A stretch of DNA of 64,000 nucleotides from Candidatus Gastranaerophilales bacterium (GCA_017402995.1 JAFQOV010000004.1:54485-118484); one strand, 5' to 3'; positions 1 through 64,000 are shown, numbered from the stretch's first letter. Made by a program: numbers and translations. Notes: generated from the sequence alone by a model not told the origin.

Positions 1-297
1 ACAAAAAAGATTAACAATCTCTGCGATATACATTGAATATGACAATTTATCTAAGTCATAGCGAATTTTTGAAAAAGTATTGAGCGATTGTGCTTCGGAA
101 ATTGTATCTAGGTTTTTTCCCTCAAAAAGCATTAACTTGTTTGCAATAAACATCTGAATTCTAGCGCCAAGTTTGGATTTTGGTCTTTTTGCGCCTTTTG
201 CCACAGCGCGAATTAGCCCCCTTTGTTTTGAAAACATAACAACAATACTATCATTATCATTCAATGGATAGTTTTTTAAATTTATTGCTTCTGTCAT
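1..297 (-). CDS. recO: DNA repair protein RecO, N-terminal part (gene runs off left edge of window)
   Basis: Not in ORF track (no stop inside window). Translating the minus strand from ATG at 295-297 gives MTEAINLKNYPLNDNDSIVVMFSKQRGLIRAVAKGAKRPKSKLGARIQMFIANKLMLFEG..., matching the RecO OB-fold N-terminus pattern (..G.i.a.AkGArkpkSkl..). Confidence 0.7.
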   Translation of the reverse strand, partial: MTEAINLKNYPLNDNDSIVVMFSKQRGLIRAVAKGAKRPKSKLGARIQMFIANKLMLFEGKNLDTISEAQSLNTFSKIRYDLDKLSYSMYIAEIVNLFC

Positions 298-308
298 AAA
301 ACTTTTTT

Positions 309-1739
309 TCATTTGATTGAGTTTAAAAATTCCTCTAGGGCTGTTGTTTGAATATCTGTTTTAATGTTTTCATTAATCTCATGGAACATATTGCGATATT
401 GTTCTTTTGCGTTAATGTCCTTGTCTAAAATATATATTTCTTCAACAGAATTTGACATTCTTAGCGCATTTCTCAAGATATTAATTGAAAATTTATCTTC
501 TAAAGATGGATTGATTAAAACCCAGACTTTTGAATTAACCAAAGAAACTAATGTCGCATTGTAATAGTTTAAATTTATTTCGCTATTCACACCTTTTGCA
601 GCATATAAATTTGCAAACATTGGCTTTTTACATTTTGGACACTGTAAAACTAATGGCGCAAGTTTACTTTCAATTTCTAAAAATTCTTCATTGCATTCTG
701 AACATACAAAAAGGTTTGACAAGCCCAAAAGCGGGATAAAGTTGATATTTTTATCTTCTTGCGGGCTTAAAAAACTATATTCTAAATCAATTTTTTTAAA
801 CAAATTAATCAAATTTGCGCTTTGAGAATTTGTGATTAAATTAATTCTATTTGCTTTGTTTTTAATTTGTTCTAAAATGCTTTGAAGCGCTGAAACATCA
901 GTATTTGTTTGAATATTAATTTCTGAAACTAAATCTAAAATTTTAGATAAAGAAACATCTTTAACATTAATTTTTGATATTTCTTCTCTTAGCGCAGTAA
1001 TATTTTTATTTTTTTCATTACTTGAATTTTGATTGAAAAATATTGCAATCGATTTTAATTCTTTTTTAACTTCTTCTTTGACCTCTTCTTTAATTTCTTC
1101 TTTTACTTGAATTGGTTGAGGTTGTTGAATTGGTTGAGGTTGTTGAATTGGTTGAGGTTGCGCTATTGAAACCGGCTGAGTTCTTAAAGGATTTGAAAAT
1201 TCTTTAAATGGTTGTGCGCTAAAAGGACTTTGTGTGAAAGTTCTTTGCGGTTGAATATTTTGCGCCTGAGGTGCAGAAAAAGCACTAAATGCGCTGATTT
1301 TTTCCTCTTTTGGAACTTGCGCGACTTCTTCTATTTTTTCTTCTGTTTGCTGGTTTTCTTGAATTGTTGCTTGTTCAACTTCTTCAAAATTATTTTCAGC
1401 AATTTCTTCTTTTGGCTCTTGTGGAACTGTATAGCTCAAAGAAGTCAAAGAAGAAACTCTTTCGCCTGAAAAATCTTGATTTGAATTAGGATTTTTAGAA
1501 GCCAAAATATCATTAATTGTAGGGATTAAAATCCCTTTAGTGTCTTCTGGGATTGATGGGTTAGATGAAACGTTATCCAAAATTTCTTTTAATAAATCGA
1601 TATATTCAAAAACATGACCCCCATGAAATTTTTCATGTAATTTATATGCACCATCTTTTAATAATTTATAGTCCATTTTTCTTAATGCGACTTCTAATCT
1701 TTTGATGGTCATGATTTCTGTTTCAGGAAATGGCGTCAT
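309..1739 (-). CDS. hypothetical protein with central low-complexity (QPQPIQ)x3 / KEE-rich linker and C-terminal CxxC...CPKC zinc-ribbon-like pair
   Basis: 476-aa ORF immediately downstream of pilT on the same strand; CSEC...CPKC motif; no family recognised. Confidence 0.5.
   Translation of the reverse strand: MTPFPETEIMTIKRLEVALRKMDYKLLKDGAYKLHEKFHGGHVFEYIDLLKEILDNVSSNPSIPEDTKGILIPTINDILASKNPNSNQDFSGERVSSLTSLSYTVPQEPKEEIAENNFEEVEQATIQENQQTEEKIEEVAQVPKEEKISAFSAFSAPQAQNIQPQRTFTQSPFSAQPFKEFSNPLRTQPVSIAQPQPIQQPQPIQQPQPIQVKEEIKEEVKEEVKKELKSIAIFFNQNSSNEKNKNITALREEISKINVKDVSLSKILDLVSEINIQTNTDVSALQSILEQIKNKANRINLITNSQSANLINLFKKIDLEYSFLSPQEDKNINFIPLLGLSNLFVCSECNEEFLEIESKLAPLVLQCPKCKKPMFANLYAAKGVNSEINLNYYNATLVSLVNSKVWVLINPSLEDKFSINILRNALRMSNSVEEIYILDKDINAKEQYRNMFHEINENIKTDIQTTALEEFLNSIK
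1110..1161. repeat. 18-bp tandem repeat (AATTGGTTGAGGTTGTTG, about 2.8 copies) encoding QPQPIQ repeats on the minus strand
   Basis: Directly visible: attggttgaggttgttgaattggttgaggttgttgaattggttgaggttg. Confidence 0.9.
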
Positions 1740-1750
1740 ATTTTACTCCT

Positions 1751-2845
1751 TTATAATAGTGTTTCTTCTGCGATGGCGTTTCTGTATATACCTTTTATCA
1801 TTTGCTCAATTTCAATTTTTTCAAAACTATATTCAATTGCTGTTTCTTTTGTAATCACGCCTTTTTGATATAGCGCATACAATGAAGAATTCATTGTTGT
1901 CAAGTTTTGTTGAGTTGTTTTTTGCATAATTGGATAAATTTCTTTTAGCTTATTATTTTTGACATAGTCAATAATTGTTGAAGTAAATGTCAAAATTTCA
2001 AGCGCAGGAACAAGCGCCCCTTTGTTTGTGCTTGGGACAAGTTGTTGGTGGACAATGCCACGAATGCAGTTTGCAAGGCGTTTTAAAAACAACTCTTGAC
2101 CAGATTCAGGCAAGAAGCCTTTTAATCTATCAAGCGCTGCAACGGTTCCATTTGTATGTAGAGTTGAAAAAACCAAATGTCCAGTTTCAGAAGCCTCAAT
2201 TGCACTTAAAAGAGTGTCGAGGTCTCTAATTTCACCAACCAACATAATATCTGGGTCTTGACGCAGGGCATATTTAATCCCCGTTTTAAAATCTTTTACG
2301 TCAATATCTAAACTTCTTTGAGTAACAATAGATTTTTTATCATCATGCACAAATTCAACAGGGTCTTCAATTGTGATGATGTGTTTTTTTTGGGTTTCGT
2401 TAATTATTTCAATAAGGCTAGATAAAGTTGTAGATTTACCAGAACCCGTTGCACCAGTAACAAAAACAATGCCATTGTTAAATTGAGTATATGTTTTTAA
2501 AAATTCTGGTAATTTAAGCTCGTCTAAAGTTTTGATATGATAAGGAATTACCCTGAAAGTTAATTTGCCATAGAAAATATCTCTACAAAAATTAACCCTA
2601 AAGCGAGATACGCCTTTAACTTCATAGATATAGTCTAAATCTTGCAAAGTTGAAATATCAACCCCATATTCCTTTGGAACTGTTTGTTCAAGTATATTTT
2701 TAATATCACCTGCTTCAATTGCTGGAGCTGTGATTTTATAAATTTCTCCATTTATTCTTAATGAAGGATTTTTTCCGCAACTCAAATGTACGTCAGACGC
2801 TTTTGCTTTGTGTGCTTTGGTTAAAAAATCATCTAAATCAAACAT
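1751..2845 (-). CDS. pilT: type IV pilus retraction ATPase PilT/PilU family
   Basis: 364 aa; Walker A GATGSGKST; PilT-type blocks IITIEDPVEF, ALRQDPDIMLVGEIRD, GHLVFSTLHT. Confidence 0.85.
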   Translation of the reverse strand: MFDLDDFLTKAHKAKASDVHLSCGKNPSLRINGEIYKITAPAIEAGDIKNILEQTVPKEYGVDISTLQDLDYIYEVKGVSRFRVNFCRDIFYGKLTFRVIPYHIKTLDELKLPEFLKTYTQFNNGIVFVTGATGSGKSTTLSSLIEIINETQKKHIITIEDPVEFVHDDKKSIVTQRSLDIDVKDFKTGIKYALRQDPDIMLVGEIRDLDTLLSAIEASETGHLVFSTLHTNGTVAALDRLKGFLPESGQELFLKRLANCIRGIVHQQLVPSTNKGALVPALEILTFTSTIIDYVKNNKLKEIYPIMQKTTQQNLTTMNSSLYALYQKGVITKETAIEYSFEKIEIEQMIKGIYRNAIAEETLL

Positions 2846-2950
2846 TAAAATAAACTCCTCTATAATATTTTATATTCTATATTATTTTTATGCAATTTAT
2901 TTATTTTTCTTAAATTTTACTTAAAGCTCAAACTGTGGTAGTATTTAGGT

Positions 2951-3565
2951 ATGTCTATTTTAAAAATTGTTGAATATGGAAGCCCAATTTTAAGGCAAAA
3001 ATCCAAAGAAGTTACAAAAATTTCAAAAAAAATTAAAACATTAATCACTGATATGCTTGATACAATGTATCATGCTAATGGCGTTGGTTTGGCTGCTCCG
3101 CAAGTTGGCGAAAATTTGAGAATTTTCGTTATTGACGTATCAGACCCTGATGGTCCAATTAATCCTATGGTTTTTGTTAATCCAAAAATCATTAAAAAAT
3201 CTGGCGCGATTAATAGCTATGAGGGTTGTTTGAGCTTTCCAAAAGCTTATACAAACGTTAGGCGCTATAAAAACGTTATGGTTAAAGCGCTTGACATCAA
3301 TGGTCGCCCTTTTATCAAAGAAGCGCGTGATGGCGAACTTTTAGCGCGCGCTATTCAACACGAATTTGACCACTTAGAAGGTCATATGTTCATTGACCAT
3401 TGCAGAAATCGCTTTGAAGCAAACGAAGTTTTAGCAAAATATAATCTTCCAGCAGTTCAAGAAGAATGGCTTGTTGATGAAAAAGAATTAGAAGAAGAAA
3501 TTGTGCTTTGGGAAAAAGAACACCCAAAAGAAGTTGAAGAACAAAGAAAAGCGCAAGAACAATAA
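2951..3565 (+). CDS. def: peptide deformylase (with about 40-aa charged C-terminal extension)
   Basis: Three PDF motifs: GVGLAAPQVG, EGCLSFP, QHEFDHLEG. Confidence 0.9.
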   Translation: MSILKIVEYGSPILRQKSKEVTKISKKIKTLITDMLDTMYHANGVGLAAPQVGENLRIFVIDVSDPDGPINPMVFVNPKIIKKSGAINSYEGCLSFPKAYTNVRRYKNVMVKALDINGRPFIKEARDGELLARAIQHEFDHLEGHMFIDHCRNRFEANEVLAKYNLPAVQEEWLVDEKELEEEIVLWEKEHPKEVEEQRKAQEQ

Positions 3566-3576
3566 AGGAGTTTAAA

Positions 3577-4509
3577 TTGAAAATAGTTTTTTTAGCAACG
3601 CCCGATATTGCTCTTGAAAGCTTTGATTTTTTCATTAAATCGCCTGATTACGAGGTTTTGGCTCTTGTTACTCAAAAAGCAAAACAAGCAAATAGAGGCA
3701 AAAAAATTGTTGAGCGCAACATCACAAAAATGGCGCGCGAAAATAATATCCCTGTTTTTGAACCAGATAAGATTTCAAAAGAAAAAGATGTAATTGAAAA
3801 TTTAAAAGCACTTGAGCCTGATTTTTTCATAACTTTTGCTTTTGGACAAATCTTGTCTCAAGAAGTTATTGATATTCCAAAATATGCAACAATTAATCTA
3901 CATGCCAGCATGTTGCCACAATATAGAGGGGCAAATCCAATCGCGCAAAGTATTATTGACGGCAACAAAAAAACAGGCATTACAACAATGAAAACTGTTT
4001 TGGAGCTTGACGCAGGGGATATTTGCCTTCAAGAAGAAATTGAAATTACCCCAGAAATGAATGTTATAGAATTAATGACAAAAATTTCAAACCTTTCACC
4101 AAACCTTCTTGATAAAACCCTAAAAGGCATTAAAAATAATACTCTTAAAGCAATTTGCCAAGAGCACAATTGTGCGACATTTTGCAAAAAAATGAAAAAA
4201 GAAGAAAAAATTATCGATTGGAACATGAGTGCAAGCGATTTACATAACAAAATCAGAGGAATGTACCAATTAAACACAAATCATACGACTTACGATAATA
4301 AAATTATAAAAGTTTTAAAAACCTGTGTAATTGAAGGAATTGAAGGCAAATGCGGAGAAATCTATTCAATTGAAAAAGATGGAATTATTGTTTGTTGTTC
4401 AAAAAATGCACTAAAATTAATCACAATTAAGCCCGAAGGAAAAGGCGAAATGAACGCAGGAGCTTTTGCAAACGGTGCAAGAATTAAAAAAGGAGATTGT
4501 TTCATTTAA
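3577..4509 (+). CDS. fmt: methionyl-tRNA formyltransferase
   Basis: 310 aa; TTG start after AAGGAG; formyltransferase core NLHASMLPQYRGANPI; directly follows def. Confidence 0.9.
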   Translation: MKIVFLATPDIALESFDFFIKSPDYEVLALVTQKAKQANRGKKIVERNITKMARENNIPVFEPDKISKEKDVIENLKALEPDFFITFAFGQILSQEVIDIPKYATINLHASMLPQYRGANPIAQSIIDGNKKTGITTMKTVLELDAGDICLQEEIEITPEMNVIELMTKISNLSPNLLDKTLKGIKNNTLKAICQEHNCATFCKKMKKEEKIIDWNMSASDLHNKIRGMYQLNTNHTTYDNKIIKVLKTCVIEGIEGKCGEIYSIEKDGIIVCCSKNALKLITIKPEGKGEMNAGAFANGARIKKGDCFI

Positions 4510-4868
4510 TGTATTCAAGAGGAGTTAGAGGCGCAATCACGCTTGAAAATAATACAAAAGAAGATATCAAAAAAGCGACGATTGAACTTTTAGAAGAAAT
4601 GCTAAAAGCAAACGAAATTCAAACGGAAGATATTTCTTTTGCAATTTTCACATTAACAAAAGATTTAAATGCAGATTTTCCAGCAAAATTTGCAAGAGAA
4701 AATTGCAATTTTCAATTTGTACCAATGATGTGCTACCAAGAGCTTGATGTTCCAGAAGCACTCGAAAAATGCTTAAGAATTTTGTTAAACATAAACACAA
4801 ATAAGCAACAAAACGAAATTAAACATATTTATTTGAAAAATGCTAAAAATTTAAGGAAAGATATTTAA
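4509..4868 (+). CDS. aroH: chorismate mutase, AroH class
   Basis: MYSRGVRGAITLENNTKEDIKKAT... is the AroH N-terminal signature (R-G-[IV]-R-G-A). ATG at 4509 overlaps the fmt stop (TAATG) with AAAGGAG upstream. The track start at 4497 is TTG and was rejected. Confidence 0.75.
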   Translation: MYSRGVRGAITLENNTKEDIKKATIELLEEMLKANEIQTEDISFAIFTLTKDLNADFPAKFARENCNFQFVPMMCYQELDVPEALEKCLRILLNINTNKQQNEIKHIYLKNAKNLRKDI

Positions 4869-6205
4869 TGTCAAACATTGTAAAAAAAGAATTAGTCGCT
4901 TATCCATATCTTGAAAAGCCACTAAGCGTTTATACCTTTAAAAATGGGCATTGTGCCGTTTTAGCACACAAAAAAAGTCCAATGATAAACGTTTCAAGCT
5001 GGATAAAAACAGGTTCAATTAACGAAAACAAGGAAAATAATGGCGTTTCACACTTTGTTGAGCACTTGCTTTTTAAAGGCACAACAAAATATCCAGCCGG
5101 CGTGTTTGACAGAAAAATGGAAGAATTGGGCGGAATAATCAACGCTGCAACTTGGAAAGATTATACTTTCTATTACATTAATATTCCATCTGAACACTAC
5201 AAAATTGCACTTGAAATGCACGCAGATATGATTGTTGACGCACTTTTTCCTGAAAATGAAATTGGACCAGAATTTGACCCAAACGGCGCATCTCCAAAAG
5301 AAAAAAGGGAAAGATACGTTGTTATTGAAGAAATTAGAATGGGCGAAGATAACAATTGGAGAAAAGTCTATAAAAATTTAAATTCTTCAATGTATGAAGC
5401 TCACCCCTATAAACGTGAAGTAATCGGCACAAAAGAGATAATTGCAAATATTTCCCAAAAGGAAATAAACAAATATTACCAAACTTTCTATATTCCAAAG
5501 AACGTCACAACGATTGCTGTTGGCGACTTTGATGAAGAAGAAATGATTGGTTTAATTGAGAAAAACTTTGCTTTCAAAGACTATTCAAACATTGAAAAAG
5601 CAAAAACAGACGAAAAAACACCTGAATATAAAATTAAAAATCCAAAAATTATCGAAGATTTTTGTGAGGTAAATACAGGATATTTCATGATGGGTGCACT
5701 TTGTGACAGTGCAAAAAATCTAAAAGAAACAATAGCCCTTGATTTATTATCTACAATTTTAGGTGATGGTAAATCTTCAAGATTATATCAAGATTTAGTT
5801 GAAAATACTCAACACCCACACTATTACCAGCTTGAAACTTGCCACTATCAATTTAAAGATGGCGATAATTTCTTTATTGAAGCAAATTTTGACGCAAGCA
5901 AAAAAGATGTGGTTATTCAAGAAATCAAAGAACATTTAACAAATTTAAAAACAATTAACGAAGACGAACTGCAAAAAGCTAAAAAGCGCGCAAGAGTTAA
6001 CTTTGCACAAGATGCCGAAATGGTTTCGGATATTGCTGATTCAATCGGATATTGGACAACTGTTTGCGAAGATGTTTCTTTAGCAGATAAATATTTGCAA
6101 ATTTTAGACGAAATCACTTGCGAATATTTAGAAGAAATTGCGCAAAAACACTTAAATCCAGATAATATGTCAATTAGTTTGCTTTTACCAAAAAAGGATA
6201 AATAA
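4868..6205 (+). CDS. M16 family zinc peptidase (active subunit)
   Basis: Inverted zinc motif HFVEHLLFKGT (HxxEH); 445 aa; start overlaps the previous stop. Confidence 0.85.
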   Translation: MSNIVKKELVAYPYLEKPLSVYTFKNGHCAVLAHKKSPMINVSSWIKTGSINENKENNGVSHFVEHLLFKGTTKYPAGVFDRKMEELGGIINAATWKDYTFYYINIPSEHYKIALEMHADMIVDALFPENEIGPEFDPNGASPKEKRERYVVIEEIRMGEDNNWRKVYKNLNSSMYEAHPYKREVIGTKEIIANISQKEINKYYQTFYIPKNVTTIAVGDFDEEEMIGLIEKNFAFKDYSNIEKAKTDEKTPEYKIKNPKIIEDFCEVNTGYFMMGALCDSAKNLKETIALDLLSTILGDGKSSRLYQDLVENTQHPHYYQLETCHYQFKDGDNFFIEANFDASKKDVVIQEIKEHLTNLKTINEDELQKAKKRARVNFAQDAEMVSDIADSIGYWTTVCEDVSLADKYLQILDEITCEYLEEIAQKHLNPDNMSISLLLPKKDK

Positions 6206-7431
6206 TGAAACATTATAATAAAAACGGAATTAATATTTTAATTGAACAAGCGCCTAAAACGCCAAGAATTTCAATCAATCTTTTCTTTAAAAATGATAAA
6301 AAAGAAAAATATAACGGCGTAAATTCTCTTTTGGCAAGACTTTTGTTGCAAGGTACAAAAACAAAAAGCGCAAGCCAATTGAATGACGAATTTGAAAAAG
6401 AATGTATCGACATTTCTTTTAAAGCAAAGCAAGACTATATTAAAGCAAGTTTAATATTTTTAAACGAAGATTTAAACAAAGCACTTGAGCTTTTAGAAGA
6501 TTTGATTTTGAATTCTACTTTTGACGATTTTGAAAAAGAAGTGTTTAAAATTAAAGGCGAAATTATTTCAGATTTAGATAACCCAAAAATCAAATTAACC
6601 GATTGTTTCATAAAAAATATTTTCAAAAATCACCCATATAGTCAAACGCACACAAAAATTTTAGATGACTTAGAAAAAATTACAAAACAAGATGTAATTG
6701 AAGCGCACAAAACTCTTCTTCAATCTAAAAAGGCTGTTGTTTTTGTTGGAGATTATGAAGATGAAAATCAAATAGTCGAATTTTTGACCGAAAAATTTGC
6801 CTATATGACATCATTTGAAAACAAAGACGAAATCGAAGACATTTTTGAACTTGATATTAAAGACAATGAAACGATTTGGCTTTCTAAAAATGACGCTTCT
6901 CAGGCGCAAATTATCCAAGGCTGTTTGGTCGATTCTTTTGGAAGTGAAAAATGTGCTAAAATTGCCGTTTTAAATAATATTTTAGGCTCTTGCGGATTAT
7001 CATCAAGATTGTTTATTAATTTAAGAGATAAACAAGGGCTTGCTTATACCGTTAGAAGTCAATACGAAACTTTGTTGCACAGTGGAATTTTTAATATGTA
7101 TATTGGAACTGCGCCAAAAAATATTGAAAAATCGCTTAATGGCTTTAGAGAAGAACTTCAAAAATTTGTAGATTTTGAAATTACAGATGAAGAGCTACAA
7201 GGCGCAAGAGAAAATATCAAAGGACGAATTAAATATTTCTCACAAAATAACTCTCAAATTTCTTCAATCGCTGGCTATAACTTCATTATGGACTTAGGTT
7301 TGGATTATAATGAAAAATTCTTGGAAGAAATTAACAAAGTTACCAAAAAAGATGTACAAGAAGTTGCGCGCGAAATTTTAGACGCTAAAAAATTAACAAC
7401 AATAATAGCGCCTGATGAATATAAAATATAG
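6205..7431 (+). CDS. M16 family peptidase-like protein lacking HxxEH (non-catalytic partner)
   Basis: 408 aa with M16 fold-like sequence (LARLLLQGTKTKS at the HxxEH position); translationally coupled to the upstream M16 gene. Confidence 0.75.
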   Translation: MKHYNKNGINILIEQAPKTPRISINLFFKNDKKEKYNGVNSLLARLLLQGTKTKSASQLNDEFEKECIDISFKAKQDYIKASLIFLNEDLNKALELLEDLILNSTFDDFEKEVFKIKGEIISDLDNPKIKLTDCFIKNIFKNHPYSQTHTKILDDLEKITKQDVIEAHKTLLQSKKAVVFVGDYEDENQIVEFLTEKFAYMTSFENKDEIEDIFELDIKDNETIWLSKNDASQAQIIQGCLVDSFGSEKCAKIAVLNNILGSCGLSSRLFINLRDKQGLAYTVRSQYETLLHSGIFNMYIGTAPKNIEKSLNGFREELQKFVDFEITDEELQGARENIKGRIKYFSQNNSQISSIAGYNFIMDLGLDYNEKFLEEINKVTKKDVQEVAREILDAKKLTTIIAPDEYKI

Positions 7432-7441
7432 ACATTAATAA

Positions 7442-7468
7442 ATCGGCAACTTAATGAAAGTTGCCGAT
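7442..7468. terminator. bidirectional hairpin between convergent M16 and dnaB genes
   Basis: atcggcaac-ttaatgaaa-gttgccgat, 9-bp perfect stem. Confidence 0.6.
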
Positions 7469-7482
7469 AATTTTATATTATT

Positions 7483-8841
7483 TTACCCTTCAATAACGGG
7501 TTTCATTTTGTTTTTGAATTTCGTCGTTGAACCAAAGAACAACAAATCTACGTTTCCGACAGGGCCGTTACGTTGTTTTGCAATGACGATTTGCGCTTTG
7601 TTTTTCAATTCTGGATTTTCCTTGTCGTAATATTCTTCCCTGTGAACGAACATAACAACGTCAGCGTCTTGTTCAATTGCGCCAGATTCCCTCAAGTCTG
7701 AAAGCATTGGGACTTTGCTTGTTCTGTCTTCTACTTTACGTGACAATTGAGAAAGAGAAATAATTGGAACATTTAATTCACGCGCTAACGATTTCAAACC
7801 ACGCGAAATACCAGAAATCGCTTGGTTTCTATCTAAAATAGTTTTGTCCTCAATTAATTGCAAGTAGTCGATAATTATCAAGCCCAAGTCTGGATATTTT
7901 GTTTTAACTCTTCTTGCTTTCGCGCGAATATCAGACAAAGTCACACCAGATGAGTCGTCGATTAAAATTGGAGCTTCATGTAATTTGTTCATTACATCTG
8001 CAATTTTACCCCATTCATTTTCGTTCAATTCCCCTGTTCTTGCTCTTTGCGCGTCAATTTCTGCTTCTGAGCACAAAATACGTTGTGTCAATTGCGAAGC
8101 CGACATTTCAAGAGAAAATATCAAAACAGGAACTTTTTGAACAATGCCAATATTTTGAGCAATATTTAAAGCAAAAGCAGTTTTACCCATTGAAGGACGC
8201 GCCGCAAGGATAATTAAATCTGATTTTTGAAAGCCTGCAAGCATAGCATCAAGGTCATAGTATCCGCTTGGAACACCAGTATATGAACCTTTATTATTAT
8301 AGCGATACTCAAGCTGTTCAACTGTTTCCATTAAAAGATTTGTGATGAGTTGAATATCTTGAGAGGTTTTTTGCTGTGCAATTTCAAAAATTGTTTTTTC
8401 GGCAACCTCAAGCGAAACTTTTGCCTCTGGGTTTTTAAATACTTCTTCAATAATTATTGACCCAGCAGTAATTAATTTGCGCTTTAGAGCATTTTCTTTA
8501 ATAATTTCAGCGTAATATTCAACATTTGATGACAAAACTGTGTCTAAACCTAATTCACCAAGATATTCAATACCGCCAATTTCATCTAATTTGTTTCTTG
8601 AGCGGAAATATTCAGCCAATGAAAGCCCGTCTATTGGCTTGTTTTGGTTATATAAAGAAAAAGCCGCTTCATAGATTAATTTGTTTTGAGGTGAATAGAA
8701 GAAATCTGCTTCCAAAATTTCCACAACTCTATTCATGCTCTCTGGATTGATTAAAATTGACCCCAAAACAGCGCTTTCAGCCTCTAAATTGTGAGGTGGT
8801 ACGTGCTTTAAGGGCACTTTTACAGTTGAATTTCTAGCCAT
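7483..8841 (-). CDS. dnaB: replicative DNA helicase DnaB
   Basis: 452 aa; N-terminal PPHNLEAESAVLGSIL; Walker A ARPSMGKTAFALN; IIIDYLQL; QLSR motif. Confidence 0.92.
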   Translation of the reverse strand: MARNSTVKVPLKHVPPHNLEAESAVLGSILINPESMNRVVEILEADFFYSPQNKLIYEAAFSLYNQNKPIDGLSLAEYFRSRNKLDEIGGIEYLGELGLDTVLSSNVEYYAEIIKENALKRKLITAGSIIIEEVFKNPEAKVSLEVAEKTIFEIAQQKTSQDIQLITNLLMETVEQLEYRYNNKGSYTGVPSGYYDLDAMLAGFQKSDLIILAARPSMGKTAFALNIAQNIGIVQKVPVLIFSLEMSASQLTQRILCSEAEIDAQRARTGELNENEWGKIADVMNKLHEAPILIDDSSGVTLSDIRAKARRVKTKYPDLGLIIIDYLQLIEDKTILDRNQAISGISRGLKSLARELNVPIISLSQLSRKVEDRTSKVPMLSDLRESGAIEQDADVVMFVHREEYYDKENPELKNKAQIVIAKQRNGPVGNVDLLFFGSTTKFKNKMKPVIEG

Positions 8842-9077
8842 TAAATACCATTCCTTTTGAATAATATTATCACAAAAATCATACTTTAGTTAGTGAAACT
8901 TCTAACTTTTTCATAATTCTTTATACTCTTCAAAACAGCTATCATAACAATGTCAGAGGGCATAAGCCAGCCTTCCCCATTAGGTTAGATAAAATTGCCA
9001 TTTTTATTTTAACCACCAGAAAAATTAGGATAGAAAAAATCTTAAGGAAAAGTAAATAAAAATAAAGGAGTATTGTC

Positions 9078-9953
9078 ATGGCTGTTATTGTAAACACAAA
9101 CGTAGATTCAATCAAAATCCAGAACTGCTTAACAACTTCGTTGGGCAAAATGAGCACATCTATGCAAAGAATGTCAACTGGTTTAAAAGTTAACTCTGCA
9201 AAAGATGACGCTGCAGGTACTGTTATTTCTGCACGTATGAAAGTGCAATTAGACGGTAGCAAAATCGCACAAAACAACATTCAAAATGGTAACGCAATGT
9301 TATCTACTATTGAAGGTAACCTTGATGTTGTTGAAGACAACTTGTCAAGAATTCGTGACTTGACTTTACAAGCGAAAAACGGAACTTATTCAGTAGATGA
9401 AATTCAAGCAATGCAAGATGAAGTTGCTGAACGTATCGCTGAAATTAACAGAATTTCAGAATCTTCAAAATATTCTGATTTGACAGTATTTGAAGATGCA
9501 ACATTGTCAGCAAATGGTGTAACATTCCAAGTTGGTCCGAATGCAGATCAATATAACACAATTCAAGCAAGCAACAAAATTTTTGAAAGCGTTCAATTCT
9601 CTGCTGTAACAGGTTTAGATGCTGATTTCTGCTTGTTAGATGACCCAGATAACCCAACTAAACCACTTACACAAGATGAATATAAAGCTGCTATTGAAAA
9701 ACTTGATGAGGGCTTGGATAACATTACAAGAAGAAAATCTTTAATTGGTTCTGCACAAAACCGTTTAGATTCAGCATATGAAACTTTAACAATTCAATAT
9801 GAAAACTTATCAAGTGCAAAATCAATAATTACAGATTCAGATATCGCCGCAGAGGCATCTCAATATACTCAAAACTCAATTTTACAACAAGTATCTACGG
9901 CACTATTGTCACAAGCTAACCAAACACCAGCAATCGCTTTAAGCTTGGTATAG
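9078..9953 (+). CDS. fliC: flagellin
   Basis: N-terminal D0/D1 signature (VNTN...SMQRMSTGLKVNSAKDDAAG) and C-terminal ILQQVSTALLSQANQTPAIALSLV; AAAGGAG RBS. Confidence 0.88.
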   Translation: MAVIVNTNVDSIKIQNCLTTSLGKMSTSMQRMSTGLKVNSAKDDAAGTVISARMKVQLDGSKIAQNNIQNGNAMLSTIEGNLDVVEDNLSRIRDLTLQAKNGTYSVDEIQAMQDEVAERIAEINRISESSKYSDLTVFEDATLSANGVTFQVGPNADQYNTIQASNKIFESVQFSAVTGLDADFCLLDDPDNPTKPLTQDEYKAAIEKLDEGLDNITRRKSLIGSAQNRLDSAYETLTIQYENLSSAKSIITDSDIAAEASQYTQNSILQQVSTALLSQANQTPAIALSLV

Positions 9954-10000
9954 ATAGACAAATAGTATACAAAGAATCTAACTGGTGATGGCAATACAGT

Positions 10001-10029
10001 GGGTCGAGCAATCGACCCTTTTTTTTTAT
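10001..10029 (+). terminator. rho-independent terminator after flagellin
   Basis: gggtcgagcaatcgaccc followed by a T9 run. Confidence 0.8.
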
Positions 10030-10145
10030 TCAAATCCATCAAAAGAATAATTTTGCTCAATGTAAAAAATATGTTATAATGAGCATGCAAAAAGCAATAA
10101 AATTTTTTGAGATGTTTTGTATATTTGTGTTGTTAAGGAGGAAAA

Positions 10146-10346
10146 ATGATTCCTAGTTTATCAAGACCCGCAGTATCATTTACAGCAAATGAACATTCTG
10201 TTCGAGATGCGTTCAACAAAAAGTTGCAAATGAACAATGAAATGGCACAAAAACAAGCATCTTTAAGCTTAAATGGTGGGGCAATTAATTTAAATAACCC
10301 TGTTCCAATGCACGGACAAGGTCAAAAACTTGATGTAATAGCATAA
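10146..10346 (+). CDS. small hypothetical protein (66 aa)
   Basis: Strong RBS (AAGGAGGAAAAATG) and own terminator (agcgcc..ggcgctttt at 10353-10376); no family recognised. Confidence 0.45.
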   Translation: MIPSLSRPAVSFTANEHSVRDAFNKKLQMNNEMAQKQASLSLNGGAINLNNPVPMHGQGQKLDVIA

Positions 10347-10404
10347 TTTAAAAGCGCCAAACAAACGGCGCTTTTAAATTAATTAATATTTTTTAAAAAA
10401 AGAC

Positions 10405-10433
10405 TTGATTATTTTTTTTGTTTTGTTTAATAT
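10405..10433 (+). promoter_or_regulatory. sigma70-like promoter for the tRNA-Ala transcript
   Basis: TTGATT - 17 nt - TAATAT. Confidence 0.5.
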
Positions 10434-10460
10434 CATAATTGTCCTTAAGGGACGCGACCT

Positions 10461-10538
10461 CGTGGGGGTTTAGCTCAGCTGCCCCAGAGAAACCCTGTTT
10501 CTCGATAAGAAACGCACCATTGGGTGCTCTACCAGCTG
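10461..10538 (+). other. tRNA-Ala-derived fragment: sense copy of tRNA 5' end (10461-10481), two hairpins, then antisense copy of the tRNA D-arm (10523-10538)
   Basis: cgtgggggtttagctcagctg is identical to 10564-10584. ggtgctctaccagctg is the exact reverse complement of tRNA positions 10579-10594. Confidence 0.7.
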
Positions 10539-10566
10539 GCAACAATGAAAATTTAATACTTTACGT

Positions 10567-10642
10567 GGGGGTTTAGCTCAGCTGGTAGAGCACCTGCTTT
10601 GCACGCAGGGGGTCAGGAGTTCGAATCTCCTAACCTCCACCA
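10567..10642 (+). tRNA. tRNA-Ala (anticodon TGC), CCA encoded
   Basis: GGGGGTT acceptor with G3:U70, D-arm AGCTCAGCTGGTAGAGC, anticodon loop CTTTGCA, T-arm GGAGTTCGAATCTCC, 76 nt. Confidence 0.95.
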
Positions 10643-10645
10643 TAA

Positions 10646-10678
10646 AAAGAGATAACGAAAACGTTATCTCTTTTTTTA
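10646..10678. terminator. bidirectional terminator
   Basis: agagataacg-aaaa-cgttatctct flanked by an A-run and a T-run. Confidence 0.8.
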
Positions 10679-10680
10679 TA

Positions 10681-11358
10681 TTATTTCTGCTTAATCAAAA
10701 AACCAAATCTCTCATTTTTATATTCAAAAAATTCACTTTCAATTTTTCCAAGCTCCAAAAACTTTATACCCAATTTTTCAAGCAATTCTTTTTGGATTTG
10801 CGCTTCTTTTTCGCCTTGGTTAATAATCAACATTTGCCCATTTTTAGATAATAAATTATACGCATGTAAAAGCATTTTTTCGGGCTTAAAAAACTTTTTT
10901 GGCAAACCCCAAAAAACTAAGGGTTTAAGCGTAATAAAAGGCAAAAACCAAGTAATATAATCAAATTTTTCTTCTATATTTAACAAATTATCTGCCAAAT
11001 ATTCCACATTTTTCAAATTTTTAATGTGATATTTTGCAACTTCATATCTGCTATAAAAATTGCTATAAAGCCTGTGTGCGTCAAGCTCTACGCCTTTTAA
11101 TAAGAAATTTGAAGAAAAAGAATTGAAAAAATCAAACTCACCTTTTGCATAAAACCAATTTTTTGAACCAATGTCTAAAATTTTCAAATTTTGTTTTAGA
11201 TTTTTTTTAAAAAATTGCTCTAAAACATCTCTGTAATAGTCATTTTCTCTGATATTTCTCTCGATTAAATTCTTATCTTTTTCAACAAAATTTTTTCTTG
11301 AAAATTTGGTTTTGTTTCTTATAAAAAAATCTATTGTGTTTTTAAAATCGGTAAACAT
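10681..11358 (-). CDS. putative class I SAM-dependent methyltransferase-like protein
   Basis: 225 aa; motif I-like ILDIGS, post-I GVELD, later NGQMLII; assignment weak. Confidence 0.35.
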   Translation of the reverse strand: MFTDFKNTIDFFIRNKTKFSRKNFVEKDKNLIERNIRENDYYRDVLEQFFKKNLKQNLKILDIGSKNWFYAKGEFDFFNSFSSNFLLKGVELDAHRLYSNFYSRYEVAKYHIKNLKNVEYLADNLLNIEEKFDYITWFLPFITLKPLVFWGLPKKFFKPEKMLLHAYNLLSKNGQMLIINQGEKEAQIQKELLEKLGIKFLELGKIESEFFEYKNERFGFLIKQK

Positions 11359-11504
11359 TGCTTTAATTATACAACATTAAATCAAACAAGACATGCCTTT
11401 TAAATAATTAATTTGACATCAAAATTAAAATAGTACAAATGTAAAATCGGCAAACTGCTTAATTAGCAAGGCTTTTGCGGGTGTGTGTAATATTACTCAT
11501 ACGG

Positions 11505-11533
11505 TTGACTAACAGTTACTCGTATGATATTAT
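11505..11533 (+). promoter_or_regulatory. sigma70-like promoter overlapped by a 7-bp inverted repeat (TCATACG..CGTATGA)
   Basis: TTGACT - 17 nt - TATTAT, 18 nt upstream of the AAAGGAGG RBS of the 11552 gene. Confidence 0.5.
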
Positions 11534-11551
11534 ATTAATAAAGGAGGCAAT

Positions 11552-11959
11552 ATGTTCCAATCACCAAAAGAATATTTAATAGAACTTGAGGAAAGAATAT
11601 CTGAGCTAAAAGCAGAATTAGCTGAGCTTGAGCCGGTATATGAAACATTATGTAAATTATATAAGAATGATACGACAAATACTATATACACATCAAATAA
11701 AAGAAAAGAGTTACTAAAAGCGGTTGCGAAAGAAATGACAGCAGCCGAAAAAATCAGACAAGCCCAATTTGCCCGACACAAAAGAGAAAGAGACGGCAAG
11801 CTTCCTAAAATTAAAGATTGCATAAAAACATTTGGTCCACAAAGCATCAAGGGATTATATCGCAAAACCGGTTTCTCTACGGGCACTGTTAAAAAAATAT
11901 TAGAAGAAAATAAAGACATGTTTTTCAAAAACGAAAACAATTTATGGGATTTAAAATAA
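11552..11959 (+). CDS. hypothetical protein, N-terminal coiled coil plus possible C-terminal winged-helix
   Basis: 135 aa with strong RBS. Preferred over the antisense 11530..11940 ORF, which is hydrophobic low-complexity. Confidence 0.5.
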   Translation: MFQSPKEYLIELEERISELKAELAELEPVYETLCKLYKNDTTNTIYTSNKRKELLKAVAKEMTAAEKIRQAQFARHKRERDGKLPKIKDCIKTFGPQSIKGLYRKTGFSTGTVKKILEENKDMFFKNENNLWDLK

Positions 11960-12043
11960 ATTAAAAGGCGGTAAAAACCGCCTTATCGATAAACAAGCCG
12001 TGGACAGAAGCGTCCAACACTTCTAACAATCCACGCATCTTCC

Positions 12044-12068
12044 GAGGCCTCCAAAGCCTCTTTTTTTT
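12044..12068 (+). terminator. rho-independent terminator
   Basis: gaggc-ctccaaa-gcctc followed by T8. Confidence 0.65.
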
Positions 12069-12105
12069 AATTATAACAAATTATGAAAATAATACAAACA
12101 TATCT

Positions 12106-12495
12106 CTAAGTATTTAAATACAAATACCCCAAGTTTAAATAAAGCGCAAATAGAACCCAAAGAAAATATGGAATTAAAAGCCAAAAAGCCACATTTGAAG
12201 CTTTTTTAAACTCTTTTAGGGTTAAATATATGTATCTTGTCAAAAATAAAAGCACTATAAAAGCAAGGGAAATCTTTTTAGACCCGAAAAACACCGGCGC
12301 CCACAATAAATTCAAACACAACTGAACGACAAAATAAATATATCCGCGCTTTTTGTCATCTTTATCAGACAAAATATAAAAAATTAATGCTAAAAATATC
12401 AAAAAATATAAAACCGACCAAACAGGCGCAAAAAATGTTTCTGGTGGTGAAAATGGCGGTTTTAAAAGACTTTGATACCAAATTGAATTATACAT
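12106..12495 (-). CDS. tspO: TspO/MBR family tryptophan-rich sensory protein (short form)
   Basis: WYQSLLKPPFSPPETFFAPVWSVLYFLI is the TspO N-terminal signature; multi-pass membrane protein. Confidence 0.7.
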   Translation of the reverse strand: MYNSIWYQSLLKPPFSPPETFFAPVWSVLYFLIFLALIFYILSDKDDKKRGYIYFVVQLCLNLLWAPVFFGSKKISLAFIVLLFLTRYIYLTLKEFKKASNVAFWLLIPYFLWVLFALYLNLGYLYLNT

Positions 12496-12537
12496 ATTTT
12501 AATTTTACGTAAACATTTTTAAAATATAATTGTCTAT

Positions 12538-12567
12538 TTGTATATATTTAAAAGTTTATAGTATAAT
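12538..12567 (+). promoter_or_regulatory. putative promoter of tRNA-Val
   Basis: TTGTAT - 18 nt - TATAAT; the -10 box ends 8 nt before the tRNA 5' end. Confidence 0.4.
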
Positions 12568-12575
12568 TATCTTAT

Positions 12576-12651
12576 GGGCGATTAGCGCAGTCGGTAGCGC
12601 ATCACATTGACATTGTGGGGGTCACGTGTTCGAGTCACGTATCGCCCACCA
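12576..12651 (+). tRNA. tRNA-Val (anticodon GAC), CCA encoded
   Basis: GGGCGAT acceptor, anticodon loop TTGACAT, T-arm ACGTGTTCGAGTCACGT, 76 nt. Confidence 0.92.
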
Positions 12652-12652
12652 T

Positions 12653-12687
12653 AAAACCCACTGATTAAGTCAGTGGGTTTTATTTTT
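12653..12687 (+). terminator. rho-independent terminator after tRNA-Val
   Basis: aaacccactga-ttaag-tcagtgggttt followed by a T-run. Confidence 0.85.
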
Positions 12688-12759
12688 GCCATTTTTGGCT
12701 TGTGTTTTGAGTTTTCACGATTGCAAAATTAAGCAAATTTAGGAATAATTATTCTACCT

Positions 12760-12812
12760 ATGTAATTTATTGAATGTAATTTATTTGAAAATTTTATTCA
12801 AAATGTAATTCA
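12760..12812. repeat. three direct copies of ATGTAATT(TATT) in the tRNA-Val / islet junction
   Basis: atgtaatttatt at 12760 and 12774; atgtaattcaaa at about 12803. Confidence 0.6.
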
Positions 12813-12825
12813 AAATTAAAAATTA

Positions 12826-13041
12826 TTAGTCTATACTTTCAGGATAATTTATAAAAAACGCATTAGCTTGGTCTGCATCACGACGGAGGTTTTTTACAAT
12901 TGGTGCTAAGTTATAAAGCTCTTCGTATTCCTTTTGTGATGAGCAAAAATAATCAATCACAACTGCTGTGTTGTAGATATTTTCAGCATATCGTTCGAGA
13001 TTCTTAAAATCTTTTCTTTTAATAACAAATCTTTCTTCCAT
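12826..13041 (-). CDS. small hypothetical protein (71 aa) downstream of the Mrr-like gene
   Basis: AAAAGGAGG RBS 7 nt before the internal ATG (MEERFVIKRK...). The longer track start at 13068 lacks an RBS. Confidence 0.45.
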   Translation of the reverse strand: MEERFVIKRKDFKNLERYAENIYNTAVVIDYFCSSQKEYEELYNLAPIVKNLRRDADQANAFFINYPESID

Positions 13042-13106
13042 ACACAACCTCCTTTTAGGTTGTGACATACATCACTTGGGAATGTTTGGAAGTCAAGTAG
13101 ATGATA

Positions 13107-13886
13107 CTAATCTATCATTTTAATCAAATCTTCTGCGGTTATGAGTTCAATATTTTTATTTTTTGCAAATTCAATTGCACTAGCTGTAAAACCTTTTAAA
13201 GTAGCCACAATTCCATGAGAGATGTCATCATTCTGCATAACTCCATATAATTCTCTAATAACAGCTACACCGATTTTTGAGTTATATGCCTTACATTGTA
13301 CATAAATTGTTTGAGAATTTTTTTGTAAAATTATATCAACACCACCATCACAACTTTTTGAAGTAACTTGCGTTGTGTAGTTATTTGCTGAAAAAACAGT
13401 TGCAACTTCTTTCTCAAATTGATAACCATCTAAATTATACCAAAAAGCTAACGTTTTCTTCTTAGGATACAATTCTGTCCACCAATACCAATTTTCTTTA
13501 TCTTTATTGTACTGTTCTATTTTTTGAGAATTTGGAGAAGTATATTCAATTAGTGTAAAAGGTATTATTAAAATAATTGAAAAAATTGGGGTAAATATTA
13601 AAACTTCAAATATACCGCCAAGAATACCGTACCATTCTATAAAAGATTTTCCACATAAAACAAAAAATAGCAATATTAAAACACAATAAAGTGCTATTTT
13701 TTTCTTCTTAAAAGAATTCTTTTTATTTGTTTCTTCTATTAGTATTTCTTCTGAAAGGTTATAATCTGACAATATAGGTTCTTTAGTTGGTTTTGGTGGC
13801 ACAATAGGGGTATCGGCAATTGATTTTAATTGCTTAAGCAACTTTTTTTGCAATTTTCTTGCATCTTCATATTTATCTTTTTTCAT
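13107..13886 (-). CDS. membrane-anchored restriction endonuclease-like protein (Mrr_cat / PD-(D/E)xK C-terminal domain)
   Basis: C-terminal LDGYQFEKEVATVF...DGGVDIIL...VQCKAY...VIRELYG...GIVATLKGFTASAIEFA matches the Mrr catalytic domain. Two or three TM helices (IALYCVLILLFFVLC, IFTPIFSIILIIPF) precede it. Start at MKKDKYED is preferred. Confidence 0.65.
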   Translation of the reverse strand: MKKDKYEDARKLQKKLLKQLKSIADTPIVPPKPTKEPILSDYNLSEEILIEETNKKNSFKKKKIALYCVLILLFFVLCGKSFIEWYGILGGIFEVLIFTPIFSIILIIPFTLIEYTSPNSQKIEQYNKDKENWYWWTELYPKKKTLAFWYNLDGYQFEKEVATVFSANNYTTQVTSKSCDGGVDIILQKNSQTIYVQCKAYNSKIGVAVIRELYGVMQNDDISHGIVATLKGFTASAIEFAKNKNIELITAEDLIKMID

Positions 13887-13946
13887 TACATAATAATAAC
13901 ATGAATATAATTTTATAATTGTATTAAGTAAACAGGAGGTCAAGAA

Positions 13947-15119
13947 ATGGATATACTAGTAATTGGAAATGGATTTGATTTAGCACATGGTTTAGAAACT
14001 AGATATAAAGATTTTTTAGATTTTCCACAAAATGCAGATTTTAAAAATTACATAGATAAACTGCCAAAGTATAAAAAATGTTTACAAGTTAATGTATGGC
14101 TGAAACACTTTATTAGCAACTACAGAAATCTAAATGGTGAAAATTGGATTGATTTTGAACAAGAAATTTTTGACGTTATTGTTTCATTAAACAAACAATC
14201 TATTGATAGATATTTTTCAGATGGATCTAGTTATTTAATTAAATCAATCAAATTCGATATAAATGATTTTTTTGATTTAAAAAATATTAATAATTTAATG
14301 GAAAAAGTTGATACCCAACATTATGAATATCGTAAAAAAGTTAATTTTGAATTTTTCAAAGAAAAAGGTTATAGCATAATTTTAAATATGCCTTATGAAG
14401 ATACTATGTGTGTTTATATTCAAGATTTTAAAGGTTTTATTGCTTTTTTATATGATCAACTCCGAGAATTAACCGAAGCTTTTCAAGAATATATAACACA
14501 ATATGTTTTGTGCAAAGTTAGAAAAGAAAATTTTGATTTAACAATAAGACAAAAAGGACGAATAATTAATACAGGACATATTTTTGTTTTAAATTTTAAT
14601 TATACAAATATTTGCGAAAAATTATACAAAAACAGCAATTTAAATATAGAAACTATTTTTTTACACGGTGACGTTAAAAAACAAGATTTTTGCAATTTGG
14701 TATTAGGTTCAAAATCTTATGCTGACTTTCAAGAAGATATTAATCCTGAATATAATGTTTTTCAAAAACATAATCAACGACATAAATATGGAACGGTAGA
14801 GACTTATCAAGATTTTTATCATGAAAAATTGTCAAAAATTCTTGACAGTGTTCAAGTTAATTATCATGTTATTGGGCACTCTCTTGATGAATCAGATCAA
14901 AGGCTTTTAAAAAGCATCTTCAATGCAAAAAAAGATTCTATAATATACATTTATTATCACGAAGAAAAAATACATCAAAAGTTAATTAAAAATATAACAG
15001 AAATTATTACAGAAGACGAAGTAACAACAAGAGTACGCTTTGTTAAGCAAAATGACAAACACAGAGGGATCTTACAAGAAAGAAAAGGTATACTTACGAT
15101 TTCTAGAAGTTTAAATTAA
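13947..15119 (+). CDS. AbiH-like abortive infection family protein
   Basis: N-terminus MDILVIGNGFDLAHGLETRYKDFLDF is the hallmark of the AbiH family (GNGFDLAHGL.T.Y.DF). AGGAGG RBS. Divergent from the Mrr-like gene. Confidence 0.6.
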   Translation: MDILVIGNGFDLAHGLETRYKDFLDFPQNADFKNYIDKLPKYKKCLQVNVWLKHFISNYRNLNGENWIDFEQEIFDVIVSLNKQSIDRYFSDGSSYLIKSIKFDINDFFDLKNINNLMEKVDTQHYEYRKKVNFEFFKEKGYSIILNMPYEDTMCVYIQDFKGFIAFLYDQLRELTEAFQEYITQYVLCKVRKENFDLTIRQKGRIINTGHIFVLNFNYTNICEKLYKNSNLNIETIFLHGDVKKQDFCNLVLGSKSYADFQEDINPEYNVFQKHNQRHKYGTVETYQDFYHEKLSKILDSVQVNYHVIGHSLDESDQRLLKSIFNAKKDSIIYIYYHEEKIHQKLIKNITEIITEDEVTTRVRFVKQNDKHRGILQERKGILTISRSLN

Positions 15120-15202
15120 TATTGCTTTCACTGTCCGACATTTGAATTTCATCTGTCGGATAGTTCAAATTCAAAAGAAAATTTCTCGTTTCAAAGTCAG
15201 AA

Positions 15203-15278
15203 ATTCTCACCCTGCAAGACAATTATCACTTGTTGCCGTATTTTGGAGGGGAGAACCCGTAGGGTGAGAATCCCTCTT
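15203..15278 (+). other. tRNA-Ser-derived fragment in inverted orientation, containing an 11-bp perfect inverted repeat
   Basis: caccctgc (15208-15215) matches the tRNA-Ser anticodon-stem region. gaatccctctt (15268-15278) matches its T-arm/acceptor 3' part but on the opposite strand from the tRNA. attctcaccct (15203-15213) is complementary to agggtgagaat (15261-15271). Confidence 0.5.
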
Positions 15279-15282
15279 CAAC

Positions 15283-15307
15283 AAAAAAGACCCTTTCGGG
15301 TCTTTTA
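15283..15307. terminator. bidirectional terminator next to the tRNA-Ser 3' end
   Basis: aaaaaagaccc-tttc-gggtctttt. Confidence 0.8.
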
Positions 15308-15312
15308 AACTT

Positions 15313-15401
15313 CGGAAAAAGAGGGATTCGAACCCTCGATGCAGATTACTCCACATAACACCTTAGCAGGGTGCCGCCTTCAGCCACTCGGCCATTTTTC
15401 C
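15313..15401 (-). tRNA. tRNA-Ser (anticodon GCT), class II with long variable arm, CCA not encoded
   Basis: Reverse complement GGAAAAATGGCCGAGTGGCTGAAGGCGGCACCCTGCTAAGGTGTTATGTGGAGTAATCTGCATCGAGGGTTCGAATCCCTCTTTTTCCG. Confidence 0.92.
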
Positions 15402-15620
15402 ATTCGCTTTAAACAGTGTAGCATAAGCTCATTCAATTTAGCAAGTAGCAATTTTTTAGCTAAACTATTATATTTGTAGCAAATAAAGCCCTTGTAGCGC
15501 AAGGGTTTTGCGCTTTGGCTTTTTACTTTGGGTTGCAAAAATTTACATTTTGTGTTATAGTCTCTAGTGACTTAGGGCTGTTTGACTTTTAAATAAGTTT
15601 TTTGCCCGGTAAATCAAAAG

Positions 15621-16139
15621 ATGAGGACGATTTTTATGACGAAAAAGCTAGTTAAAACTTTATTAGTCGCTCTATTATTGCTTTTTTTAGCGCCTAATCA
15701 AGTATTTGCTAATGAAACGCCACAAGAACATGCCAAAAAATTAATTGTACAAACCGCACAAAGACTTGGTGTTGACCCATATTTAGCTTTGGGCATTGCA
15801 AAAATTGAATCTAACTTCAATGTTGCAGCAAAAAGCCCTGGTGGAGCAATTGGACTGTTCCAATTAACTCAACGCACCGCTAAAATTTTAGGAGTTAACC
15901 CATACATTGTCTCTGAAAATATCGAAGGCGGTATTAAATATTACAAAATGATGTATAACAAATATGGTAATGTTGATTTGGCATTAGCTGCCTATAACGC
16001 AGGACCTGGAAACGTTGCTAAATATAAAGGTGTTCCGCCTTTTAAAATTACGCAAAATTTCATCAAAAATATTAAAAAAGAAAGAGAAAATTTCATGGCA
16101 GACGAGCAATTGCAGTCCATGGTTTCAGATACTATTTAA
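15621..16139 (+). CDS. secreted lytic transglycosylase (SLT domain)
   Basis: Signal peptide; catalytic block AKIESNFN; GLFQLT; AAYNAGPGNV. Confidence 0.85.
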   Translation: MRTIFMTKKLVKTLLVALLLLFLAPNQVFANETPQEHAKKLIVQTAQRLGVDPYLALGIAKIESNFNVAAKSPGGAIGLFQLTQRTAKILGVNPYIVSENIEGGIKYYKMMYNKYGNVDLALAAYNAGPGNVAKYKGVPPFKITQNFIKNIKKERENFMADEQLQSMVSDTI

Positions 16140-16165
16140 AAAGCGGGTTTGACCCGCTTTTTTAT
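16140..16165. terminator. bidirectional terminator
   Basis: aaaagcggg-tttga-cccgctttttt. Confidence 0.8.
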
Positions 16166-19100
16166 TTTCCTTCTTTCACTCTTTCGATTTCGTCCAAGAT
16201 TTCTTTTTCAAGTTCTAATAACACTTTTTGTTTTTCTTCTGGTTGTCTTTCTCTCCAAGCGTTTAGCTCTTGAATAAAATCTTCTGATGGAACAAGGCAC
16301 TCGCCTGTTGCAACTTTAGAATAATATTTTTGAGTAAACTCTAAAATGAAATCTTTATAAGCTTTAATGATATCGTCAGATATGAATTTTGCGCTTTTGT
16401 GCAATGAATCGATATCTTGTTCGATATGTCTCATTTTTTCTTCTGATACATCAGGCGAACCAAGAGAATTTCTTCTGATATGGCGAACACCTGTTTTTGG
16501 ACCCATACCCATATCTAAAACAGCGCTTCTTGCGGTGCTTTCGGCTGAGCGCATATCAGCTGTAATACCCCAAGAACCAGACATTCCATAAATTTCTTTT
16601 TCGGCTGAATGTCCGCCATATGCACAAATCATGTCTGTAAAAATGCGCTCAAAGCCATATTCATGGTTATTTGGGTCTTTATAATACATTGCGCCACCAT
16701 AATTTGCCCTTGGGTCAAGCGTGATGAAATTCACCATGCTTGGTAAGCGCCATTCAATGTTTTGTTTTTGTGCAATTTCATACATAATTTGAAGAGCAAT
16801 TGCGTGTCCTGCTTCGTGCGAAGCAACAACTTTTTTGGTTGATTCCGGAATCATTGCTTTGTTTGGGCGACCAGATGTTGTTCTTAAAAACGCTTCGATA
16901 AATTCATTTTCGCCGATTTTATCTTTACCTTCTTCAACCATAACGCCTTTTGCAGTTTCAAGCAAATACATTAAATCTACGACAGTGAAACCTTTTGTTG
17001 TTTCAGAGATATCTCTGAGTATTTTGTCTTTTTCTTCTTGTGTTTCGCCTTCGACCTCGATACCCATTTTATTGATGTAATATTCAATGACCTCTTTTCT
17101 TTCGTGAGGGTCTTGTGGTGGGAAAACAATAATTGAATTTAAAAATTTATATGGCTTCATGATGTTTTCATCTAACAATTCTGGCATGTTCATTGAACCA
17201 ATGACGATTAAATTGATGTCTTCATTTTTTCTTGCGTTTTCCATTTCCAAAAGTAATTGTGAAAATGCTTTTTGTTCATATATTGAAGACACGCCATACA
17301 GTGGGTTTGAAGCAAAATTATCAAAGTTTTCAATGAAAATCATTGCGGTTTTGTTTTGGTTTGCTTCAGCTTGTGCTTTTGCTAAAGAAACGATTTTTTT
17401 GATTTTCATTTCCGAATAGTTTGCATTTTGAGATAAGGTATCTATATCTTTTAAGGCATAATCTTGCGCGTTAATTGTAATCATTGGGATTCCAGCCTCG
17501 CCTGCGATAGCTTGGGCTGTGTGTTTTCTTCCGCCACCATATGATGTACCATTATCTAAAAATATGCTATAACCTTTTGTGCCAACAGTTTTAGATTTAA
17601 TTTGGTTAATTAAAGCCTCTGCGTCTGCTTTTGTCATTGGGCTTCCGACAATATCTGTCAATCTTTTTCCTGTGTCAAAAATGACGCTTGTGCCATCACT
17701 TGAGTTATTAACTTCTGATAAACCTCTGGTTTCGTTTGTGAATTTTTCGAGGTCTTCTTCTGTAATTTCTTCTTTGTCTATGAAATATTTTTTCGCGCTT
17801 GATAATAAATTAACTGCTTTTCCTGGGTAATTTCCATCTTCTTGCGCTGTTAGTTCAATCGCTTTAATGATTGTTTTTTTTGAAAAACTTCCTTTTGTCT
17901 CATTTTCAACATATTTAAGACCATTTTCATCTGTTAAGAAGTTAATCGCGTCTGAAGCATTTAAAGATGGTAATGTTTGAACAGCATAGTGCGAAAGTGG
18001 ATAAGCCAAACTTGCTGTTTTTGCTGTGTTTGCATAATATGATTCAGGAGTGATTGTGAAAACAAGGCGAACGTTTCGATTGTCGCCTTCAATATGTTTT
18101 GTTTCGTTGATAAGAGTTTTTATATCTTCTTCGTTTAAATAGCCGTTTTGATTTTTAATTAAATCAATCATATTTGCAATGAAAACAACAGTTTTGTCTT
18201 TATATTCTGGGTTTGTTTTTGCGTCTTTTACAACTTTGTTCAAAAAGTCAAATGAACCAAGGTTGTTAAGTTCAATAATTTCTGTATTTTCTGGGTCAAT
18301 ATTTTTATAGACTTGTCCTGGTTTATTAATTAAATTAATAAAACTTGAGATTAAATATTTTGAAGATTCTCTGTCATCAGCCGAATAGATGCAGATTGCG
18401 TCGTTTCCAATGCTCAAGTTTTTCCAAATAGCGTCTGCTTTTTCGTCATAAAATTTAAGGTGATTTTTTTCTTTTTTCGCCTTGTCTTCAACCATTATTG
18501 CAGCTTGGATATCTTTCACAAAGTTCTTAGCTTCTTTTACAAGTTTTTTATCTTTTGAAAAATGTGCCATTGTATGAAAATAGCTGTCAAAGAAATTGTT
18601 TGTTTGAAGCTCGTTTGCTAAAACGTCATATGTTTCAACAAGGTCTTCGATTGCTTCTTTTGTTGGTTGAGGGGTTGATAAAAATGGAATTTTGATTTTT
18701 CTTGTATTTTCTTCTGAGGTAAAATTTGCCTTAACCGGAGTGATGTGTTTGTCTACAACAGCTTCGATTTTTGCCCTTTGTTTTTCGTTTCCGAAAAGAT
18801 TACAGCTTTGCGAAATTAATGTTTCAACTTCAAATGGAAGCTTTAATCTTCTTTCTTCTTCGTGTTTTACAACGCCATTATTAAGATTTGTGATATATTC
18901 TTTTAAACTTTCTAAAGATGCAAGATAAAAATGCCAAGATTCAATCTCTTTAGCACCTGTAGCTTTTGCATATTCTTGCGCTTTTTCATATACATCATCT
19001 GCTTCTGGGGTGAAATTTGCTTTCATGTCGCGTAAGTTTTTGACATCAGAGCGGTCTTTTTTGGTACCCATAAAAGCAAGTTTAGTGTAATCATTAGTAA

Positions 19101-19203
19101 GTTCTATTGAATTTGTAACTGTGTTTTTAGGTTTTTGATTAAAAGCTTCTTTTTTTGTTGTTAAAGCTTGATTTTTATAGGGTGTAATGGCGTTAATTTT
19201 CAT
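16162..19203 (-). CDS. cytosolic FtsH-like M41 metalloprotease fused to two degenerate AAA+ modules (Clp-D1-like and FtsH-like)
   Basis: HEAGHAI at 16804-16818. FtsH-type block AQAIAGEAGIPM is preceded by GTSYGGGRKHT in place of GPPGTGKT. MIFIENFD replaces the Walker B IIFIDEID. Aa 265-470 resemble ClpA/B D1 (PGKAVNLLSSA vs PDKAIDLIDEA). No TM helices. Confidence 0.7.
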   Translation of the reverse strand: MKINAITPYKNQALTTKKEAFNQKPKNTVTNSIELTNDYTKLAFMGTKKDRSDVKNLRDMKANFTPEADDVYEKAQEYAKATGAKEIESWHFYLASLESLKEYITNLNNGVVKHEEERRLKLPFEVETLISQSCNLFGNEKQRAKIEAVVDKHITPVKANFTSEENTRKIKIPFLSTPQPTKEAIEDLVETYDVLANELQTNNFFDSYFHTMAHFSKDKKLVKEAKNFVKDIQAAIMVEDKAKKEKNHLKFYDEKADAIWKNLSIGNDAICIYSADDRESSKYLISSFINLINKPGQVYKNIDPENTEIIELNNLGSFDFLNKVVKDAKTNPEYKDKTVVFIANMIDLIKNQNGYLNEEDIKTLINETKHIEGDNRNVRLVFTITPESYYANTAKTASLAYPLSHYAVQTLPSLNASDAINFLTDENGLKYVENETKGSFSKKTIIKAIELTAQEDGNYPGKAVNLLSSAKKYFIDKEEITEEDLEKFTNETRGLSEVNNSSDGTSVIFDTGKRLTDIVGSPMTKADAEALINQIKSKTVGTKGYSIFLDNGTSYGGGRKHTAQAIAGEAGIPMITINAQDYALKDIDTLSQNANYSEMKIKKIVSLAKAQAEANQNKTAMIFIENFDNFASNPLYGVSSIYEQKAFSQLLLEMENARKNEDINLIVIGSMNMPELLDENIMKPYKFLNSIIVFPPQDPHERKEVIEYYINKMGIEVEGETQEEKDKILRDISETTKGFTVVDLMYLLETAKGVMVEEGKDKIGENEFIEAFLRTTSGRPNKAMIPESTKKVVASHEAGHAIALQIMYEIAQKQNIEWRLPSMVNFITLDPRANYGGAMYYKDPNNHEYGFERIFTDMICAYGGHSAEKEIYGMSGSWGITADMRSAESTARSAVLDMGMGPKTGVRHIRRNSLGSPDVSEEKMRHIEQDIDSLHKSAKFISDDIIKAYKDFILEFTQKYYSKVATGECLVPSEDFIQELNAWRERQPEEKQKVLLELEKEILDEIERVKEGK

Positions 19204-19344
19204 TTAAAGACTTCCTCGCTTAAAATAGTTTGGAGGTATAAGTTTTGTGAAAAATAAATTTTGCTAAAAAGAATATATTCTTGTTACATTTTGTAATTTT
19301 TAAATAATATATTATAATTTTTTTGATTTTAAGTCTGGTTTAAA

Positions 19345-19713
19345 ATGGAAAAACAAACAAGAATTTCATACAATAAAGAGTTCAAAACTCGCGTCTTGCG
19401 AGCGTTTATAAGAGGGGAAGAGCTAAAAGAAATCTTTTTAAAATATAACCCTGATGTTGAAAAATGTTTAAAAAATGACAAAAAATATATTTTAAAATTG
19501 GTTAACAAATGGCGTCATAAATATTATTTAAAAAGAGAAGAATTATTTTTAACAAATCAAATTTTAACAGATGAAATTGTTCAACTGGAACTTCAAGCGC
19601 TTGAAAAAGTCAATGAAAACAACATTTTTGACCAACATTATGAATTTATGGAGCAAAAAAATTTAAGTAGAGAACAAGAATTAAAAATTCAAAAACAAGG
19701 CTTTAATCGTTGA
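19345..19713 (+). CDS. hypothetical protein, possible N-terminal HTH (IS3 OrfA-like ISYNKEFKTRVL)
   Basis: 122-aa ORF; resemblance is weak; no transposase catalytic ORF or inverted repeats nearby. Confidence 0.4.
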   Translation: MEKQTRISYNKEFKTRVLRAFIRGEELKEIFLKYNPDVEKCLKNDKKYILKLVNKWRHKYYLKREELFLTNQILTDEIVQLELQALEKVNENNIFDQHYEFMEQKNLSREQELKIQKQGFNR

Positions 19714-19829
19714 AAATACACTCAATATTAATTTTTTTTAAGTGATTTTAAAAGGGGTTTGACAAACAAATATTTTTTTGTTTTTATATATATACAGAGT
19801 CAAACGACAAATTGAGAAGGAGTTGCTAA

Positions 19830-20432
19830 ATGCAAGAAAATGAATTACCAAAAAATATGGGTAAAAAAATAGTTGATGCACTTAAGCAACAAGACTTTGA
19901 AAACGCAACTGAACTGGACAATGACAACTTAATCAACAGTTTTGATGATAGTGATGAAATCTCTTTTGATTCATTAGAAGAAACAAAAGAAGAAGCAACA
20001 GCTTTCAGCTTCAACACAAATTCAAAAGAATATCAACCTGTTTTTTCTGTTAGCGAAGAAGACGTTGCACAAGATTCTGACTTGAAATTATCTATCGAAA
20101 ACGAAGAAGATGTTGAAGAATTTGAAATGCCAAACAACATCAACGTTTTAAAAAGATTAATTTCTCAATTGCCTACTGGTGTTCCAAGACAAACCGGTGC
20201 GCAAATCATTCGTCAAACAATCGAAGCATTGGGCATTCCAATGAAAACTGTTTTGCAAGACGCTCAAAGAGTACGTGATTGTTTAAACAGCTCAATCAAA
20301 GATTGTAACTATACAATTCAAGAATACAAAAGCAATATCAGAACTCTTGAAAAACAAGCTACAAGCTATCAAAAACAATTAAATAAATTAAATGATATCA
20401 TTGGCTTGTTCGTATATGGCGAAAAAAAATAA
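19830..20432 (+). CDS. hypothetical acidic protein with C-terminal coiled coil
   Basis: 200 aa; RBS GAGAAGGAG; TTGACA-type promoter about 70 nt upstream. Confidence 0.5.
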   Translation: MQENELPKNMGKKIVDALKQQDFENATELDNDNLINSFDDSDEISFDSLEETKEEATAFSFNTNSKEYQPVFSVSEEDVAQDSDLKLSIENEEDVEEFEMPNNINVLKRLISQLPTGVPRQTGAQIIRQTIEALGIPMKTVLQDAQRVRDCLNSSIKDCNYTIQEYKSNIRTLEKQATSYQKQLNKLNDIIGLFVYGEKK

Positions 20433-20441
20433 GTCCATTAA

Positions 20442-20517
20442 GCCCCCATCGTCTAGAGGCCTAGGACAACACCCTTTCACGGTGTAGACAGCGATTCGAA
20501 TTCGCTTGGGGGTACCA
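20442..20517 (+). tRNA. tRNA-Glu (anticodon TTC), CCA encoded
   Basis: GCCCCCATCGTCTAGAGGCCTAGGACAACACCCTTTCACGGTGTAGACAGCGATTCGAATTCGCTTGGGGGTACCA. The anticodon loop is CTTTCAC and the D-loop is Glu-type TCTAGAGGCC. Confidence 0.9.
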
Positions 20518-20523
20518 TATAAT

Positions 20524-20555
20524 AAAAAAAGACCGCAATTGAGCGGTCTTTTTTA
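20524..20555 (+). terminator. rho-independent terminator after tRNA-Glu
   Basis: gaccgc-aattga-gcggtc followed by T6. Confidence 0.85.
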
Positions 20556-20728
20556 TTATATGTAAAGCAGCAACGAACAAATTATTCGCTTGGCGAATTT
20601 TGACTAGGGCGGAACAGAGCTTTAGCTCGTTGTGAGCCCGTATGTTTGAGAAAGTTGTTGGAGCGAAAATTTTGCTTTTGCAAAATTGAAGTGGAATACT
20701 AAACTTTCGAGTTGTCAAAATTCAAGAC

Positions 20729-20742
20729 GGGGTACCATATAA
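20729..20742 (+). repeat. direct repeat of the tRNA-Glu 3' end plus trailer (GGGGTACCATATAA; first copy at 20509-20522)
   Basis: 14/14 identity including 6 nt beyond CCA; each copy is followed within 30 nt by a terminator hairpin. Confidence 0.8.
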
Positions 20743-20747
20743 ATAAT

Positions 20748-20770
20748 AAGCGCCATTAGGCGCTTTTTTA
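20748..20770 (+). terminator. rho-independent terminator-like hairpin
   Basis: agcgcc-atta-ggcgct followed by T6. Confidence 0.75.
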
Positions 20771-20800
20771 GTGTTTAATTTTAGATTTTATAATTAATAA

Positions 20801-21118
20801 TTAATTAAAAGAAGAATATATACTATAAAGTAATAGAATTTCATCTTTGTTATTGGAATCTAAAATTTTCTGTATTTCATTCTTTATATATTTTAAATCT
20901 TTTTCTTTACTAAAATCGAAAAGTTCGTTCAATTCGACGTCAAGTGAATTTGCAATTTTAACCAATAAATCAAAAGAGGGGTTGGTTCTTGCAAGTTCTA
21001 ATTTTGAAATATGGTTTGTTGAATAATGTGTTTTTTCAGCGAGTTTTTCTTGAGTAAAACCTTTTTTGTTTCTTAAATATGCAATTCTTTTTCCTAATAA
21101 TATAAGTGATTGTTTCAT
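20801..21118 (-). CDS. XRE-family HTH transcriptional regulator (candidate R-M controller protein)
   Basis: LGKRIAYLRNKKGFTQEKLAEKTHYSTNHISKLELARTNPSFDLLVKIANSL is a classic Cro/C1 HTH; divergent from mod. Confidence 0.8.
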   Translation of the reverse strand: MKQSLILLGKRIAYLRNKKGFTQEKLAEKTHYSTNHISKLELARTNPSFDLLVKIANSLDVELNELFDFSKEKDLKYIKNEIQKILDSNNKDEILLLYSIYSSFN

Positions 21119-21171
21119 ATATACTCCTACTAATCATAGTAGTTGGAATTTAAGAAATATTACATTGAATG

Positions 21172-21212
21172 ACATGATTAATTCCAATCATGTTATAATC
21201 ATGCCATGATTA
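21172..21212. promoter_or_regulatory. two palindromic operator-like sites sharing the AATCATG half-site, flanking a TGnTATAAT extended -10
   Basis: ACATGATT-aattcc-AATCATGT (21172-21193); TAATCATG-c-CATGATTA (21196-21212); TGTTATAAT at 21191-21199. Confidence 0.6.
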
Positions 21213-21222
21213 GCTAGTAAAC

Positions 21223-23205
21223 ATGATAGGAATAGTAATGGTAGAAAGTTTAATTGAACAATTACCTAAAATTGTTGCCGAAGGCAAGAAGGAAGTTGAG
21301 CGTATAATGGAACGTTTGGAAAGCAATAATAAAATTACTCTTCAAACTAATGAATATGTTTTACCTATAAGAAAAGAAGCTAATTTATTTAAAGGTAGAT
21401 ACCAAGAAATAGATGGACAAAATTGGTTCAATAGGCTTTGTTATGGTGATAATCTTCTTGTTATGCAAGCTTTATTAAACGGTGACGGAGCGACAGGTTT
21501 ACCTTCTATGCGTGGTATGATTGATTTAATCTACATTGACCCACCTTATGATAGTAAAGCAGATTATAGAACCAAGATTACTCTTCCTGGTTGTGATATT
21601 GAACAAAAACCAAATGTTTTAGAACAATTTGCATATTCTGATACTTGGAAGGATGGAACAATTTCTTATTTAAAAATGATGTATCCTAGATTATATTTAA
21701 TGAGAGAATTGCTTTCAGAGCAAGGCGGTATATATGTGCATGTTGATTGGCACATCAGTCATTATATAAAAATATTACTAGACAACATATTTGAAAAATA
21801 TAATTTCAAAAACGAAATTGCTTGGCGAAGAGGTAATGCAAATACTAATACAAGTGCTAAACAGTACAGTCGTAATCATGATGTGATATTGTATTATTCA
21901 AAAAGTGAAAAAAACATTTTTTTAAGGCAATTTAAACCATATTCAGAAGCAACATTGAAAATGTATAAATATGATGATTTTGATGGAAGAGGCAAATATA
22001 GATTGCAAGAATTACGTGATTATTCCGAAGAAACAAGAAAGCTATTACGGCTTGAAAATAAAATTTATTTTAATGGAACAAAAGAGTATTTAAAGCAGTA
22101 TTTAACAGACAAAGAAGGCACTGCTCTGGATTCAATTTGGGAAGATATACCTTCATTACAAGGCAGTGGAAGCGAAAGATTGAATTATGCGACGCAAAAA
22201 CCAGAAAAATTATTAGAGCGAATAATAAAATCTTCTTCCAATGAAAATTCTATAGTAGCAGATTTTTTTGGAGGTTCTGGCACTACTGCAACAGTTGCAG
22301 AAAAACTTGGAAGAAGATGGATAACATCAGATTTTGGCAAGCCTGCAAATATGATTATGCGCAAACGGTTAATTGATAATGAAGCAAAACCATTCTTATA
22401 TCAAGCAGTTGGTGATTACCAAAGAGAAGTATTTACTTCCACAAAAGAATTTAAACGTGTTGGAGATTTATCACAAGTTGTATTAAATCTTTTTGGAGCA
22501 ATGCCATTTACAGACGAAAATTCTCCAAGAAATTTAGGTCAATTAAAAGGTTCAAGAACTTTAGTTTATGTCGATAGTCCTAATAAAATGACAGGAGCTT
22601 CAACCATCAAAAAAGCTCAAGAGTTAAAAGAAAGCTTTATGGGTGGTTGGGGCAAAGTTGTTATTCTGGGCTGGAATTTTACTTTTGATATTGCAACCGT
22701 ATTGAAAGATATTGATAGAACTCAAATAGAAGTTCTAGTTATACCACCAGATTTATTAAATAAGTTAGCTAAAAATTCAAGTTATCAACAATTGGTTAAA
22801 AACCAAACAGTTAGATTTGCTTCATTACAGTATTTGACGGTTAAAGAACCTGTAATTAACAACCTTACTTGCGATATTGAAGAACTTGAAATTGAATTAG
22901 ATAATTATGTATTACTATCACCAGATGCTTTGCCTCTTGATGATAAATATAAAGAGCAATTGCAAAATATTATGGCTAATGATCCACTGGCTTTAATTGA
23001 ATATTGGAGTGTGGATCCTGATTTTGATGGAGGAACCTTCAGAAGTAAATGGCAAGATTATCGTGAAAATACTCATAATGATGACGACCCATTGAGAGTT
23101 GTTAAAAAAGCGAAAATTCATGTTCCGAGAAAAGAGAATAGAATGATTTGCATAAAAGCTGTTGATGTTTTTGGTTTTGAAAGCGTTGTAATTAAGGAGG
23201 TATAG
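21223..23205 (+). CDS. mod: Type III restriction-modification DNA methyltransferase (Mod), beta-class N6A/N4C MTase
   Basis: Motif [12 protein letters not shown] precedes motif [21 protein letters not shown]. 660 aa. The stop is 2 nt before the res start. Confidence 0.85.
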
Positions 23206-23207
23206 AC

Positions 23208-26111
23208 ATGCCAATTTCTACTAATACAGGAACAAGAGATATCCCATTGCAATTTGCTAAACAGTTAAGTGAAATTGTCAATCAAGAGTGGGAAAGCGGC
23301 AGTTTTATACAAAAAGTCACTCCTGTTACACAGGATTTATTAAGATATTGGTTTAATCCTGTGTTTTGCGAAACAAGAGTTATTAATTTTCACAAAGGGC
23401 AAAAACAAGCTATTTTGAACGCAATTTATTGTCATGAAATTTTAAAAATTGATTCAATACTTTCTATGTATCAACAAGCGAGTCAAGATTTATTATCTCC
23501 TAATTTTTTTAATTACATTGCAAATGATAAATTTCAATATCCAAAATATTGCGTTAAAATGGCAACAGGCACAGGAAAAACATTTGTTTTAAATGCTTTA
23601 TTAATATGGCAATATCTGAATGCGAAGTTTAAAGAAGTTGAAAATAACGTTAAATATACGAAAAATTTTTTATTGGTTGCGCCAGGGTTAATTGTTTATG
23701 AAAGATTATTAGACGCATTTTTAGGTAAAGAACAAGAAGACGGGACAAGAGATTTTTTATCTTCGGACATTAAAAGAAATGAAAATTTATTTATTCCTGA
23801 GCGATATAGACAAACTGTTTTTAGTTTTATTCAAAATAATGTAGTCAAAAAAGATGAAATCGGTAAAAAAATTACCGGTGATGGCTTAATAGCTATCACA
23901 AATTGGCACTTGCTGGCTGGAGTTGAAGAAACAATAGAAGATACGAAAGTTTCACCATTACAAGACCCAAGCAATATTGTCAAAGATTTATTACCAATTA
24001 CTCCTGGCGTTACAGCAGGCCATGATTTGAATATAATTGATAACAAATATTTAAAAGGCGGAGAATTAGAATATTTGCAATCATTAGAAAATATTTGTGT
24101 ATTCAATGACGAAGCTCATCATATTCATGAAAATAAACAAAATGGTCTTGTTGCAGAAGTGGAATGGCAAAAATCACTAAATTTTATTTCTGAAAACAAA
24201 GGCAAAAATTTTATTCAAATAGATTTTTCTGCAACGCCATACAGCGTAACAGGCTCTGGTCAAAAAAGAACAAAACATTATTTTCCTCATATAATAGTAG
24301 ATTTCGCCTTAAAGGAAGCGATTAGAGAAGGTTTGGTTAAGACAATAGCTATTGATAAAAGAAAAGAGATTGCAACAATAGAAAATGAAGACTTGGATTT
24401 CAAGGCTAAAAAAGATGGTGCAAATGTTATCGATTTGTCAGACGGACAAAGATTAATGATTCGAGCTGGTTTAGCTAAATTAAAATTGCTGGAAGAAGAA
24501 TTTGTTAAAGAAGCAGAAAATAAGCACCCCAAAATGTTGATAATGTGCGAAAATACAAAGGCTTCACCATTCGTAATTGATTTTTTAAAACAAGAAGGTT
24601 TGGCAGATGATGAAATTATTCAAATAGATACAGATAAACAAGGTGAAGTTTCTGTAAAAGAATGGGCAACCATAAAACAGAGGTTATTTAATGTTGATAA
24701 GCATTCTAATCCAAAAGTTATTGTTTCTGTTTTAATGCTTCGAGAAGGTTTTGATGTTAGCAATATTTGTGTGATTGTTCCATTGCGCTCTGCGCAATCA
24801 AATATTTTGCTGGAACAAACAATTGGTCGTGGCTTACGTTTAATGTGGAGAGAGAAAGACTATCAAGATATTAAAGCTGAAAATAGACACAAAATGTTTA
24901 TTGAAAAACAAAGCCCTGTTAACTATCTTGATATTTTAAGTATTATTGAACACCCCGCTTTTATTCAGTTTTATGATGATTTAGAAAATGGAATGATTGT
25001 CGAAGAAAAAGAAATGCCACCAAAAGAAAGCGTTCTGGGTGATATTATAACAGTTGGTTTAAAAGAAAACTACGAAAAATACGATTTTTATATACCAACC
25101 ATTGTTTCAGACAAAGAAGAAATTTTAAAATTGGGCGAATTGGAAACAAGCAATTTTAATAAACTGCCTTGGTCTTTATCTCAACTTAAAGAAATTGTTA
25201 AAAATTATGGTGATGAAAGTTTTTATTCAGAAGAAATGACAGTAAAAACAAGATTTGGAGATTATAGAGTTTCTTCTCGATTATTTAATGCAAAAAGTTA
25301 TAATGAGTTTTTGGCAAGAATGCTTGACGCTATTACAAATAATATGGCAAGAATTGCCGGACATTCTTCATATCCGGCAATGCAGATAAATCAAGTTGCC
25401 TTGGTAGAAGTGATTGACAAATACATAAGAACACAATTGTTTGGAGAGAAATTTGATCCAAGCACAGAGAATAACTGGCGAGTTTTATTGGTTGCAAAAG
25501 TTGGAATTCTTGAACATATTATGAAGGAGATCAGCAAATCAATCTATGATATGCAAAATAGTATAGAAATTTCAGAAGCAACGGTAATGAAAAAATATTT
25601 TTCAGAAGTTGATAAAATTAAAATGAGGGAAAATTTTGCGTTAGATATTCAAAAATCAATATACGAAAAAACCGCATATCCATCTAATAAGGGTGATTTT
25701 GAAAAAGATTTTTTAATTTTTGCAGATAAAGATTCGCAAGTAGAAAGATTGTTAAAGATTAATGAAAATTATCATATGTTTGCTAATTTGAAATACATTA
25801 GAACAGATGGATTGTTTTCATCTTATTATCCAGATTTTTTAGTAAAAATAGAAGATAGCATTTATTTTGTTGAAACAAAAGCTCAAAAAGATGTAGAACA
25901 AACGAATATCAAACAAAAGCAAAGAAGTGCTTTAGACTGGTGTAAAAAAGTTAATGAATTAAGACCAGAAGAAAGAATGTTTTCAACTTGGAGATATTCA
26001 ATTCTTGATGATAATACATTTTATTCTATGCAAGCCAGGGGTGCTTCAACCTTGGATCTGCTTGAATATTGCAAATTAACAAATGGAAAAATTGAAGGAA
26101 AGCTGTTTTAA
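23208..26111 (+). CDS. res: Type III restriction enzyme Res subunit (SF2 helicase plus PD-(D/E)xK nuclease)
   Basis: MATGTGKT (motif I), NDEAHH (motif II), QTIGRGLR (motif VI), C-terminal YYPDFLV...YFVETK nuclease motif; 967 aa. Confidence 0.85.
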   Translation: MPISTNTGTRDIPLQFAKQLSEIVNQEWESGSFIQKVTPVTQDLLRYWFNPVFCETRVINFHKGQKQAILNAIYCHEILKIDSILSMYQQASQDLLSPNFFNYIANDKFQYPKYCVKMATGTGKTFVLNALLIWQYLNAKFKEVENNVKYTKNFLLVAPGLIVYERLLDAFLGKEQEDGTRDFLSSDIKRNENLFIPERYRQTVFSFIQNNVVKKDEIGKKITGDGLIAITNWHLLAGVEETIEDTKVSPLQDPSNIVKDLLPITPGVTAGHDLNIIDNKYLKGGELEYLQSLENICVFNDEAHHIHENKQNGLVAEVEWQKSLNFISENKGKNFIQIDFSATPYSVTGSGQKRTKHYFPHIIVDFALKEAIREGLVKTIAIDKRKEIATIENEDLDFKAKKDGANVIDLSDGQRLMIRAGLAKLKLLEEEFVKEAENKHPKMLIMCENTKASPFVIDFLKQEGLADDEIIQIDTDKQGEVSVKEWATIKQRLFNVDKHSNPKVIVSVLMLREGFDVSNICVIVPLRSAQSNILLEQTIGRGLRLMWREKDYQDIKAENRHKMFIEKQSPVNYLDILSIIEHPAFIQFYDDLENGMIVEEKEMPPKESVLGDIITVGLKENYEKYDFYIPTIVSDKEEILKLGELETSNFNKLPWSLSQLKEIVKNYGDESFYSEEMTVKTRFGDYRVSSRLFNAKSYNEFLARMLDAITNNMARIAGHSSYPAMQINQVALVEVIDKYIRTQLFGEKFDPSTENNWRVLLVAKVGILEHIMKEISKSIYDMQNSIEISEATVMKKYFSEVDKIKMRENFALDIQKSIYEKTAYPSNKGDFEKDFLIFADKDSQVERLLKINENYHMFANLKYIRTDGLFSSYYPDFLVKIEDSIYFVETKAQKDVEQTNIKQKQRSALDWCKKVNELRPEERMFSTWRYSILDDNTFYSMQARGASTLDLLEYCKLTNGKIEGKLF

Positions 26112-26118
26112 TAAATAT

Positions 26119-26310
26119 ATGAAAGACCTAATTTCCATACTTTGTCTATTATCTGTTCCAATAGTTAAAGTTATCATTGTTTTGATAATCATAGCTTGCT
26201 TTTTGCCTGATGGGATTTTAAAAGACATTGTTTGTTTCATAACTGCTCTTTTAATTTTCTTGGGTATTATTGGCGGTTGCATAATTTATTTTATGAACCT
26301 TTTTAAATAA
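26119..26310 (+). CDS. small two-TM hypothetical protein
   Basis: 63 aa from the internal ATG; two hydrophobic helices; no clear RBS. The track start at 26083 overlaps res. Confidence 0.3.
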   Translation: MKDLISILCLLSVPIVKVIIVLIIIACFLPDGILKDIVCFITALLIFLGIIGGCIIYFMNLFK

Positions 26311-26320
26311 GTTTCGTTTT
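26293..26320 (+). promoter_or_regulatory. ECF-sigma-like promoter, copy 1 (TGAACC-N15-CGTT)
   Basis: 15-nt ATGAACCTTTTTAAA is identical to 26780-26794. Same spacing to the CGT motif and about 43 nt to the start codon. Confidence 0.45.
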
Positions 26321-26349
26321 ATAAAACAAGATTAAATAAGGAAAATATA

Positions 26350-26766
26350 ATGAAAAAATTATTAGCTTCATTTTTAACTTTGCTATTTTTATCTGCTTCA
26401 GTTTTCGCTGGAACAATAAATTCCTATGATAAATATGGTTCAAAAAGTGGGTCATATAGAACATCTGGCTCTATAACCACAAAATACAATAAATATGGCT
26501 CTAAAGAAAAAATCTACAAAAAACAAGGAAATAAAGTAACTGAATATAATAAGTATGGTTCAAAAACAGCTACATATAAAAAATCTGGCTCAACTACAAC
26601 AAAATATGATAAAAACGGAAGAAAACAAGCAACATATAAAACATCAGGTTCTACAACAAATGTTTATGACAAATATGGTAAAAAAACAGGTTCATATAAA
26701 AAACAATCAAATGGAAAAGTTGTAGAATACGATAAATACGGGCGTAAGGTTGGCACTTATAAATAA
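26350..26766 (+). CDS. secreted mini-protein made of six YD-like 20-aa repeats
   Basis: Signal peptide MKKLLASFLTLLFLSASVFA, then YDKYGSKSGSYRTSGSITTK-type units x6 (26425-26763). Confidence 0.6.
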   Translation: MKKLLASFLTLLFLSASVFAGTINSYDKYGSKSGSYRTSGSITTKYNKYGSKEKIYKKQGNKVTEYNKYGSKTATYKKSGSTTTKYDKNGRKQATYKTSGSTTNVYDKYGKKTGSYKKQSNGKVVEYDKYGRKVGTYK

Positions 26767-26779
26767 AATATTTTCAAAA

Positions 26780-26807
26780 ATGAACCTTTTTAAAATTAAA
26801 TCGTTAT
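26780..26807 (+). promoter_or_regulatory. ECF-sigma-like promoter, copy 2 (TGAACC-N15-CGTT)
   Basis: See copy 1; located 44 nt upstream of the 26838 start. Confidence 0.45.
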
Positions 26808-26837
26808 AAATAATATAGCGATACGAAGGGGTGGACT

Positions 26838-27140
26838 ATGAAAAAAATTTTACTTTTATCTATTTGTTTTTTGACTTTAACATCAACATCTTTTGCAAGT
26901 TTGCAAGATGAAGTAATGAATTACGAAAACAAAAAAGCACAAGACATCAACATTACGCACGACAAACATGAATATATTAAAAAAGGTAGATATATTTATA
27001 GAGTTGATAAAAACGGCGACTTGGTGGGATTTTATAAGACTTCTGCAAGCGGAAAGAAAATCACGTCTTATGATATGGATGGAAACAAAATCCGCACATA
27101 TAGAATGTCTCCAACTGGTAAGTTAAGAATTTATGATTAA
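26838..27140 (+). CDS. secreted protein with YD-like repeats (paralogue-like of 26350 gene)
   Basis: Signal peptide; YRVDKNGDLVGFYKTSASGKKITSYDMDGNKIRTYRMSPTGKLRIYD. Confidence 0.6.
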   Translation: MKKILLLSICFLTLTSTSFASLQDEVMNYENKKAQDINITHDKHEYIKKGRYIYRVDKNGDLVGFYKTSASGKKITSYDMDGNKIRTYRMSPTGKLRIYD

Positions 27141-27165
27141 AAAGCGCCATTTTGGCGCTTTTTTA
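27140..27165. terminator. bidirectional terminator between convergent genes
   Basis: aaaagcgcc-atttt-ggcgctttttt. Confidence 0.85.
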
Positions 27166-30100
27166 TTTTACTTCGTTATATAATTTTTCAAGAATTTTTA
27201 GCTTTGTTCCCGTTTCTTTATATCTTAAAAGCTCACAGATTTCTTCTTCTAACACTTTAGATAAATCATAGCTATAACTTGCGAGCCTTTTGTCTTGGTT
27301 TTTGTCTAAAAATTCGGATAAAATTCGAACCAAAACTTCTATATATGACATGTTTTCTAAAGCTTTTTTGTTGATGCAAACGGCAGGTTTTTTGCCAATA
27401 TATGCTCTTTTGAAAAGCTCAGCTGTGTCGTTATCTTCAACAAGTTGAAGTTGAATATTTTTTATCTCATTCAAATGTTCATAATAGATTTGATTTGTGA
27501 TTAAACTTAATCCTTGATAAAGAATATTTAATTTTTTATTTTCTTTTTCATTTGCTTCTTGGCTATGTATTACGCTTTCTTTTTCATGGTATTGCTCTGC
27601 TGAAACAATTCCAAGTTTTGCATATTCCTTATTAACAAATCTGAAACCGTTATCAATAAAATAGTGTCTTGCCTTTTCGTTAAGAGGTGTTTGGTCTTTG
27701 TTTTTGCTGTTATTTATCCAAACAAGTTTGCTATCTTCTGATGAAATTCTAATCCCTCTTTGTACGGCGCTATCGATTAAGCCAAGCAAAAATGCTCTGT
27801 CTGTGCTGTTGCAGATGTTTACGCCCGCAAGTTTGTCTGAGTTTAAATTTGTAGTAGATAAGATTTCTTCTAATGTTGCAATGGCGCTGATTAGCTCTCG
27901 GGGCTTCATTGTTTTTGCATATTCGCAAGTTAACTTTCTCACCATTTTATGACTCAAATCGTTTCTATCCCTATCGTTTTGAAAATCAAAATGTTTGTTA
28001 ATTGCTTTAATGGTTTTTTTGAAAATAATATTTAAATTTTTTACCCCATTATCAATAGATTCATATTGCGGTCTATATCTTTGAATGTAGTACAAATTGC
28101 CATTATCATCAGGCATGTATTTAAAACCAAAATATTCGTTTTCAAAATCTAAATTAAAAAAGTCGGGGTTTTCTGGGTGATAGAAGTAATCTTTTGCTTG
28201 TAATAATGCTAAAACAACATTTGCGCTTTTTGTATCAAATTCAATGTAATTTCCTTCAAGATGTTCGTCATTTTTTGTTAAAGTTTCTGTCATGATTGCT
28301 GAAGCTATGTCATCTGTAGACCTGTTAAATTCTAAATTCCAATCACCACAACCATATTTGACAAAGCTTGTGCCTTCATTTGATAACAAACTAACGGCAA
28401 CAATTCTTGTGCCTTCGCCAAAAAAGCCTGCGCTTTGCGTATCGTTTTCTTTTGTTGAACTGCCAAGAGTTTGAAGGTGTGAATAATCGTATTTTCCAAG
28501 CCCTTCAACTCTGACTCTATATGTATAGTCATCATTTCTTGAGATTTTTATTTTTGTTCCCTCAAGAGTGTGTCCGTTGCCATCATAAAAGTTTTGCATA
28601 ATATCTCTTGCGATTTTGCTTTCGTCCCAATTGATTTTTGAGCCATAACGAATTGCGATTTTTGCGCTTTGCGGTTTGTTTAATCTTGCGATATCTTCTT
28701 CTTTAATTTTGGCTTTTTCCGTGTTTGTTGGTTTTGCGCCGCCTTGATTTTTAAGTTCAATATTAAGCTCATTGTTTCTATGGATTTTTGTAAGAAGCGA
28801 AAAAGCATTTGCTGGGCTTGGAATTTCGACATATGGTTTTTGAGCTTCAATTTTTCTATATGGATATTTTATACCTGAAACCGAAATGAGCGCGTTTTTA
28901 ATATCTTCTTTTGAAGGCTTATAAACGGCTGATTTTATTGGATATGATTTTTGATGTGTTTTTTTGTCGGATTTTCTTTGAGCTTTTTTTTCAAATTTTT
29001 CTTGGTTTAATGGGATAATTCTTTTTGTTGGCGCTGCATACATCATAGGGTCGTAGATTTCCCTTAATGCTATTAATTTTTTAATAGCAACAGGGTTGTG
29101 CATTAAGGTGCGTATAACAAATTGTTGCATTTTCATCATTTGTTCTGAAAATTCTTTGCTTGTATCTGAACCTGCTCTGTGTGACATTTCATGTAGCCAG
29201 GTTTCAAGATTTTTCGAATAAAAACTATCTAAATGGCAAGTATTAACTTTATGCCCATGATAAATTCCATCTTCGATTATTGCTTCTGCTACTGTGCAGT
29301 CATTACTGTCGCAATATATTTCTCTTAGCTTATCTGAGTCACCAAAGTCTAAAAGAGTGCGTTCTTCTGGCGATAGATTTTCTTCAAAAACCTTCACGGA
29401 CTCATCTGCAATACATATTTTTTTAACAATATCTCTTTTTTCTCTTTCTTTTATTTCCTCAGTTATTTCGTAATTAAAGACATAACTTTTCATTCCGATT
29501 TTTTCCATGTCTTTTATTGCAAGTTTATAGCCAAGACATTTTGCAAAATCTGAACCAAGTCCGCTATCAAGGCAAATGTATTTTTCTTTATCAAAATCTA
29601 TGCCAATTTTTCTTGATTTTGCTTCTTGTAAAATAACATTTAAAAATAGCCTTGCTTCGCTTGCTTCATATTTTTCTTCTGTTGCTAAATCCCAACAAGG
29701 TTTTAATGAAACGGCAATTTTGCACAAATCTTCATCACTTATGGTTTTGACATATCTTGCAAAAAGCTCTGTTAAATAATTGCTGTTAATTTGTGTTCTG
29801 TCTCTGCCGACTGCTCTTAAATAATTACCATTATTTTTTTCAACAAGTTCTGGGGAGTTTGGATTTCTTTTGAAAACAACATGGAAATTTTTCAATGGAA
29901 GGAAATTGCCTTTGTCTTCGTATTCAAATTTTTGAATAAGATATAAATCCCCATTGCTTTTTGGTAAAAATCTAAATCCAAAATATTCATTTTCGTAATC
30001 TAAATTGAAAAAATCAGGGTTGTTTGGGTGATAAAAATAATTTTTAGAGTCAAAAATTCTATTGATTAATTGCAGATTTGAAGTATCAAATTCGATATAG

Positions 30101-31386
30101 TTTCCTTCTATATGTTCATCATTTTTTCTTAAAGTTTGCGTCATTACGGCATCTTTGTTATTTTTAGATGATTTCTTAAATTCAAAACTCCAATCGCCTG
30201 AAGCGTATTTGATATAGTTTGTATCTCTTTTGGATAAAAGATTTGCTGCAACAATTCTTGTGCCTTCACCAAAACACCCTGCGCTAGAGAAGTCGTTGTC
30301 TTTCGAACTGTCGCCTAATGTTTCAAGGTGCGAATAATCGTATTTTCCAAGCCCTTCAATTCTAATGGTGCAAGAACCGTTTAATTTTCTTTTAACTTTG
30401 ATGGTTGTTCCTTCAAGAGTATATCCGTTGCCATCAAAAAAGTTTTGCATGATATCTCTTGCGATTTTTTCTTCGCTCCAATTGATTTTAGAGCCATATC
30501 TTATTGCAATGCCTGCATTTTGAGTTTTGTTTAGTTTTTCTTTATCTTCCTCTCGAATTAAAGCATTTTCATTTCTAACTGGCGCAGCACCACCTTTGTC
30601 TTTGATTGAAAGGCTGCTTTCGCCAATTGTCATAAGTTTAAGCATTAAAAGGCTTGTTGAAGCAAGTCCTTTAATATATTTATGTGGTTTTTTTGGTAGT
30701 TTTTCAAAAGGATATCTTGCTTCTAAATCACCGATTTCTTTTGTTGTAACGCAGTAATTGCTTTCTTTTCCAAGCAAAACAAGTTCGTCGCTATTGTCTT
30801 GTGTTTTGACTTCTTTTTCTAGCGTCTCTTTTTTTGTTGTTTCTTCAAAAGCTTCTATACTTTCTTCAATTTTTTTGCGAACATCTAAAACAAAGCTCTT
30901 TTTGTCAAACTCTTGCGGTGTTCTTTTTTCAATTGGCGTTAAATATCTTTTATATTCTTCATCATTCAATTCAAGAAGATGTAACCAAGACGCAAAGTTC
31001 ATCTCAAATTTGCCTTCAAGAACGCTTTTTAAAAGAGGTCGTTTTTGCAGGTTGATTAATTTTTTTCTAAAATCTTTATCAGAACAAGTGCTCAGCAGGT
31101 GGAAAGTTTTTTCGTAATTTTCATATTTTTTAAAAGCTTGGCGATAAACCAAAGAATTTATTTTTCTATCTTTTAAATCGCTTTTTAAAAGCCCTTCGAT
31201 TAAACTATCAAGTTTATTTTTTGCTTGATTTTGTTCTGTTTGCGCACGAGAAATCAAGCCTTTGAATTTTAATTCATTTTCAAGGCGTGGAAAGTTTGTT
31301 TGTATTGGTTTTGTTGCGTTTAGAAATTTTTTTTGCTCAGGTTTTTTCTGTTGCAAAAAAGAATTTTCAATGTTTTTTATTTTCAT
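27163..31386 (-). CDS. 1407-aa protein: tandem duplication of a ~420-aa GHKL (Hsp90/sacsin/MORC-like) ATPase-type module, one HExxH motif between copies
   Basis: Copies at aa ~225-640 (nt 29467-30714) and aa ~841-1265 (nt 27592-28866). Each has RDIMQNF[FY]DG, EGLGKYDYSHL.TLG.S[ST]K and AG[CF]FGEGTRIVA. WLHEMSHRAG lies at 29179-29193. Confidence 0.6.
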   Translation of the reverse strand: MKIKNIENSFLQQKKPEQKKFLNATKPIQTNFPRLENELKFKGLISRAQTEQNQAKNKLDSLIEGLLKSDLKDRKINSLVYRQAFKKYENYEKTFHLLSTCSDKDFRKKLINLQKRPLLKSVLEGKFEMNFASWLHLLELNDEEYKRYLTPIEKRTPQEFDKKSFVLDVRKKIEESIEAFEETTKKETLEKEVKTQDNSDELVLLGKESNYCVTTKEIGDLEARYPFEKLPKKPHKYIKGLASTSLLMLKLMTIGESSLSIKDKGGAAPVRNENALIREEDKEKLNKTQNAGIAIRYGSKINWSEEKIARDIMQNFFDGNGYTLEGTTIKVKRKLNGSCTIRIEGLGKYDYSHLETLGDSSKDNDFSSAGCFGEGTRIVAANLLSKRDTNYIKYASGDWSFEFKKSSKNNKDAVMTQTLRKNDEHIEGNYIEFDTSNLQLINRIFDSKNYFYHPNNPDFFNLDYENEYFGFRFLPKSNGDLYLIQKFEYEDKGNFLPLKNFHVVFKRNPNSPELVEKNNGNYLRAVGRDRTQINSNYLTELFARYVKTISDEDLCKIAVSLKPCWDLATEEKYEASEARLFLNVILQEAKSRKIGIDFDKEKYICLDSGLGSDFAKCLGYKLAIKDMEKIGMKSYVFNYEITEEIKEREKRDIVKKICIADESVKVFEENLSPEERTLLDFGDSDKLREIYCDSNDCTVAEAIIEDGIYHGHKVNTCHLDSFYSKNLETWLHEMSHRAGSDTSKEFSEQMMKMQQFVIRTLMHNPVAIKKLIALREIYDPMMYAAPTKRIIPLNQEKFEKKAQRKSDKKTHQKSYPIKSAVYKPSKEDIKNALISVSGIKYPYRKIEAQKPYVEIPSPANAFSLLTKIHRNNELNIELKNQGGAKPTNTEKAKIKEEDIARLNKPQSAKIAIRYGSKINWDESKIARDIMQNFYDGNGHTLEGTKIKISRNDDYTYRVRVEGLGKYDYSHLQTLGSSTKENDTQSAGFFGEGTRIVAVSLLSNEGTSFVKYGCGDWNLEFNRSTDDIASAIMTETLTKNDEHLEGNYIEFDTKSANVVLALLQAKDYFYHPENPDFFNLDFENEYFGFKYMPDDNGNLYYIQRYRPQYESIDNGVKNLNIIFKKTIKAINKHFDFQNDRDRNDLSHKMVRKLTCEYAKTMKPRELISAIATLEEILSTTNLNSDKLAGVNICNSTDRAFLLGLIDSAVQRGIRISSEDSKLVWINNSKNKDQTPLNEKARHYFIDNGFRFVNKEYAKLGIVSAEQYHEKESVIHSQEANEKENKKLNILYQGLSLITNQIYYEHLNEIKNIQLQLVEDNDTAELFKRAYIGKKPAVCINKKALENMSYIEVLVRILSEFLDKNQDKRLASYSYDLSKVLEEEICELLRYKETGTKLKILEKLYNEVK

Positions 31387-31485
31387 TTTGCTTTCCTGCT
31401 ATGTAAATAAAAAACAAAGGCTTTTAAAATTGATACAAACAGAATAACTTGTTAACATTTGTTAAAACTCGGTTTGAGGCAAATT

Positions 31486-33231
31486 TTAGTTTAACAAATT
31501 TAAAACATCTTCTGTAATTAATTGTGGTGTTAAATGATATTTTTCGTATAGTTTTTCTTGCGAAATTCTATCTGTGAACTCTTTTTGTGCGCCAAAGTTT
31601 AAAACTTTTATGGTTGAATTTGCAAAATATCTTGAAATTTTTTCACCAAAACCACCATCTAAAACACCATCTTCAAGAGTTATCACAATAGAGTGGTCTT
31701 TTTTCAAACTTTCTAAAAGCTCTTTATCAACTCCTGTGATAAATTTTGGGTTGATAATTGTTGGGTTAATTCCTTTTTCATTCAATATTTTTTCTGTTTC
31801 TAAAGCCAAATTATAAAAATTACCAAGACCCAAAATTGCAACTTTTTCGCCTTTTTTGGTGATTTCATATTTGTTTAAAATTGAATAATTTGTTTCGTCT
31901 TTTTTGCCTGTTGATTTTAGCGGAATATATGGAACACGAATTGCAACAGGATAATCTTTTTGATTAACTGACCAATCTAACATTGCAAGATATTCCTCTT
32001 TGTTTGTTGGTGCAAGATAGACAATATTTGGAATATTAGAAATTAATGGAATATCAAAAACGCCAAGGTGCGTGCAATCTGCACCTGTGATTGCGCCCCA
32101 ATAGACTAAAATTGTCGCTGGAGAATTGTTTAGGGCTAAATCTTGCGACAATTGGTCGTATGTTCTTTGCACAAATGAGCTTAAAATTGCCAAAACAGGC
32201 TTTGCGCCACCTTTTGCAAGACCAGAAATAAACCCAATTCCATGTTCTTCTGAAATTGCAACGTCAACATAATTTTCGCCTAATTTTTCTCTAAATTCTT
32301 GGTAAAAACCTGTTGCCCCAGGGGTTGCTGGAGTTATTGCAACGATTGGTTCACCTTCTTCTTTTTTTCTTAAAATATAATCTGTTGTAATTGATTCATA
32401 TGTTTCAATGTTTTCAAATGTTTGGTTTTCATCTAAAAAGTTAGGCACTTGCCAGTGATATTTTTCTTTTTGAGCTTCCGCAGGTTTATATCCTTTTCCT
32501 TTAAGAGTGTGAAGATGAACAATAATCGGCTTTTTGGTATCTTTTACTTTTTTGAAAGTTTGGATTAATTTTTCAATATTATTTCCTTCTTCAAGATAGC
32601 AATAGTCAAAGCCAAGAGTTTTGAAGAAATTATTTTCATATTCTCCATTTGTTTTTCTTAATTGTTCAAGATTTTTATATAATCCGCCTTGGTTTTGAGC
32701 GATAGACATTTCATTATCATTAACAATAATAATAAAATTTCCATTAAAAATACTTGCCTGATTTAAACCTTCAAGCGCTTCACCGCCAGATAAAGAACCA
32801 TCTCCGATTAGAGCAATAACGTTAAAATCTTCTTTTTTTAAATCTCTTGCTTTAGCTAAACCTAAAGCCAAAGAAACTGAGGTTGATGTATGACCAATTG
32901 TAAAATGGTCATGGCAAGATTCATTTGGTGCGCTATAACCTGAAATTTTTGAATAGTATTCAGGGTTGAAAAAGCCTTCTTTTCTTCCTGTTATCATTTT
33001 GTGCGGATAACATTGGTGCGAAACGTCAAAAACAAATTTGTCCACAGGTGAATTAAAAACGTAATGCAGAGCAATCATAGTTTCAATAATACCCAAATCG
33101 GGTCCGACGTGTCCACCAATAGCATTTACTCTTTTTAAAATACCTTCTCTCATTTCATCTGCTAAGATATTCATTTCTTCAACAGATAATGTTTTCAAGT
33201 CTTTTGGTGAATTAATTTTATCTAAAATCAT
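31486..33231 (-). CDS. dxs: 1-deoxy-D-xylulose-5-phosphate synthase
   Basis: GGHVGPDLGIIETMIALHYVF, DVSHQCYPHKMITGR, TPP motif IGDGSLSGGEALEGLN. Confidence 0.88.
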   Translation of the reverse strand: MILDKINSPKDLKTLSVEEMNILADEMREGILKRVNAIGGHVGPDLGIIETMIALHYVFNSPVDKFVFDVSHQCYPHKMITGRKEGFFNPEYYSKISGYSAPNESCHDHFTIGHTSTSVSLALGLAKARDLKKEDFNVIALIGDGSLSGGEALEGLNQASIFNGNFIIIVNDNEMSIAQNQGGLYKNLEQLRKTNGEYENNFFKTLGFDYCYLEEGNNIEKLIQTFKKVKDTKKPIIVHLHTLKGKGYKPAEAQKEKYHWQVPNFLDENQTFENIETYESITTDYILRKKEEGEPIVAITPATPGATGFYQEFREKLGENYVDVAISEEHGIGFISGLAKGGAKPVLAILSSFVQRTYDQLSQDLALNNSPATILVYWGAITGADCTHLGVFDIPLISNIPNIVYLAPTNKEEYLAMLDWSVNQKDYPVAIRVPYIPLKSTGKKDETNYSILNKYEITKKGEKVAILGLGNFYNLALETEKILNEKGINPTIINPKFITGVDKELLESLKKDHSIVITLEDGVLDGGFGEKISRYFANSTIKVLNFGAQKEFTDRISQEKLYEKYHLTPQLITEDVLNLLN

Positions 33232-33359
33232 GGTTTTTTCCTTATTTCTATATAAACATTTTACTCAAAAAATATTTATATACACAAAAAAAGTATGCTA
33301 AAAATAGCATACTTTTTATATGAAATAAGTAATGATGTTATATTTTATGTTGTTATAAG

Positions 33360-33686
33360 TTATTCTGCAACTGTTTCTGCAACTTTTTCAGCTTTTTTTG
33401 GAAGTTTTTCAACAACGAAATCTTTAACTTTGTTGAATTTTTCTACAACGAAATCCCAAGCTTTTTTTGCGCCTTTAACAACAAAAGCACCCATTGCTTT
33501 GTAGCCTTCAGCTAATGCTGGAAGGATTTTTTTGAAGCCAGTTGCTTCAACTTTACCTTTACCTAATGCGAAAGCTGCTACTGCAGAAGCTGCTGCAACT
33601 GTTGCAACTGTTGCGCTAGAAACTACTGCTGCTTTTTTTGCTTTTGTGAAACCTTGAGAAGGTTGAATTGGTTGAATACCTGTCAT
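33360..33686 (-). CDS. small Ala/Val/Lys-rich hypothetical protein with one hydrophobic segment
   Basis: 108 aa; internal repeat DFVVEKFNKVK / DFVVEKLPKKAEK. The antisense ORF 33295..33504 was rejected. Confidence 0.45.
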   Translation of the reverse strand: MTGIQPIQPSQGFTKAKKAAVVSSATVATVAAASAVAAFALGKGKVEATGFKKILPALAEGYKAMGAFVVKGAKKAWDFVVEKFNKVKDFVVEKLPKKAEKVAETVAE

Positions 33687-33924
33687 AACAACACCTTACT
33701 TTCTATTATATTAATATCATACACCTATACAAAACTTGTGAATTTTTAAATTTGCTCTTGTTAATTTAGTTCTTTACAATAATTTACATAATAACATAAA
33801 ATTTATAACATTAAAATCCTTAAAAAGTAATATTTTAACTAATGTTAATATTTAATTTCAATGTGACAAAGCAAAATTTTTGCTATATTATATTCTCAGT
33901 AACAATTATTTAAGAGAGATTAAA

Positions 33925-34785
33925 ATGGGATACGAAATTTTATATAAAAGAGAATTATGTACAAACCAATATGAAATCAGAGTGAAGGCTCCTTTCATCA
34001 CAAAAAACGCACAAGCTGGGCAATTTATCATTTTAAGAACAGATAAAAACTCTGAAAGAATTCCTTTAACAATTGCTGATTACGATAGAAAAAATGAAAT
34101 TTTAACTATTGTATATATGGCTGTTGGATATACTACTAAAAAACTTGCTTCACTTGAAGTTGGAGATGAAATCGAAGATATCGTCGGCCCATTAGGTGTT
34201 GCTACGCATATTGAAAATTATGGAAATGTTATTTGCGTTGCTGGTGGCTATGGCGCTGCTCCTTGCTATTTGATTGCAAAAGCATTTAAGGAAGCTGGAA
34301 ATAATGTTCATATGGTTATGGGCGCAAGAACAAAAGATTTAATCTTTTGGGAAGACAAAATGAAACATGCTTGTAATGAATTGCACATCACAACAGATGA
34401 CGGCACCTTGGGTTATAAAGGTTTTACAACAGAAGTTGCAAAACAAATTATTGATAACGAAAAGGTAGATTACGTTATCGCCGTTGGGCCAATGCCAATG
34501 ATGAGAGCAGTTGCTGAATTAACAAGACCATATGGAATTAAAACTGAAGCTTCAATGAATCCAATTATGGTTGATGGTACTGGCATGTGTGGTGCATGTC
34601 GAGTTACAGTTGGTGGCAAAGTTAAATTTGCGTGTGTTGATGGACCTGATTTTGACGCACATCAAATTGATTTTGATGAAGTTATCAACAGAACAAGAAT
34701 ATATAAAAAAGAAGAAAAAAATTGCGACGAAACAAAATGTAATTTAATTAAAAAAGGTATAGAATTAGAAAAAGCAAACGCTTAA
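33925..34785 (+). CDS. PyrK/NfnA/SudB-like FAD/NAD(P)-binding ferredoxin reductase subunit with C-terminal 2Fe-2S cysteines
   Basis: GQFIILR...ERIPLTIADYD (FAD binding), GGYGAAP (NAD binding), CGACRV...C cluster motif; start at MGYEILYK is preferred. Confidence 0.75.
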   Translation: MGYEILYKRELCTNQYEIRVKAPFITKNAQAGQFIILRTDKNSERIPLTIADYDRKNEILTIVYMAVGYTTKKLASLEVGDEIEDIVGPLGVATHIENYGNVICVAGGYGAAPCYLIAKAFKEAGNNVHMVMGARTKDLIFWEDKMKHACNELHITTDDGTLGYKGFTTEVAKQIIDNEKVDYVIAVGPMPMMRAVAELTRPYGIKTEASMNPIMVDGTGMCGACRVTVGGKVKFACVDGPDFDAHQIDFDEVINRTRIYKKEEKNCDETKCNLIKKGIELEKANA

Positions 34786-34795
34786 GGAGTTTTGA

Positions 34796-34975
34796 ATGTC
34801 AGAACAAGTTAAAAAAAGAATACCATTTTGCCCAATGTTATCTATGGGCATAGGTGATTACAAAGTTTGTGTTCAAGATGATTGCGCTTGGTATATGTCT
34901 AGCACAAAAACTTGTGCAGCATATGTTATTGCGCACAATAACATATTAGAAATTAAATCTAAACAAGGAAAATAA
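34796..34975 (+). CDS. small Cys-rich hypothetical protein (59 aa), below the ORF-track cutoff
   Basis: AAGGAG RBS 7 nt upstream; [59 protein letters not shown]; the stop is 1 nt before the next gene's ATG. Confidence 0.45.
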
Positions 34976-34976
34976 A

Positions 34977-36251
34977 ATGACCAAAAAGCCAATGACAATT
35001 ACTCAAAAAATATTTGCGCTGCATGCTAATAAAGATTATGTTGCGCCAAACGAGCTTATTGAAGCAAAGATTGATATTGCCTTGGCTAACGATATTACTG
35101 GTCCGATTGCGATTGATGAATTTAGAAAAACGGGCGCAAAAGCTGTTTTTGACAAGTCTGGTGTTGTTTTGGTTCCTGACCATTTCACTCCAAACAAAGA
35201 TATTAAATCTGCAATTCAAGCAAAAATCCTTCGCGAATTTATTTTTGAACAAGATTTAACTCACAAATTTGACGTTGGTACAATGGGAATTGAACATGCG
35301 CTTTTGCCAGAAAAAGGCATTGTGACTGCGGGCGATTTGATTATTGGCGCCGATTCTCATACTTGCACATATGGTGCTTTGGGTGCTTTTTCAACTGGTG
35401 TTGGCTCAACAGATTTAGGTTGCGCTATGGCAGCAGGAGACACTTGGTTTAAGGTTCCAGAAAGCATTAAAGTTGTTTTTGAAGGCGAAATGCCAAAATA
35501 TTTAACCGCAAAAGATTTAATTTTGCACCTAATTGGCGATATTGGCGTTGACGGTGCTTTATATAAAGCTCTTGAATTTACCGGCAGTGCAATTCGCAAA
35601 ATGTCTATGGATCAAAGACTAACTCTTTGCAACATGGCAATTGAAGCGGGTGCTAAAAATGGCATAATAGAACCTGATGAAATCACAAAAGAATATTTAA
35701 AAAATCGCTCAATTAGAGAGCCAAAATTTTTATATAGCGACGAAGATGCGCCATATGAAAAAGTTTTGGTTTATGATGTATCTAAAATTCCTTTAACTGT
35801 TGCATATCCTCATTTGCCTGAAAACACACACAGTGTTGAAGAAGCAATTAAAGAAAACATAAAAATTGACCAAGTTGTAATTGGTAGTTGTACAAATGGT
35901 CGTTTGGAAGATTTGAAAATGGCGGCTGAAATTTTCAAAGGCAAAAAAGTACACCCTCGCGTTCGCGCGATTGCTTTTCCAGCAACTCAAGATATTATTT
36001 TGAAAGCAATTGAACTTGGATATTACCAAACGCTGATTGAAGCAAATGTTGCAATTTCAACCCCAACATGCGGTCCTTGTTTGGGTGGACATTGTGGAAT
36101 TTTGGCAGATGATGAAGTTTGCGTTTCAACAACAAACCGCAATTTTGTTGGCAGAATGGGACATACGTCATCTAAAATTTATCTTGCAAGCCCATATGTT
36201 GCCGCTGCAAGTGCGATTATGGGTCGAATTGCTAGTCCAGAGGAAATATAG
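34977..36251 (+). CDS. leuC: aconitase-family dehydratase large subunit (3-isopropylmalate/homoaconitate dehydratase LeuC/HacA type)
   Basis: 424 aa; [43 protein letters not shown]. Confidence 0.8.
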
Positions 36252-37577
36252 ATGAAAAAAGTTTTTCTTTGCCTCGCTTGTTTGATTTTTTCTTTCACTT
36301 CTGCAAAAGCAGATGAAATTGACAAACTAATTAAAGAATTTAATTTAAATAAAAAGTCCGAATTGAGCGTATATGTTAAAAATTTGGACACAAATAAAGT
36401 TTTATATAAAAAACATTCAAATAAACCTCTAAACCCTGCAAGCACTTTAAAGGTTTTATCGTACGGCGCAAGTTTATTGGTTTTAGGAAGTGATTACGAA
36501 TTTCAAACAGAATTGTTTGAAGACGGAAAAGACCTTTATTTAAAGCTTTCTGGCGATACAAAATTAACCTCTAAGGATTTAAAAAAACTTTTATCTAATG
36601 TTAAAAATAAAGAATATGAAAATATTTATATAGATAATTCTATTTTTGCAGATGAAAAATATCCAACCTCTTGGCTTGAAGAAGATAAATTTCCAAATCA
36701 AAGAGAGCTTTCGACATATATAATTGATAATAATATGGTAAAAATTGGCGTTAAACGCTCAAGTTTGGCGACAAATATTGAAATAATCCAAGAAGATGAA
36801 TATAAAATTGCGATAATTAACGATTTGAAAAATGCGCAAAATAATGAACAAAAAATCAAAATTGAAAGACTTCACGGCGAAAATGCACCAATTTTAACCT
36901 TTAGTGGTGAAATTTCAAAAGACGAAGTTATTAATTTGCCTGTGTTAAATCCTGAAATCAACTTTATGGTTAAATTTCAAAAAGCGCTAGATGACAATAA
37001 AATCGTTTGTTTGAAAAAGATAGTTAATAAAAATGTTCCACAAAATGCGCTTAAAATTGCTGAAATTTCTAGAAATATCACCGATTTTTCAAATGATATT
37101 TTATATCGTTCTGATAATTTTACATCTGAAATCATCACAAAAGTTGCAACAGCAAAATATATTAACTATTCACACCCTGCAGGGTTTGTTGATGAAATTA
37201 ATATGTTAAATGACATTTTTAATATATCTGATGAAAAAATCCAAATCGCTGACGCTAGCGGAGTTTCAAGGAAAAATTTAATCACAACAGAATTTTATAT
37301 TAATTCAATTGAAATGCTTTTTGATAAAACCCTAATTTCAAACATGTTAATGGGTGCAAACCAAGGCACAATGAGCGGAAGAGGTTTGTTTTTAAAAGAT
37401 AATTTAAAAGCAAAAACAGGAACGTTAAAAAATTATTCTTCAATTTTTGCAAATTTAATTACAAAAAATAATAATAATCTTGTTTTAATTTCAATTGAAC
37501 AAGATTCAACTCTTAGAAAAGCTTTGCTTAAAAATTTCGAGGATATGTTAATCGGTTTGCTTTATAAAAAATATTAA
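36252..37577 (+). CDS. dacB: D-alanyl-D-alanine carboxypeptidase/endopeptidase, PBP4 (S13) family
   Basis: Signal peptide; SxxK (ASTLK), SxN (RSDNF), KTG (KAKTGT). Confidence 0.72.
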   Translation: MKKVFLCLACLIFSFTSAKADEIDKLIKEFNLNKKSELSVYVKNLDTNKVLYKKHSNKPLNPASTLKVLSYGASLLVLGSDYEFQTELFEDGKDLYLKLSGDTKLTSKDLKKLLSNVKNKEYENIYIDNSIFADEKYPTSWLEEDKFPNQRELSTYIIDNNMVKIGVKRSSLATNIEIIQEDEYKIAIINDLKNAQNNEQKIKIERLHGENAPILTFSGEISKDEVINLPVLNPEINFMVKFQKALDDNKIVCLKKIVNKNVPQNALKIAEISRNITDFSNDILYRSDNFTSEIITKVATAKYINYSHPAGFVDEINMLNDIFNISDEKIQIADASGVSRKNLITTEFYINSIEMLFDKTLISNMLMGANQGTMSGRGLFLKDNLKAKTGTLKNYSSIFANLITKNNNNLVLISIEQDSTLRKALLKNFEDMLIGLLYKKY

Positions 37578-38752
37578 TTTTTTAATTCTTCAACCTTTAA
37601 ACCAATTTGTTTGATGATATCTAAAAGTTTTTCGTTTTTTTCTTTTTTATTATCAATCACTTCTCTTTTTTTGAAGATGAAATTTTGAGTTTTAAAATTG
37701 TCTAAATATGAATTTTTAAAATTAAAAATCATGTTACAAAGAGGCTTATCAAGATATCTTTTTTCTTCGCATAAAAATACAAAAATTTCACACAAATAAA
37801 GATATGAATTGAATGGATTTTTCTTTTCAAATTCTTTTTGGAATTTTGTAAAATATTCAAAAAGCTTTTTATATTTTTTTAACAAGCCTTCTCTTTTTTG
37901 CGGTAAATGATTTTTTAAATAGTCATTTGTTCTTTTATAGCCTGTTTCAAAAAGTTCTTTTTTCTTTTCTTTTGAAATCAAAAAGTCCACAACAGAGATA
38001 TCTTGTGTATTAATTTTAATGTAGTCAAATTTATCTTTTTCGTTATATAAATCAATAATATAATCGGTTGCAAATCCGCAAATAGCGTTGTAAACGCGAT
38101 TTAAATATTCAATTGAATTATTAATTTTTTTAGGAGTTTCATTGTCCTCTAGGCGAAATTCCAAAATTCTTTCCGGTAAATTTTTAATCGTATTTGTTGC
38201 GCGCCAAAGAGGAATTGACTTTAGCAAATCTCCATCAACAATTAAATTGTCATCAAGTTCTAATGGAACAAACAAACCAGGCATTGAAACACTTGCTCTG
38301 ACTGCTTTTGCAATTTCAAAATCGGGCGTTAATTCTCTTGAAAATTCTTTAAATTTCATATTGGTTAAATCAATCGAATAAATAACAAGTTTTTCTTTGA
38401 TATCGCCAAACGTTACGGGTTTCATTGAGCCTTTTTTATAGTTTTGTTTGTAAAATTTTGCCTCAATTTTATCTCTCATCCAATCAAGAAATCTATTTCC
38501 TTTGGACAATGCAAGTTCTTGTTTTAGTGTGATGTTTAAATCAATAAACAAGTCAAAACCCGTATTTGAAAATATTTCATATATCTCATCATATGAATAT
38601 CCAAGAGTATACATTGTTGCAAAAACTGCGCCAATTGAGCTTCCAGCACAACCTGTCAGACGAATATCGTTTTCAAGCAAAGCTTTGTATGCTCCACAAT
38701 AACTAATTCCTCTAATTCCACCACCACCAAAAATTGCAAAATAATTTTTCAT
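37574..38752 (-). CDS. patatin-like phospholipase
   Basis: GGGIRG oxyanion motif, GSSIG (GxSxG), DGD catalytic Asp; the start codon overlaps the motB stop (TAATG). Confidence 0.85.
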   Translation of the reverse strand: MKNYFAIFGGGGIRGISYCGAYKALLENDIRLTGCAGSSIGAVFATMYTLGYSYDEIYEIFSNTGFDLFIDLNITLKQELALSKGNRFLDWMRDKIEAKFYKQNYKKGSMKPVTFGDIKEKLVIYSIDLTNMKFKEFSRELTPDFEIAKAVRASVSMPGLFVPLELDDNLIVDGDLLKSIPLWRATNTIKNLPERILEFRLEDNETPKKINNSIEYLNRVYNAICGFATDYIIDLYNEKDKFDYIKINTQDISVVDFLISKEKKKELFETGYKRTNDYLKNHLPQKREGLLKKYKKLFEYFTKFQKEFEKKNPFNSYLYLCEIFVFLCEEKRYLDKPLCNMIFNFKNSYLDNFKTQNFIFKKREVIDNKKEKNEKLLDIIKQIGLKVEELKN

Positions 38753-39729
38753 TATTTCTCCATAAATGTTGGTTTTTGTCCGTCGTGCATGTAATCAAAA
38801 TCTTCTAATAAATCTAAGCGTTTGTTTTCGCTTTCATATGTATTTGTCATATCAATTACATTTTTCAAAAGTTCTTTGTCGTTTCCAACAAGCCCTTCAA
38901 TCGCTTTTGAAGGCTGTTTTTTAATTTTTGCTTGTTTTTGTTGCTCTTGAACTTCTTTTAAAATAGCGTTCATATTTTTCTTAGACATATTTTTGTTTTT
39001 ATTTTTCAAAATAATAATCTCAACACGTCTATTTTTCGCTTTGTTTTGAATGGTTGTGTTTGGAACAATTGGTACAGTATCTGCTAAGCCTGTTGCCATA
39101 AATATTTTTGAATTAAATCCATGGTTTTTAATTAAATATCTAATTACGCTTGCCGCACGAGCAGATGATAACTCCCAGTTTGATGGGAATTTTGAGCTAA
39201 TAATTGGGTCAGAATCGGTATGTCCTTCGACTTCAATAAAGTGAATTGAAAATTTCTCTTTGATAATTTTTGCAACTTGAGACAAAGTTTTTAATGATTC
39301 ATCTGTCAAATCTGCAGTTGCTGGTTTAAACTTGATTGCATGTTCATCAAAGCGGATAACAAGCCCTCTGTCGTCTTGCGTTGCACTCAAACCGTCTTGG
39401 TGTAGGTTTTCAATATTTTCTTCAATTTCATCAAAAGACGATTGTTCATATTTTTGGCTCATATATTCAAGCATTAGCGGATTTGTCGCGCCTTCGTATC
39501 CGTCAAAAACTGAATCTGTACCGTTTAAAATGCTTGTTTGATTGTCAAAAACACTTTGTTGAAACGCTCTTTTAAGCGCTTCTTCAATTCCTTTGAAAGA
39601 ATTAACGTCAGATTGTGCTAGGGCATATAACACAACAAAAGTTGCGAACAAAAGCGTCATAAAGTCGGCATATGAAACCAGCCAACGCTCAAGGTTTTCG
39701 TGTTCTTCTGCGTGCTTTTTCTTTGCCAT
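38752..39729 (-). CDS. motB: flagellar stator protein MotB (OmpA-like C-terminal domain)
   Basis: WLVSYADFMTLLFATFVVLYA plug/TM region with conserved Asp; OmpA-like GHTDS...NRRVEI. Confidence 0.82.
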   Translation of the reverse strand: MAKKKHAEEHENLERWLVSYADFMTLLFATFVVLYALAQSDVNSFKGIEEALKRAFQQSVFDNQTSILNGTDSVFDGYEGATNPLMLEYMSQKYEQSSFDEIEENIENLHQDGLSATQDDRGLVIRFDEHAIKFKPATADLTDESLKTLSQVAKIIKEKFSIHFIEVEGHTDSDPIISSKFPSNWELSSARAASVIRYLIKNHGFNSKIFMATGLADTVPIVPNTTIQNKAKNRRVEIIILKNKNKNMSKKNMNAILKEVQEQQKQAKIKKQPSKAIEGLVGNDKELLKNVIDMTNTYESENKRLDLLEDFDYMHDGQKPTFMEK

Positions 39730-40502
39730 TAAGCCTTAGCTCCTTGTTGTTTTGCTTTTTTGTCAACGATATAACATTCTAATTTTCTTTCAATCAAAGC
39801 TGGTGATTCGCCCGCTTGGATAGATAAAATACCTTCAATCATTAATTCCATTGAAGTGAAAATGTGTGCATATTTTCTTTTTGCACGTGTTGAATATGGA
39901 ATTGTGAAAAGGTTTGCAACAACAAGACCGTAAATTGTCGCAACGAAAGCAACCGCAATACCGGCGCCAAGTTTTGACGGGTCAGATAAGTTCTGCATAA
40001 CTTGGATTAAGCCCAATACCGCACCAATGATACCCAACGTTGGAGAGTAACCACCCGCAGACTCTAAAACCTTTGCGCCTGCCGCAATTTTTTCTTGCAT
40101 TTGAGATAATTGTGTTTCCATCATGTCTTTGACTAATGTTGGATCGGCGCCGTCAGCAACTGCTTCTAGTCCAAGTTTTAATAATGGGTGAGAAGCATTT
40201 TTCGCTTCTTTTTCTAAGATAATTACCCCTTCTTTTCTGGCTTTTTGTGCGTAGCCAATGATTTCTTCGATTATTGTTTCAAATTTTGGTGGTTTGCCAA
40301 AATATACAACACCAATACAGTGACCTGCTGTTTTAAAGTCTTCAATTGGAAAACTTAAAAAAACAGCCCCAGCTGTACCACCTACAACGATAAACGCCGC
40401 TGTGATTTGTAATAATTGACCAATATTACCACCTTCAAGGGCTTGACCTGCTAAAATGAAACCTAAACCTAAAAAGGTACCTATTAATGCTGCTATATCC
40501 AT
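39729..40502 (-). CDS. motA: flagellar stator protein MotA
   Basis: 257 aa, four TM segments, MotA/TolQ/ExbB C-terminal block GIIGAVLGLIQVM...AFVATIYG; coupled to motB. Confidence 0.82.
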   Translation of the reverse strand: MDIAALIGTFLGLGFILAGQALEGGNIGQLLQITAAFIVVGGTAGAVFLSFPIEDFKTAGHCIGVVYFGKPPKFETIIEEIIGYAQKARKEGVIILEKEAKNASHPLLKLGLEAVADGADPTLVKDMMETQLSQMQEKIAAGAKVLESAGGYSPTLGIIGAVLGLIQVMQNLSDPSKLGAGIAVAFVATIYGLVVANLFTIPYSTRAKRKYAHIFTSMELMIEGILSIQAGESPALIERKLECYIVDKKAKQQGAKA

Positions 40503-40634
40503 AAATGTATAAGACTCCTAATTTATAGTTTAATTATCTAAAAAACTCTTTAATTTGTTATCATACAATTAATTGAAATGTATATTTTCTATGTTTGATT
40601 TATAATAATTTCATTAGATTTTAAGGAGTTCAAA

Positions 40635-41867
40635 ATGGGTTTAACTTTAGCGCAAAAAATCTTATCAGCACACGCTGATCATGAAGTAAAAATTGGCGAA
40701 TTAACAATTGCAAATGTTGATGTTTGCGCAACGCAAGATGGCACAGGTCCTTTGGCGATTAAAGAATTTAAAAAATTAAATAAGCCATTAAAAAATCCAA
40801 AAAGAACAATTCTTTTTATTGATCATGCCGCTCCATCACCTAGAAAAGAATTATCTGACGCGCATATAATCATTCGTGATTTTGCGCAAGAATATGGTGC
40901 AGTCTTGTCTGATATTGGTTGCGGTGTTTGTCATCAACGACTAATTGAAGATTATGTTAACCCTGGTGAAATCCTTGTTGGCGCAGATTCACATACTTGC
41001 ACATCTGGCGCACTAGGTGCTTTTGCAACCGGTATGGGCTCAACTGATATTGCAGTTTCAATGGCATATGGCAAAACTTGGTTTAAAGTTCCACCTTCAT
41101 TTAAAATTGAAGTAACAGGAAAGTTTAAGCCAAACGTTGTTTCTAAAGATTTAATGCTATATTTAATTGGCATGATTGGTGCAGATGGCGCAACATATAA
41201 AGTTTTAGAATTTTGCGGTGAAACAATTGAAAACATGTCTATGTCTGAACGTTTCACATTAGCCAACATGGCCGTTGAAGCGGGTGCTAAAGCTGGTTTA
41301 TTTGAGACAGATGAAAAAACTCGTGAATTTTTAGCTTCTCGCAATAGAGCAGATAAATTTAAAGAAATTAAAATGGATAAAGATGCTCAATATGAAAGAA
41401 TAATCAAAATTGACGCATCAGAAATCGAGCCAATGGTTTCTTGTCCACATACCGTTGATAATACTAAAAAAGCTTCTGAATTAAACGATATTAAAGTAAA
41501 TCAAGTTTTTGTTGGCACTTGTACAAATGGCAGAATTGAAGATTTAAGAGTTGTGGCTGAAGTTTTAAAAGGGCAAAAAGTTGCGCCTCATACAAGAATG
41601 ATAATTGTTCCAGCCTCAAAAGATATTTATGTTCAAGCGGCTAAAGAAGGCTTGCTTGAAATTTTCCTTGAAGCTGGTGCAAACTTGTTACCTTCTGGTT
41701 GCGGACCTTGCGTTGGTGTACATGGCGGAATTTTGGGAGATGGCGAAGTTTGCTTGGCAACTCAAAACCGCAATTTCCAAGGCAGAATGGGTAATGTAAA
41801 CGGTTTTATTTATCTTTCAAGCCCATACACAGCTGCAAAATCTGCAATTAAAGGATATATTTGCTAA
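40635..41867 (+). CDS. second aconitase-family dehydratase large subunit (LeuC/HacA type paralogue)
   Basis: 410 aa; [43 protein letters not shown]. Confidence 0.8.
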   Translation: MGLTLAQKILSAHADHEVKIGELTIANVDVCATQDGTGPLAIKEFKKLNKPLKNPKRTILFIDHAAPSPRKELSDAHIIIRDFAQEYGAVLSDIGCGVCHQRLIEDYVNPGEILVGADSHTCTSGALGAFATGMGSTDIAVSMAYGKTWFKVPPSFKIEVTGKFKPNVVSKDLMLYLIGMIGADGATYKVLEFCGETIENMSMSERFTLANMAVEAGAKAGLFETDEKTREFLASRNRADKFKEIKMDKDAQYERIIKIDASEIEPMVSCPHTVDNTKKASELNDIKVNQVFVGTCTNGRIEDLRVVAEVLKGQKVAPHTRMIIVPASKDIYVQAAKEGLLEIFLEAGANLLPSGCGPCVGVHGGILGDGEVCLATQNRNFQGRMGNVNGFIYLSSPYTAAKSAIKGYIC

Positions 41868-42466
41868 TTAGCTTTATCTTTTTCAGATAAAAACCAGTCA
41901 ATCAATGGCTTTTTCTCTCCAAAATTTAGCTTAAATGCGTTTTGGACAGATTCGCCTGTTAAAAAAGGATAACCAACATTATAGGCAAGTGGTTCTTGGG
42001 TAATTCCAAGTTCTGCCATTTTGGTTTCTGACAGTTTCTTTTCTTTTTCGTCATAAATATTTGAATAATTTAACCCCTTAAAACAACAAAAAGGAGTCTT
42101 TGTTCTGCCTTCTTCTTTTTTTGTTAAAAGCCCAAAGGCGCGACAAACAATGCCTCTGTATTTATATACACAACAAGAGCCATTGATTAAAAAAGGACAA
42201 TCATATAAAAATCTTTCGCCTTTAAAATTTCTTCTTTTTTCAATGATTTCAATCATTTTGTCTTCGACTTTTAATCTTGTTTCAACAGGCAATTCAAACA
42301 TTCCCTGAACAAGATATTTAACTTCTAAAAGCGAATATGGAAATTGTGCATTTTGGCAACACAAAGAGCACCCTTCTTTGCAGAAGATATAGGGCTTTTG
42401 TGCTTCAAAAAATTTGTTTAATTTTTTCTCTAAAAATTCTAAATATTGTTCGTATCTTCGTAACAT
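41864..42466 (-). CDS. YkgJ/UPF0153 family cysteine-cluster protein
   Basis: CKEGCSLCC...CPFL..GSCCVY..R..VCR pattern typical of the family. Confidence 0.6.
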   Translation of the reverse strand: MLRRYEQYLEFLEKKLNKFFEAQKPYIFCKEGCSLCCQNAQFPYSLLEVKYLVQGMFELPVETRLKVEDKMIEIIEKRRNFKGERFLYDCPFLINGSCCVYKYRGIVCRAFGLLTKKEEGRTKTPFCCFKGLNYSNIYDEKEKKLSETKMAELGITQEPLAYNVGYPFLTGESVQNAFKLNFGEKKPLIDWFLSEKDKAN

Positions 42467-42567
42467 TATTTTATCCTTCGATTAAATAATAAAACAAAAA
42501 TAAAAATCTTTCTATTTGTTGACCAAAAAAATAAAAATCTATAAAATTGAATAGATGGAGTAAAGCT

Positions 42568-43740
42568 ATGAATTTAAATAAATTATTAAAATTATGGGTT
42601 CAAAATAATCTGATTTCAAATGAACAACAACAAACAATAAAAGATTTCATGAAAGAAAGACAAAAAGTTCAACTTTTTCGTTTTTTGAAGTGGATTTCGA
42701 TTTTTGCTGCAGTTTGGATGATTATTGGTGTTGTTAATATTGTTGTCAATTTTTTCCAATTAGATTTTATGGAAAAAATATTAATGTTTATTCTTAAATT
42801 TTTCTCAACAATCGTTAACTTTGTCAAAAGTTTTATTTGTGAACCGATTTATCAAGCTTTTTATTACATTTTTGGCGATAATACTGGCTATTTTTTCTGG
42901 TCGATTCTTTGTTTGGTTGGCTTTTGGGTTGCTTTTATTTGCTCTCAAAAATATAGCGAAAAGACAAAAAATGACGTCGAAGTTTTGAATTTATCAGATG
43001 AACAGAAATATTTTTTAAAAACTTCATATGTCTTAGACTTTATTTCTTGTGTATTTTTGGCTGCTGTTTTTTGCCTATGGAATATGCTTTTAATTCCAAG
43101 CGGACATACAAGATTTGATGATAAAATTTTCCCATTTTTTAATGTTTTTGGGGCAATTACATTTTTTATTGGCGCGTATAAAATCAAAAAACCTTTGTGG
43201 TTGTTTTTTGCGATATATTTTGTTTCTTTAAGTGTCGGAATGTTTTGGGGGTATGCTAGTGCTTGTTATTGGATTGGTGCATCAAGACCTGTTATTCAAG
43301 CACTTGTTGGTTTGATTTTGATTTTGATTGGACATATCACATGGCAAAATTTAAAAATAAACAATCAAGAAGATGAAATATTAGAAAAATTCGGCTCAAT
43401 TTATACTGCTTTTGGGCTCTTCTTTGTTTTTCTTGCCCTTTGGATAATGTCTTTGTTTGGATATAAAGTGAGCGATAGTTTTTACGAGCCAAGTTCTGTT
43501 GAGCTTTGGTGTTGTAATATTGCCTTTATTTGCGCATCATTGTTCGCAATGAGCTATGGAGCAAGGGTTGAAAAGAAAATCTACTTTAATTATGGTTTAA
43601 CTTTTTTGTTCATTGAGACATATACTGTTTTTTGTTCAAGAATAATGAGTTCAATCGGTATTGGCTTTGGCGCCTTGGGGCTAGGGCTTTTGCTTTTGTT
43701 GACAGTTAAGACGATTAAAAAAATATATTTGAAAAGATAA
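42568..43740 (+). CDS. multi-pass integral membrane protein, unknown function
   Basis: About 10 hydrophobic helices; ATG at 42568 is preferred over the TTG at 42547. Confidence 0.5.
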   Translation: MNLNKLLKLWVQNNLISNEQQQTIKDFMKERQKVQLFRFLKWISIFAAVWMIIGVVNIVVNFFQLDFMEKILMFILKFFSTIVNFVKSFICEPIYQAFYYIFGDNTGYFFWSILCLVGFWVAFICSQKYSEKTKNDVEVLNLSDEQKYFLKTSYVLDFISCVFLAAVFCLWNMLLIPSGHTRFDDKIFPFFNVFGAITFFIGAYKIKKPLWLFFAIYFVSLSVGMFWGYASACYWIGASRPVIQALVGLILILIGHITWQNLKINNQEDEILEKFGSIYTAFGLFFVFLALWIMSLFGYKVSDSFYEPSSVELWCCNIAFICASLFAMSYGARVEKKIYFNYGLTFLFIETYTVFCSRIMSSIGIGFGALGLGLLLLLTVKTIKKIYLKR

Positions 43741-43949
43741 AAACAAAACTTTAGTTTTTTATAAAAAGCTAAACATTATTTCTAAAAGGCATGTTTTTAT
43801 AGTAAAAAAAACCAAAAAATTAAAATCTTAAAATCTCAAAAAGCCTTTAAAAATCAACAATAATTCCTTTTTTAACCATGCCCAAAAATAGCAAAAAACT
43901 TTATTTTTTTGTGTTATACTTATATTACTAATGACTTTTTGGGGGAATA

Positions 43950-46010
43950 ATGACCTTTAAGGCGGGCATATGGCAAAGCGAAATTAACGTTCGCGATTTT
44001 ATACAAACAAACTATACTCCATATGAAGGTAATTCAGACTTTCTTGAATCACCAACAAATGCTACAAGAAAATTGTGGGATAGATGTTGCGAACTATTTA
44101 AACAAGAAAGAAAAAAAGGCGGTGTTTTGGACATGGATACTAAAATCGTATCTACCATTACATCTCACAAAGCTGGCTATATTAATAAAACCCTTGAAAC
44201 AATTGTAGGTTTGCAAACAGATACTCCATTAAAGCGCTCTATGCAACCATTTGGCGGTATCAGAATGGCAGAAACTGCATGTAAATCGTATGGTTATGAA
44301 ATTGACCCAGAAGTCGCAAAAATATTTAAAAAATACAGAAAAACACACAACCAAGGTGTTTTTGATGTTTACACTCCAGAGATGAAAGCTGCTAGACACT
44401 CTGGTATCATTACAGGACTTCCAGACGCCTATGGCAGAGGTCGTATTATTGGTGATTATAGAAGAATTGCATTATATGGTATCGATAGACTAATTGAAGA
44501 TAAACAAGCTCAATTCGCTTCGTTATATGGCGATATGACTGCTGAAAAAATTCAATTAAGAGAAGAAATTGCCGAGCAAATCAGAGCTCTTAATGAAATG
44601 GCAAAATTGGGCGATATCTACGGTTTTGACATTAGAAAACCAGCAAGAAGCGCAAAAGAAGCAATCCAATGGCTATATTTTGGCTATTTGTCTGCCGTCA
44701 AGGAGCAAAATGGCGCAGCAATGTCTATTGGAAGAACTTCAACTTTTCTTGATATTTTTATTGAAAGAGATTTAAAAAACGGCATTATCACCGAAAAACA
44801 AGCCCAAGAAATGATTGACCATTTCATCATGAAATTAAGACTTGTTAAATTTGCAAGAACTCCTGAATATAATTCATTATTTTCGGGTGATCCAACATGG
44901 GTTACAGAGTCAATTGGTGGCATGGGGCTTGATGGTAGACCATTAGTTACAAAAAACTCATTTAGATATTTAAGAACATTAGAAAACCTTGGCACAGCAC
45001 CAGAACCAAACCTAACAGTTCTTTGGTCAAAGGATTTACCAAGGGCTTTTAAAGAATATTGTGCGCATATTTCAATCAAAACTTCATCAATTCAATATGA
45101 AAATGATGACATGATGAGACAAATCCACGGAGATGACTATGCGATTGCATGTTGTGTTTCATCAATGGTTGTTGGAAAAGAAATGCAATTTTTTGGAGCA
45201 CGTGCTAACCTTGCGAAATGTTTGCTTTACGCGATTAATGGTGGTGTAGACGAGATTTCAAAAGAACAAGTTGCACCAAAATATGAACCAATTCAATCAG
45301 AATATTTAAATTTTGAAGAAGTAGCTCAAAAGTTTGAAGCCATGATGGAATGGCTTGCAGGGTTATATGTTAATACTTTAAATGTAATTCATTACATGCA
45401 TGATAAATATTGTTATGAATGTTCTCAAATGGCGCTTCATGATAGAGATGTGAAACGTTATTTTGCAACAGGCATTGCAGGACTTTCTGTTGTTGCAGAT
45501 TCTCTATCTGCAATTAAATATGCAAAAGTTAAGACAATTAGAGATGAAAACGGCATTGTTGTAGATTATGAAACAGAAGGCGAATTTCCAAAATATGGAA
45601 ATAATGATGACAGAGTAGATACTATCGCGTCAGAATTGGTTTCAAAATTTATGAATATGATTAGAAAACATCATACATATAGAAATTCAATTCCAACAAT
45701 GTCTATTTTAACAATCACATCAAATGTGGTTTACGGCAAAAAAACAGGCAATACGCCAGATGGCAGAAAACAAGGCGTGCCATTAGCACCTGGGGCAAAT
45801 CCAATGCACGGAAGAGACACAAACGGCGCTGTTGCATCTTTGGCTTCTGTTGCAAAATTGCCATTTAAAGACGCACAAGACGGCATTTCAAATACTTTTT
45901 CAATAATTCCAAATGCACTTGGCAAAGACGAAATTTTTATGGGCGATTTAGATATACAACTAGATTGCGGTTGCAACATTAAAACCTGTTATGGACTAGA
46001 CGAAAGATAA
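43950..46010 (+). CDS. pflB: pyruvate formate-lyase (glycyl radical enzyme) body lacking the glycyl-radical C-terminal domain
   Basis: PFL N-terminus [20 protein letters not shown]; active-site CC (ACCVS); [21 protein letters not shown]. Ends right after NALGKD with an unrelated 26-aa tail. Confidence 0.85.
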
Positions 46011-46012
46011 AA

Positions 46013-46255
46013 ATGACAACTCAACAAGAAAAAAACTTAATAGATTTATTAGATGGCTATGTTGAAAAAGGTGGTCATCATTTGAATGTTAATGTTTTTA
46101 ATAAAGATACTTTACTAGACGCGCAAATTCACCCAGAAAAATATCCACAATTGACAGTTAGAGTTTCTGGATATGCTGTGAATTTCATCAAATTAACTAA
46201 AGAACAACAAGACGACGTTATCTCTCGTACTTTTCACACAAAAATTGGTGGTTAA
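46013..46255 (+). CDS. stand-alone glycyl-radical domain (GrcA/YfiD-like; C-terminal piece of PFL)
   Basis: [64 protein letters not shown] carries the RVSGYAV glycyl radical fingerprint. Confidence 0.8.
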
Positions 46256-46861
46256 TTAATCTTCTAATAGTTCGCCAACTCTTTGTTGCAAGATGTTATA
46301 GACATCAATTGTTGAAGAACAAATATAGAGCTTTCTTTTTACAAGGCTTTTGATTGTTTCGCAAAAACATTTTAACAATGCTAAATCAAGCCCAATTACG
46401 CCTTTGTTTTCTTCAATTAGTTTCCAAATTTTTGAGCTATATTTTTCATCTCTGCTGTTTGGTTCAATTTTATCTGCTAAGAAAATGATTTTGTCAAACA
46501 AAGTCATATCCACTGCGCCAATAGTATGATTTTTAATTGCTTGAATTATTTCAGGGTCATCTATTTCAAATTCTTGTTTTGCAACGTATGTGCCAACGAT
46601 AGCATGATATGTTTTTGGATTTTTTAATTCATTTTCTTGAAACCCTGTTTTTATGATGTTTTTAATGATATCTAAAGATTTTTCGTCATCAAAATTTTTA
46701 GCACAATCATGAATTAAACCGGTTAAATATGCTTTTTCTTCGTCAAGTTTATATATTCTTGCAAGTTTTTGAGCGGTTTCCGCGCAACCTAAAGAGTGCG
46801 CATAGCGCTTAGCTGTAAGATTTTTTTGTAGCCAAGTCAGTATATAATCTGTTGTTTTCAA
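46256..46861 (-). CDS. yqeK: HD-domain bis(5'-nucleosyl)-tetraphosphatase YqeK
   Basis: RYAHSLGCAETA...GLIHDCAK HD motif; follows nadD as in many genomes. Confidence 0.78.
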   Translation of the reverse strand: MKTTDYILTWLQKNLTAKRYAHSLGCAETAQKLARIYKLDEEKAYLTGLIHDCAKNFDDEKSLDIIKNIIKTGFQENELKNPKTYHAIVGTYVAKQEFEIDDPEIIQAIKNHTIGAVDMTLFDKIIFLADKIEPNSRDEKYSSKIWKLIEENKGVIGLDLALLKCFCETIKSLVKRKLYICSSTIDVYNILQQRVGELLED

Positions 46862-47429
46862 TGTATTCCTTCACTTCTTTTGTCACAAGACCTGTGATTT
46901 CTTCGTTTTGTGTTGCTAGTTTTCTAATCATGCTTGATGAAATATCAAGAAAATCTATGTCTGCTATTTCAAAATCAAACCCTTTGTTTTTGAAATATTG
47001 AAAAGCCATTGGACCTAGTGTTTGTCCGTTTTGAAATCTTCTTGGTATAACAACGAAATGTATTTTTTCTTTTAAAATTTCAGGCTCTTTCCAGCTTTCA
47101 AGCTTGAAAAATTGGTCATAGCCGATTATAAAATTAACTTTTTGATTGCCATTTTGTTCGTAAATTTTTTCAATTGTACGATAGGTATAGCTTGGCACTC
47201 TCAATTTAAATTCGATATCTGAGACGTTTTCTTTTCCAAGTGCAAGTTGCGCCATCTCAAGCCTGTTTTTAAAAGGCAAAAGCCCGTCAATTTTGTGTGG
47301 TGGCATAAAAGATGGAACAAAAATTACACGGTCAAACCCTAGTTTTTCTTTGATTTGGCGCGCAATTTCGATATGTCCCAAATGGATTGGGTTAAATGTT
47401 CCAAAAAAATAACATTCCATATTAATCAT
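46809..47429 (-). CDS. nadD: nicotinate-nucleotide adenylyltransferase
   Basis: FFGTFNPIHLGH (GxFxPxHxGH); ISSSMIR near the C-terminus. Confidence 0.85.
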   Translation of the reverse strand: MINMECYFFGTFNPIHLGHIEIARQIKEKLGFDRVIFVPSFMPPHKIDGLLPFKNRLEMAQLALGKENVSDIEFKLRVPSYTYRTIEKIYEQNGNQKVNFIIGYDQFFKLESWKEPEILKEKIHFVVIPRRFQNGQTLGPMAFQYFKNKGFDFEIADIDFLDISSSMIRKLATQNEEITGLVTKEVKEYIENNRLYTDLATKKSYS

Positions 47430-47453
47430 TATTATATTACAATTAAACTAATC

Positions 47454-49034
47454 ATGAAAGCTCTCGACTCTTTAACTTTACAATATTTTTATAAAGAAAA
47501 TTTTGATTTTATTCAAGGCTCTGTTGTGCAAAAAATTCAATTGCCATCTCGATATGAAGTCATTTTGAATATTCGAAATATTAACAAAAGTCAAAACAAA
47601 AAATTATATATCAATATAAATCCTAAATATCCACATGTTTGTTTTATTGATGAAAATAGTGCGAACTTGAGAGATATTAAAATTCCAAAAAACCCACCAA
47701 TGTTTTGCATGCAACTAAGAAAATATTTGAGTGGTTCAAAAATTAAGGATTTTAGAGTTGTTGAATACGAAAGAATTTTGGAAATTTATTTTGATTATTT
47801 TGATGAAATAGGTTCATTGACTTCAATTTGTCTTGCCGTTGAATTAATGGGTAAGCATTCAAATATTATTTTATATAATGTTCAAAATAAGACTATAATT
47901 GGCGCAATGCACAATATTTCGGCAGATAAGAGCTCTGTTCGCGAGATTTATGGTGGAATAAAATATTTTTATCCTCCGCAAAAACAAAAATTAGATATTT
48001 TAAAAACAAGTTTTTCAACTTTTAGCGAAATTGCAAAAGATTTAGATATTAAAAAAATAGCAGATAATTTTTACTATTTTAATCAGGCATTAGTTGAAAA
48101 ATTAACAGACGAAAATAATGATAAATTAGTTCTGTTTAACAAAATGCAAGAATTGCAAAGCTTAAAAAATATTGATTTTATCATTTCTTTTTGGAAAGAG
48201 GAAGAAAATATCAACCTTGCAATTGATAATTATTTTTCAGGATTTATTTTTGATGAAATTTTAAAAACCAAAAAAGCTGAATTAAAAAAATATCTAAATA
48301 AAGATTTGAAAAAAACTCAAAAAGCGCTTTTTGTTGAGCCAAATGAGAAAAAACAAGAAAACTACAAGCTTTTTGGTGATTTAATTATGTCTTATCTATA
48401 TGAAATTAAAGAAGGGCAAAAAGAGTTTAAAAAAGACGATTTTGTAATCGAACTTGATGAAAACAAAACACCAACTCAAAATGCACAAAAATATTATCAA
48501 ATGTATAAAAAGGCAAAAACAGCGTTTGAAATTGAACAAGAAAGATATCGAAAAGCAAAAGAAAAAAAAGAATATTATGAAAGTATTATTTTCAACATTG
48601 AAAACGCTTCTGATTTTGAAATTTTGGAAGAAATCAAAGAAGAATTAAACTCAATTGGTTTGATTTCGCAAAAAATGGATAAAAAAAATCAAGTTAAAGT
48701 CGAAAAAATTGAATTTAAGGGTTGGGAAATTTATATTGGAAAAAATAATAAGCAAAATGATTTTTTAATTTCAAAAATTGCGACAGGCGAAGATTTATGG
48801 TTCCATGGGCAAAATTATCCGTCTAGTCATATAATTTTAAAAATTCCAAACAATAAAAAAGAACCAACTAAAGAAATTTTGGAATTTTGCGCAAAACTGA
48901 CAAAAGAAAATTCAAAAGCACGTGATGGTGGAAAAGCAAGCGTTATTATGACCAAAAGAAAAAATTTGAAAAAACCACCAAACACATATCTTGGTTATGT
49001 CACATATAAAAATGAAATTGAAATTGTGATTTAA
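47454..49034 (+). CDS. NFACT-family ribosome quality control protein (RqcH/FbpA-like)
   Basis: NFACT-N N-terminus and C-terminal NFACT-R block DLWFHGQNYPSSHIILK. The ATG at 47454 avoids overlap with the divergent nadD. Confidence 0.72.
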   Translation: MKALDSLTLQYFYKENFDFIQGSVVQKIQLPSRYEVILNIRNINKSQNKKLYININPKYPHVCFIDENSANLRDIKIPKNPPMFCMQLRKYLSGSKIKDFRVVEYERILEIYFDYFDEIGSLTSICLAVELMGKHSNIILYNVQNKTIIGAMHNISADKSSVREIYGGIKYFYPPQKQKLDILKTSFSTFSEIAKDLDIKKIADNFYYFNQALVEKLTDENNDKLVLFNKMQELQSLKNIDFIISFWKEEENINLAIDNYFSGFIFDEILKTKKAELKKYLNKDLKKTQKALFVEPNEKKQENYKLFGDLIMSYLYEIKEGQKEFKKDDFVIELDENKTPTQNAQKYYQMYKKAKTAFEIEQERYRKAKEKKEYYESIIFNIENASDFEILEEIKEELNSIGLISQKMDKKNQVKVEKIEFKGWEIYIGKNNKQNDFLISKIATGEDLWFHGQNYPSSHIILKIPNNKKEPTKEILEFCAKLTKENSKARDGGKASVIMTKRKNLKKPPNTYLGYVTYKNEIEIVI

Positions 49035-49118
49035 AAGTTAATTTTTTTTAAAATACTTGAACCATGCTTTGTTTTTGTGCTTTACTTTTTATATACAAGT
49101 ATAAGCTCGTGGGGAATA

Positions 49119-49598
49119 ATGAAAATTAACAATACAAGTGTTGGTGTTGGAGCAAGCGCATTGGTTGGCGGTTGCGCTGGTTTAGCTGCAGATAAATTGG
49201 TTAAAATCAACCCAGACAAAAAATGGACAAATTTTGTTTCAGATTTACAAGCAAAAATTATTTTAAAGAAAACAACAAAAGATGTTTTTGAATTGAAAAC
49301 AAAAAGAAATGTTTTATCACAAGCTCAAGGTGCACTAGATAACGCTGATAATATTGCAAAGGCAAACAAAAAAGGACTTGAAAATTTAGCAAAACGCTTT
49401 AATCTTCCTTTTAATGATGAATCAAACGCAAAATCTTTATTGAAAAATTTATCAGAAAAAACTGATGTTGCTTGTGAAACATTTGCAAGTTCAATGAAAA
49501 AACAACGAAAGGCAAATTTCGTTATCGCTGGCGCTATGGCATTTGCAGCGGTTGCCGCAGTTGTTATAAACAAAATAAAAGATAATAAAGAAGGTTAA
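49119..49598 (+). CDS. hypothetical protein with hydrophobic N- and C-terminal segments
   Basis: MKINNTSVGVGASALVGG... start with GGGGAATAATG context; C-terminal FVIAGAMAFAAVAAVVI. Confidence 0.45.
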   Translation: MKINNTSVGVGASALVGGCAGLAADKLVKINPDKKWTNFVSDLQAKIILKKTTKDVFELKTKRNVLSQAQGALDNADNIAKANKKGLENLAKRFNLPFNDESNAKSLLKNLSEKTDVACETFASSMKKQRKANFVIAGAMAFAAVAAVVINKIKDNKEG

Positions 49599-49609
49599 AA
49601 TAAAATTTA

Positions 49610-49635
49610 AAAACGGGAATTTTCCCGTTTTTTTA
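49610..49635 (+). terminator. rho-independent terminator
   Basis: acggga-attt-tcccgt followed by T7. Confidence 0.85.
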
Positions 49636-49697
49636 TGCGTATTTCCTTAGTTTTTGTAATATAATACAATTATTGATACATAAATAAAGGAAAAAAT

Positions 49698-52157
49698 ATG
49701 CAAGTTTCATATGAATGGCTTAATGAATTCGTTGATTTAGTTGGTATTACCCCTGAAGAAATAGCTCACAATTTAACAATGTCAGGGTTAGAAGTTGAAG
49801 AAATTGAACACAAAAAACCATCTTTTTCAAACATAAGAACTGCAAAAATTATAAAAATAGATAATCACCCGAACGCAGATAAATTGCACCTTGTTACATT
49901 AGATTTGGGTGGGGTTGAAAAACGCGTTGTTTGTGGCGCACAAAACATTGAAGTTGGTCAAATAATTCCATATGCTTCTGTTGGTTCAAAAGTTTTAGAT
50001 AGAAAAACTGGTGAACAGTTTGAATTAACCCCTGCGGTTATTCGCGGTGTAGAATCTCAAGGAATGTTATGTTCTCAAGATGAACTTGGTTTATCCAATA
50101 TGCAAGAAGAAGATGGGATTTTAATTTTAAATCGTTTATTCGATAACGTTGAATTAAATCAATCATTAGAAAAACTTTTAAATTTATCTGATGAAATAAT
50201 TTTCCATACTGCACCTACTGCAAACAGGGGCGACCAAATGAGCGTAATCGGCATTGCAAGAGAATTGAGTGCATTATTTAATCGCCCATTGAAATTTGAA
50301 AAATTAAACATTGAAGACAAAAAAGCAGATTTCGAAGTTGAAATTAAAGCGCCTGACGCATGTAAATTTTATTCTGTTGCAGTTTTGAAAAATCTTGAAA
50401 TCAAACCATCTCCTGATTTTATTCAAAGAAGAATTACAGCTTGTGGTATGCGCCCAATTAATAATATTGTTGACATTACAAACTATGTAATGCTTGAATA
50501 TGGCACACCGCAACATGCTTTTGATTATGACAAATTAAATGGCTATTTAAGCGTCAGATACGCACAAGAAGGCGAAAAATTGACAACGATTGATGAAGTT
50601 GAAAGAAAATTGACTTCTCAAAGTGTTTTAATTGCAACAAAAGACACACCTGTTTGTTTGGGCGGTGTTTTTGGTGGAATGAACTCTGAAATTGATGACA
50701 ATACTAAAAATATCGCTTTAGAAGGTGCATATTTCACATCTCACACAAATCGTAAATCTGCAAGAAGTGTGGGTTATCGTTCTGATGCGTCAAGTCGTTT
50801 TGAGCGCGGAATAGATATTGAAATGGTTATGCCAGCACTTTATCGTTCAATTGAATTATTGCAAAAATATGCTAACGCTGAATTTTGCGGAATTTCAAAA
50901 ACTGGTAATGATCAAAACGAAAACGTTGAAATTACTTTGAGAAATTCTGAAATCAAAAGAATTATGGGTATTGAAATTGAACAAGCTCGCTCAATTGAAA
51001 TTTTAGAAAATCTTGGTTTTGAATTATTAGGCAAAAACGAACTTGCTGCAAAATTCAAAGTGCCAAGTTATAGAGTTGATGACGTTTATCGCGAAATCGA
51101 TTTAATCGAAGAAATTTCAAGAATTGATGGGTTTGATAAAGTTACTCCTCAAATTCCAAACATTTCTCAAGGCGCGCAAATCAGCTTTGATACAAGATGT
51201 ATTAAAACAATTAACGAAACAATGCTTTCATATGGATTTGATGAAATTATCACAAGCTCTTTAGTTGGAAACAACTTATGTAATACATATTTGCAACCAT
51301 TAGACGAAGTTTGCGCGATTAAGGTTCAAAACCCGCACTCAGAAGATTATTCAACACTTCGTCAAGCGCTATATCCAAGCTTGTTAGATGTTGTTAAAAA
51401 TAATTATGACAATGGACAAAAGAATTTTAGATTTTATGAAATAGGAAAAACATATTTTAGAATTCAAGAAGCAAGCGAAGATAATTCTGGCGCAAAAGAA
51501 ATCAGAAAATTGTCTGGTTGCATTTTTGGCAATAAGCAAAACGCATTATACAAAAAAGAACAAAATGATTTCTATACAATCAAAGGTGTTTTAGAAGCGT
51601 TGTTTGAAAAACTTGGTCTTTCAAAAAGAATTGTTTTTGCGCCATTTAACGAAAACGACATTAAAAACTATGAATTTATGCACCCTGCACAAAGCGCAAC
51701 AATTTCAATTTTAGGCAAAAACAAAGAGCCAATTGGTTTTGTTGGAAAATTACATCCAATTTTAAGTGACAAATTGAAATTCAACCAAGCGCTATATGTC
51801 TTTGAAATTAATATTGAAGAGGTGATTTCTTCTGTTGCGCCAAGTGTATCTAAATTTAAAAAGTTACCTGTGTTTGGCGCTGTTCAAAGAGATATTGCTT
51901 TTGTTGTTGAAAAAACTGTCACAAATGATGAAATTAATAAAGTCATTAAAAAATGTGCAGATAAAAATATATTCAAATCTTCAAAAGTTTTTGATATCTA
52001 TGAAGGTGAAAATATTGAACAAGGCAAAAAATCTATGGCATATAGAATTACATTGCAAAACGAAAATCAAACGTTGACTGATGAAACAATCCAAGCAGAA
52101 ATAAATAAAATTAAACTAGGACTTGAAAAAAATATAATCGGTTTAACATTAAGATAG
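49698..52157 (+). CDS. pheT: phenylalanine--tRNA ligase beta subunit
   Basis: 819 aa; MQVSYEWLNEFVDL N-terminus, tRNA-binding domain, B3/4, B5 and FDX-ACB order; pheS is not adjacent. Confidence 0.9.
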   Translation: MQVSYEWLNEFVDLVGITPEEIAHNLTMSGLEVEEIEHKKPSFSNIRTAKIIKIDNHPNADKLHLVTLDLGGVEKRVVCGAQNIEVGQIIPYASVGSKVLDRKTGEQFELTPAVIRGVESQGMLCSQDELGLSNMQEEDGILILNRLFDNVELNQSLEKLLNLSDEIIFHTAPTANRGDQMSVIGIARELSALFNRPLKFEKLNIEDKKADFEVEIKAPDACKFYSVAVLKNLEIKPSPDFIQRRITACGMRPINNIVDITNYVMLEYGTPQHAFDYDKLNGYLSVRYAQEGEKLTTIDEVERKLTSQSVLIATKDTPVCLGGVFGGMNSEIDDNTKNIALEGAYFTSHTNRKSARSVGYRSDASSRFERGIDIEMVMPALYRSIELLQKYANAEFCGISKTGNDQNENVEITLRNSEIKRIMGIEIEQARSIEILENLGFELLGKNELAAKFKVPSYRVDDVYREIDLIEEISRIDGFDKVTPQIPNISQGAQISFDTRCIKTINETMLSYGFDEIITSSLVGNNLCNTYLQPLDEVCAIKVQNPHSEDYSTLRQALYPSLLDVVKNNYDNGQKNFRFYEIGKTYFRIQEASEDNSGAKEIRKLSGCIFGNKQNALYKKEQNDFYTIKGVLEALFEKLGLSKRIVFAPFNENDIKNYEFMHPAQSATISILGKNKEPIGFVGKLHPILSDKLKFNQALYVFEINIEEVISSVAPSVSKFKKLPVFGAVQRDIAFVVEKTVTNDEINKVIKKCADKNIFKSSKVFDIYEGENIEQGKKSMAYRITLQNENQTLTDETIQAEINKIKLGLEKNIIGLTLR

Positions 52158-52163
52158 AAATTA

Positions 52164-52190
52164 AAAAGGCTTGGTTTTCCAAGCCTTTAA
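52164..52190. terminator. bidirectional terminator
   Basis: aaggcttgg-tttt-ccaagcctt. Confidence 0.8.
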
Positions 52191-52192
52191 AT

Positions 52193-52471
52193 TTATCTAA
52201 CGTTATATCCTCTTGCTTTGTTGTTTGTTTGATAGCCTCTTGCAGAAGATGAATCTAAATCTCTTAGAGCTTTTTCATAGTCAATTCTAGCTGCAGCAGC
52301 TGCTTGAATTTTTCTTTCTTGTTGATTTTGAAGTTGTTCTGCTCTTTTTTGTCCGCGAATAGTTGTGTCTTTAATGATATATCTGCCAGTTGAGTCATAT
52401 TCAACACGAGCTAATACACTTAAAGATAGCATTAAAACAGAAACCAAAGCTAAAGATAATGTTTTTTTCAT
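52193..52471 (-). CDS. small secreted hypothetical protein
   Basis: Signal peptide MKKTLSLALVSVLMLSLSVLA; 92 aa. Confidence 0.5.
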   Translation of the reverse strand: MKKTLSLALVSVLMLSLSVLARVEYDSTGRYIIKDTTIRGQKRAEQLQNQQERKIQAAAAARIDYEKALRDLDSSSARGYQTNNKARGYNVR

Positions 52472-52557
52472 TTTTCCTCCAAGTTTAACTTGCTATAACA
52501 ATATAAAACAGGAAAATAGAAAAAAATTCAAATTGTAGATACGCTTTGTTACAAATT

Positions 52558-53265
52558 TTAAAACTGACCTTTTTTCAATATTTTTCTTAAAATTTTATAA
52601 TTTGGACAAATTTTTTCAACTTCTGCCCAAAATTTTGAAGAATGATTTTTGACTTTTGTATGAACAAACTCATGGATTAAAACGTAATCTATAATATCAA
52701 AATCATATGACATTAAATTAATATTTAGGCTGATATTATTTTGATATGAACAACTTCCAAAGCGCGTTTTTTGGTTACGCAAAGACACTTTGTTATATTT
52801 GAAGGAATATTTTTTTGCCAAAAATTCTAATCTTTGCGGTAAATAATTTTGCGCTTCTATTTTTAAAGCTTTTAAATATGCCTTCTTAAATTCTTTTTGA
52901 ACGGTTGGATTTGAAAAAGCGAAATATTGCGGATATGAAAAATATATTTTTTTGTTTTTTGTCGAAATTTTAAAATCTTTATCTTTTAAAATTTCTAGAG
53001 TATCAAATTTTGTTTTAAAATTTTCATCAAAAACTTTTTTTGGCAAACTATAAGCTTTTATTTTTGAAAGATTATTAATCAAAAAATCTCTCGCGGTTGA
53101 ATACGCGCAAAAATAAGGCATTGTGACCAAAATAGTGTCATCTTGTTTTAGAGAAATTTTGATGTTTTTTGAAAAAATATGTTTTTTATATTTTATTTTA
53201 AAATTTTCTATTTCTTCTGTTTTGACAGTGTTTTTCTTTTTTCTTTTAAAAAATATATTATTCAT
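52558..53265 (-). CDS. YgjP/DUF45 (M48-like) metal-dependent hydrolase
   Basis: VLIHEFVHTKVKNHSSKFW (HExxH...NHS..FW). Confidence 0.78.
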   Translation of the reverse strand: MNNIFFKRKKKNTVKTEEIENFKIKYKKHIFSKNIKISLKQDDTILVTMPYFCAYSTARDFLINNLSKIKAYSLPKKVFDENFKTKFDTLEILKDKDFKISTKNKKIYFSYPQYFAFSNPTVQKEFKKAYLKALKIEAQNYLPQRLEFLAKKYSFKYNKVSLRNQKTRFGSCSYQNNISLNINLMSYDFDIIDYVLIHEFVHTKVKNHSSKFWAEVEKICPNYKILRKILKKGQF

Positions 53266-54853
53266 CTTTAAATATTTTTAAGTGTCTGTTTTTTCCTTCG
53301 CCAATGCTCACGGATTTATAGCCGTGTGCTTCAACAAGTTCGTGTTGAAGTTTTCTCACTTGTTGTTCTTGTGGCTCTAATTCCACAACTTCAGAGCCTT
53401 CGCCCAATTTTGCAATTGCAGCATTAGCTTCGTCTAGTGCTAATTCTGTTGAATCTTTGTAATTTTTAAAGCTATGAACCTCTTGGTTTTCTTGGGTTAA
53501 ATTTAGCGCTTCTTTTAAAACTCTTTGAATTTGGCTCATTGAATTTGTTCTGACAAAAAAGACAGGAAGGCGATATTCGTTTGCTGTTGCTAAAATTTTG
53601 CTTCCGCCTTTTGCAAAGTTTTTGTGCGCGATAACAAAATCCGCATCTTCAACGTTTCTGACAATTGTTGCGTCGATATCTAATCTTTCAATTAATTTAT
53701 CAACAATTGAGCGCGAAACAGCATAGATATAGATTTTTTTATGTTTTTTGTTTTCTTGAATGTATTTTTGTCTGTTGAAATTAAAGCTCAAAGAAGATTT
53801 TCCAGCTTGTTCAACTTTGTTTTCAAGCTCTTCTACTTTTTGCATTATATTTGTTGGATTTTTAGGTTCTTTATAATTTCCATCAACTTTTCTAATTTCA
53901 GGCGAAATTGGCCAACCGCGCAAAATGTAATCTACTGCGCTTGCGCTATCTTTATAAATTGACAAAGTGTTTCTGTCTATGATTTCGATAACAATATCAA
54001 AAGTTGGCTGTTTTTGGCGCTCTAGTACTGTTTTTTGACAACCTCTGTGTTTTGCTTCGTCGTCACCTAAAGTAACAGTATCGATACCACCAATTAAATC
54101 AGATAATGTTGGGTTTTTGATGAGGTTATCTAAAGTGTTACCATGTGCTGTTGCAATCAACATAACCCCGCGTTCTGCAATTGTTCTTGCGGCTTGAGCT
54201 TCGGCTTCTGTACCAATTTCGTCAACTACAATAACCTCGGGTGTATGATTTTCAACAGCTTCAATCATAATATCTTTTTGATATTCTGGTTGCGCTACTT
54301 GCATTCTTCTTGCTTTACCAATTGCTGGGTGCGCAACGTCGCCGTCGCCTGCAATTTCGTTTGATGTATCTACAACGACAACTCTTTTTCCAATTTCATC
54401 TGCCATAAGGCGAGTGATTTCTCTTAATTTTGTCGTTTTGCCAACGCCTGGGCGCCCTAAGAACAAAATTGATTTATTTTGAATTACAAAATCGCGAATA
54501 CATTCAATTGTGCCTGTAATAACGCGACCAATACGACAAGTCAAGCCGACAATTTTTCCTTGACGGTTTCTAATCGCACTAATTCTGTGTAGAGTTCCAG
54601 CAATGCCTGAGCGGTTATCATGGGTAAATTCTGGTAAACCATCGACAATATAGTCTAGGTCTTCTCTTGTAACATTTGCGTTGCCTAAAGATAAAATATT
54701 TCCATTCCCAAGTCTGACTTCCGGAATTCTTCCGATATCCAAAACAATTTCTATCGCTTCGTCTAATAGGCCTTCATAGATATTTGATTTTAGTCGAGGC
54801 GGTAAGATATCTATTAATTTTTCAATATCCGTTTGAAATTGCACTTCGCTCAT
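53258..54853 (-). CDS. AAA ATPase with C-terminal R3H domain (Ycf45 / SpoIIIAA-like)
   Basis: Walker A GRPGVGKTT, Walker B VIVVDEIG, C-terminal R3H-like GEGKNRHLKI. Confidence 0.75.
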   Translation of the reverse strand: MSEVQFQTDIEKLIDILPPRLKSNIYEGLLDEAIEIVLDIGRIPEVRLGNGNILSLGNANVTREDLDYIVDGLPEFTHDNRSGIAGTLHRISAIRNRQGKIVGLTCRIGRVITGTIECIRDFVIQNKSILFLGRPGVGKTTKLREITRLMADEIGKRVVVVDTSNEIAGDGDVAHPAIGKARRMQVAQPEYQKDIMIEAVENHTPEVIVVDEIGTEAEAQAARTIAERGVMLIATAHGNTLDNLIKNPTLSDLIGGIDTVTLGDDEAKHRGCQKTVLERQKQPTFDIVIEIIDRNTLSIYKDSASAVDYILRGWPISPEIRKVDGNYKEPKNPTNIMQKVEELENKVEQAGKSSLSFNFNRQKYIQENKKHKKIYIYAVSRSIVDKLIERLDIDATIVRNVEDADFVIAHKNFAKGGSKILATANEYRLPVFFVRTNSMSQIQRVLKEALNLTQENQEVHSFKNYKDSTELALDEANAAIAKLGEGSEVVELEPQEQQVRKLQHELVEAHGYKSVSIGEGKNRHLKIFKDE

Positions 54854-54943
54854 TTTTCTTTTGCCTTTTAACCTGTTTCTATTTATATTATTCCCTAAAT
54901 TTTAAACAAAAAACAAGTTTTTAATATTTCGAAATGTGCAATT

Positions 54944-55807
54944 TTAAAGAATTAAAGCTAAAATCATCAAAAGAATTGAACCAAGTTGCATGCCGGTTGA
55001 GGTAAATTTTTGGATTTTATTTGCCTCATATAATTTTGCTGTTTTTTGTGCATTTGCAGCAGCTTGAAGACGTTGAAGTCTTAACGAATCATCATCTGAT
55101 GAAAAATCGCGCTGGAAAATTTTGCGCTCTAGCCTGTTCAACCTTAAACCGACAGGGTCTTGGGAATATGTCTTTGAAAATAGCACCATTTCAAGACCTG
55201 CAAGCTGAATAAACATGTCAGACCCGTCATATTTATTTTGAGAGCCCATATATTGTTGAATATCATCTGTCATTTGATAAGGTTGCTCATAATAATAGCC
55301 GGTGTTTGGCTTTTGAGCTATCGTATCTTTTTTGATATAAGCCTTCAATCTATCTGTTCTAAGCGCTAAATCGCCATCTTGAGTTGAACCGAAAATCTTT
55401 TTTTCAAGGCGTTCAAGACGTTTGTAAATGTTTTCTTTTTGATATGTCGAATTAAAAATTTGATATTCTAATGTGTCAATTTGAGGGTAATTTACTTGTT
55501 CAACTTCGTTTTGTGCAATTTCATAGGCTGGTTTTAAGCTTTCCTCATAGCTTTCAATGCCTATTGTTTGGTTGATTTTGTCAATTCTTTGTTTTGTTGA
55601 AAGTTTTGAATTTGTCGAACCGAAAACATTGTTTTCAATGCGTTCTAGTCTTTTTTGGATATTATCTTTTGAATAATCAAAACCCCAAATTGTTTTTTCA
55701 ATCCTTGAAATATTCATTATTGAATCATCTTGCGAGGCAAATGCAAGATTAAAACCAAATAATAAAAATATTATTAAAATTATTAGTTTTTTTGTTTTCA
55801 TAACCAA
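54944..55807 (-). CDS. secreted/anchored hypothetical protein with three RLERxExK[IV]F[GQ] repeats and a C-terminal TM
   Basis: KRLERIENNVFGST, KRLERLEKKIFGST, LRLNRLERKIFQRD; signal peptide; C-terminal MQLGSILLMILALIL. Confidence 0.55.
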   Translation of the reverse strand: MVMKTKKLIILIIFLLFGFNLAFASQDDSIMNISRIEKTIWGFDYSKDNIQKRLERIENNVFGSTNSKLSTKQRIDKINQTIGIESYEESLKPAYEIAQNEVEQVNYPQIDTLEYQIFNSTYQKENIYKRLERLEKKIFGSTQDGDLALRTDRLKAYIKKDTIAQKPNTGYYYEQPYQMTDDIQQYMGSQNKYDGSDMFIQLAGLEMVLFSKTYSQDPVGLRLNRLERKIFQRDFSSDDDSLRLQRLQAAANAQKTAKLYEANKIQKFTSTGMQLGSILLMILALIL

Positions 55808-55876
55808 TATTATAGCAACAGCTTTGGATATTTTTCTTGTAAAATAGACTAGATGTTCTTAGCAAAAAGTCTTATT

Positions 55877-57379
55877 TTAAGCTTTTTGAGTCATTTTTTC
55901 TTCTACTAAAGTGCAAGTTAAATCAACAAGAGTGTCTTTATAATGATTACACTTTTCTTGAGTTTTTGCTTCGAAGCGAAGTGTGAAAACAGGCTCTGTA
56001 TTGCTTTGGCGAATTAGCGCAAAGCCATCTTCGAAGATTACTCTAAGCCCATCAATTGTGATGATTTCTTTGATTTTTGAACCAAACAATTCTTCATTTA
56101 CTTTAGCTTTCAATTCTTCTAAAACTTCTTTTTTAAGTTCATTAGGGCATTTTAGTCTGACTTCGTCAGATAAAAAGACTTTGTTGAATGGTTCTAATAA
56201 ATCTGTTAATTTGAAATTTGGATTGTTAATTTTGTTTTTAGCAACAATTTCAATTAGACGACAACCAGCATAAATTGCGTCGTCATAGCCATAATATCTA
56301 TCTTTAAAGAAAGTATGACCTGACATTTCACCAGCTAAAAGCGCGCCTGTTTCTTTCATTTTAGATTTAATATAACCATGACCTGTTTTTGTCATGATTG
56401 CTTTCGCGCCAAGCTCTTCGATTGTGTCATATAAAACTTGTGAACATTTAACTTCTGAAACAATGGTTGGGTGTTCGTTGTGTATTTTTAGGGATTTAAT
56501 TAAATCTTGCGCATAAATTAAAAGTAATTTATCGCCAGAAATTATTGTTCCATCTGGACCAATTGCGCCAATTCTATCTGAATCGCCATCAAATGCGATA
56601 CCAAAATCAGCATTTTCTTCAACTACCTTTTTTCTAATAGCATCAAGCGTTTTGATATCTGAAGGGTTTGGGTGGTGGTTTGGAAAAGAGCCATCAGGTT
56701 CAGAAAACAGTTCAACAACTTCGCAACCCAAGTCGCGATATAGTTGCGGAGCAACAATTCCGCCTGTTGCATTTGCGCTATCTACAACAACTTTAATCCC
56801 TTTTCCAACGCGACCAAACATGTCCGCGATTTTTGATTGATAGTTTGAAACAATATCATATTCTTTTGAAAAACCGCCGATAATTTGTCTATATCCGCTA
56901 TCTTTTGCGATTAAATCTTCTGTAATTCTTTTAATTTCTTTGATTTGTTCTTCATTTAAGCTTTGTTTATCGAAAGTCATTTTAAGACCGTTATATTCAC
57001 TTGGATTATGAGAAGCTGTGATGATAAGTGCGCCTAGAATTTTTTTACCCTCTGTGATTTCGGGTTCAATTTTTGCAAATTCGCTAAAATAGCCAAGTGG
57101 AGTTGGCGCCAAGCCTAAATCTAAAACATTTGCACCCATAGAGGTAACGCCTTGGATAATTGCTTTTTTAAGCTCAAGCGAGTGCAATCTTGCATCCATA
57201 CAAACTGTAAACAAAAGCTCGCGCACAGTTTTTTCAGAGCCTTGTTTTTTTAATTGCTCTAAAACAAATGTTACATAGGCTTTTGCTGCCACAAAAAACA
57301 TTTGCGCATTGACTTCTGATGGGAAAATTCCGCGGATATCGTTTTTGCCAAAAGCTTTTGTATTAATGTTATTGACCAT
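55877..57379 (-). CDS. phosphomannomutase/phosphoglucomutase (alpha-D-phosphohexomutase)
   Basis: TASHNPSEYNGLK active-site Ser loop; FDGDSDR metal loop; GEMSGH sugar loop. Confidence 0.87.
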   Translation of the reverse strand: MVNNINTKAFGKNDIRGIFPSEVNAQMFFVAAKAYVTFVLEQLKKQGSEKTVRELLFTVCMDARLHSLELKKAIIQGVTSMGANVLDLGLAPTPLGYFSEFAKIEPEITEGKKILGALIITASHNPSEYNGLKMTFDKQSLNEEQIKEIKRITEDLIAKDSGYRQIIGGFSKEYDIVSNYQSKIADMFGRVGKGIKVVVDSANATGGIVAPQLYRDLGCEVVELFSEPDGSFPNHHPNPSDIKTLDAIRKKVVEENADFGIAFDGDSDRIGAIGPDGTIISGDKLLLIYAQDLIKSLKIHNEHPTIVSEVKCSQVLYDTIEELGAKAIMTKTGHGYIKSKMKETGALLAGEMSGHTFFKDRYYGYDDAIYAGCRLIEIVAKNKINNPNFKLTDLLEPFNKVFLSDEVRLKCPNELKKEVLEELKAKVNEELFGSKIKEIITIDGLRVIFEDGFALIRQSNTEPVFTLRFEAKTQEKCNHYKDTLVDLTCTLVEEKMTQKA

Positions 57380-57464
57380 TTTTCACCTCTATTGCGTCTC
57401 ATATAAATTATACACTAAAAATTTAATTGTAGCATTTTTGTGCGTTTAATTGTATAATTTCAGT

Positions 57465-58382
57465 ATGGAAAACGAATTTAAAATTACGCAGGAACAATTT
57501 GATAATTTACTTAAAATTTCAGATATTGAAATTGCAGCAGATACTCAAGAAGACGCTCATGATTTAATTTCAAGAGCTTTAATCGCACTTGAAAGAAAGT
57601 TAAATTTTTTCAACTATCCTTTGAGCTTTTTTACTGCCGAAGTTACAAATGTTTTAATCGTTGATGATACTGAATTATCAATTTTTCAATTGTCTGTAAT
57701 GTTGCAAAAAATTGGTATGAACGTATATGTTGCAAGAACAAAAGAAGAAGCCCTAGCTGAGTTTAAAAAGAAAAACTTTGATTTCTTAATTTTAGACCTA
57801 TATTTGCCAGATTATAAAGATGGCTTTGATTTAATTAAAGAAGCAAACAGAATTAAAAACGAAGAAAATAAAGACTTCAAAATCGTTGCAATTTCTGGTA
57901 CGGATAACCACGAAATTATTCAAGAAGCATATAAATTAGAAATTGACGAGTTCATCTCTAAAGCGCCACAATGGCACGAAAAAGTTTTAAAATTCATTTC
58001 AAATACTGTAAATAAAATTGCTTCAGATGAATATACAAGATTTTATGTTAATGACAATATCTGCGCTTTGACTTTGTACAAAATTAACAACGAAAAATAT
58101 GTTGATAAAGTTATTAAAGAAGTCAACGCAAACGTTTTAACTGGAAAACCAAACATCATCTTTAACATGGAACATATTAAAATCTTCTCAGATAGCTATG
58201 CAAACTTGTTTTCGGAAGTTTACAAAGCAACAAGCGCTAAAGATGGCATGTTTATTTTGGTTAAACCTTGTGATGACGTTATGCGCGCGCTGGAATATGT
58301 CTTTTTAACTGAAACAATTCAAGTTTTCAACACAATGGAAGAGGCTGTTGAATTTGTTGAAATGAACAATTTAATTTTCTAG
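57465..58382 (+). CDS. response regulator: receiver domain plus C-terminal STAS-like domain
   Basis: REC: VLIVDDTE...FDFLILDLYLPD...; the C-terminal region has an anti-sigma-antagonist-like pattern (FNMEHIKIFSDSYANLF...MFILVKP). The ATG at 57465 sits 7 nt after TATAAT (57453-57458). Confidence 0.68.
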   Translation: MENEFKITQEQFDNLLKISDIEIAADTQEDAHDLISRALIALERKLNFFNYPLSFFTAEVTNVLIVDDTELSIFQLSVMLQKIGMNVYVARTKEEALAEFKKKNFDFLILDLYLPDYKDGFDLIKEANRIKNEENKDFKIVAISGTDNHEIIQEAYKLEIDEFISKAPQWHEKVLKFISNTVNKIASDEYTRFYVNDNICALTLYKINNEKYVDKVIKEVNANVLTGKPNIIFNMEHIKIFSDSYANLFSEVYKATSAKDGMFILVKPCDDVMRALEYVFLTETIQVFNTMEEAVEFVEMNNLIF

Positions 58383-59428
58383 ATTTCAATTAATTCGTTT
58401 TCAAGCTCTAACACGTTGAATGAATATTTTGTGATGTTTTTTGTTAAACTCAAAAGCTTTGTTTCGTCTTTTTGAGTTGTAATAAACGTGTTAATTTCGT
58501 GGTTTTTTGCAAGTTTAATCAAATATTCGATATCGCTTTTTTGATATTTATGATGATCATCAAATGCAATGGTTTCTGCTAGGTTGTAATATTTTTTTGC
58601 AAAATCAAAAAATTGCGTTGGTTGCCCAATGGCACAAAAAGCAATTGCTTTTTGGTTGTTTAATTTGATTTTTGCTTTTGAATTCATTTGATAAATTTTT
58701 GAAGGTTTCATTTTGCAAATGCTTGTTTTTAAATTGAATTTTTTGACCCAAGCAATCGCTTCTTCAATGTTTTCATCTCCTTTATCGACCAAGATGATTT
58801 CATCTGCACGCTTAATTTGGCTTAAAGGCTCTCTTAAAGGTCCGTAAGGCAAAAGGTGCGAATTTCCTGTTTTCATTTTTGAATCAAAAACCAAAATTGT
58901 TTTTGTTTTTTTGATTTTGCGATTTGAAAAACCGTCGTCTAAAATAATTGTATCAATTCCATATTTAACAATTGCAAATTCGGAGGCTTTAACCCTATTT
59001 GAACAAGCAATGACAACAACGTTATTATTTACTTTTTTTGCAAGTTGATATGCTTCATCTGAGCACATTGTGCCATCTTTAAATTTAATTCCCTTTAAAT
59101 CTTTAACAATTATTGGATTTTTATTAGATATTTTTGCGCCATATCCTCTTGAAATTACGGCAACTTTTTTTTCTTTAGATAATTTATTTGCAAGCATTGT
59201 AACAATTGGTGTTTTGCCAACTCCACCTGTTGTTAAATTACCAACGCAAATTACCTGAACACCTATATTTTTTTCTTTTAAAATTTTAATTTCATATAAA
59301 AAATTTTTGAAATTAATAATTATTTTATAAAAAAATTCCATAACACCAAGTGCGCATCTAAGGCTAAAAGGCGCTTTTGTGCGGTTATAGTGTATGTTTT
59401 GAAAATCATTTTTCTTAATTTTGAACAT
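58379..59428 (-). CDS. lpxK: tetraacyldisaccharide 4'-kinase
   Basis: VGNLTTGGVGKTPIV P-loop typical of LpxK; 349 aa. Confidence 0.85.
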   Translation of the reverse strand: MFKIKKNDFQNIHYNRTKAPFSLRCALGVMEFFYKIIINFKNFLYEIKILKEKNIGVQVICVGNLTTGGVGKTPIVTMLANKLSKEKKVAVISRGYGAKISNKNPIIVKDLKGIKFKDGTMCSDEAYQLAKKVNNNVVVIACSNRVKASEFAIVKYGIDTIILDDGFSNRKIKKTKTILVFDSKMKTGNSHLLPYGPLREPLSQIKRADEIILVDKGDENIEEAIAWVKKFNLKTSICKMKPSKIYQMNSKAKIKLNNQKAIAFCAIGQPTQFFDFAKKYYNLAETIAFDDHHKYQKSDIEYLIKLAKNHEINTFITTQKDETKLLSLTKNITKYSFNVLELENELIEI

Positions 59429-59430
59429 AA

Positions 59431-60792
59431 TTAGAACATCAATCTAAATAATAAAAATCTTTTGTTTAATTTTTCTGAGAATTTTTTAACATTTTTTGTG
59501 ATTGTTAAAACGTCAGAAACTGTTGATTTAAGCTTCAATTTTTCGCTATCTTGAAGTTGGTTATATTCTTCCATTACTTTTGCAATGTTTTGCGTGATTG
59601 ATGAAAGGTGTGTCACAGTTGAGGTGATATCTTCTTTTAGTTTCTCGTCTTTTGTAAATTCATTAACGTATGAACTAATTTCTGATAAATTTCTTGAAGT
59701 TTCATCAACATTTGCAATGATTTCTTTTGTTTGTTCGTCTTCTAAGATTTTATTAATGTTATCAGACATTCTGCCAATTGATTTTATGCTTGAAACAATA
59801 TCTTTTTTAAGGGCTTCATCAGAAACAATGTGGTTCAAGTTATCTGATAATAATGTTAAAGAGTCAATCAAGCCTTGAGATTGCGAGATTAGTGTTTCAA
59901 GCTCGTGTTTGCTTGAATCAATTAATAATGTTGCTTTATCAAGTGTTGTGTTTGCGCTTTGAGTTAATTCTTGGATATTTGTTATTGAAGTTTTTAAACT
60001 TCCAATAAATTCATCTGATAAAATTTCTGAAACTCTGTCGTTTGTTTCTGCTAAAGAACGAGCTGCTCTGAATTGCAAATCAAGAAAATCTGACATTCTC
60101 ATTGGCTCAATTACTGTATATTTCAACCCTTCTTTTGGCGCGATTGGAATTTCGCCATCTTCAATGTATAAAAATAATTTATTATCTTGCATTTTAACGC
60201 TTAAAGTGTCGTTGTTTAATAGTAATCCTGGAAGATTAATGTAATATGACAATTTAAGTGCGTGTTTTGTTGTGATTTTTTGTTTAAGGTTATATGGCAA
60301 TTGTGCTTTGTTTAAAATTTCTGCTTCAATAACTTTACCAACTTCTTTAACGCCATCAGATAATTCCATATATAATGATTGGTTTGGTTCAATTATTGTT
60401 TTAGTTTTTGATGTTTCAAGAAATAAAGTTTGTTCTTCTGGAGGGGTAACTTCCAAAAATTGTTCGCCAATGATACCAGATTGTTGAATAGAAATTGTTG
60501 AAGCATGTGGAATTTTAATTCCTTTTTCTGTTACAACAAATTTAAGTTTGACATAGCTATCTTTTCCGTTAATAACAGGGGTGATTTCCTCTACTTGTCC
60601 AATTCTAAGACCCATCATTTGAACAGCAGAACCTGCGCGCATGCCGTTGATATCGTTGAATGCGAGCTCAATTCTTTCTCCTGCTGACAAGCTTCTTCCT
60701 TTAACCCATAAAACTGTAAAAATCAAAATTGAAATTGCAGTTAATGTTAAAAAGCCGACCTTTAATGATGTTGTGTATCTTTTCTTTTCCAT
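59431..60792 (-). CDS. mlaD: MlaD/MCE-domain protein with long helical C-terminal extension
   Basis: N-terminal TM plus MCE domain (FNDINGMRAGSAVQMMGLRIGQVEEI); downstream of mlaE-mlaF. Confidence 0.7.
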   Translation of the reverse strand: MEKKRYTTSLKVGFLTLTAISILIFTVLWVKGRSLSAGERIELAFNDINGMRAGSAVQMMGLRIGQVEEITPVINGKDSYVKLKFVVTEKGIKIPHASTISIQQSGIIGEQFLEVTPPEEQTLFLETSKTKTIIEPNQSLYMELSDGVKEVGKVIEAEILNKAQLPYNLKQKITTKHALKLSYYINLPGLLLNNDTLSVKMQDNKLFLYIEDGEIPIAPKEGLKYTVIEPMRMSDFLDLQFRAARSLAETNDRVSEILSDEFIGSLKTSITNIQELTQSANTTLDKATLLIDSSKHELETLISQSQGLIDSLTLLSDNLNHIVSDEALKKDIVSSIKSIGRMSDNINKILEDEQTKEIIANVDETSRNLSEISSYVNEFTKDEKLKEDITSTVTHLSSITQNIAKVMEEYNQLQDSEKLKLKSTVSDVLTITKNVKKFSEKLNKRFLLFRLMF

Positions 60793-60801
60793 CTTTACCT
60801 C

Positions 60802-61527
60802 TTATTTTGTAGCTATGTTCATTGGACCTTGGATAGAAGCGCTCACAAATTGGCGAGCATATTCATTGTTTCCTTCTAAAAGCTCTTGAACACTGCCTTG
60901 GAAAACTATGTTTCCTTGATATAACATTATAACATAATCCACCGCTCTTTTAATTGTGGATAATTGGTGAGTAACAACAACGCATGAAGCGTTTAATTTA
61001 TTTTTTAAATGAACAATATAATCTTCAATCATTGTTGAAGTTACAGGGTCTAGCCCAGCTGTTGGTTCGTCGTATAAAATTATTTCTGGGTTTGTCACAA
61101 TGGCGCGCGCAAAGCCGACGCGTTTTTGCATACCGCCAGATAATTCTGATGGGAATTTTTCTTCAATTCCTTCTAAGCCAACCATTTTCAGCTTTTCTTC
61201 GACCATTTTTTTAATTTGTTTGTTCGAATATTTTTTTCTTAAATCTTTTCTTTCAACCAAAGGAAAAGCAATATTATCAAATACGTTTAAAAAATCAAAC
61301 AATGCGCTATATTGAAACGCCATTGCAACTTCTGAACCTTGTGGATAGATAATTTCGCCAGAGTCTTCATATAAAATTCCAGAAATGATTTTTAAAAGAG
61401 TAGATTTGCCAGAACCCGAAAACCCGACAACGCCGAGAGTTTGTCCGTTTTCAACTTTAAAAGAAATGTTATTTAAAACTTTTCTACCATCAAATGTTTT
61501 AACTAAATTTTTAACTTCTAATGACAT
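60802..61527 (-). CDS. mlaF: ABC transporter ATP-binding protein (MlaF-like)
   Basis: GFSGSGKST Walker A, LSGGMQKRV signature, ILYDEPTAGLD Walker B. Confidence 0.85.
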   Translation of the reverse strand: MSLEVKNLVKTFDGRKVLNNISFKVENGQTLGVVGFSGSGKSTLLKIISGILYEDSGEIIYPQGSEVAMAFQYSALFDFLNVFDNIAFPLVERKDLRKKYSNKQIKKMVEEKLKMVGLEGIEEKFPSELSGGMQKRVGFARAIVTNPEIILYDEPTAGLDPVTSTMIEDYIVHLKNKLNASCVVVTHQLSTIKRAVDYVIMLYQGNIVFQGSVQELLEGNNEYARQFVSASIQGPMNIATK

Positions 61528-61537
61528 CTAAACCTCT

Positions 61538-62335
61538 TTATAAATAGAATAGCGCTGCAAAAACAAAGTCCCAAACGGCAATTGCCAAAAACGACCAAAC
61601 AACTGCTTTTGTGGTTGAGATACCGACTTCTTTTGCACCACCTCTTGTTGAATATCCGCATGATGAGCTAATTAGCGCAATTGTTGCGCCAAATGTTGCA
61701 CATTTTAAAATTGCTATAAAAATATCTCTGACATATAAGCCATGCCAAAGTGATGTGATGTAGTTTAATAATGATAATTCTGCTGTCCAATTTGAAACAA
61801 AGCCTGCGCAAATTAGCCCAAAAGTCGCTGATACAATGAAAACAACTGGCATAAAGAAAAAGCCAGCCAAAACTCTTGGAACGATTAAATATTGCACCGG
61901 ATCAACTTTTAAAACTTTCATTGCGTTAATTTGCTCTGTTACAGACATTGAGGCAATCTCTGAGGCAAAAGATGAACCAACCATGGAAATTATCGCAAAA
62001 GCACTCATTACAGGTGCAAGTTCTCTAACCATAACCAAAGAAGATAACATTCCCGTATAATCTGCACCGCCTTGCTTTGCAAGTTCTGGTGCCAATTGCA
62101 TTGCAATAATTGAAGATGTCATTCCGACAATTGCCAAGCTGATTGGTAAGCTATCATAGGCAAAGCGCTTTGATTGCTCTAGTGTTTCTTTTAGATTAAC
62201 TTTTAATTTAAAAATACAATTAAAAACGCGCACAAAATCACGCCCAATGTTTCCAAGGGTGCAAAGAAACTCTTTAATTTCTTTCCAAAGCAAAAAAATG
62301 CTCTGGTAAGTAAGCGTTTTTTTAAGTTCGAACAT
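61538..62335 (-). CDS. mlaE: ABC transporter permease (MlaE-like)
   Basis: 265 aa, about 5 TM; position upstream of mlaF-mlaD. Confidence 0.78.
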   Translation of the reverse strand: MFELKKTLTYQSIFLLWKEIKEFLCTLGNIGRDFVRVFNCIFKLKVNLKETLEQSKRFAYDSLPISLAIVGMTSSIIAMQLAPELAKQGGADYTGMLSSLVMVRELAPVMSAFAIISMVGSSFASEIASMSVTEQINAMKVLKVDPVQYLIVPRVLAGFFFMPVVFIVSATFGLICAGFVSNWTAELSLLNYITSLWHGLYVRDIFIAILKCATFGATIALISSSCGYSTRGGAKEVGISTTKAVVWSFLAIAVWDFVFAALFYL

Positions 62336-62403
62336 ATCTCTATTTTATCTTAAAACCGTTTTAAAAGAACAAAAAAATGAACAAATTAGCCTATTTGAAC
62401 TAG

Positions 62404-62431
62404 AAAAGACCCCTTTAAAAGAGGTCTTTTC
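62404..62431. terminator. terminator-like hairpin between serA and mlaE
   Basis: aaaagacccc-tttaaaa-gaggtctttt. Confidence 0.6.
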
Positions 62432-62451
62432 TTAAATTACTATCCAATAAA

Positions 62452-64000
62452 CTATAAGCCTATATATTTAGCTTTTTCAACACCGTCTATTTTGGCAATT
62501 TTGTCTAGGGTTGCTTCTTCAACAACGCTATCGACGTTGATTACCATAACATTTTTTTGTTCGTCACATAAGTTTTGAGCAACGCGCATGTCTGAAATAT
62601 TGATATTGCTTGCGCCGATAACGCTTGCAACCTGTGCAATCATGTTTGGTTTGTTAATGTGTGGAACAAATAACATATATTTTTTAGGCTCAATGCTTGC
62701 TATGTAGTCATTAATTTGTGTAATTCTTTTAATGCCTTTTGCAATTAATGCGCCTTTAACAACTGTATCATTTTCAGATGTTTTAATTGTTACGCTAATT
62801 GCGTTATCTTTGTCATTTGTTTTAGATGTTTTAACTTCAATTCCGCGAGATTTTGCAATGATTGGAGCATTAACATAGTTAACATCAACCATGTTTGCGC
62901 TTAAAATACCTTTTAAAATAGCAATTTCTAAAGGTGAAACATCAAGATTAGATAATTCGCCACTAACTGAAACAGCAAGCTCTTTGATTGCTCCTGTTGA
63001 AAGTTGAGAAGCGATTTGCGCAATATTTTCAGCAAGACCCATATATTCTTTTACTGCTTCAAGTTTTTGAGGTTTAAGCGCTGGAATATTAATTGCACTT
63101 GTTGCATTTCTTCCAGATAAAACGTCTACAACTTGGTTTGCAACATCAAGAGCAACATTAATTTGAGCTTCATCTGTGCTTGCTCCAAGGTGAGGAGTTA
63201 AAATTGCCGCTTTTCCAAGATTGATTAATGGAGATTGTCCCACATTTTTTTCATCTTCATATACGTCAATTGCACATTGCGCAACTTGACCAGACTCAAC
63301 CGCTTTGGCTAAATCTGCTTCAACAATAATTCCGCCACGAGCACAGTTGATAATACGAACGCCTTTTTTCATTCTATTTAAAGTGTTTGTATTAATTAAG
63401 CCTGCTGTTTCTTTTGTTTTTGGGGTATGAATTGTTAAATAATCAAATAATCCCCAGAAATCATCAAGATGTTCAACATATGTTGCACCCATTTTTTCAA
63501 CAATTTCTTTGTTTGCATATGGGTCAAAAACAACAACTTTCATACCTAATGCAAGTGCAACGTTTGCAACGTGTGCGCCAATTTTGCCAAGTCCAATAAC
63601 GCCAAGTGTTTTATTAAAAACTTCAACACCTGTGAATTTTGAACGTTCCCATAATCCTTGTTTAACAGAAGCGTCTGCAACAGGGATATTTCTGCTCATT
63701 GCCATCATTAATGCAATTGTATGTTCAGCTGCAGCGTGAGTGTTGCCATCAGGTGAATTTACAACAATAATCCCCTTTTGAGTTGCAGTATTAACGTCGA
63801 TATTATCCACCCCAACGCCAGCTCTGCCGATAATTTTAAGATTTTTTCCAGCTTCAATAATTTTTGCTGTTACTTTTGTTTGCGAACGTACTAATAATGC
63901 GTCGTATTCACCTATGATTTCACATAGCTTATCTTCGTCCATTGTTGGAAGATTGTCTACTTCTGCAACACGCGCTACAATCTTCACAGCCAAATCATTA
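62452..64000 (-). CDS. serA: D-3-phosphoglycerate dehydrogenase with ASB and ACT domains (5' end probably beyond the window)
   Basis: GLGKIGAHVA NAD motif, catalytic RG..VD...HLGAST, C-terminal ACT. The frame stays open from 63993 to the window edge, and typical SerA has about 20 more N-terminal residues. Confidence 0.85.
   Translation of the reverse strand, partial: NDLAVKIVARVAEVDNLPTMDEDKLCEIIGEYDALLVRSQTKVTAKIIEAGKNLKIIGRAGVGVDNIDVNTATQKGIIVVNSPDGNTHAAAEHTIALMMAMSRNIPVADASVKQGLWERSKFTGVEVFNKTLGVIGLGKIGAHVANVALALGMKVVVFDPYANKEIVEKMGATYVEHLDDFWGLFDYLTIHTPKTKETAGLINTNTLNRMKKGVRIINCARGGIIVEADLAKAVESGQVAQCAIDVYEDEKNVGQSPLINLGKAAILTPHLGASTDEAQINVALDVANQVVDVLSGRNATSAINIPALKPQKLEAVKEYMGLAENIAQIASQLSTGAIKELAVSVSGELSNLDVSPLEIAILKGILSANMVDVNYVNAPIIAKSRGIEVKTSKTNDKDNAISVTIKTSENDTVVKGALIAKGIKRITQINDYIASIEPKKYMLFVPHINKPNMIAQVASVIGASNINISDMRVAQNLCDEQKNVMVINVDSVVEEATLDKIAKIDGVEKAKYIGL

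Follow-up and report, generated by a model that had tools for sequence, protein, structure and literature searches.

A gene of 1407 codons on the minus strand of a 64,000-nucleotide stretch of DNA (the window) from a gut Melainabacterium (Gastranaerophilales) is a member of a large, widespread and previously unannotated protein family. The family unit, about 600 aa long, has three parts: an Hsp90/sacsin-like GHKL module, then a middle region that contains an RDR motif, and a small zincin domain at the C-terminus. Most family members have a single unit, and a double-unit type, with two units arranged head to tail, is found in Gastranaerophilales and includes the gene described here; in this type both GHKL pockets are conserved, while the zinc site of the second unit is lost. 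We tentatively propose that the protein functions as a stand-alone nucleotide-gated clamp or chaperone with a metalloprotease attached in cis, and that in the present case the arrangement is an asymmetric covalent pseudo-dimer, a mechanism that we infer. The family comprises at least 667 clusters at 50% identity and ranges from 29 to 72% GC. No Pfam, NCBIfam or PADLOC model covers it and every database entry is labelled 'hypothetical', in agreement with the suggestion of the first-pass annotation that the family was an undescribed one.

The single 4.2-kb minus-strand ORF reported earlier is present and complete (Table 1), and its product is 100% identical to the hypothetical protein IJD57_01760 of a Candidatus Gastranaerophilales MAG. 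A Shine-Dalgarno-like stretch, AGGA, lies 8 nt 5' of the ATG, and the hairpin beyond the stop codon is likely to be a bidirectional terminator. The absence of a signal peptide and of TM helices was also borne out, the highest 19-residue Kyte-Doolittle window of the protein being at most 1.09 and its N-terminus hydrophilic; the gene product is soluble. No domain match was obtained for the N-terminal region (aa 1-214), which is the variable part among homologues, being absent from some and over 3000 aa long in others.

Table 1. Features of the 1407-aa gene and its surroundings, in window coordinates.
Feature	Coordinates	Strand	Remarks
tRNA-Glu	20442-20517		
mod	21223-23205		Type III R-M
res	23208-26111		Type III R-M; about 1 kb from the 1407-aa gene, tail to tail
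GC-rich hairpin	27139..27163	.	Flanked by A and T runs; between the gene's stop and the convergent small ORF 26838-27140
Complete ORF	27163..31386	-	1407 aa + stop
Unit 2, aa 836-1407	27166..28881	-	Architecture as unit 1; GHKL motifs intact, zinc motif gone
RILSEFLDK, aa 1354-1362	27301..27327	-	Degenerate unit 2 counterpart of the HExxH helix
Unit 1, aa 215-835	28882..30744	-	GHKL-like module, middle region, WLM-like zincin domain; unit HMM, AF2, Foldseek
Zincin-like domain of unit 1, aa 632-789	29020..29493	-	AF2, PDB profile search, Foldseek, Pfam WLM
H732-E733-M-S-H736-R-A-G739-S-D741	29164..29193	-	Family-wide HExxHxxGxD; presumed zinc site
R528-D529-R530	29797..29805	-	Middle region; conserved family-wide
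Bergerat-fold core of unit 1, aa ~295-450	30037..30504	-	Motifs, AF2, Foldseek
N-terminal region, aa 1-214	30745..31386	-	Lys-rich, pI 9.2

When the two halves of the protein were compared by BLASTP, aa 224-613 paired with aa 840-1231 in an alignment of 400 columns with 45% identity (E=7e-111), and an HMM of the unit matched twice, end to end, in the 1407-aa protein and in every double-unit homologue. The internal tandem duplication proposed in the first-pass annotation is thus real, but its extent had been underestimated, since the whole unit of about 600 aa is duplicated and not just some 400 aa. The peptide blocks quoted for the two copies were all found in place, as was the 28-nt identity between 28481-28508 and 30332-30359, the offset being 1851 nt, or 617 codons. 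Unit 2 displays the motifs R927-D928..N932..D935, G987..G990-E991-G992 and D1138-R-D-R1141.

Structural modelling supports the fold suggested earlier for the repeats, each of which is a Bergerat-fold (GHKL) module of Hsp90/sacsin type. When an AF2 model of unit 1 (pLDDT 80.4) was searched against the PDB with Foldseek, the top 30 matches, including all significant ones, were GHKL ATPases, with TRAP1/Hsp90 the best (E=3.9e-5, prob 0.99) through an alignment spanning the whole unit. TopoVI-B, Topo II, MORC2 (E~0.1), GRP94 and PhoQ were among the further matches, so that the structural evidence favours Hsp90 over MORC, MutL and Topo. The segment directly before motif III, corresponding to the lid, has low pLDDT in the model, as in flexible lids. 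At the sequence level, the sacsin-type NCBIfam model NF047352 matched aa 930-994 of unit 2 below its cutoff (E=7e-4, 19.9 vs 50 bits) and was found in just 2 of 14 members, PF13589 (HATPase_c_3) matched one of 33 members (E=0.024) and not the 1407-aa protein, and hhalign comparisons with Hsp82 and with MutL did not reach significance.

The motifs of unit 1 read R310-D311..N315..D318 (motif I), I343-x-G345-x-G347 followed by LG.S.K362 (motif II), G370..G373-E374-G375 (motif III) and G428 (motif IV). R310, D311, Q314, N315, D318, K362, G370, G373, E374, G375, G428 and R528-D529-R530 are near-invariant in an alignment of 185 units, with equal conservation in single-unit proteins and in either unit of double ones. 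Thus D311, N315 and D318 are kept in 177-180 of the 185 units, in both repeats, with Asp and not Glu as the base, G370, G373 and G375 in 173-182, and G428 in 181. By analogy, RDR is a candidate equivalent of the basic residue with which the second domain of other GHKL ATPases senses the gamma-phosphate. Motif II departs from the canonical form. Its GxG is present (G345 in 176/185 units), but the earlier reading of it as [DE]xGxG was one position off: the site of the canonical, adenine-contacting Asp is aa 343, which is Ile, Val or Leu in 182 of 185 units and which was aligned to D79 of Hsp82 by an hhalign local alignment, itself non-significant, whereas the acidic E344 occupies the next position, which is variable among units.

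In addition to the structural match, the family shares with Hsp90 (HtpG/TRAP1/GRP94) a conserved basic motif, RDR, in the domain after the GHKL module. By our reading of the sequences the motifs agree in detail, IARDIMQNFYDG of the unit matching FLRELISNASDA of Hsp82, and LG.S.K and G.FGEG of the unit matching LGTIAKSG and GQFGVG. In contrast to Hsp90, however, the family carries Asp in place of the catalytic Glu and Ile or Val in place of yeast D79, is devoid of the MEEVD motif and of the Hsp90 C-terminal dimerisation domain, and has a fused zincin domain, here with two units per chain; the likeness to Hsp90 does not extend to significance at the sequence level. Sacsin is a giant protein in which Hsp90-like ATPase supradomains are repeated in tandem in one polypeptide (SRR/SIRPT) (PMC3710099). 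The 1407-aa protein is likewise a giant with tandem Hsp90-like units in a single chain, and NF047352 is the only curated model that matches its GHKL region, albeit below cutoff; it differs from this group, in which we include bacterial sacsin-type HATPase_c_3 proteins, in having no DnaJ, HEPN or UBL domain, two repeats instead of three, and a protease domain.

The Bergerat module could also be envisaged as a pseudo-ATPase, that is, a ligand-independent scaffold or substrate-binding domain that leaves the zincin as the sole catalytic activity. The D79N substitution in Hsp90, equivalent to the loss of the motif II Asp, abolishes ATP binding, and in a family that lacks this Asp throughout the pocket may bind something other than ATP, or nothing. 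However, D311, N315, D318, K362, GxxGEG and RDR are near-invariant over a family of such wide GC range, and this holds even in unit 2, whose protease site is lost. Such conservation of the Mg2+, phosphate and catalytic residues would be difficult to account for if no ligand were bound, and we regard a pseudo-ATPase as unlikely.

The zincin domain of unit 1 was modelled by AF2 as a compact domain (pLDDT 91.2) in which a first helix leads into a sheet of three strands, followed by the helix bearing HExxH and by two more helices, H-EEE-H(HExxH)-H-H. As the first-pass annotation had it, the protein has exactly one intact HExxH, HEMSH at aa 732-736 (nt 29179-29193), and a degenerate site, RILSEFLDK, after copy 2. 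H732, E733 and H736 are present in 33/33 aligned domains and D741 is conserved in more than 90%; HExxH..D is kept in 29/29 unit 1 copies and in 89/94 single-unit proteins, while no unit 2 copy retains the first His. The HExxH of copy 1 is therefore read as a conserved zincin motif that is probably catalytic. Its domain is closest to the Wss1/WLM proteases, the matches being weak but consistent, and first in three independent searches. A profile search of the PDB put Wss1p first (E=0.009), Wss1 structures 5xbn and 5ln5 ranked first and second in Foldseek (rmsd 3.3 A over 81 columns, prob 0.72 and 0.51, E~1), and Pfam WLM (PF08325) matched 10 of 33 members, with a best E of 3.8e-4 and all scores under the 26-bit gathering cutoff. 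Taken singly, the WLM match is never significant. As in Wss1, HExxH lies on a helix after a small three-stranded sheet, and the family context T.LHE..H..G.D..F..L resembles LHELTHNLFGPHDKKF of Wss1. The domain differs from WLM in that the His serving there as third zinc ligand (+6, HExxHx5H) is absent and the family has HExxHx4D instead, so that the third ligand would be an Asp at +5; it also lacks SUMO/ubiquitin and VCP-binding modules and is fused to a GHKL module.

Wss1/WLM enzymes are DNA-protein-crosslink proteases, and the GHKL module could then be a DNA clamp (cf. MutL, MORC and topoisomerases) through which a Wss1/SPRTN-like metalloprotease would be directed at DNA-protein crosslinks or at stalled complexes. 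A basic N-terminal region would suit such a role, as would the positions of some homologues: one (L006) lies between uvrC/uvrA and uvrB, another, from an unrelated lineage (L129), follows a co-directional uvrC at a distance of 115 bp, and a third (P0065) adjoins a uracil-DNA glycosylase. With about 50 independent loci that have flanks, however, two cases of neighbouring uvr genes are by our estimate about what chance would give, and the 'UvrA' cluster at Gastranaerophilales loci turned out to be merely generic ABC ATPases. With no DNA-binding domain found in the protein, and Hsp90 the best structural match and not MutL, MORC or Topo, a DNA-directed protease seems to us a rather poor prospect.

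Still less probable is that the gut symbiont secretes or delivers the protein as an effector or toxin, in which case the double unit would be a conserved module for delivering or processing a cargo formed by the N-terminal extensions. In homologues these extensions are indeed huge, variable and mosaic (reaching 6024 aa) and include HD domains, weak LysM and EF-hand matches and Gly-rich hydrophobic segments, the last noticed by eye in the sequences only. The 1407-aa protein, however, has just its 214-aa N-terminal region and neither signal peptide nor TM segment; a conserved C-terminal and a variable N-terminal part are the reverse of the arrangement in polymorphic toxins; no immunity-like conserved neighbour was seen at 81 + 79 loci; and the stable synteny and purifying selection described below also argue against an effector.

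The first-pass annotation had linked the gene to the neighbouring R-M genes, as a paraMORC-type defence or conflict protein tied to an adjacent Type III R-M in a tRNA-Glu island. Both the tRNA-Glu and the R-M genes are present in the window, and mod and res form a genuine Type III pair, accompanied by a C-protein. Besides this proximity, the Bergerat fold of unit 1 would fit such a role, as comparative genomics by Iyer, Abhiman and Aravind in 2008 reportedly ties MORC-type GHKLs to R-M, and a distant homologue (P0160) lies among transposase, resolvase and PIN genes. An 88%-identical orthologue (L001), however, has identical flanks and the same dxs-gene-FtsH order without the cassette, about 400 bp standing in for the 6 kb (window 20774-26760) that hold C-protein, Mod and Res. 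The cassette is thus a strain-specific insertion, accidentally adjacent to the 1407-aa gene, which is kept without it and is not part of the Type III system. Against this orthologue the whole gene gives a dN/dS of 0.13, and unit 2 taken alone 0.11; with the conserved synteny, this fits a core gene, and the 1407-aa gene is a vertically inherited chromosomal gene under purifying selection, downstream of dxs. Clustering of the neighbours at 81 + 79 (about 160) homologous loci revealed no conserved partner gene and no R-M or defence family, hence no defence enrichment, and four homologues inspected singly (P0003, P0007, P0012 and P0021) have housekeeping neighbourhoods. PADLOC returned nothing for the protein or two homologues. 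Together with the preference for Hsp90 over MORC and the lack of a HATPase_c_3 match, the cassette-free orthologue and the absence of recurrent R-M linkage largely refute a defence role, which we consider highly improbable; the first-pass annotation had itself named such an outcome as counting against its reading. In Berkelbacteria, a homologue immediately follows an HTH-HSP20 gene and adjoins a cyclophilin, an anecdotal proteostasis context.

We return to the stand-alone clamp or chaperone coupled to a metalloprotease. The substrate class is a guess, since genomic context yields no functional partner. The bound nucleotide is presumably ATP, although base recognition must be unusual given the replacement of the canonical adenine-binding Asp by Ile or Val. 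GHKL enzymes are dimers that close upon nucleotide binding; it is therefore probable that single-unit members form homodimers, and that the double-unit protein is an asymmetric pseudo-dimer, covalently joined, which has two ligand-gated clamp halves but a single protease site. FtsH and Lon offer a functional analogy only: they too combine an NTPase unfolding or clamping module with a protease in one chain (a zinc protease in our family), but differ in fold (AAA+ vs GHKL), assembly (hexamer vs dimer) and protease type (M41 vs WLM-like). A self-contained chaperone-protease would be the likeliest mode of action, in which a protein substrate would be trapped as the Hsp90-like modules close, driven by their ligand, and be cut in cis by the zincin domain.

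The giant gene, a single ORF coding for the two-unit window protein (see table), was compared with itself by BLASTP, first half against second, and aa 224-613 aligned with aa 840-1231 (45% identity, 400 columns, E=7e-111). At the DNA level, 28481-28508 and 30332-30359 are identical over 28 nt, at an offset of 617 codons. The only HExxH lies in unit 1, the counterpart in copy 2 reading RILSEFLDK, and neither a TM helix nor a signal peptide was found in the window protein, whose Kyte-Doolittle maximum over 19-residue windows is 1.09. The first-pass annotation had read all these features of the sequence correctly. The tandem duplication that it described also held, with its extent refined: the repeat takes in the whole of a ~600-aa unit (aa 215-835 and aa 836-1407), and a unit HMM gave two end-to-end matches in the window protein and in each long homologue. 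A hypothetical protein from a MAG of Candidatus Gastranaerophilales, a non-photosynthetic gut Melainabacterium, matches the window protein at 100% identity. Comparison with the 88%-identical orthologue P0002 gave a dN/dS of 0.13 for the whole gene and of 0.11 for unit 2, so purifying selection acts on both units. AGGA stands 8 nt 5' of the giant-gene ATG.

Features of the window around the giant gene
Feature	Coordinates	Strand	Remarks
FtsH-like protease, 1013 aa	16162-19203	-	AAA + Peptidase_M41; kept in L001, the contig of P0002
HTH control protein (C-protein; minus strand)	20801-21118		
Type III Mod	21223-23205		genuine
Type III Res	23208-26111		genuine
138-aa ORF	26350-26766	+	mostly inside the R-M indel
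GC-rich hairpin	27139-27163		between giant gene and convergent small ORF
Giant gene	27163-31386	-	single ORF, 1407 codons
Sole HExxH	29179-29193	-	HEMSH, aa 732-736, unit 1

Searches of Pfam, NCBIfam and PDB sequences with the whole window protein returned nothing usable, the sole hint from a curated model being a match of aa 930-994 to the NCBIfam sacsin N-terminal ATP-binding-like domain, whose 19.9 bits (E=7e-4) fall short of the cutoff of 50. PDB profile searches for the GHKL part with two family alignments, A1 and A3, were equally unproductive, A3 being dominated by noise from a coiled-coil tail, and hhalign of the family profile against the Hsp82 and MutL N-domains was not significant; the Hsp82 alignment served solely to identify the residue opposite D79. 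Unit 1 was modelled with AlphaFold2 from the 14 aligned units of A1 (mean pLDDT 80.4, pTM 0.64), and the top 30 Foldseek matches of the model in the PDB were GHKL ATPases only. TRAP1/Hsp90 led (E=3.9e-5 to 7.4e-5, probability 0.96-0.99) with alignments across the whole unit, followed by TopoVI-B, the Topo II/IV ATPase domains, MORC2, GRP94 and PhoQ. The predicted structure thus supports the earlier assignment of the repeats to the Bergerat fold.

Residue conservation was analysed in 185 units from 169 proteins. W303, R310, D311, Q314, N315, F316, D318, T323, G345, G358, K362, G370, G373, E374, G375, W399 and G428 were conserved in 92-99% of units, with G326 at 91% and A369 at 89%. The conserved residues map onto GHKL motif I (RDxxQNxxDG, which we take to correspond to RELISNASDA of Hsp90), the LG.S.K phosphate loop, motif III (G.FGEG) and motif IV. 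The gamma-phosphate sensor of Hsp90, GyrB and MutL comes from a second domain, and by analogy the RDR of the next domain in the family (R528 88%, D529 95%, R530 99%) is a plausible counterpart. Canonical GHKL motif II carries an adenine-contacting Asp two residues before GxG. In the family the GxG is kept, but the canonical Asp position is occupied by Ile, Val or Leu in 182 of the 185 units; E344, which had been taken for this Asp, stands one position later at a variable site (S/E/T/K), and that assignment was wrong. The family thus conserves the fold and the Mg/phosphate machinery, but with the adenine Asp replaced ATP binding cannot be assumed.

The HExxH lies in the C-terminal part of the unit, a zincin-like domain whose motif T.LHE..H..G.D..F..L varies little or not at all among 33 diverse domains (alignment A2) and across the family. 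The AF2 model of aa 632-789, a confident one (pLDDT 91.2, pTM 0.86), predicts a helix, three strands, the HExxH helix and two further helices, a topology typical of minimal zincins. Wss1/WLM came first in three independent searches, none of them significant alone: a PDB profile search (Wss1p E=0.009, S. pombe WLM E=0.24), Pfam WLM (below threshold in 10/33, 5/33 and 2/10 members) and Foldseek, where Wss1 took ranks 1-2 with an rmsd of 3.3 A over 81 columns and probabilities of 0.72 and 0.51, yet with E~1. Moreover, the third ligand of WLM is a His, whereas that of the family domain is presumably an Asp at +5. On both grounds the domain is termed a WLM-like zincin and not a member of WLM.

While a word-indexed search recovered only 25 homologues, an exhaustive profile search gave 667 representatives at E<=1e-3, 414 of them at <=1e-10. 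The family thus comprises at least 667 clusters at 50% identity, on metagenomic contigs of 29-72% GC, and its hosts include Melainabacteria and Candidate Phyla Radiation bacteria. The suspicion that it was undescribed was borne out: no Pfam, NCBIfam or PADLOC model covers it, the members of 20 cluster representatives are named only 'hypothetical protein' with one taxon label (Berkelbacteria), and no description was found in literature searched on GHKL-sacsin, WLM-GHKL and Gastranaerophilales giant proteins. Seven contigs with Gastranaerophilales-type members (L018, L028, L035, L040, L067, L080 and L081) belong to MAGs named Methanomethylophilaceae archaeon, Muribaculaceae or Gammaproteobacteria, names that probably reflect mistakes of binning or labelling, not horizontal transfer.

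Most members have a single unit, measure ~550-870 aa and carry HExxH ~50 aa before the C-terminus. The double-unit type (1150-6024 aa) is found chiefly in Gastranaerophilales, and some genomes hold both types. HExxH..D is kept in unit 1 of all 29 double-unit proteins scored and unit 2 lacks the first His in every case, while the GHKL motifs are intact in 32/32 for each unit. The window protein consists of two copies of one unit, in which a WLM-like zincin follows an Hsp90-like Bergerat module and a middle region; decay is confined to the protease site of the second copy. Orthologous units resemble each other more closely than do the two units of a single protein, and the duplication is therefore old. 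In P0003 (1640 aa; contig L005, 10001-14923), by contrast, one GHKL module shares 83% identity with the other over 279 aa, where the figure for the window protein is 57%, a pattern that indicates recent gene conversion between the units of P0003 and, more generally, gene conversion in some lineages. Extensions, N-terminal and in P0030 also C-terminal, are mosaic and contain HD domains as well as weak matches to LysM and EF-hand. The giant members (P0030 and those of contigs L017-L029) span ~2900 to 6024 aa. In P0030, the longest at 6024 aa, there is at least one HD phosphohydrolase domain, and a further HD-like segment was seen by eye only; LysM matches weakly, and long helical repeat regions flank the double unit on either side. 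P0030 and P0012-P0016 share a conserved N-terminal head 'GK(T/V)(E/Q)LINQI' and Gly-rich hydrophobic segments. An N-terminus in P0021 that looked RelA/SpoT-like by eye was dropped after Pfam found nothing.

GHKL proteins act in dimeric form, the N-terminal gates closing when nucleotide binds. By the same logic the single-unit members would form homodimers, and the double-unit protein, with two clamp halves and one protease, would amount to a covalent, asymmetric pseudo-dimer. In the simplest mechanism a ligand-gated clamp or chaperone would hand a captured protein to its own metalloprotease, in functional analogy to FtsH or Lon, from which the proposed machine differs in being built of GHKL and zincin parts. 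We favour this reading tentatively, at a little under an even chance. Anecdotal support for a role in proteostasis comes from HSP20 and cyclophilin neighbours: the single-unit homologue MDO8649780.1 of Candidatus Berkelbacteria (L083, 3593-6490) follows an HTH_3-HSP20 fusion gene at a distance of 66 bp and adjoins a cyclophilin gene, and on L113, from another lineage, an HSP20 gene is 1.6 kb from the homologue. The altered motif II raises the question of what is bound by a pocket that has lost its adenine-binding Asp and kept its catalytic and phosphate-binding residues, and a pseudo-ATPase scaffold with the protease as its only activity is an unlikely alternative.

Somewhat less likely again is a DNA-associated, Wss1-like crosslink protease, to which uvr neighbours in two lineages, a UDG neighbour and a basic N-terminus would point. 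One single-unit homologue stands between uvrC/uvrA and uvrB (L006/L084/L089), and on the unrelated contig L129 the homologue follows the end of uvrC, on the same strand, after 115 bp. A 'UvrA' neighbour cluster in Gastranaerophilales loci was rejected as a generic ABC-ATPase cluster, and DNA-repair linkage is therefore kept only as a low-confidence rival. When all ORFs of 81 Gastranaerophilales-type loci were clustered, the commonest neighbour family reached only 17 of them. Recurrent neighbours (pilin-like N_methyl proteins, an XerC/D-type recombinase, histidine kinases, EngA, chorismate synthase (AroC), DnaN and ValRS) were rejected as partners, being common multi-copy or housekeeping families without fixed position. 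No neighbour family occurred in more than four of 79 diverse loci of 29-72% GC (76 from the metagenome scan and four others, less one without a detectable family ORF). The window protein is soluble, stand-alone and vertically inherited; that it acts as a delivered effector we regard as improbable.

A link to restriction-modification or defence, the proposal of the first-pass annotation, is the least credible reading, since the R-M-less contig L001 retains the giant gene in the same synteny. Window 15228-20773 and 26761-41390 match L001 at 91-94% (BLASTN), in the order aconitase, DHODB-type Fe-S/NAD-binding oxidoreductase, dxs, giant gene, small ORFs, 200-aa ORF and FtsH-like gene, and ~400 bp replace the ~6-kb C-Mod-Res cassette (20774-26760), which is therefore a strain-specific indel; no integrase or transposase was found inside it. 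The giant gene is part of the conserved backbone, directly 3' of dxs on the same strand. Four other double-unit homologues have housekeeping contexts, and PADLOC found no defence model in the window protein or two homologues. Across the loci surveyed these are conserved genes without enrichment near defence genes, an outcome that the first-pass annotation had itself named as refuting its view, and the framing as an undescribed defence system fails.

The 3' end of tRNA-Glu (GGGGTACCATATAA...) at 20509-20529 recurs as a partial repeat at 20729-20749, 220 bp downstream and immediately short of the indel's left boundary. The repeat has the look of an att-like scar marking an integration hot spot, and is probably common to the window and its R-M-less relative because it lies inside the stretch that aligns with the latter. 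Within the 138-aa ORF a 30-nt repeat recurs periodically, in six overlapping copies between 26418 and 26717, and is translated as a Tyr/Lys/Gly/Ser-rich decapeptide repeat; the ORF at this site in L001 is a different one, of 133 aa. In the FtsH-like protein, AAA and Peptidase_M41 occupy only the C-terminal half (aa ~557-954), the ~550-aa N-terminal region being without annotation. For island-based prediction of defence genes the locus is a caution, the neighbour of the R-M cassette being a core gene and the R-M itself an insertion.

Much work exists on GHKL ATPases (Hsp90, MutL, topoisomerases, MORC, histidine kinases) and on minimal zincins (Wss1/SPRTN). Both component folds are known, but their fusion is undescribed as far as could be found, as are the systematic loss of the adenine Asp and the natural asymmetric tandem form. 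The family is large, wholly unannotated and reaches beyond one genome, and merits biochemical follow-up; the natural tandem, with two conserved clamp modules and one protease site, offers a ready-made asymmetric dimer for mechanistic work. Possibly, though we hold it doubtful, the window protein is the first recognised member of a widespread class in which an Hsp90/sacsin-like clamp with an altered base pocket (Ile/Val for Asp) gates a Wss1-like protease in cis, the giants being covalent heterodimers of two clamps and one protease. In that case the Gastranaerophilales giants would reveal the working of the single-unit homodimers. If the similarity to Wss1 reflects function, the family may be a bacterial counterpart of the eukaryotic DNA-protein-crosslink or SUMO/ubiquitin-linked Wss1 proteases, with a GHKL motor in place of Cdc48.
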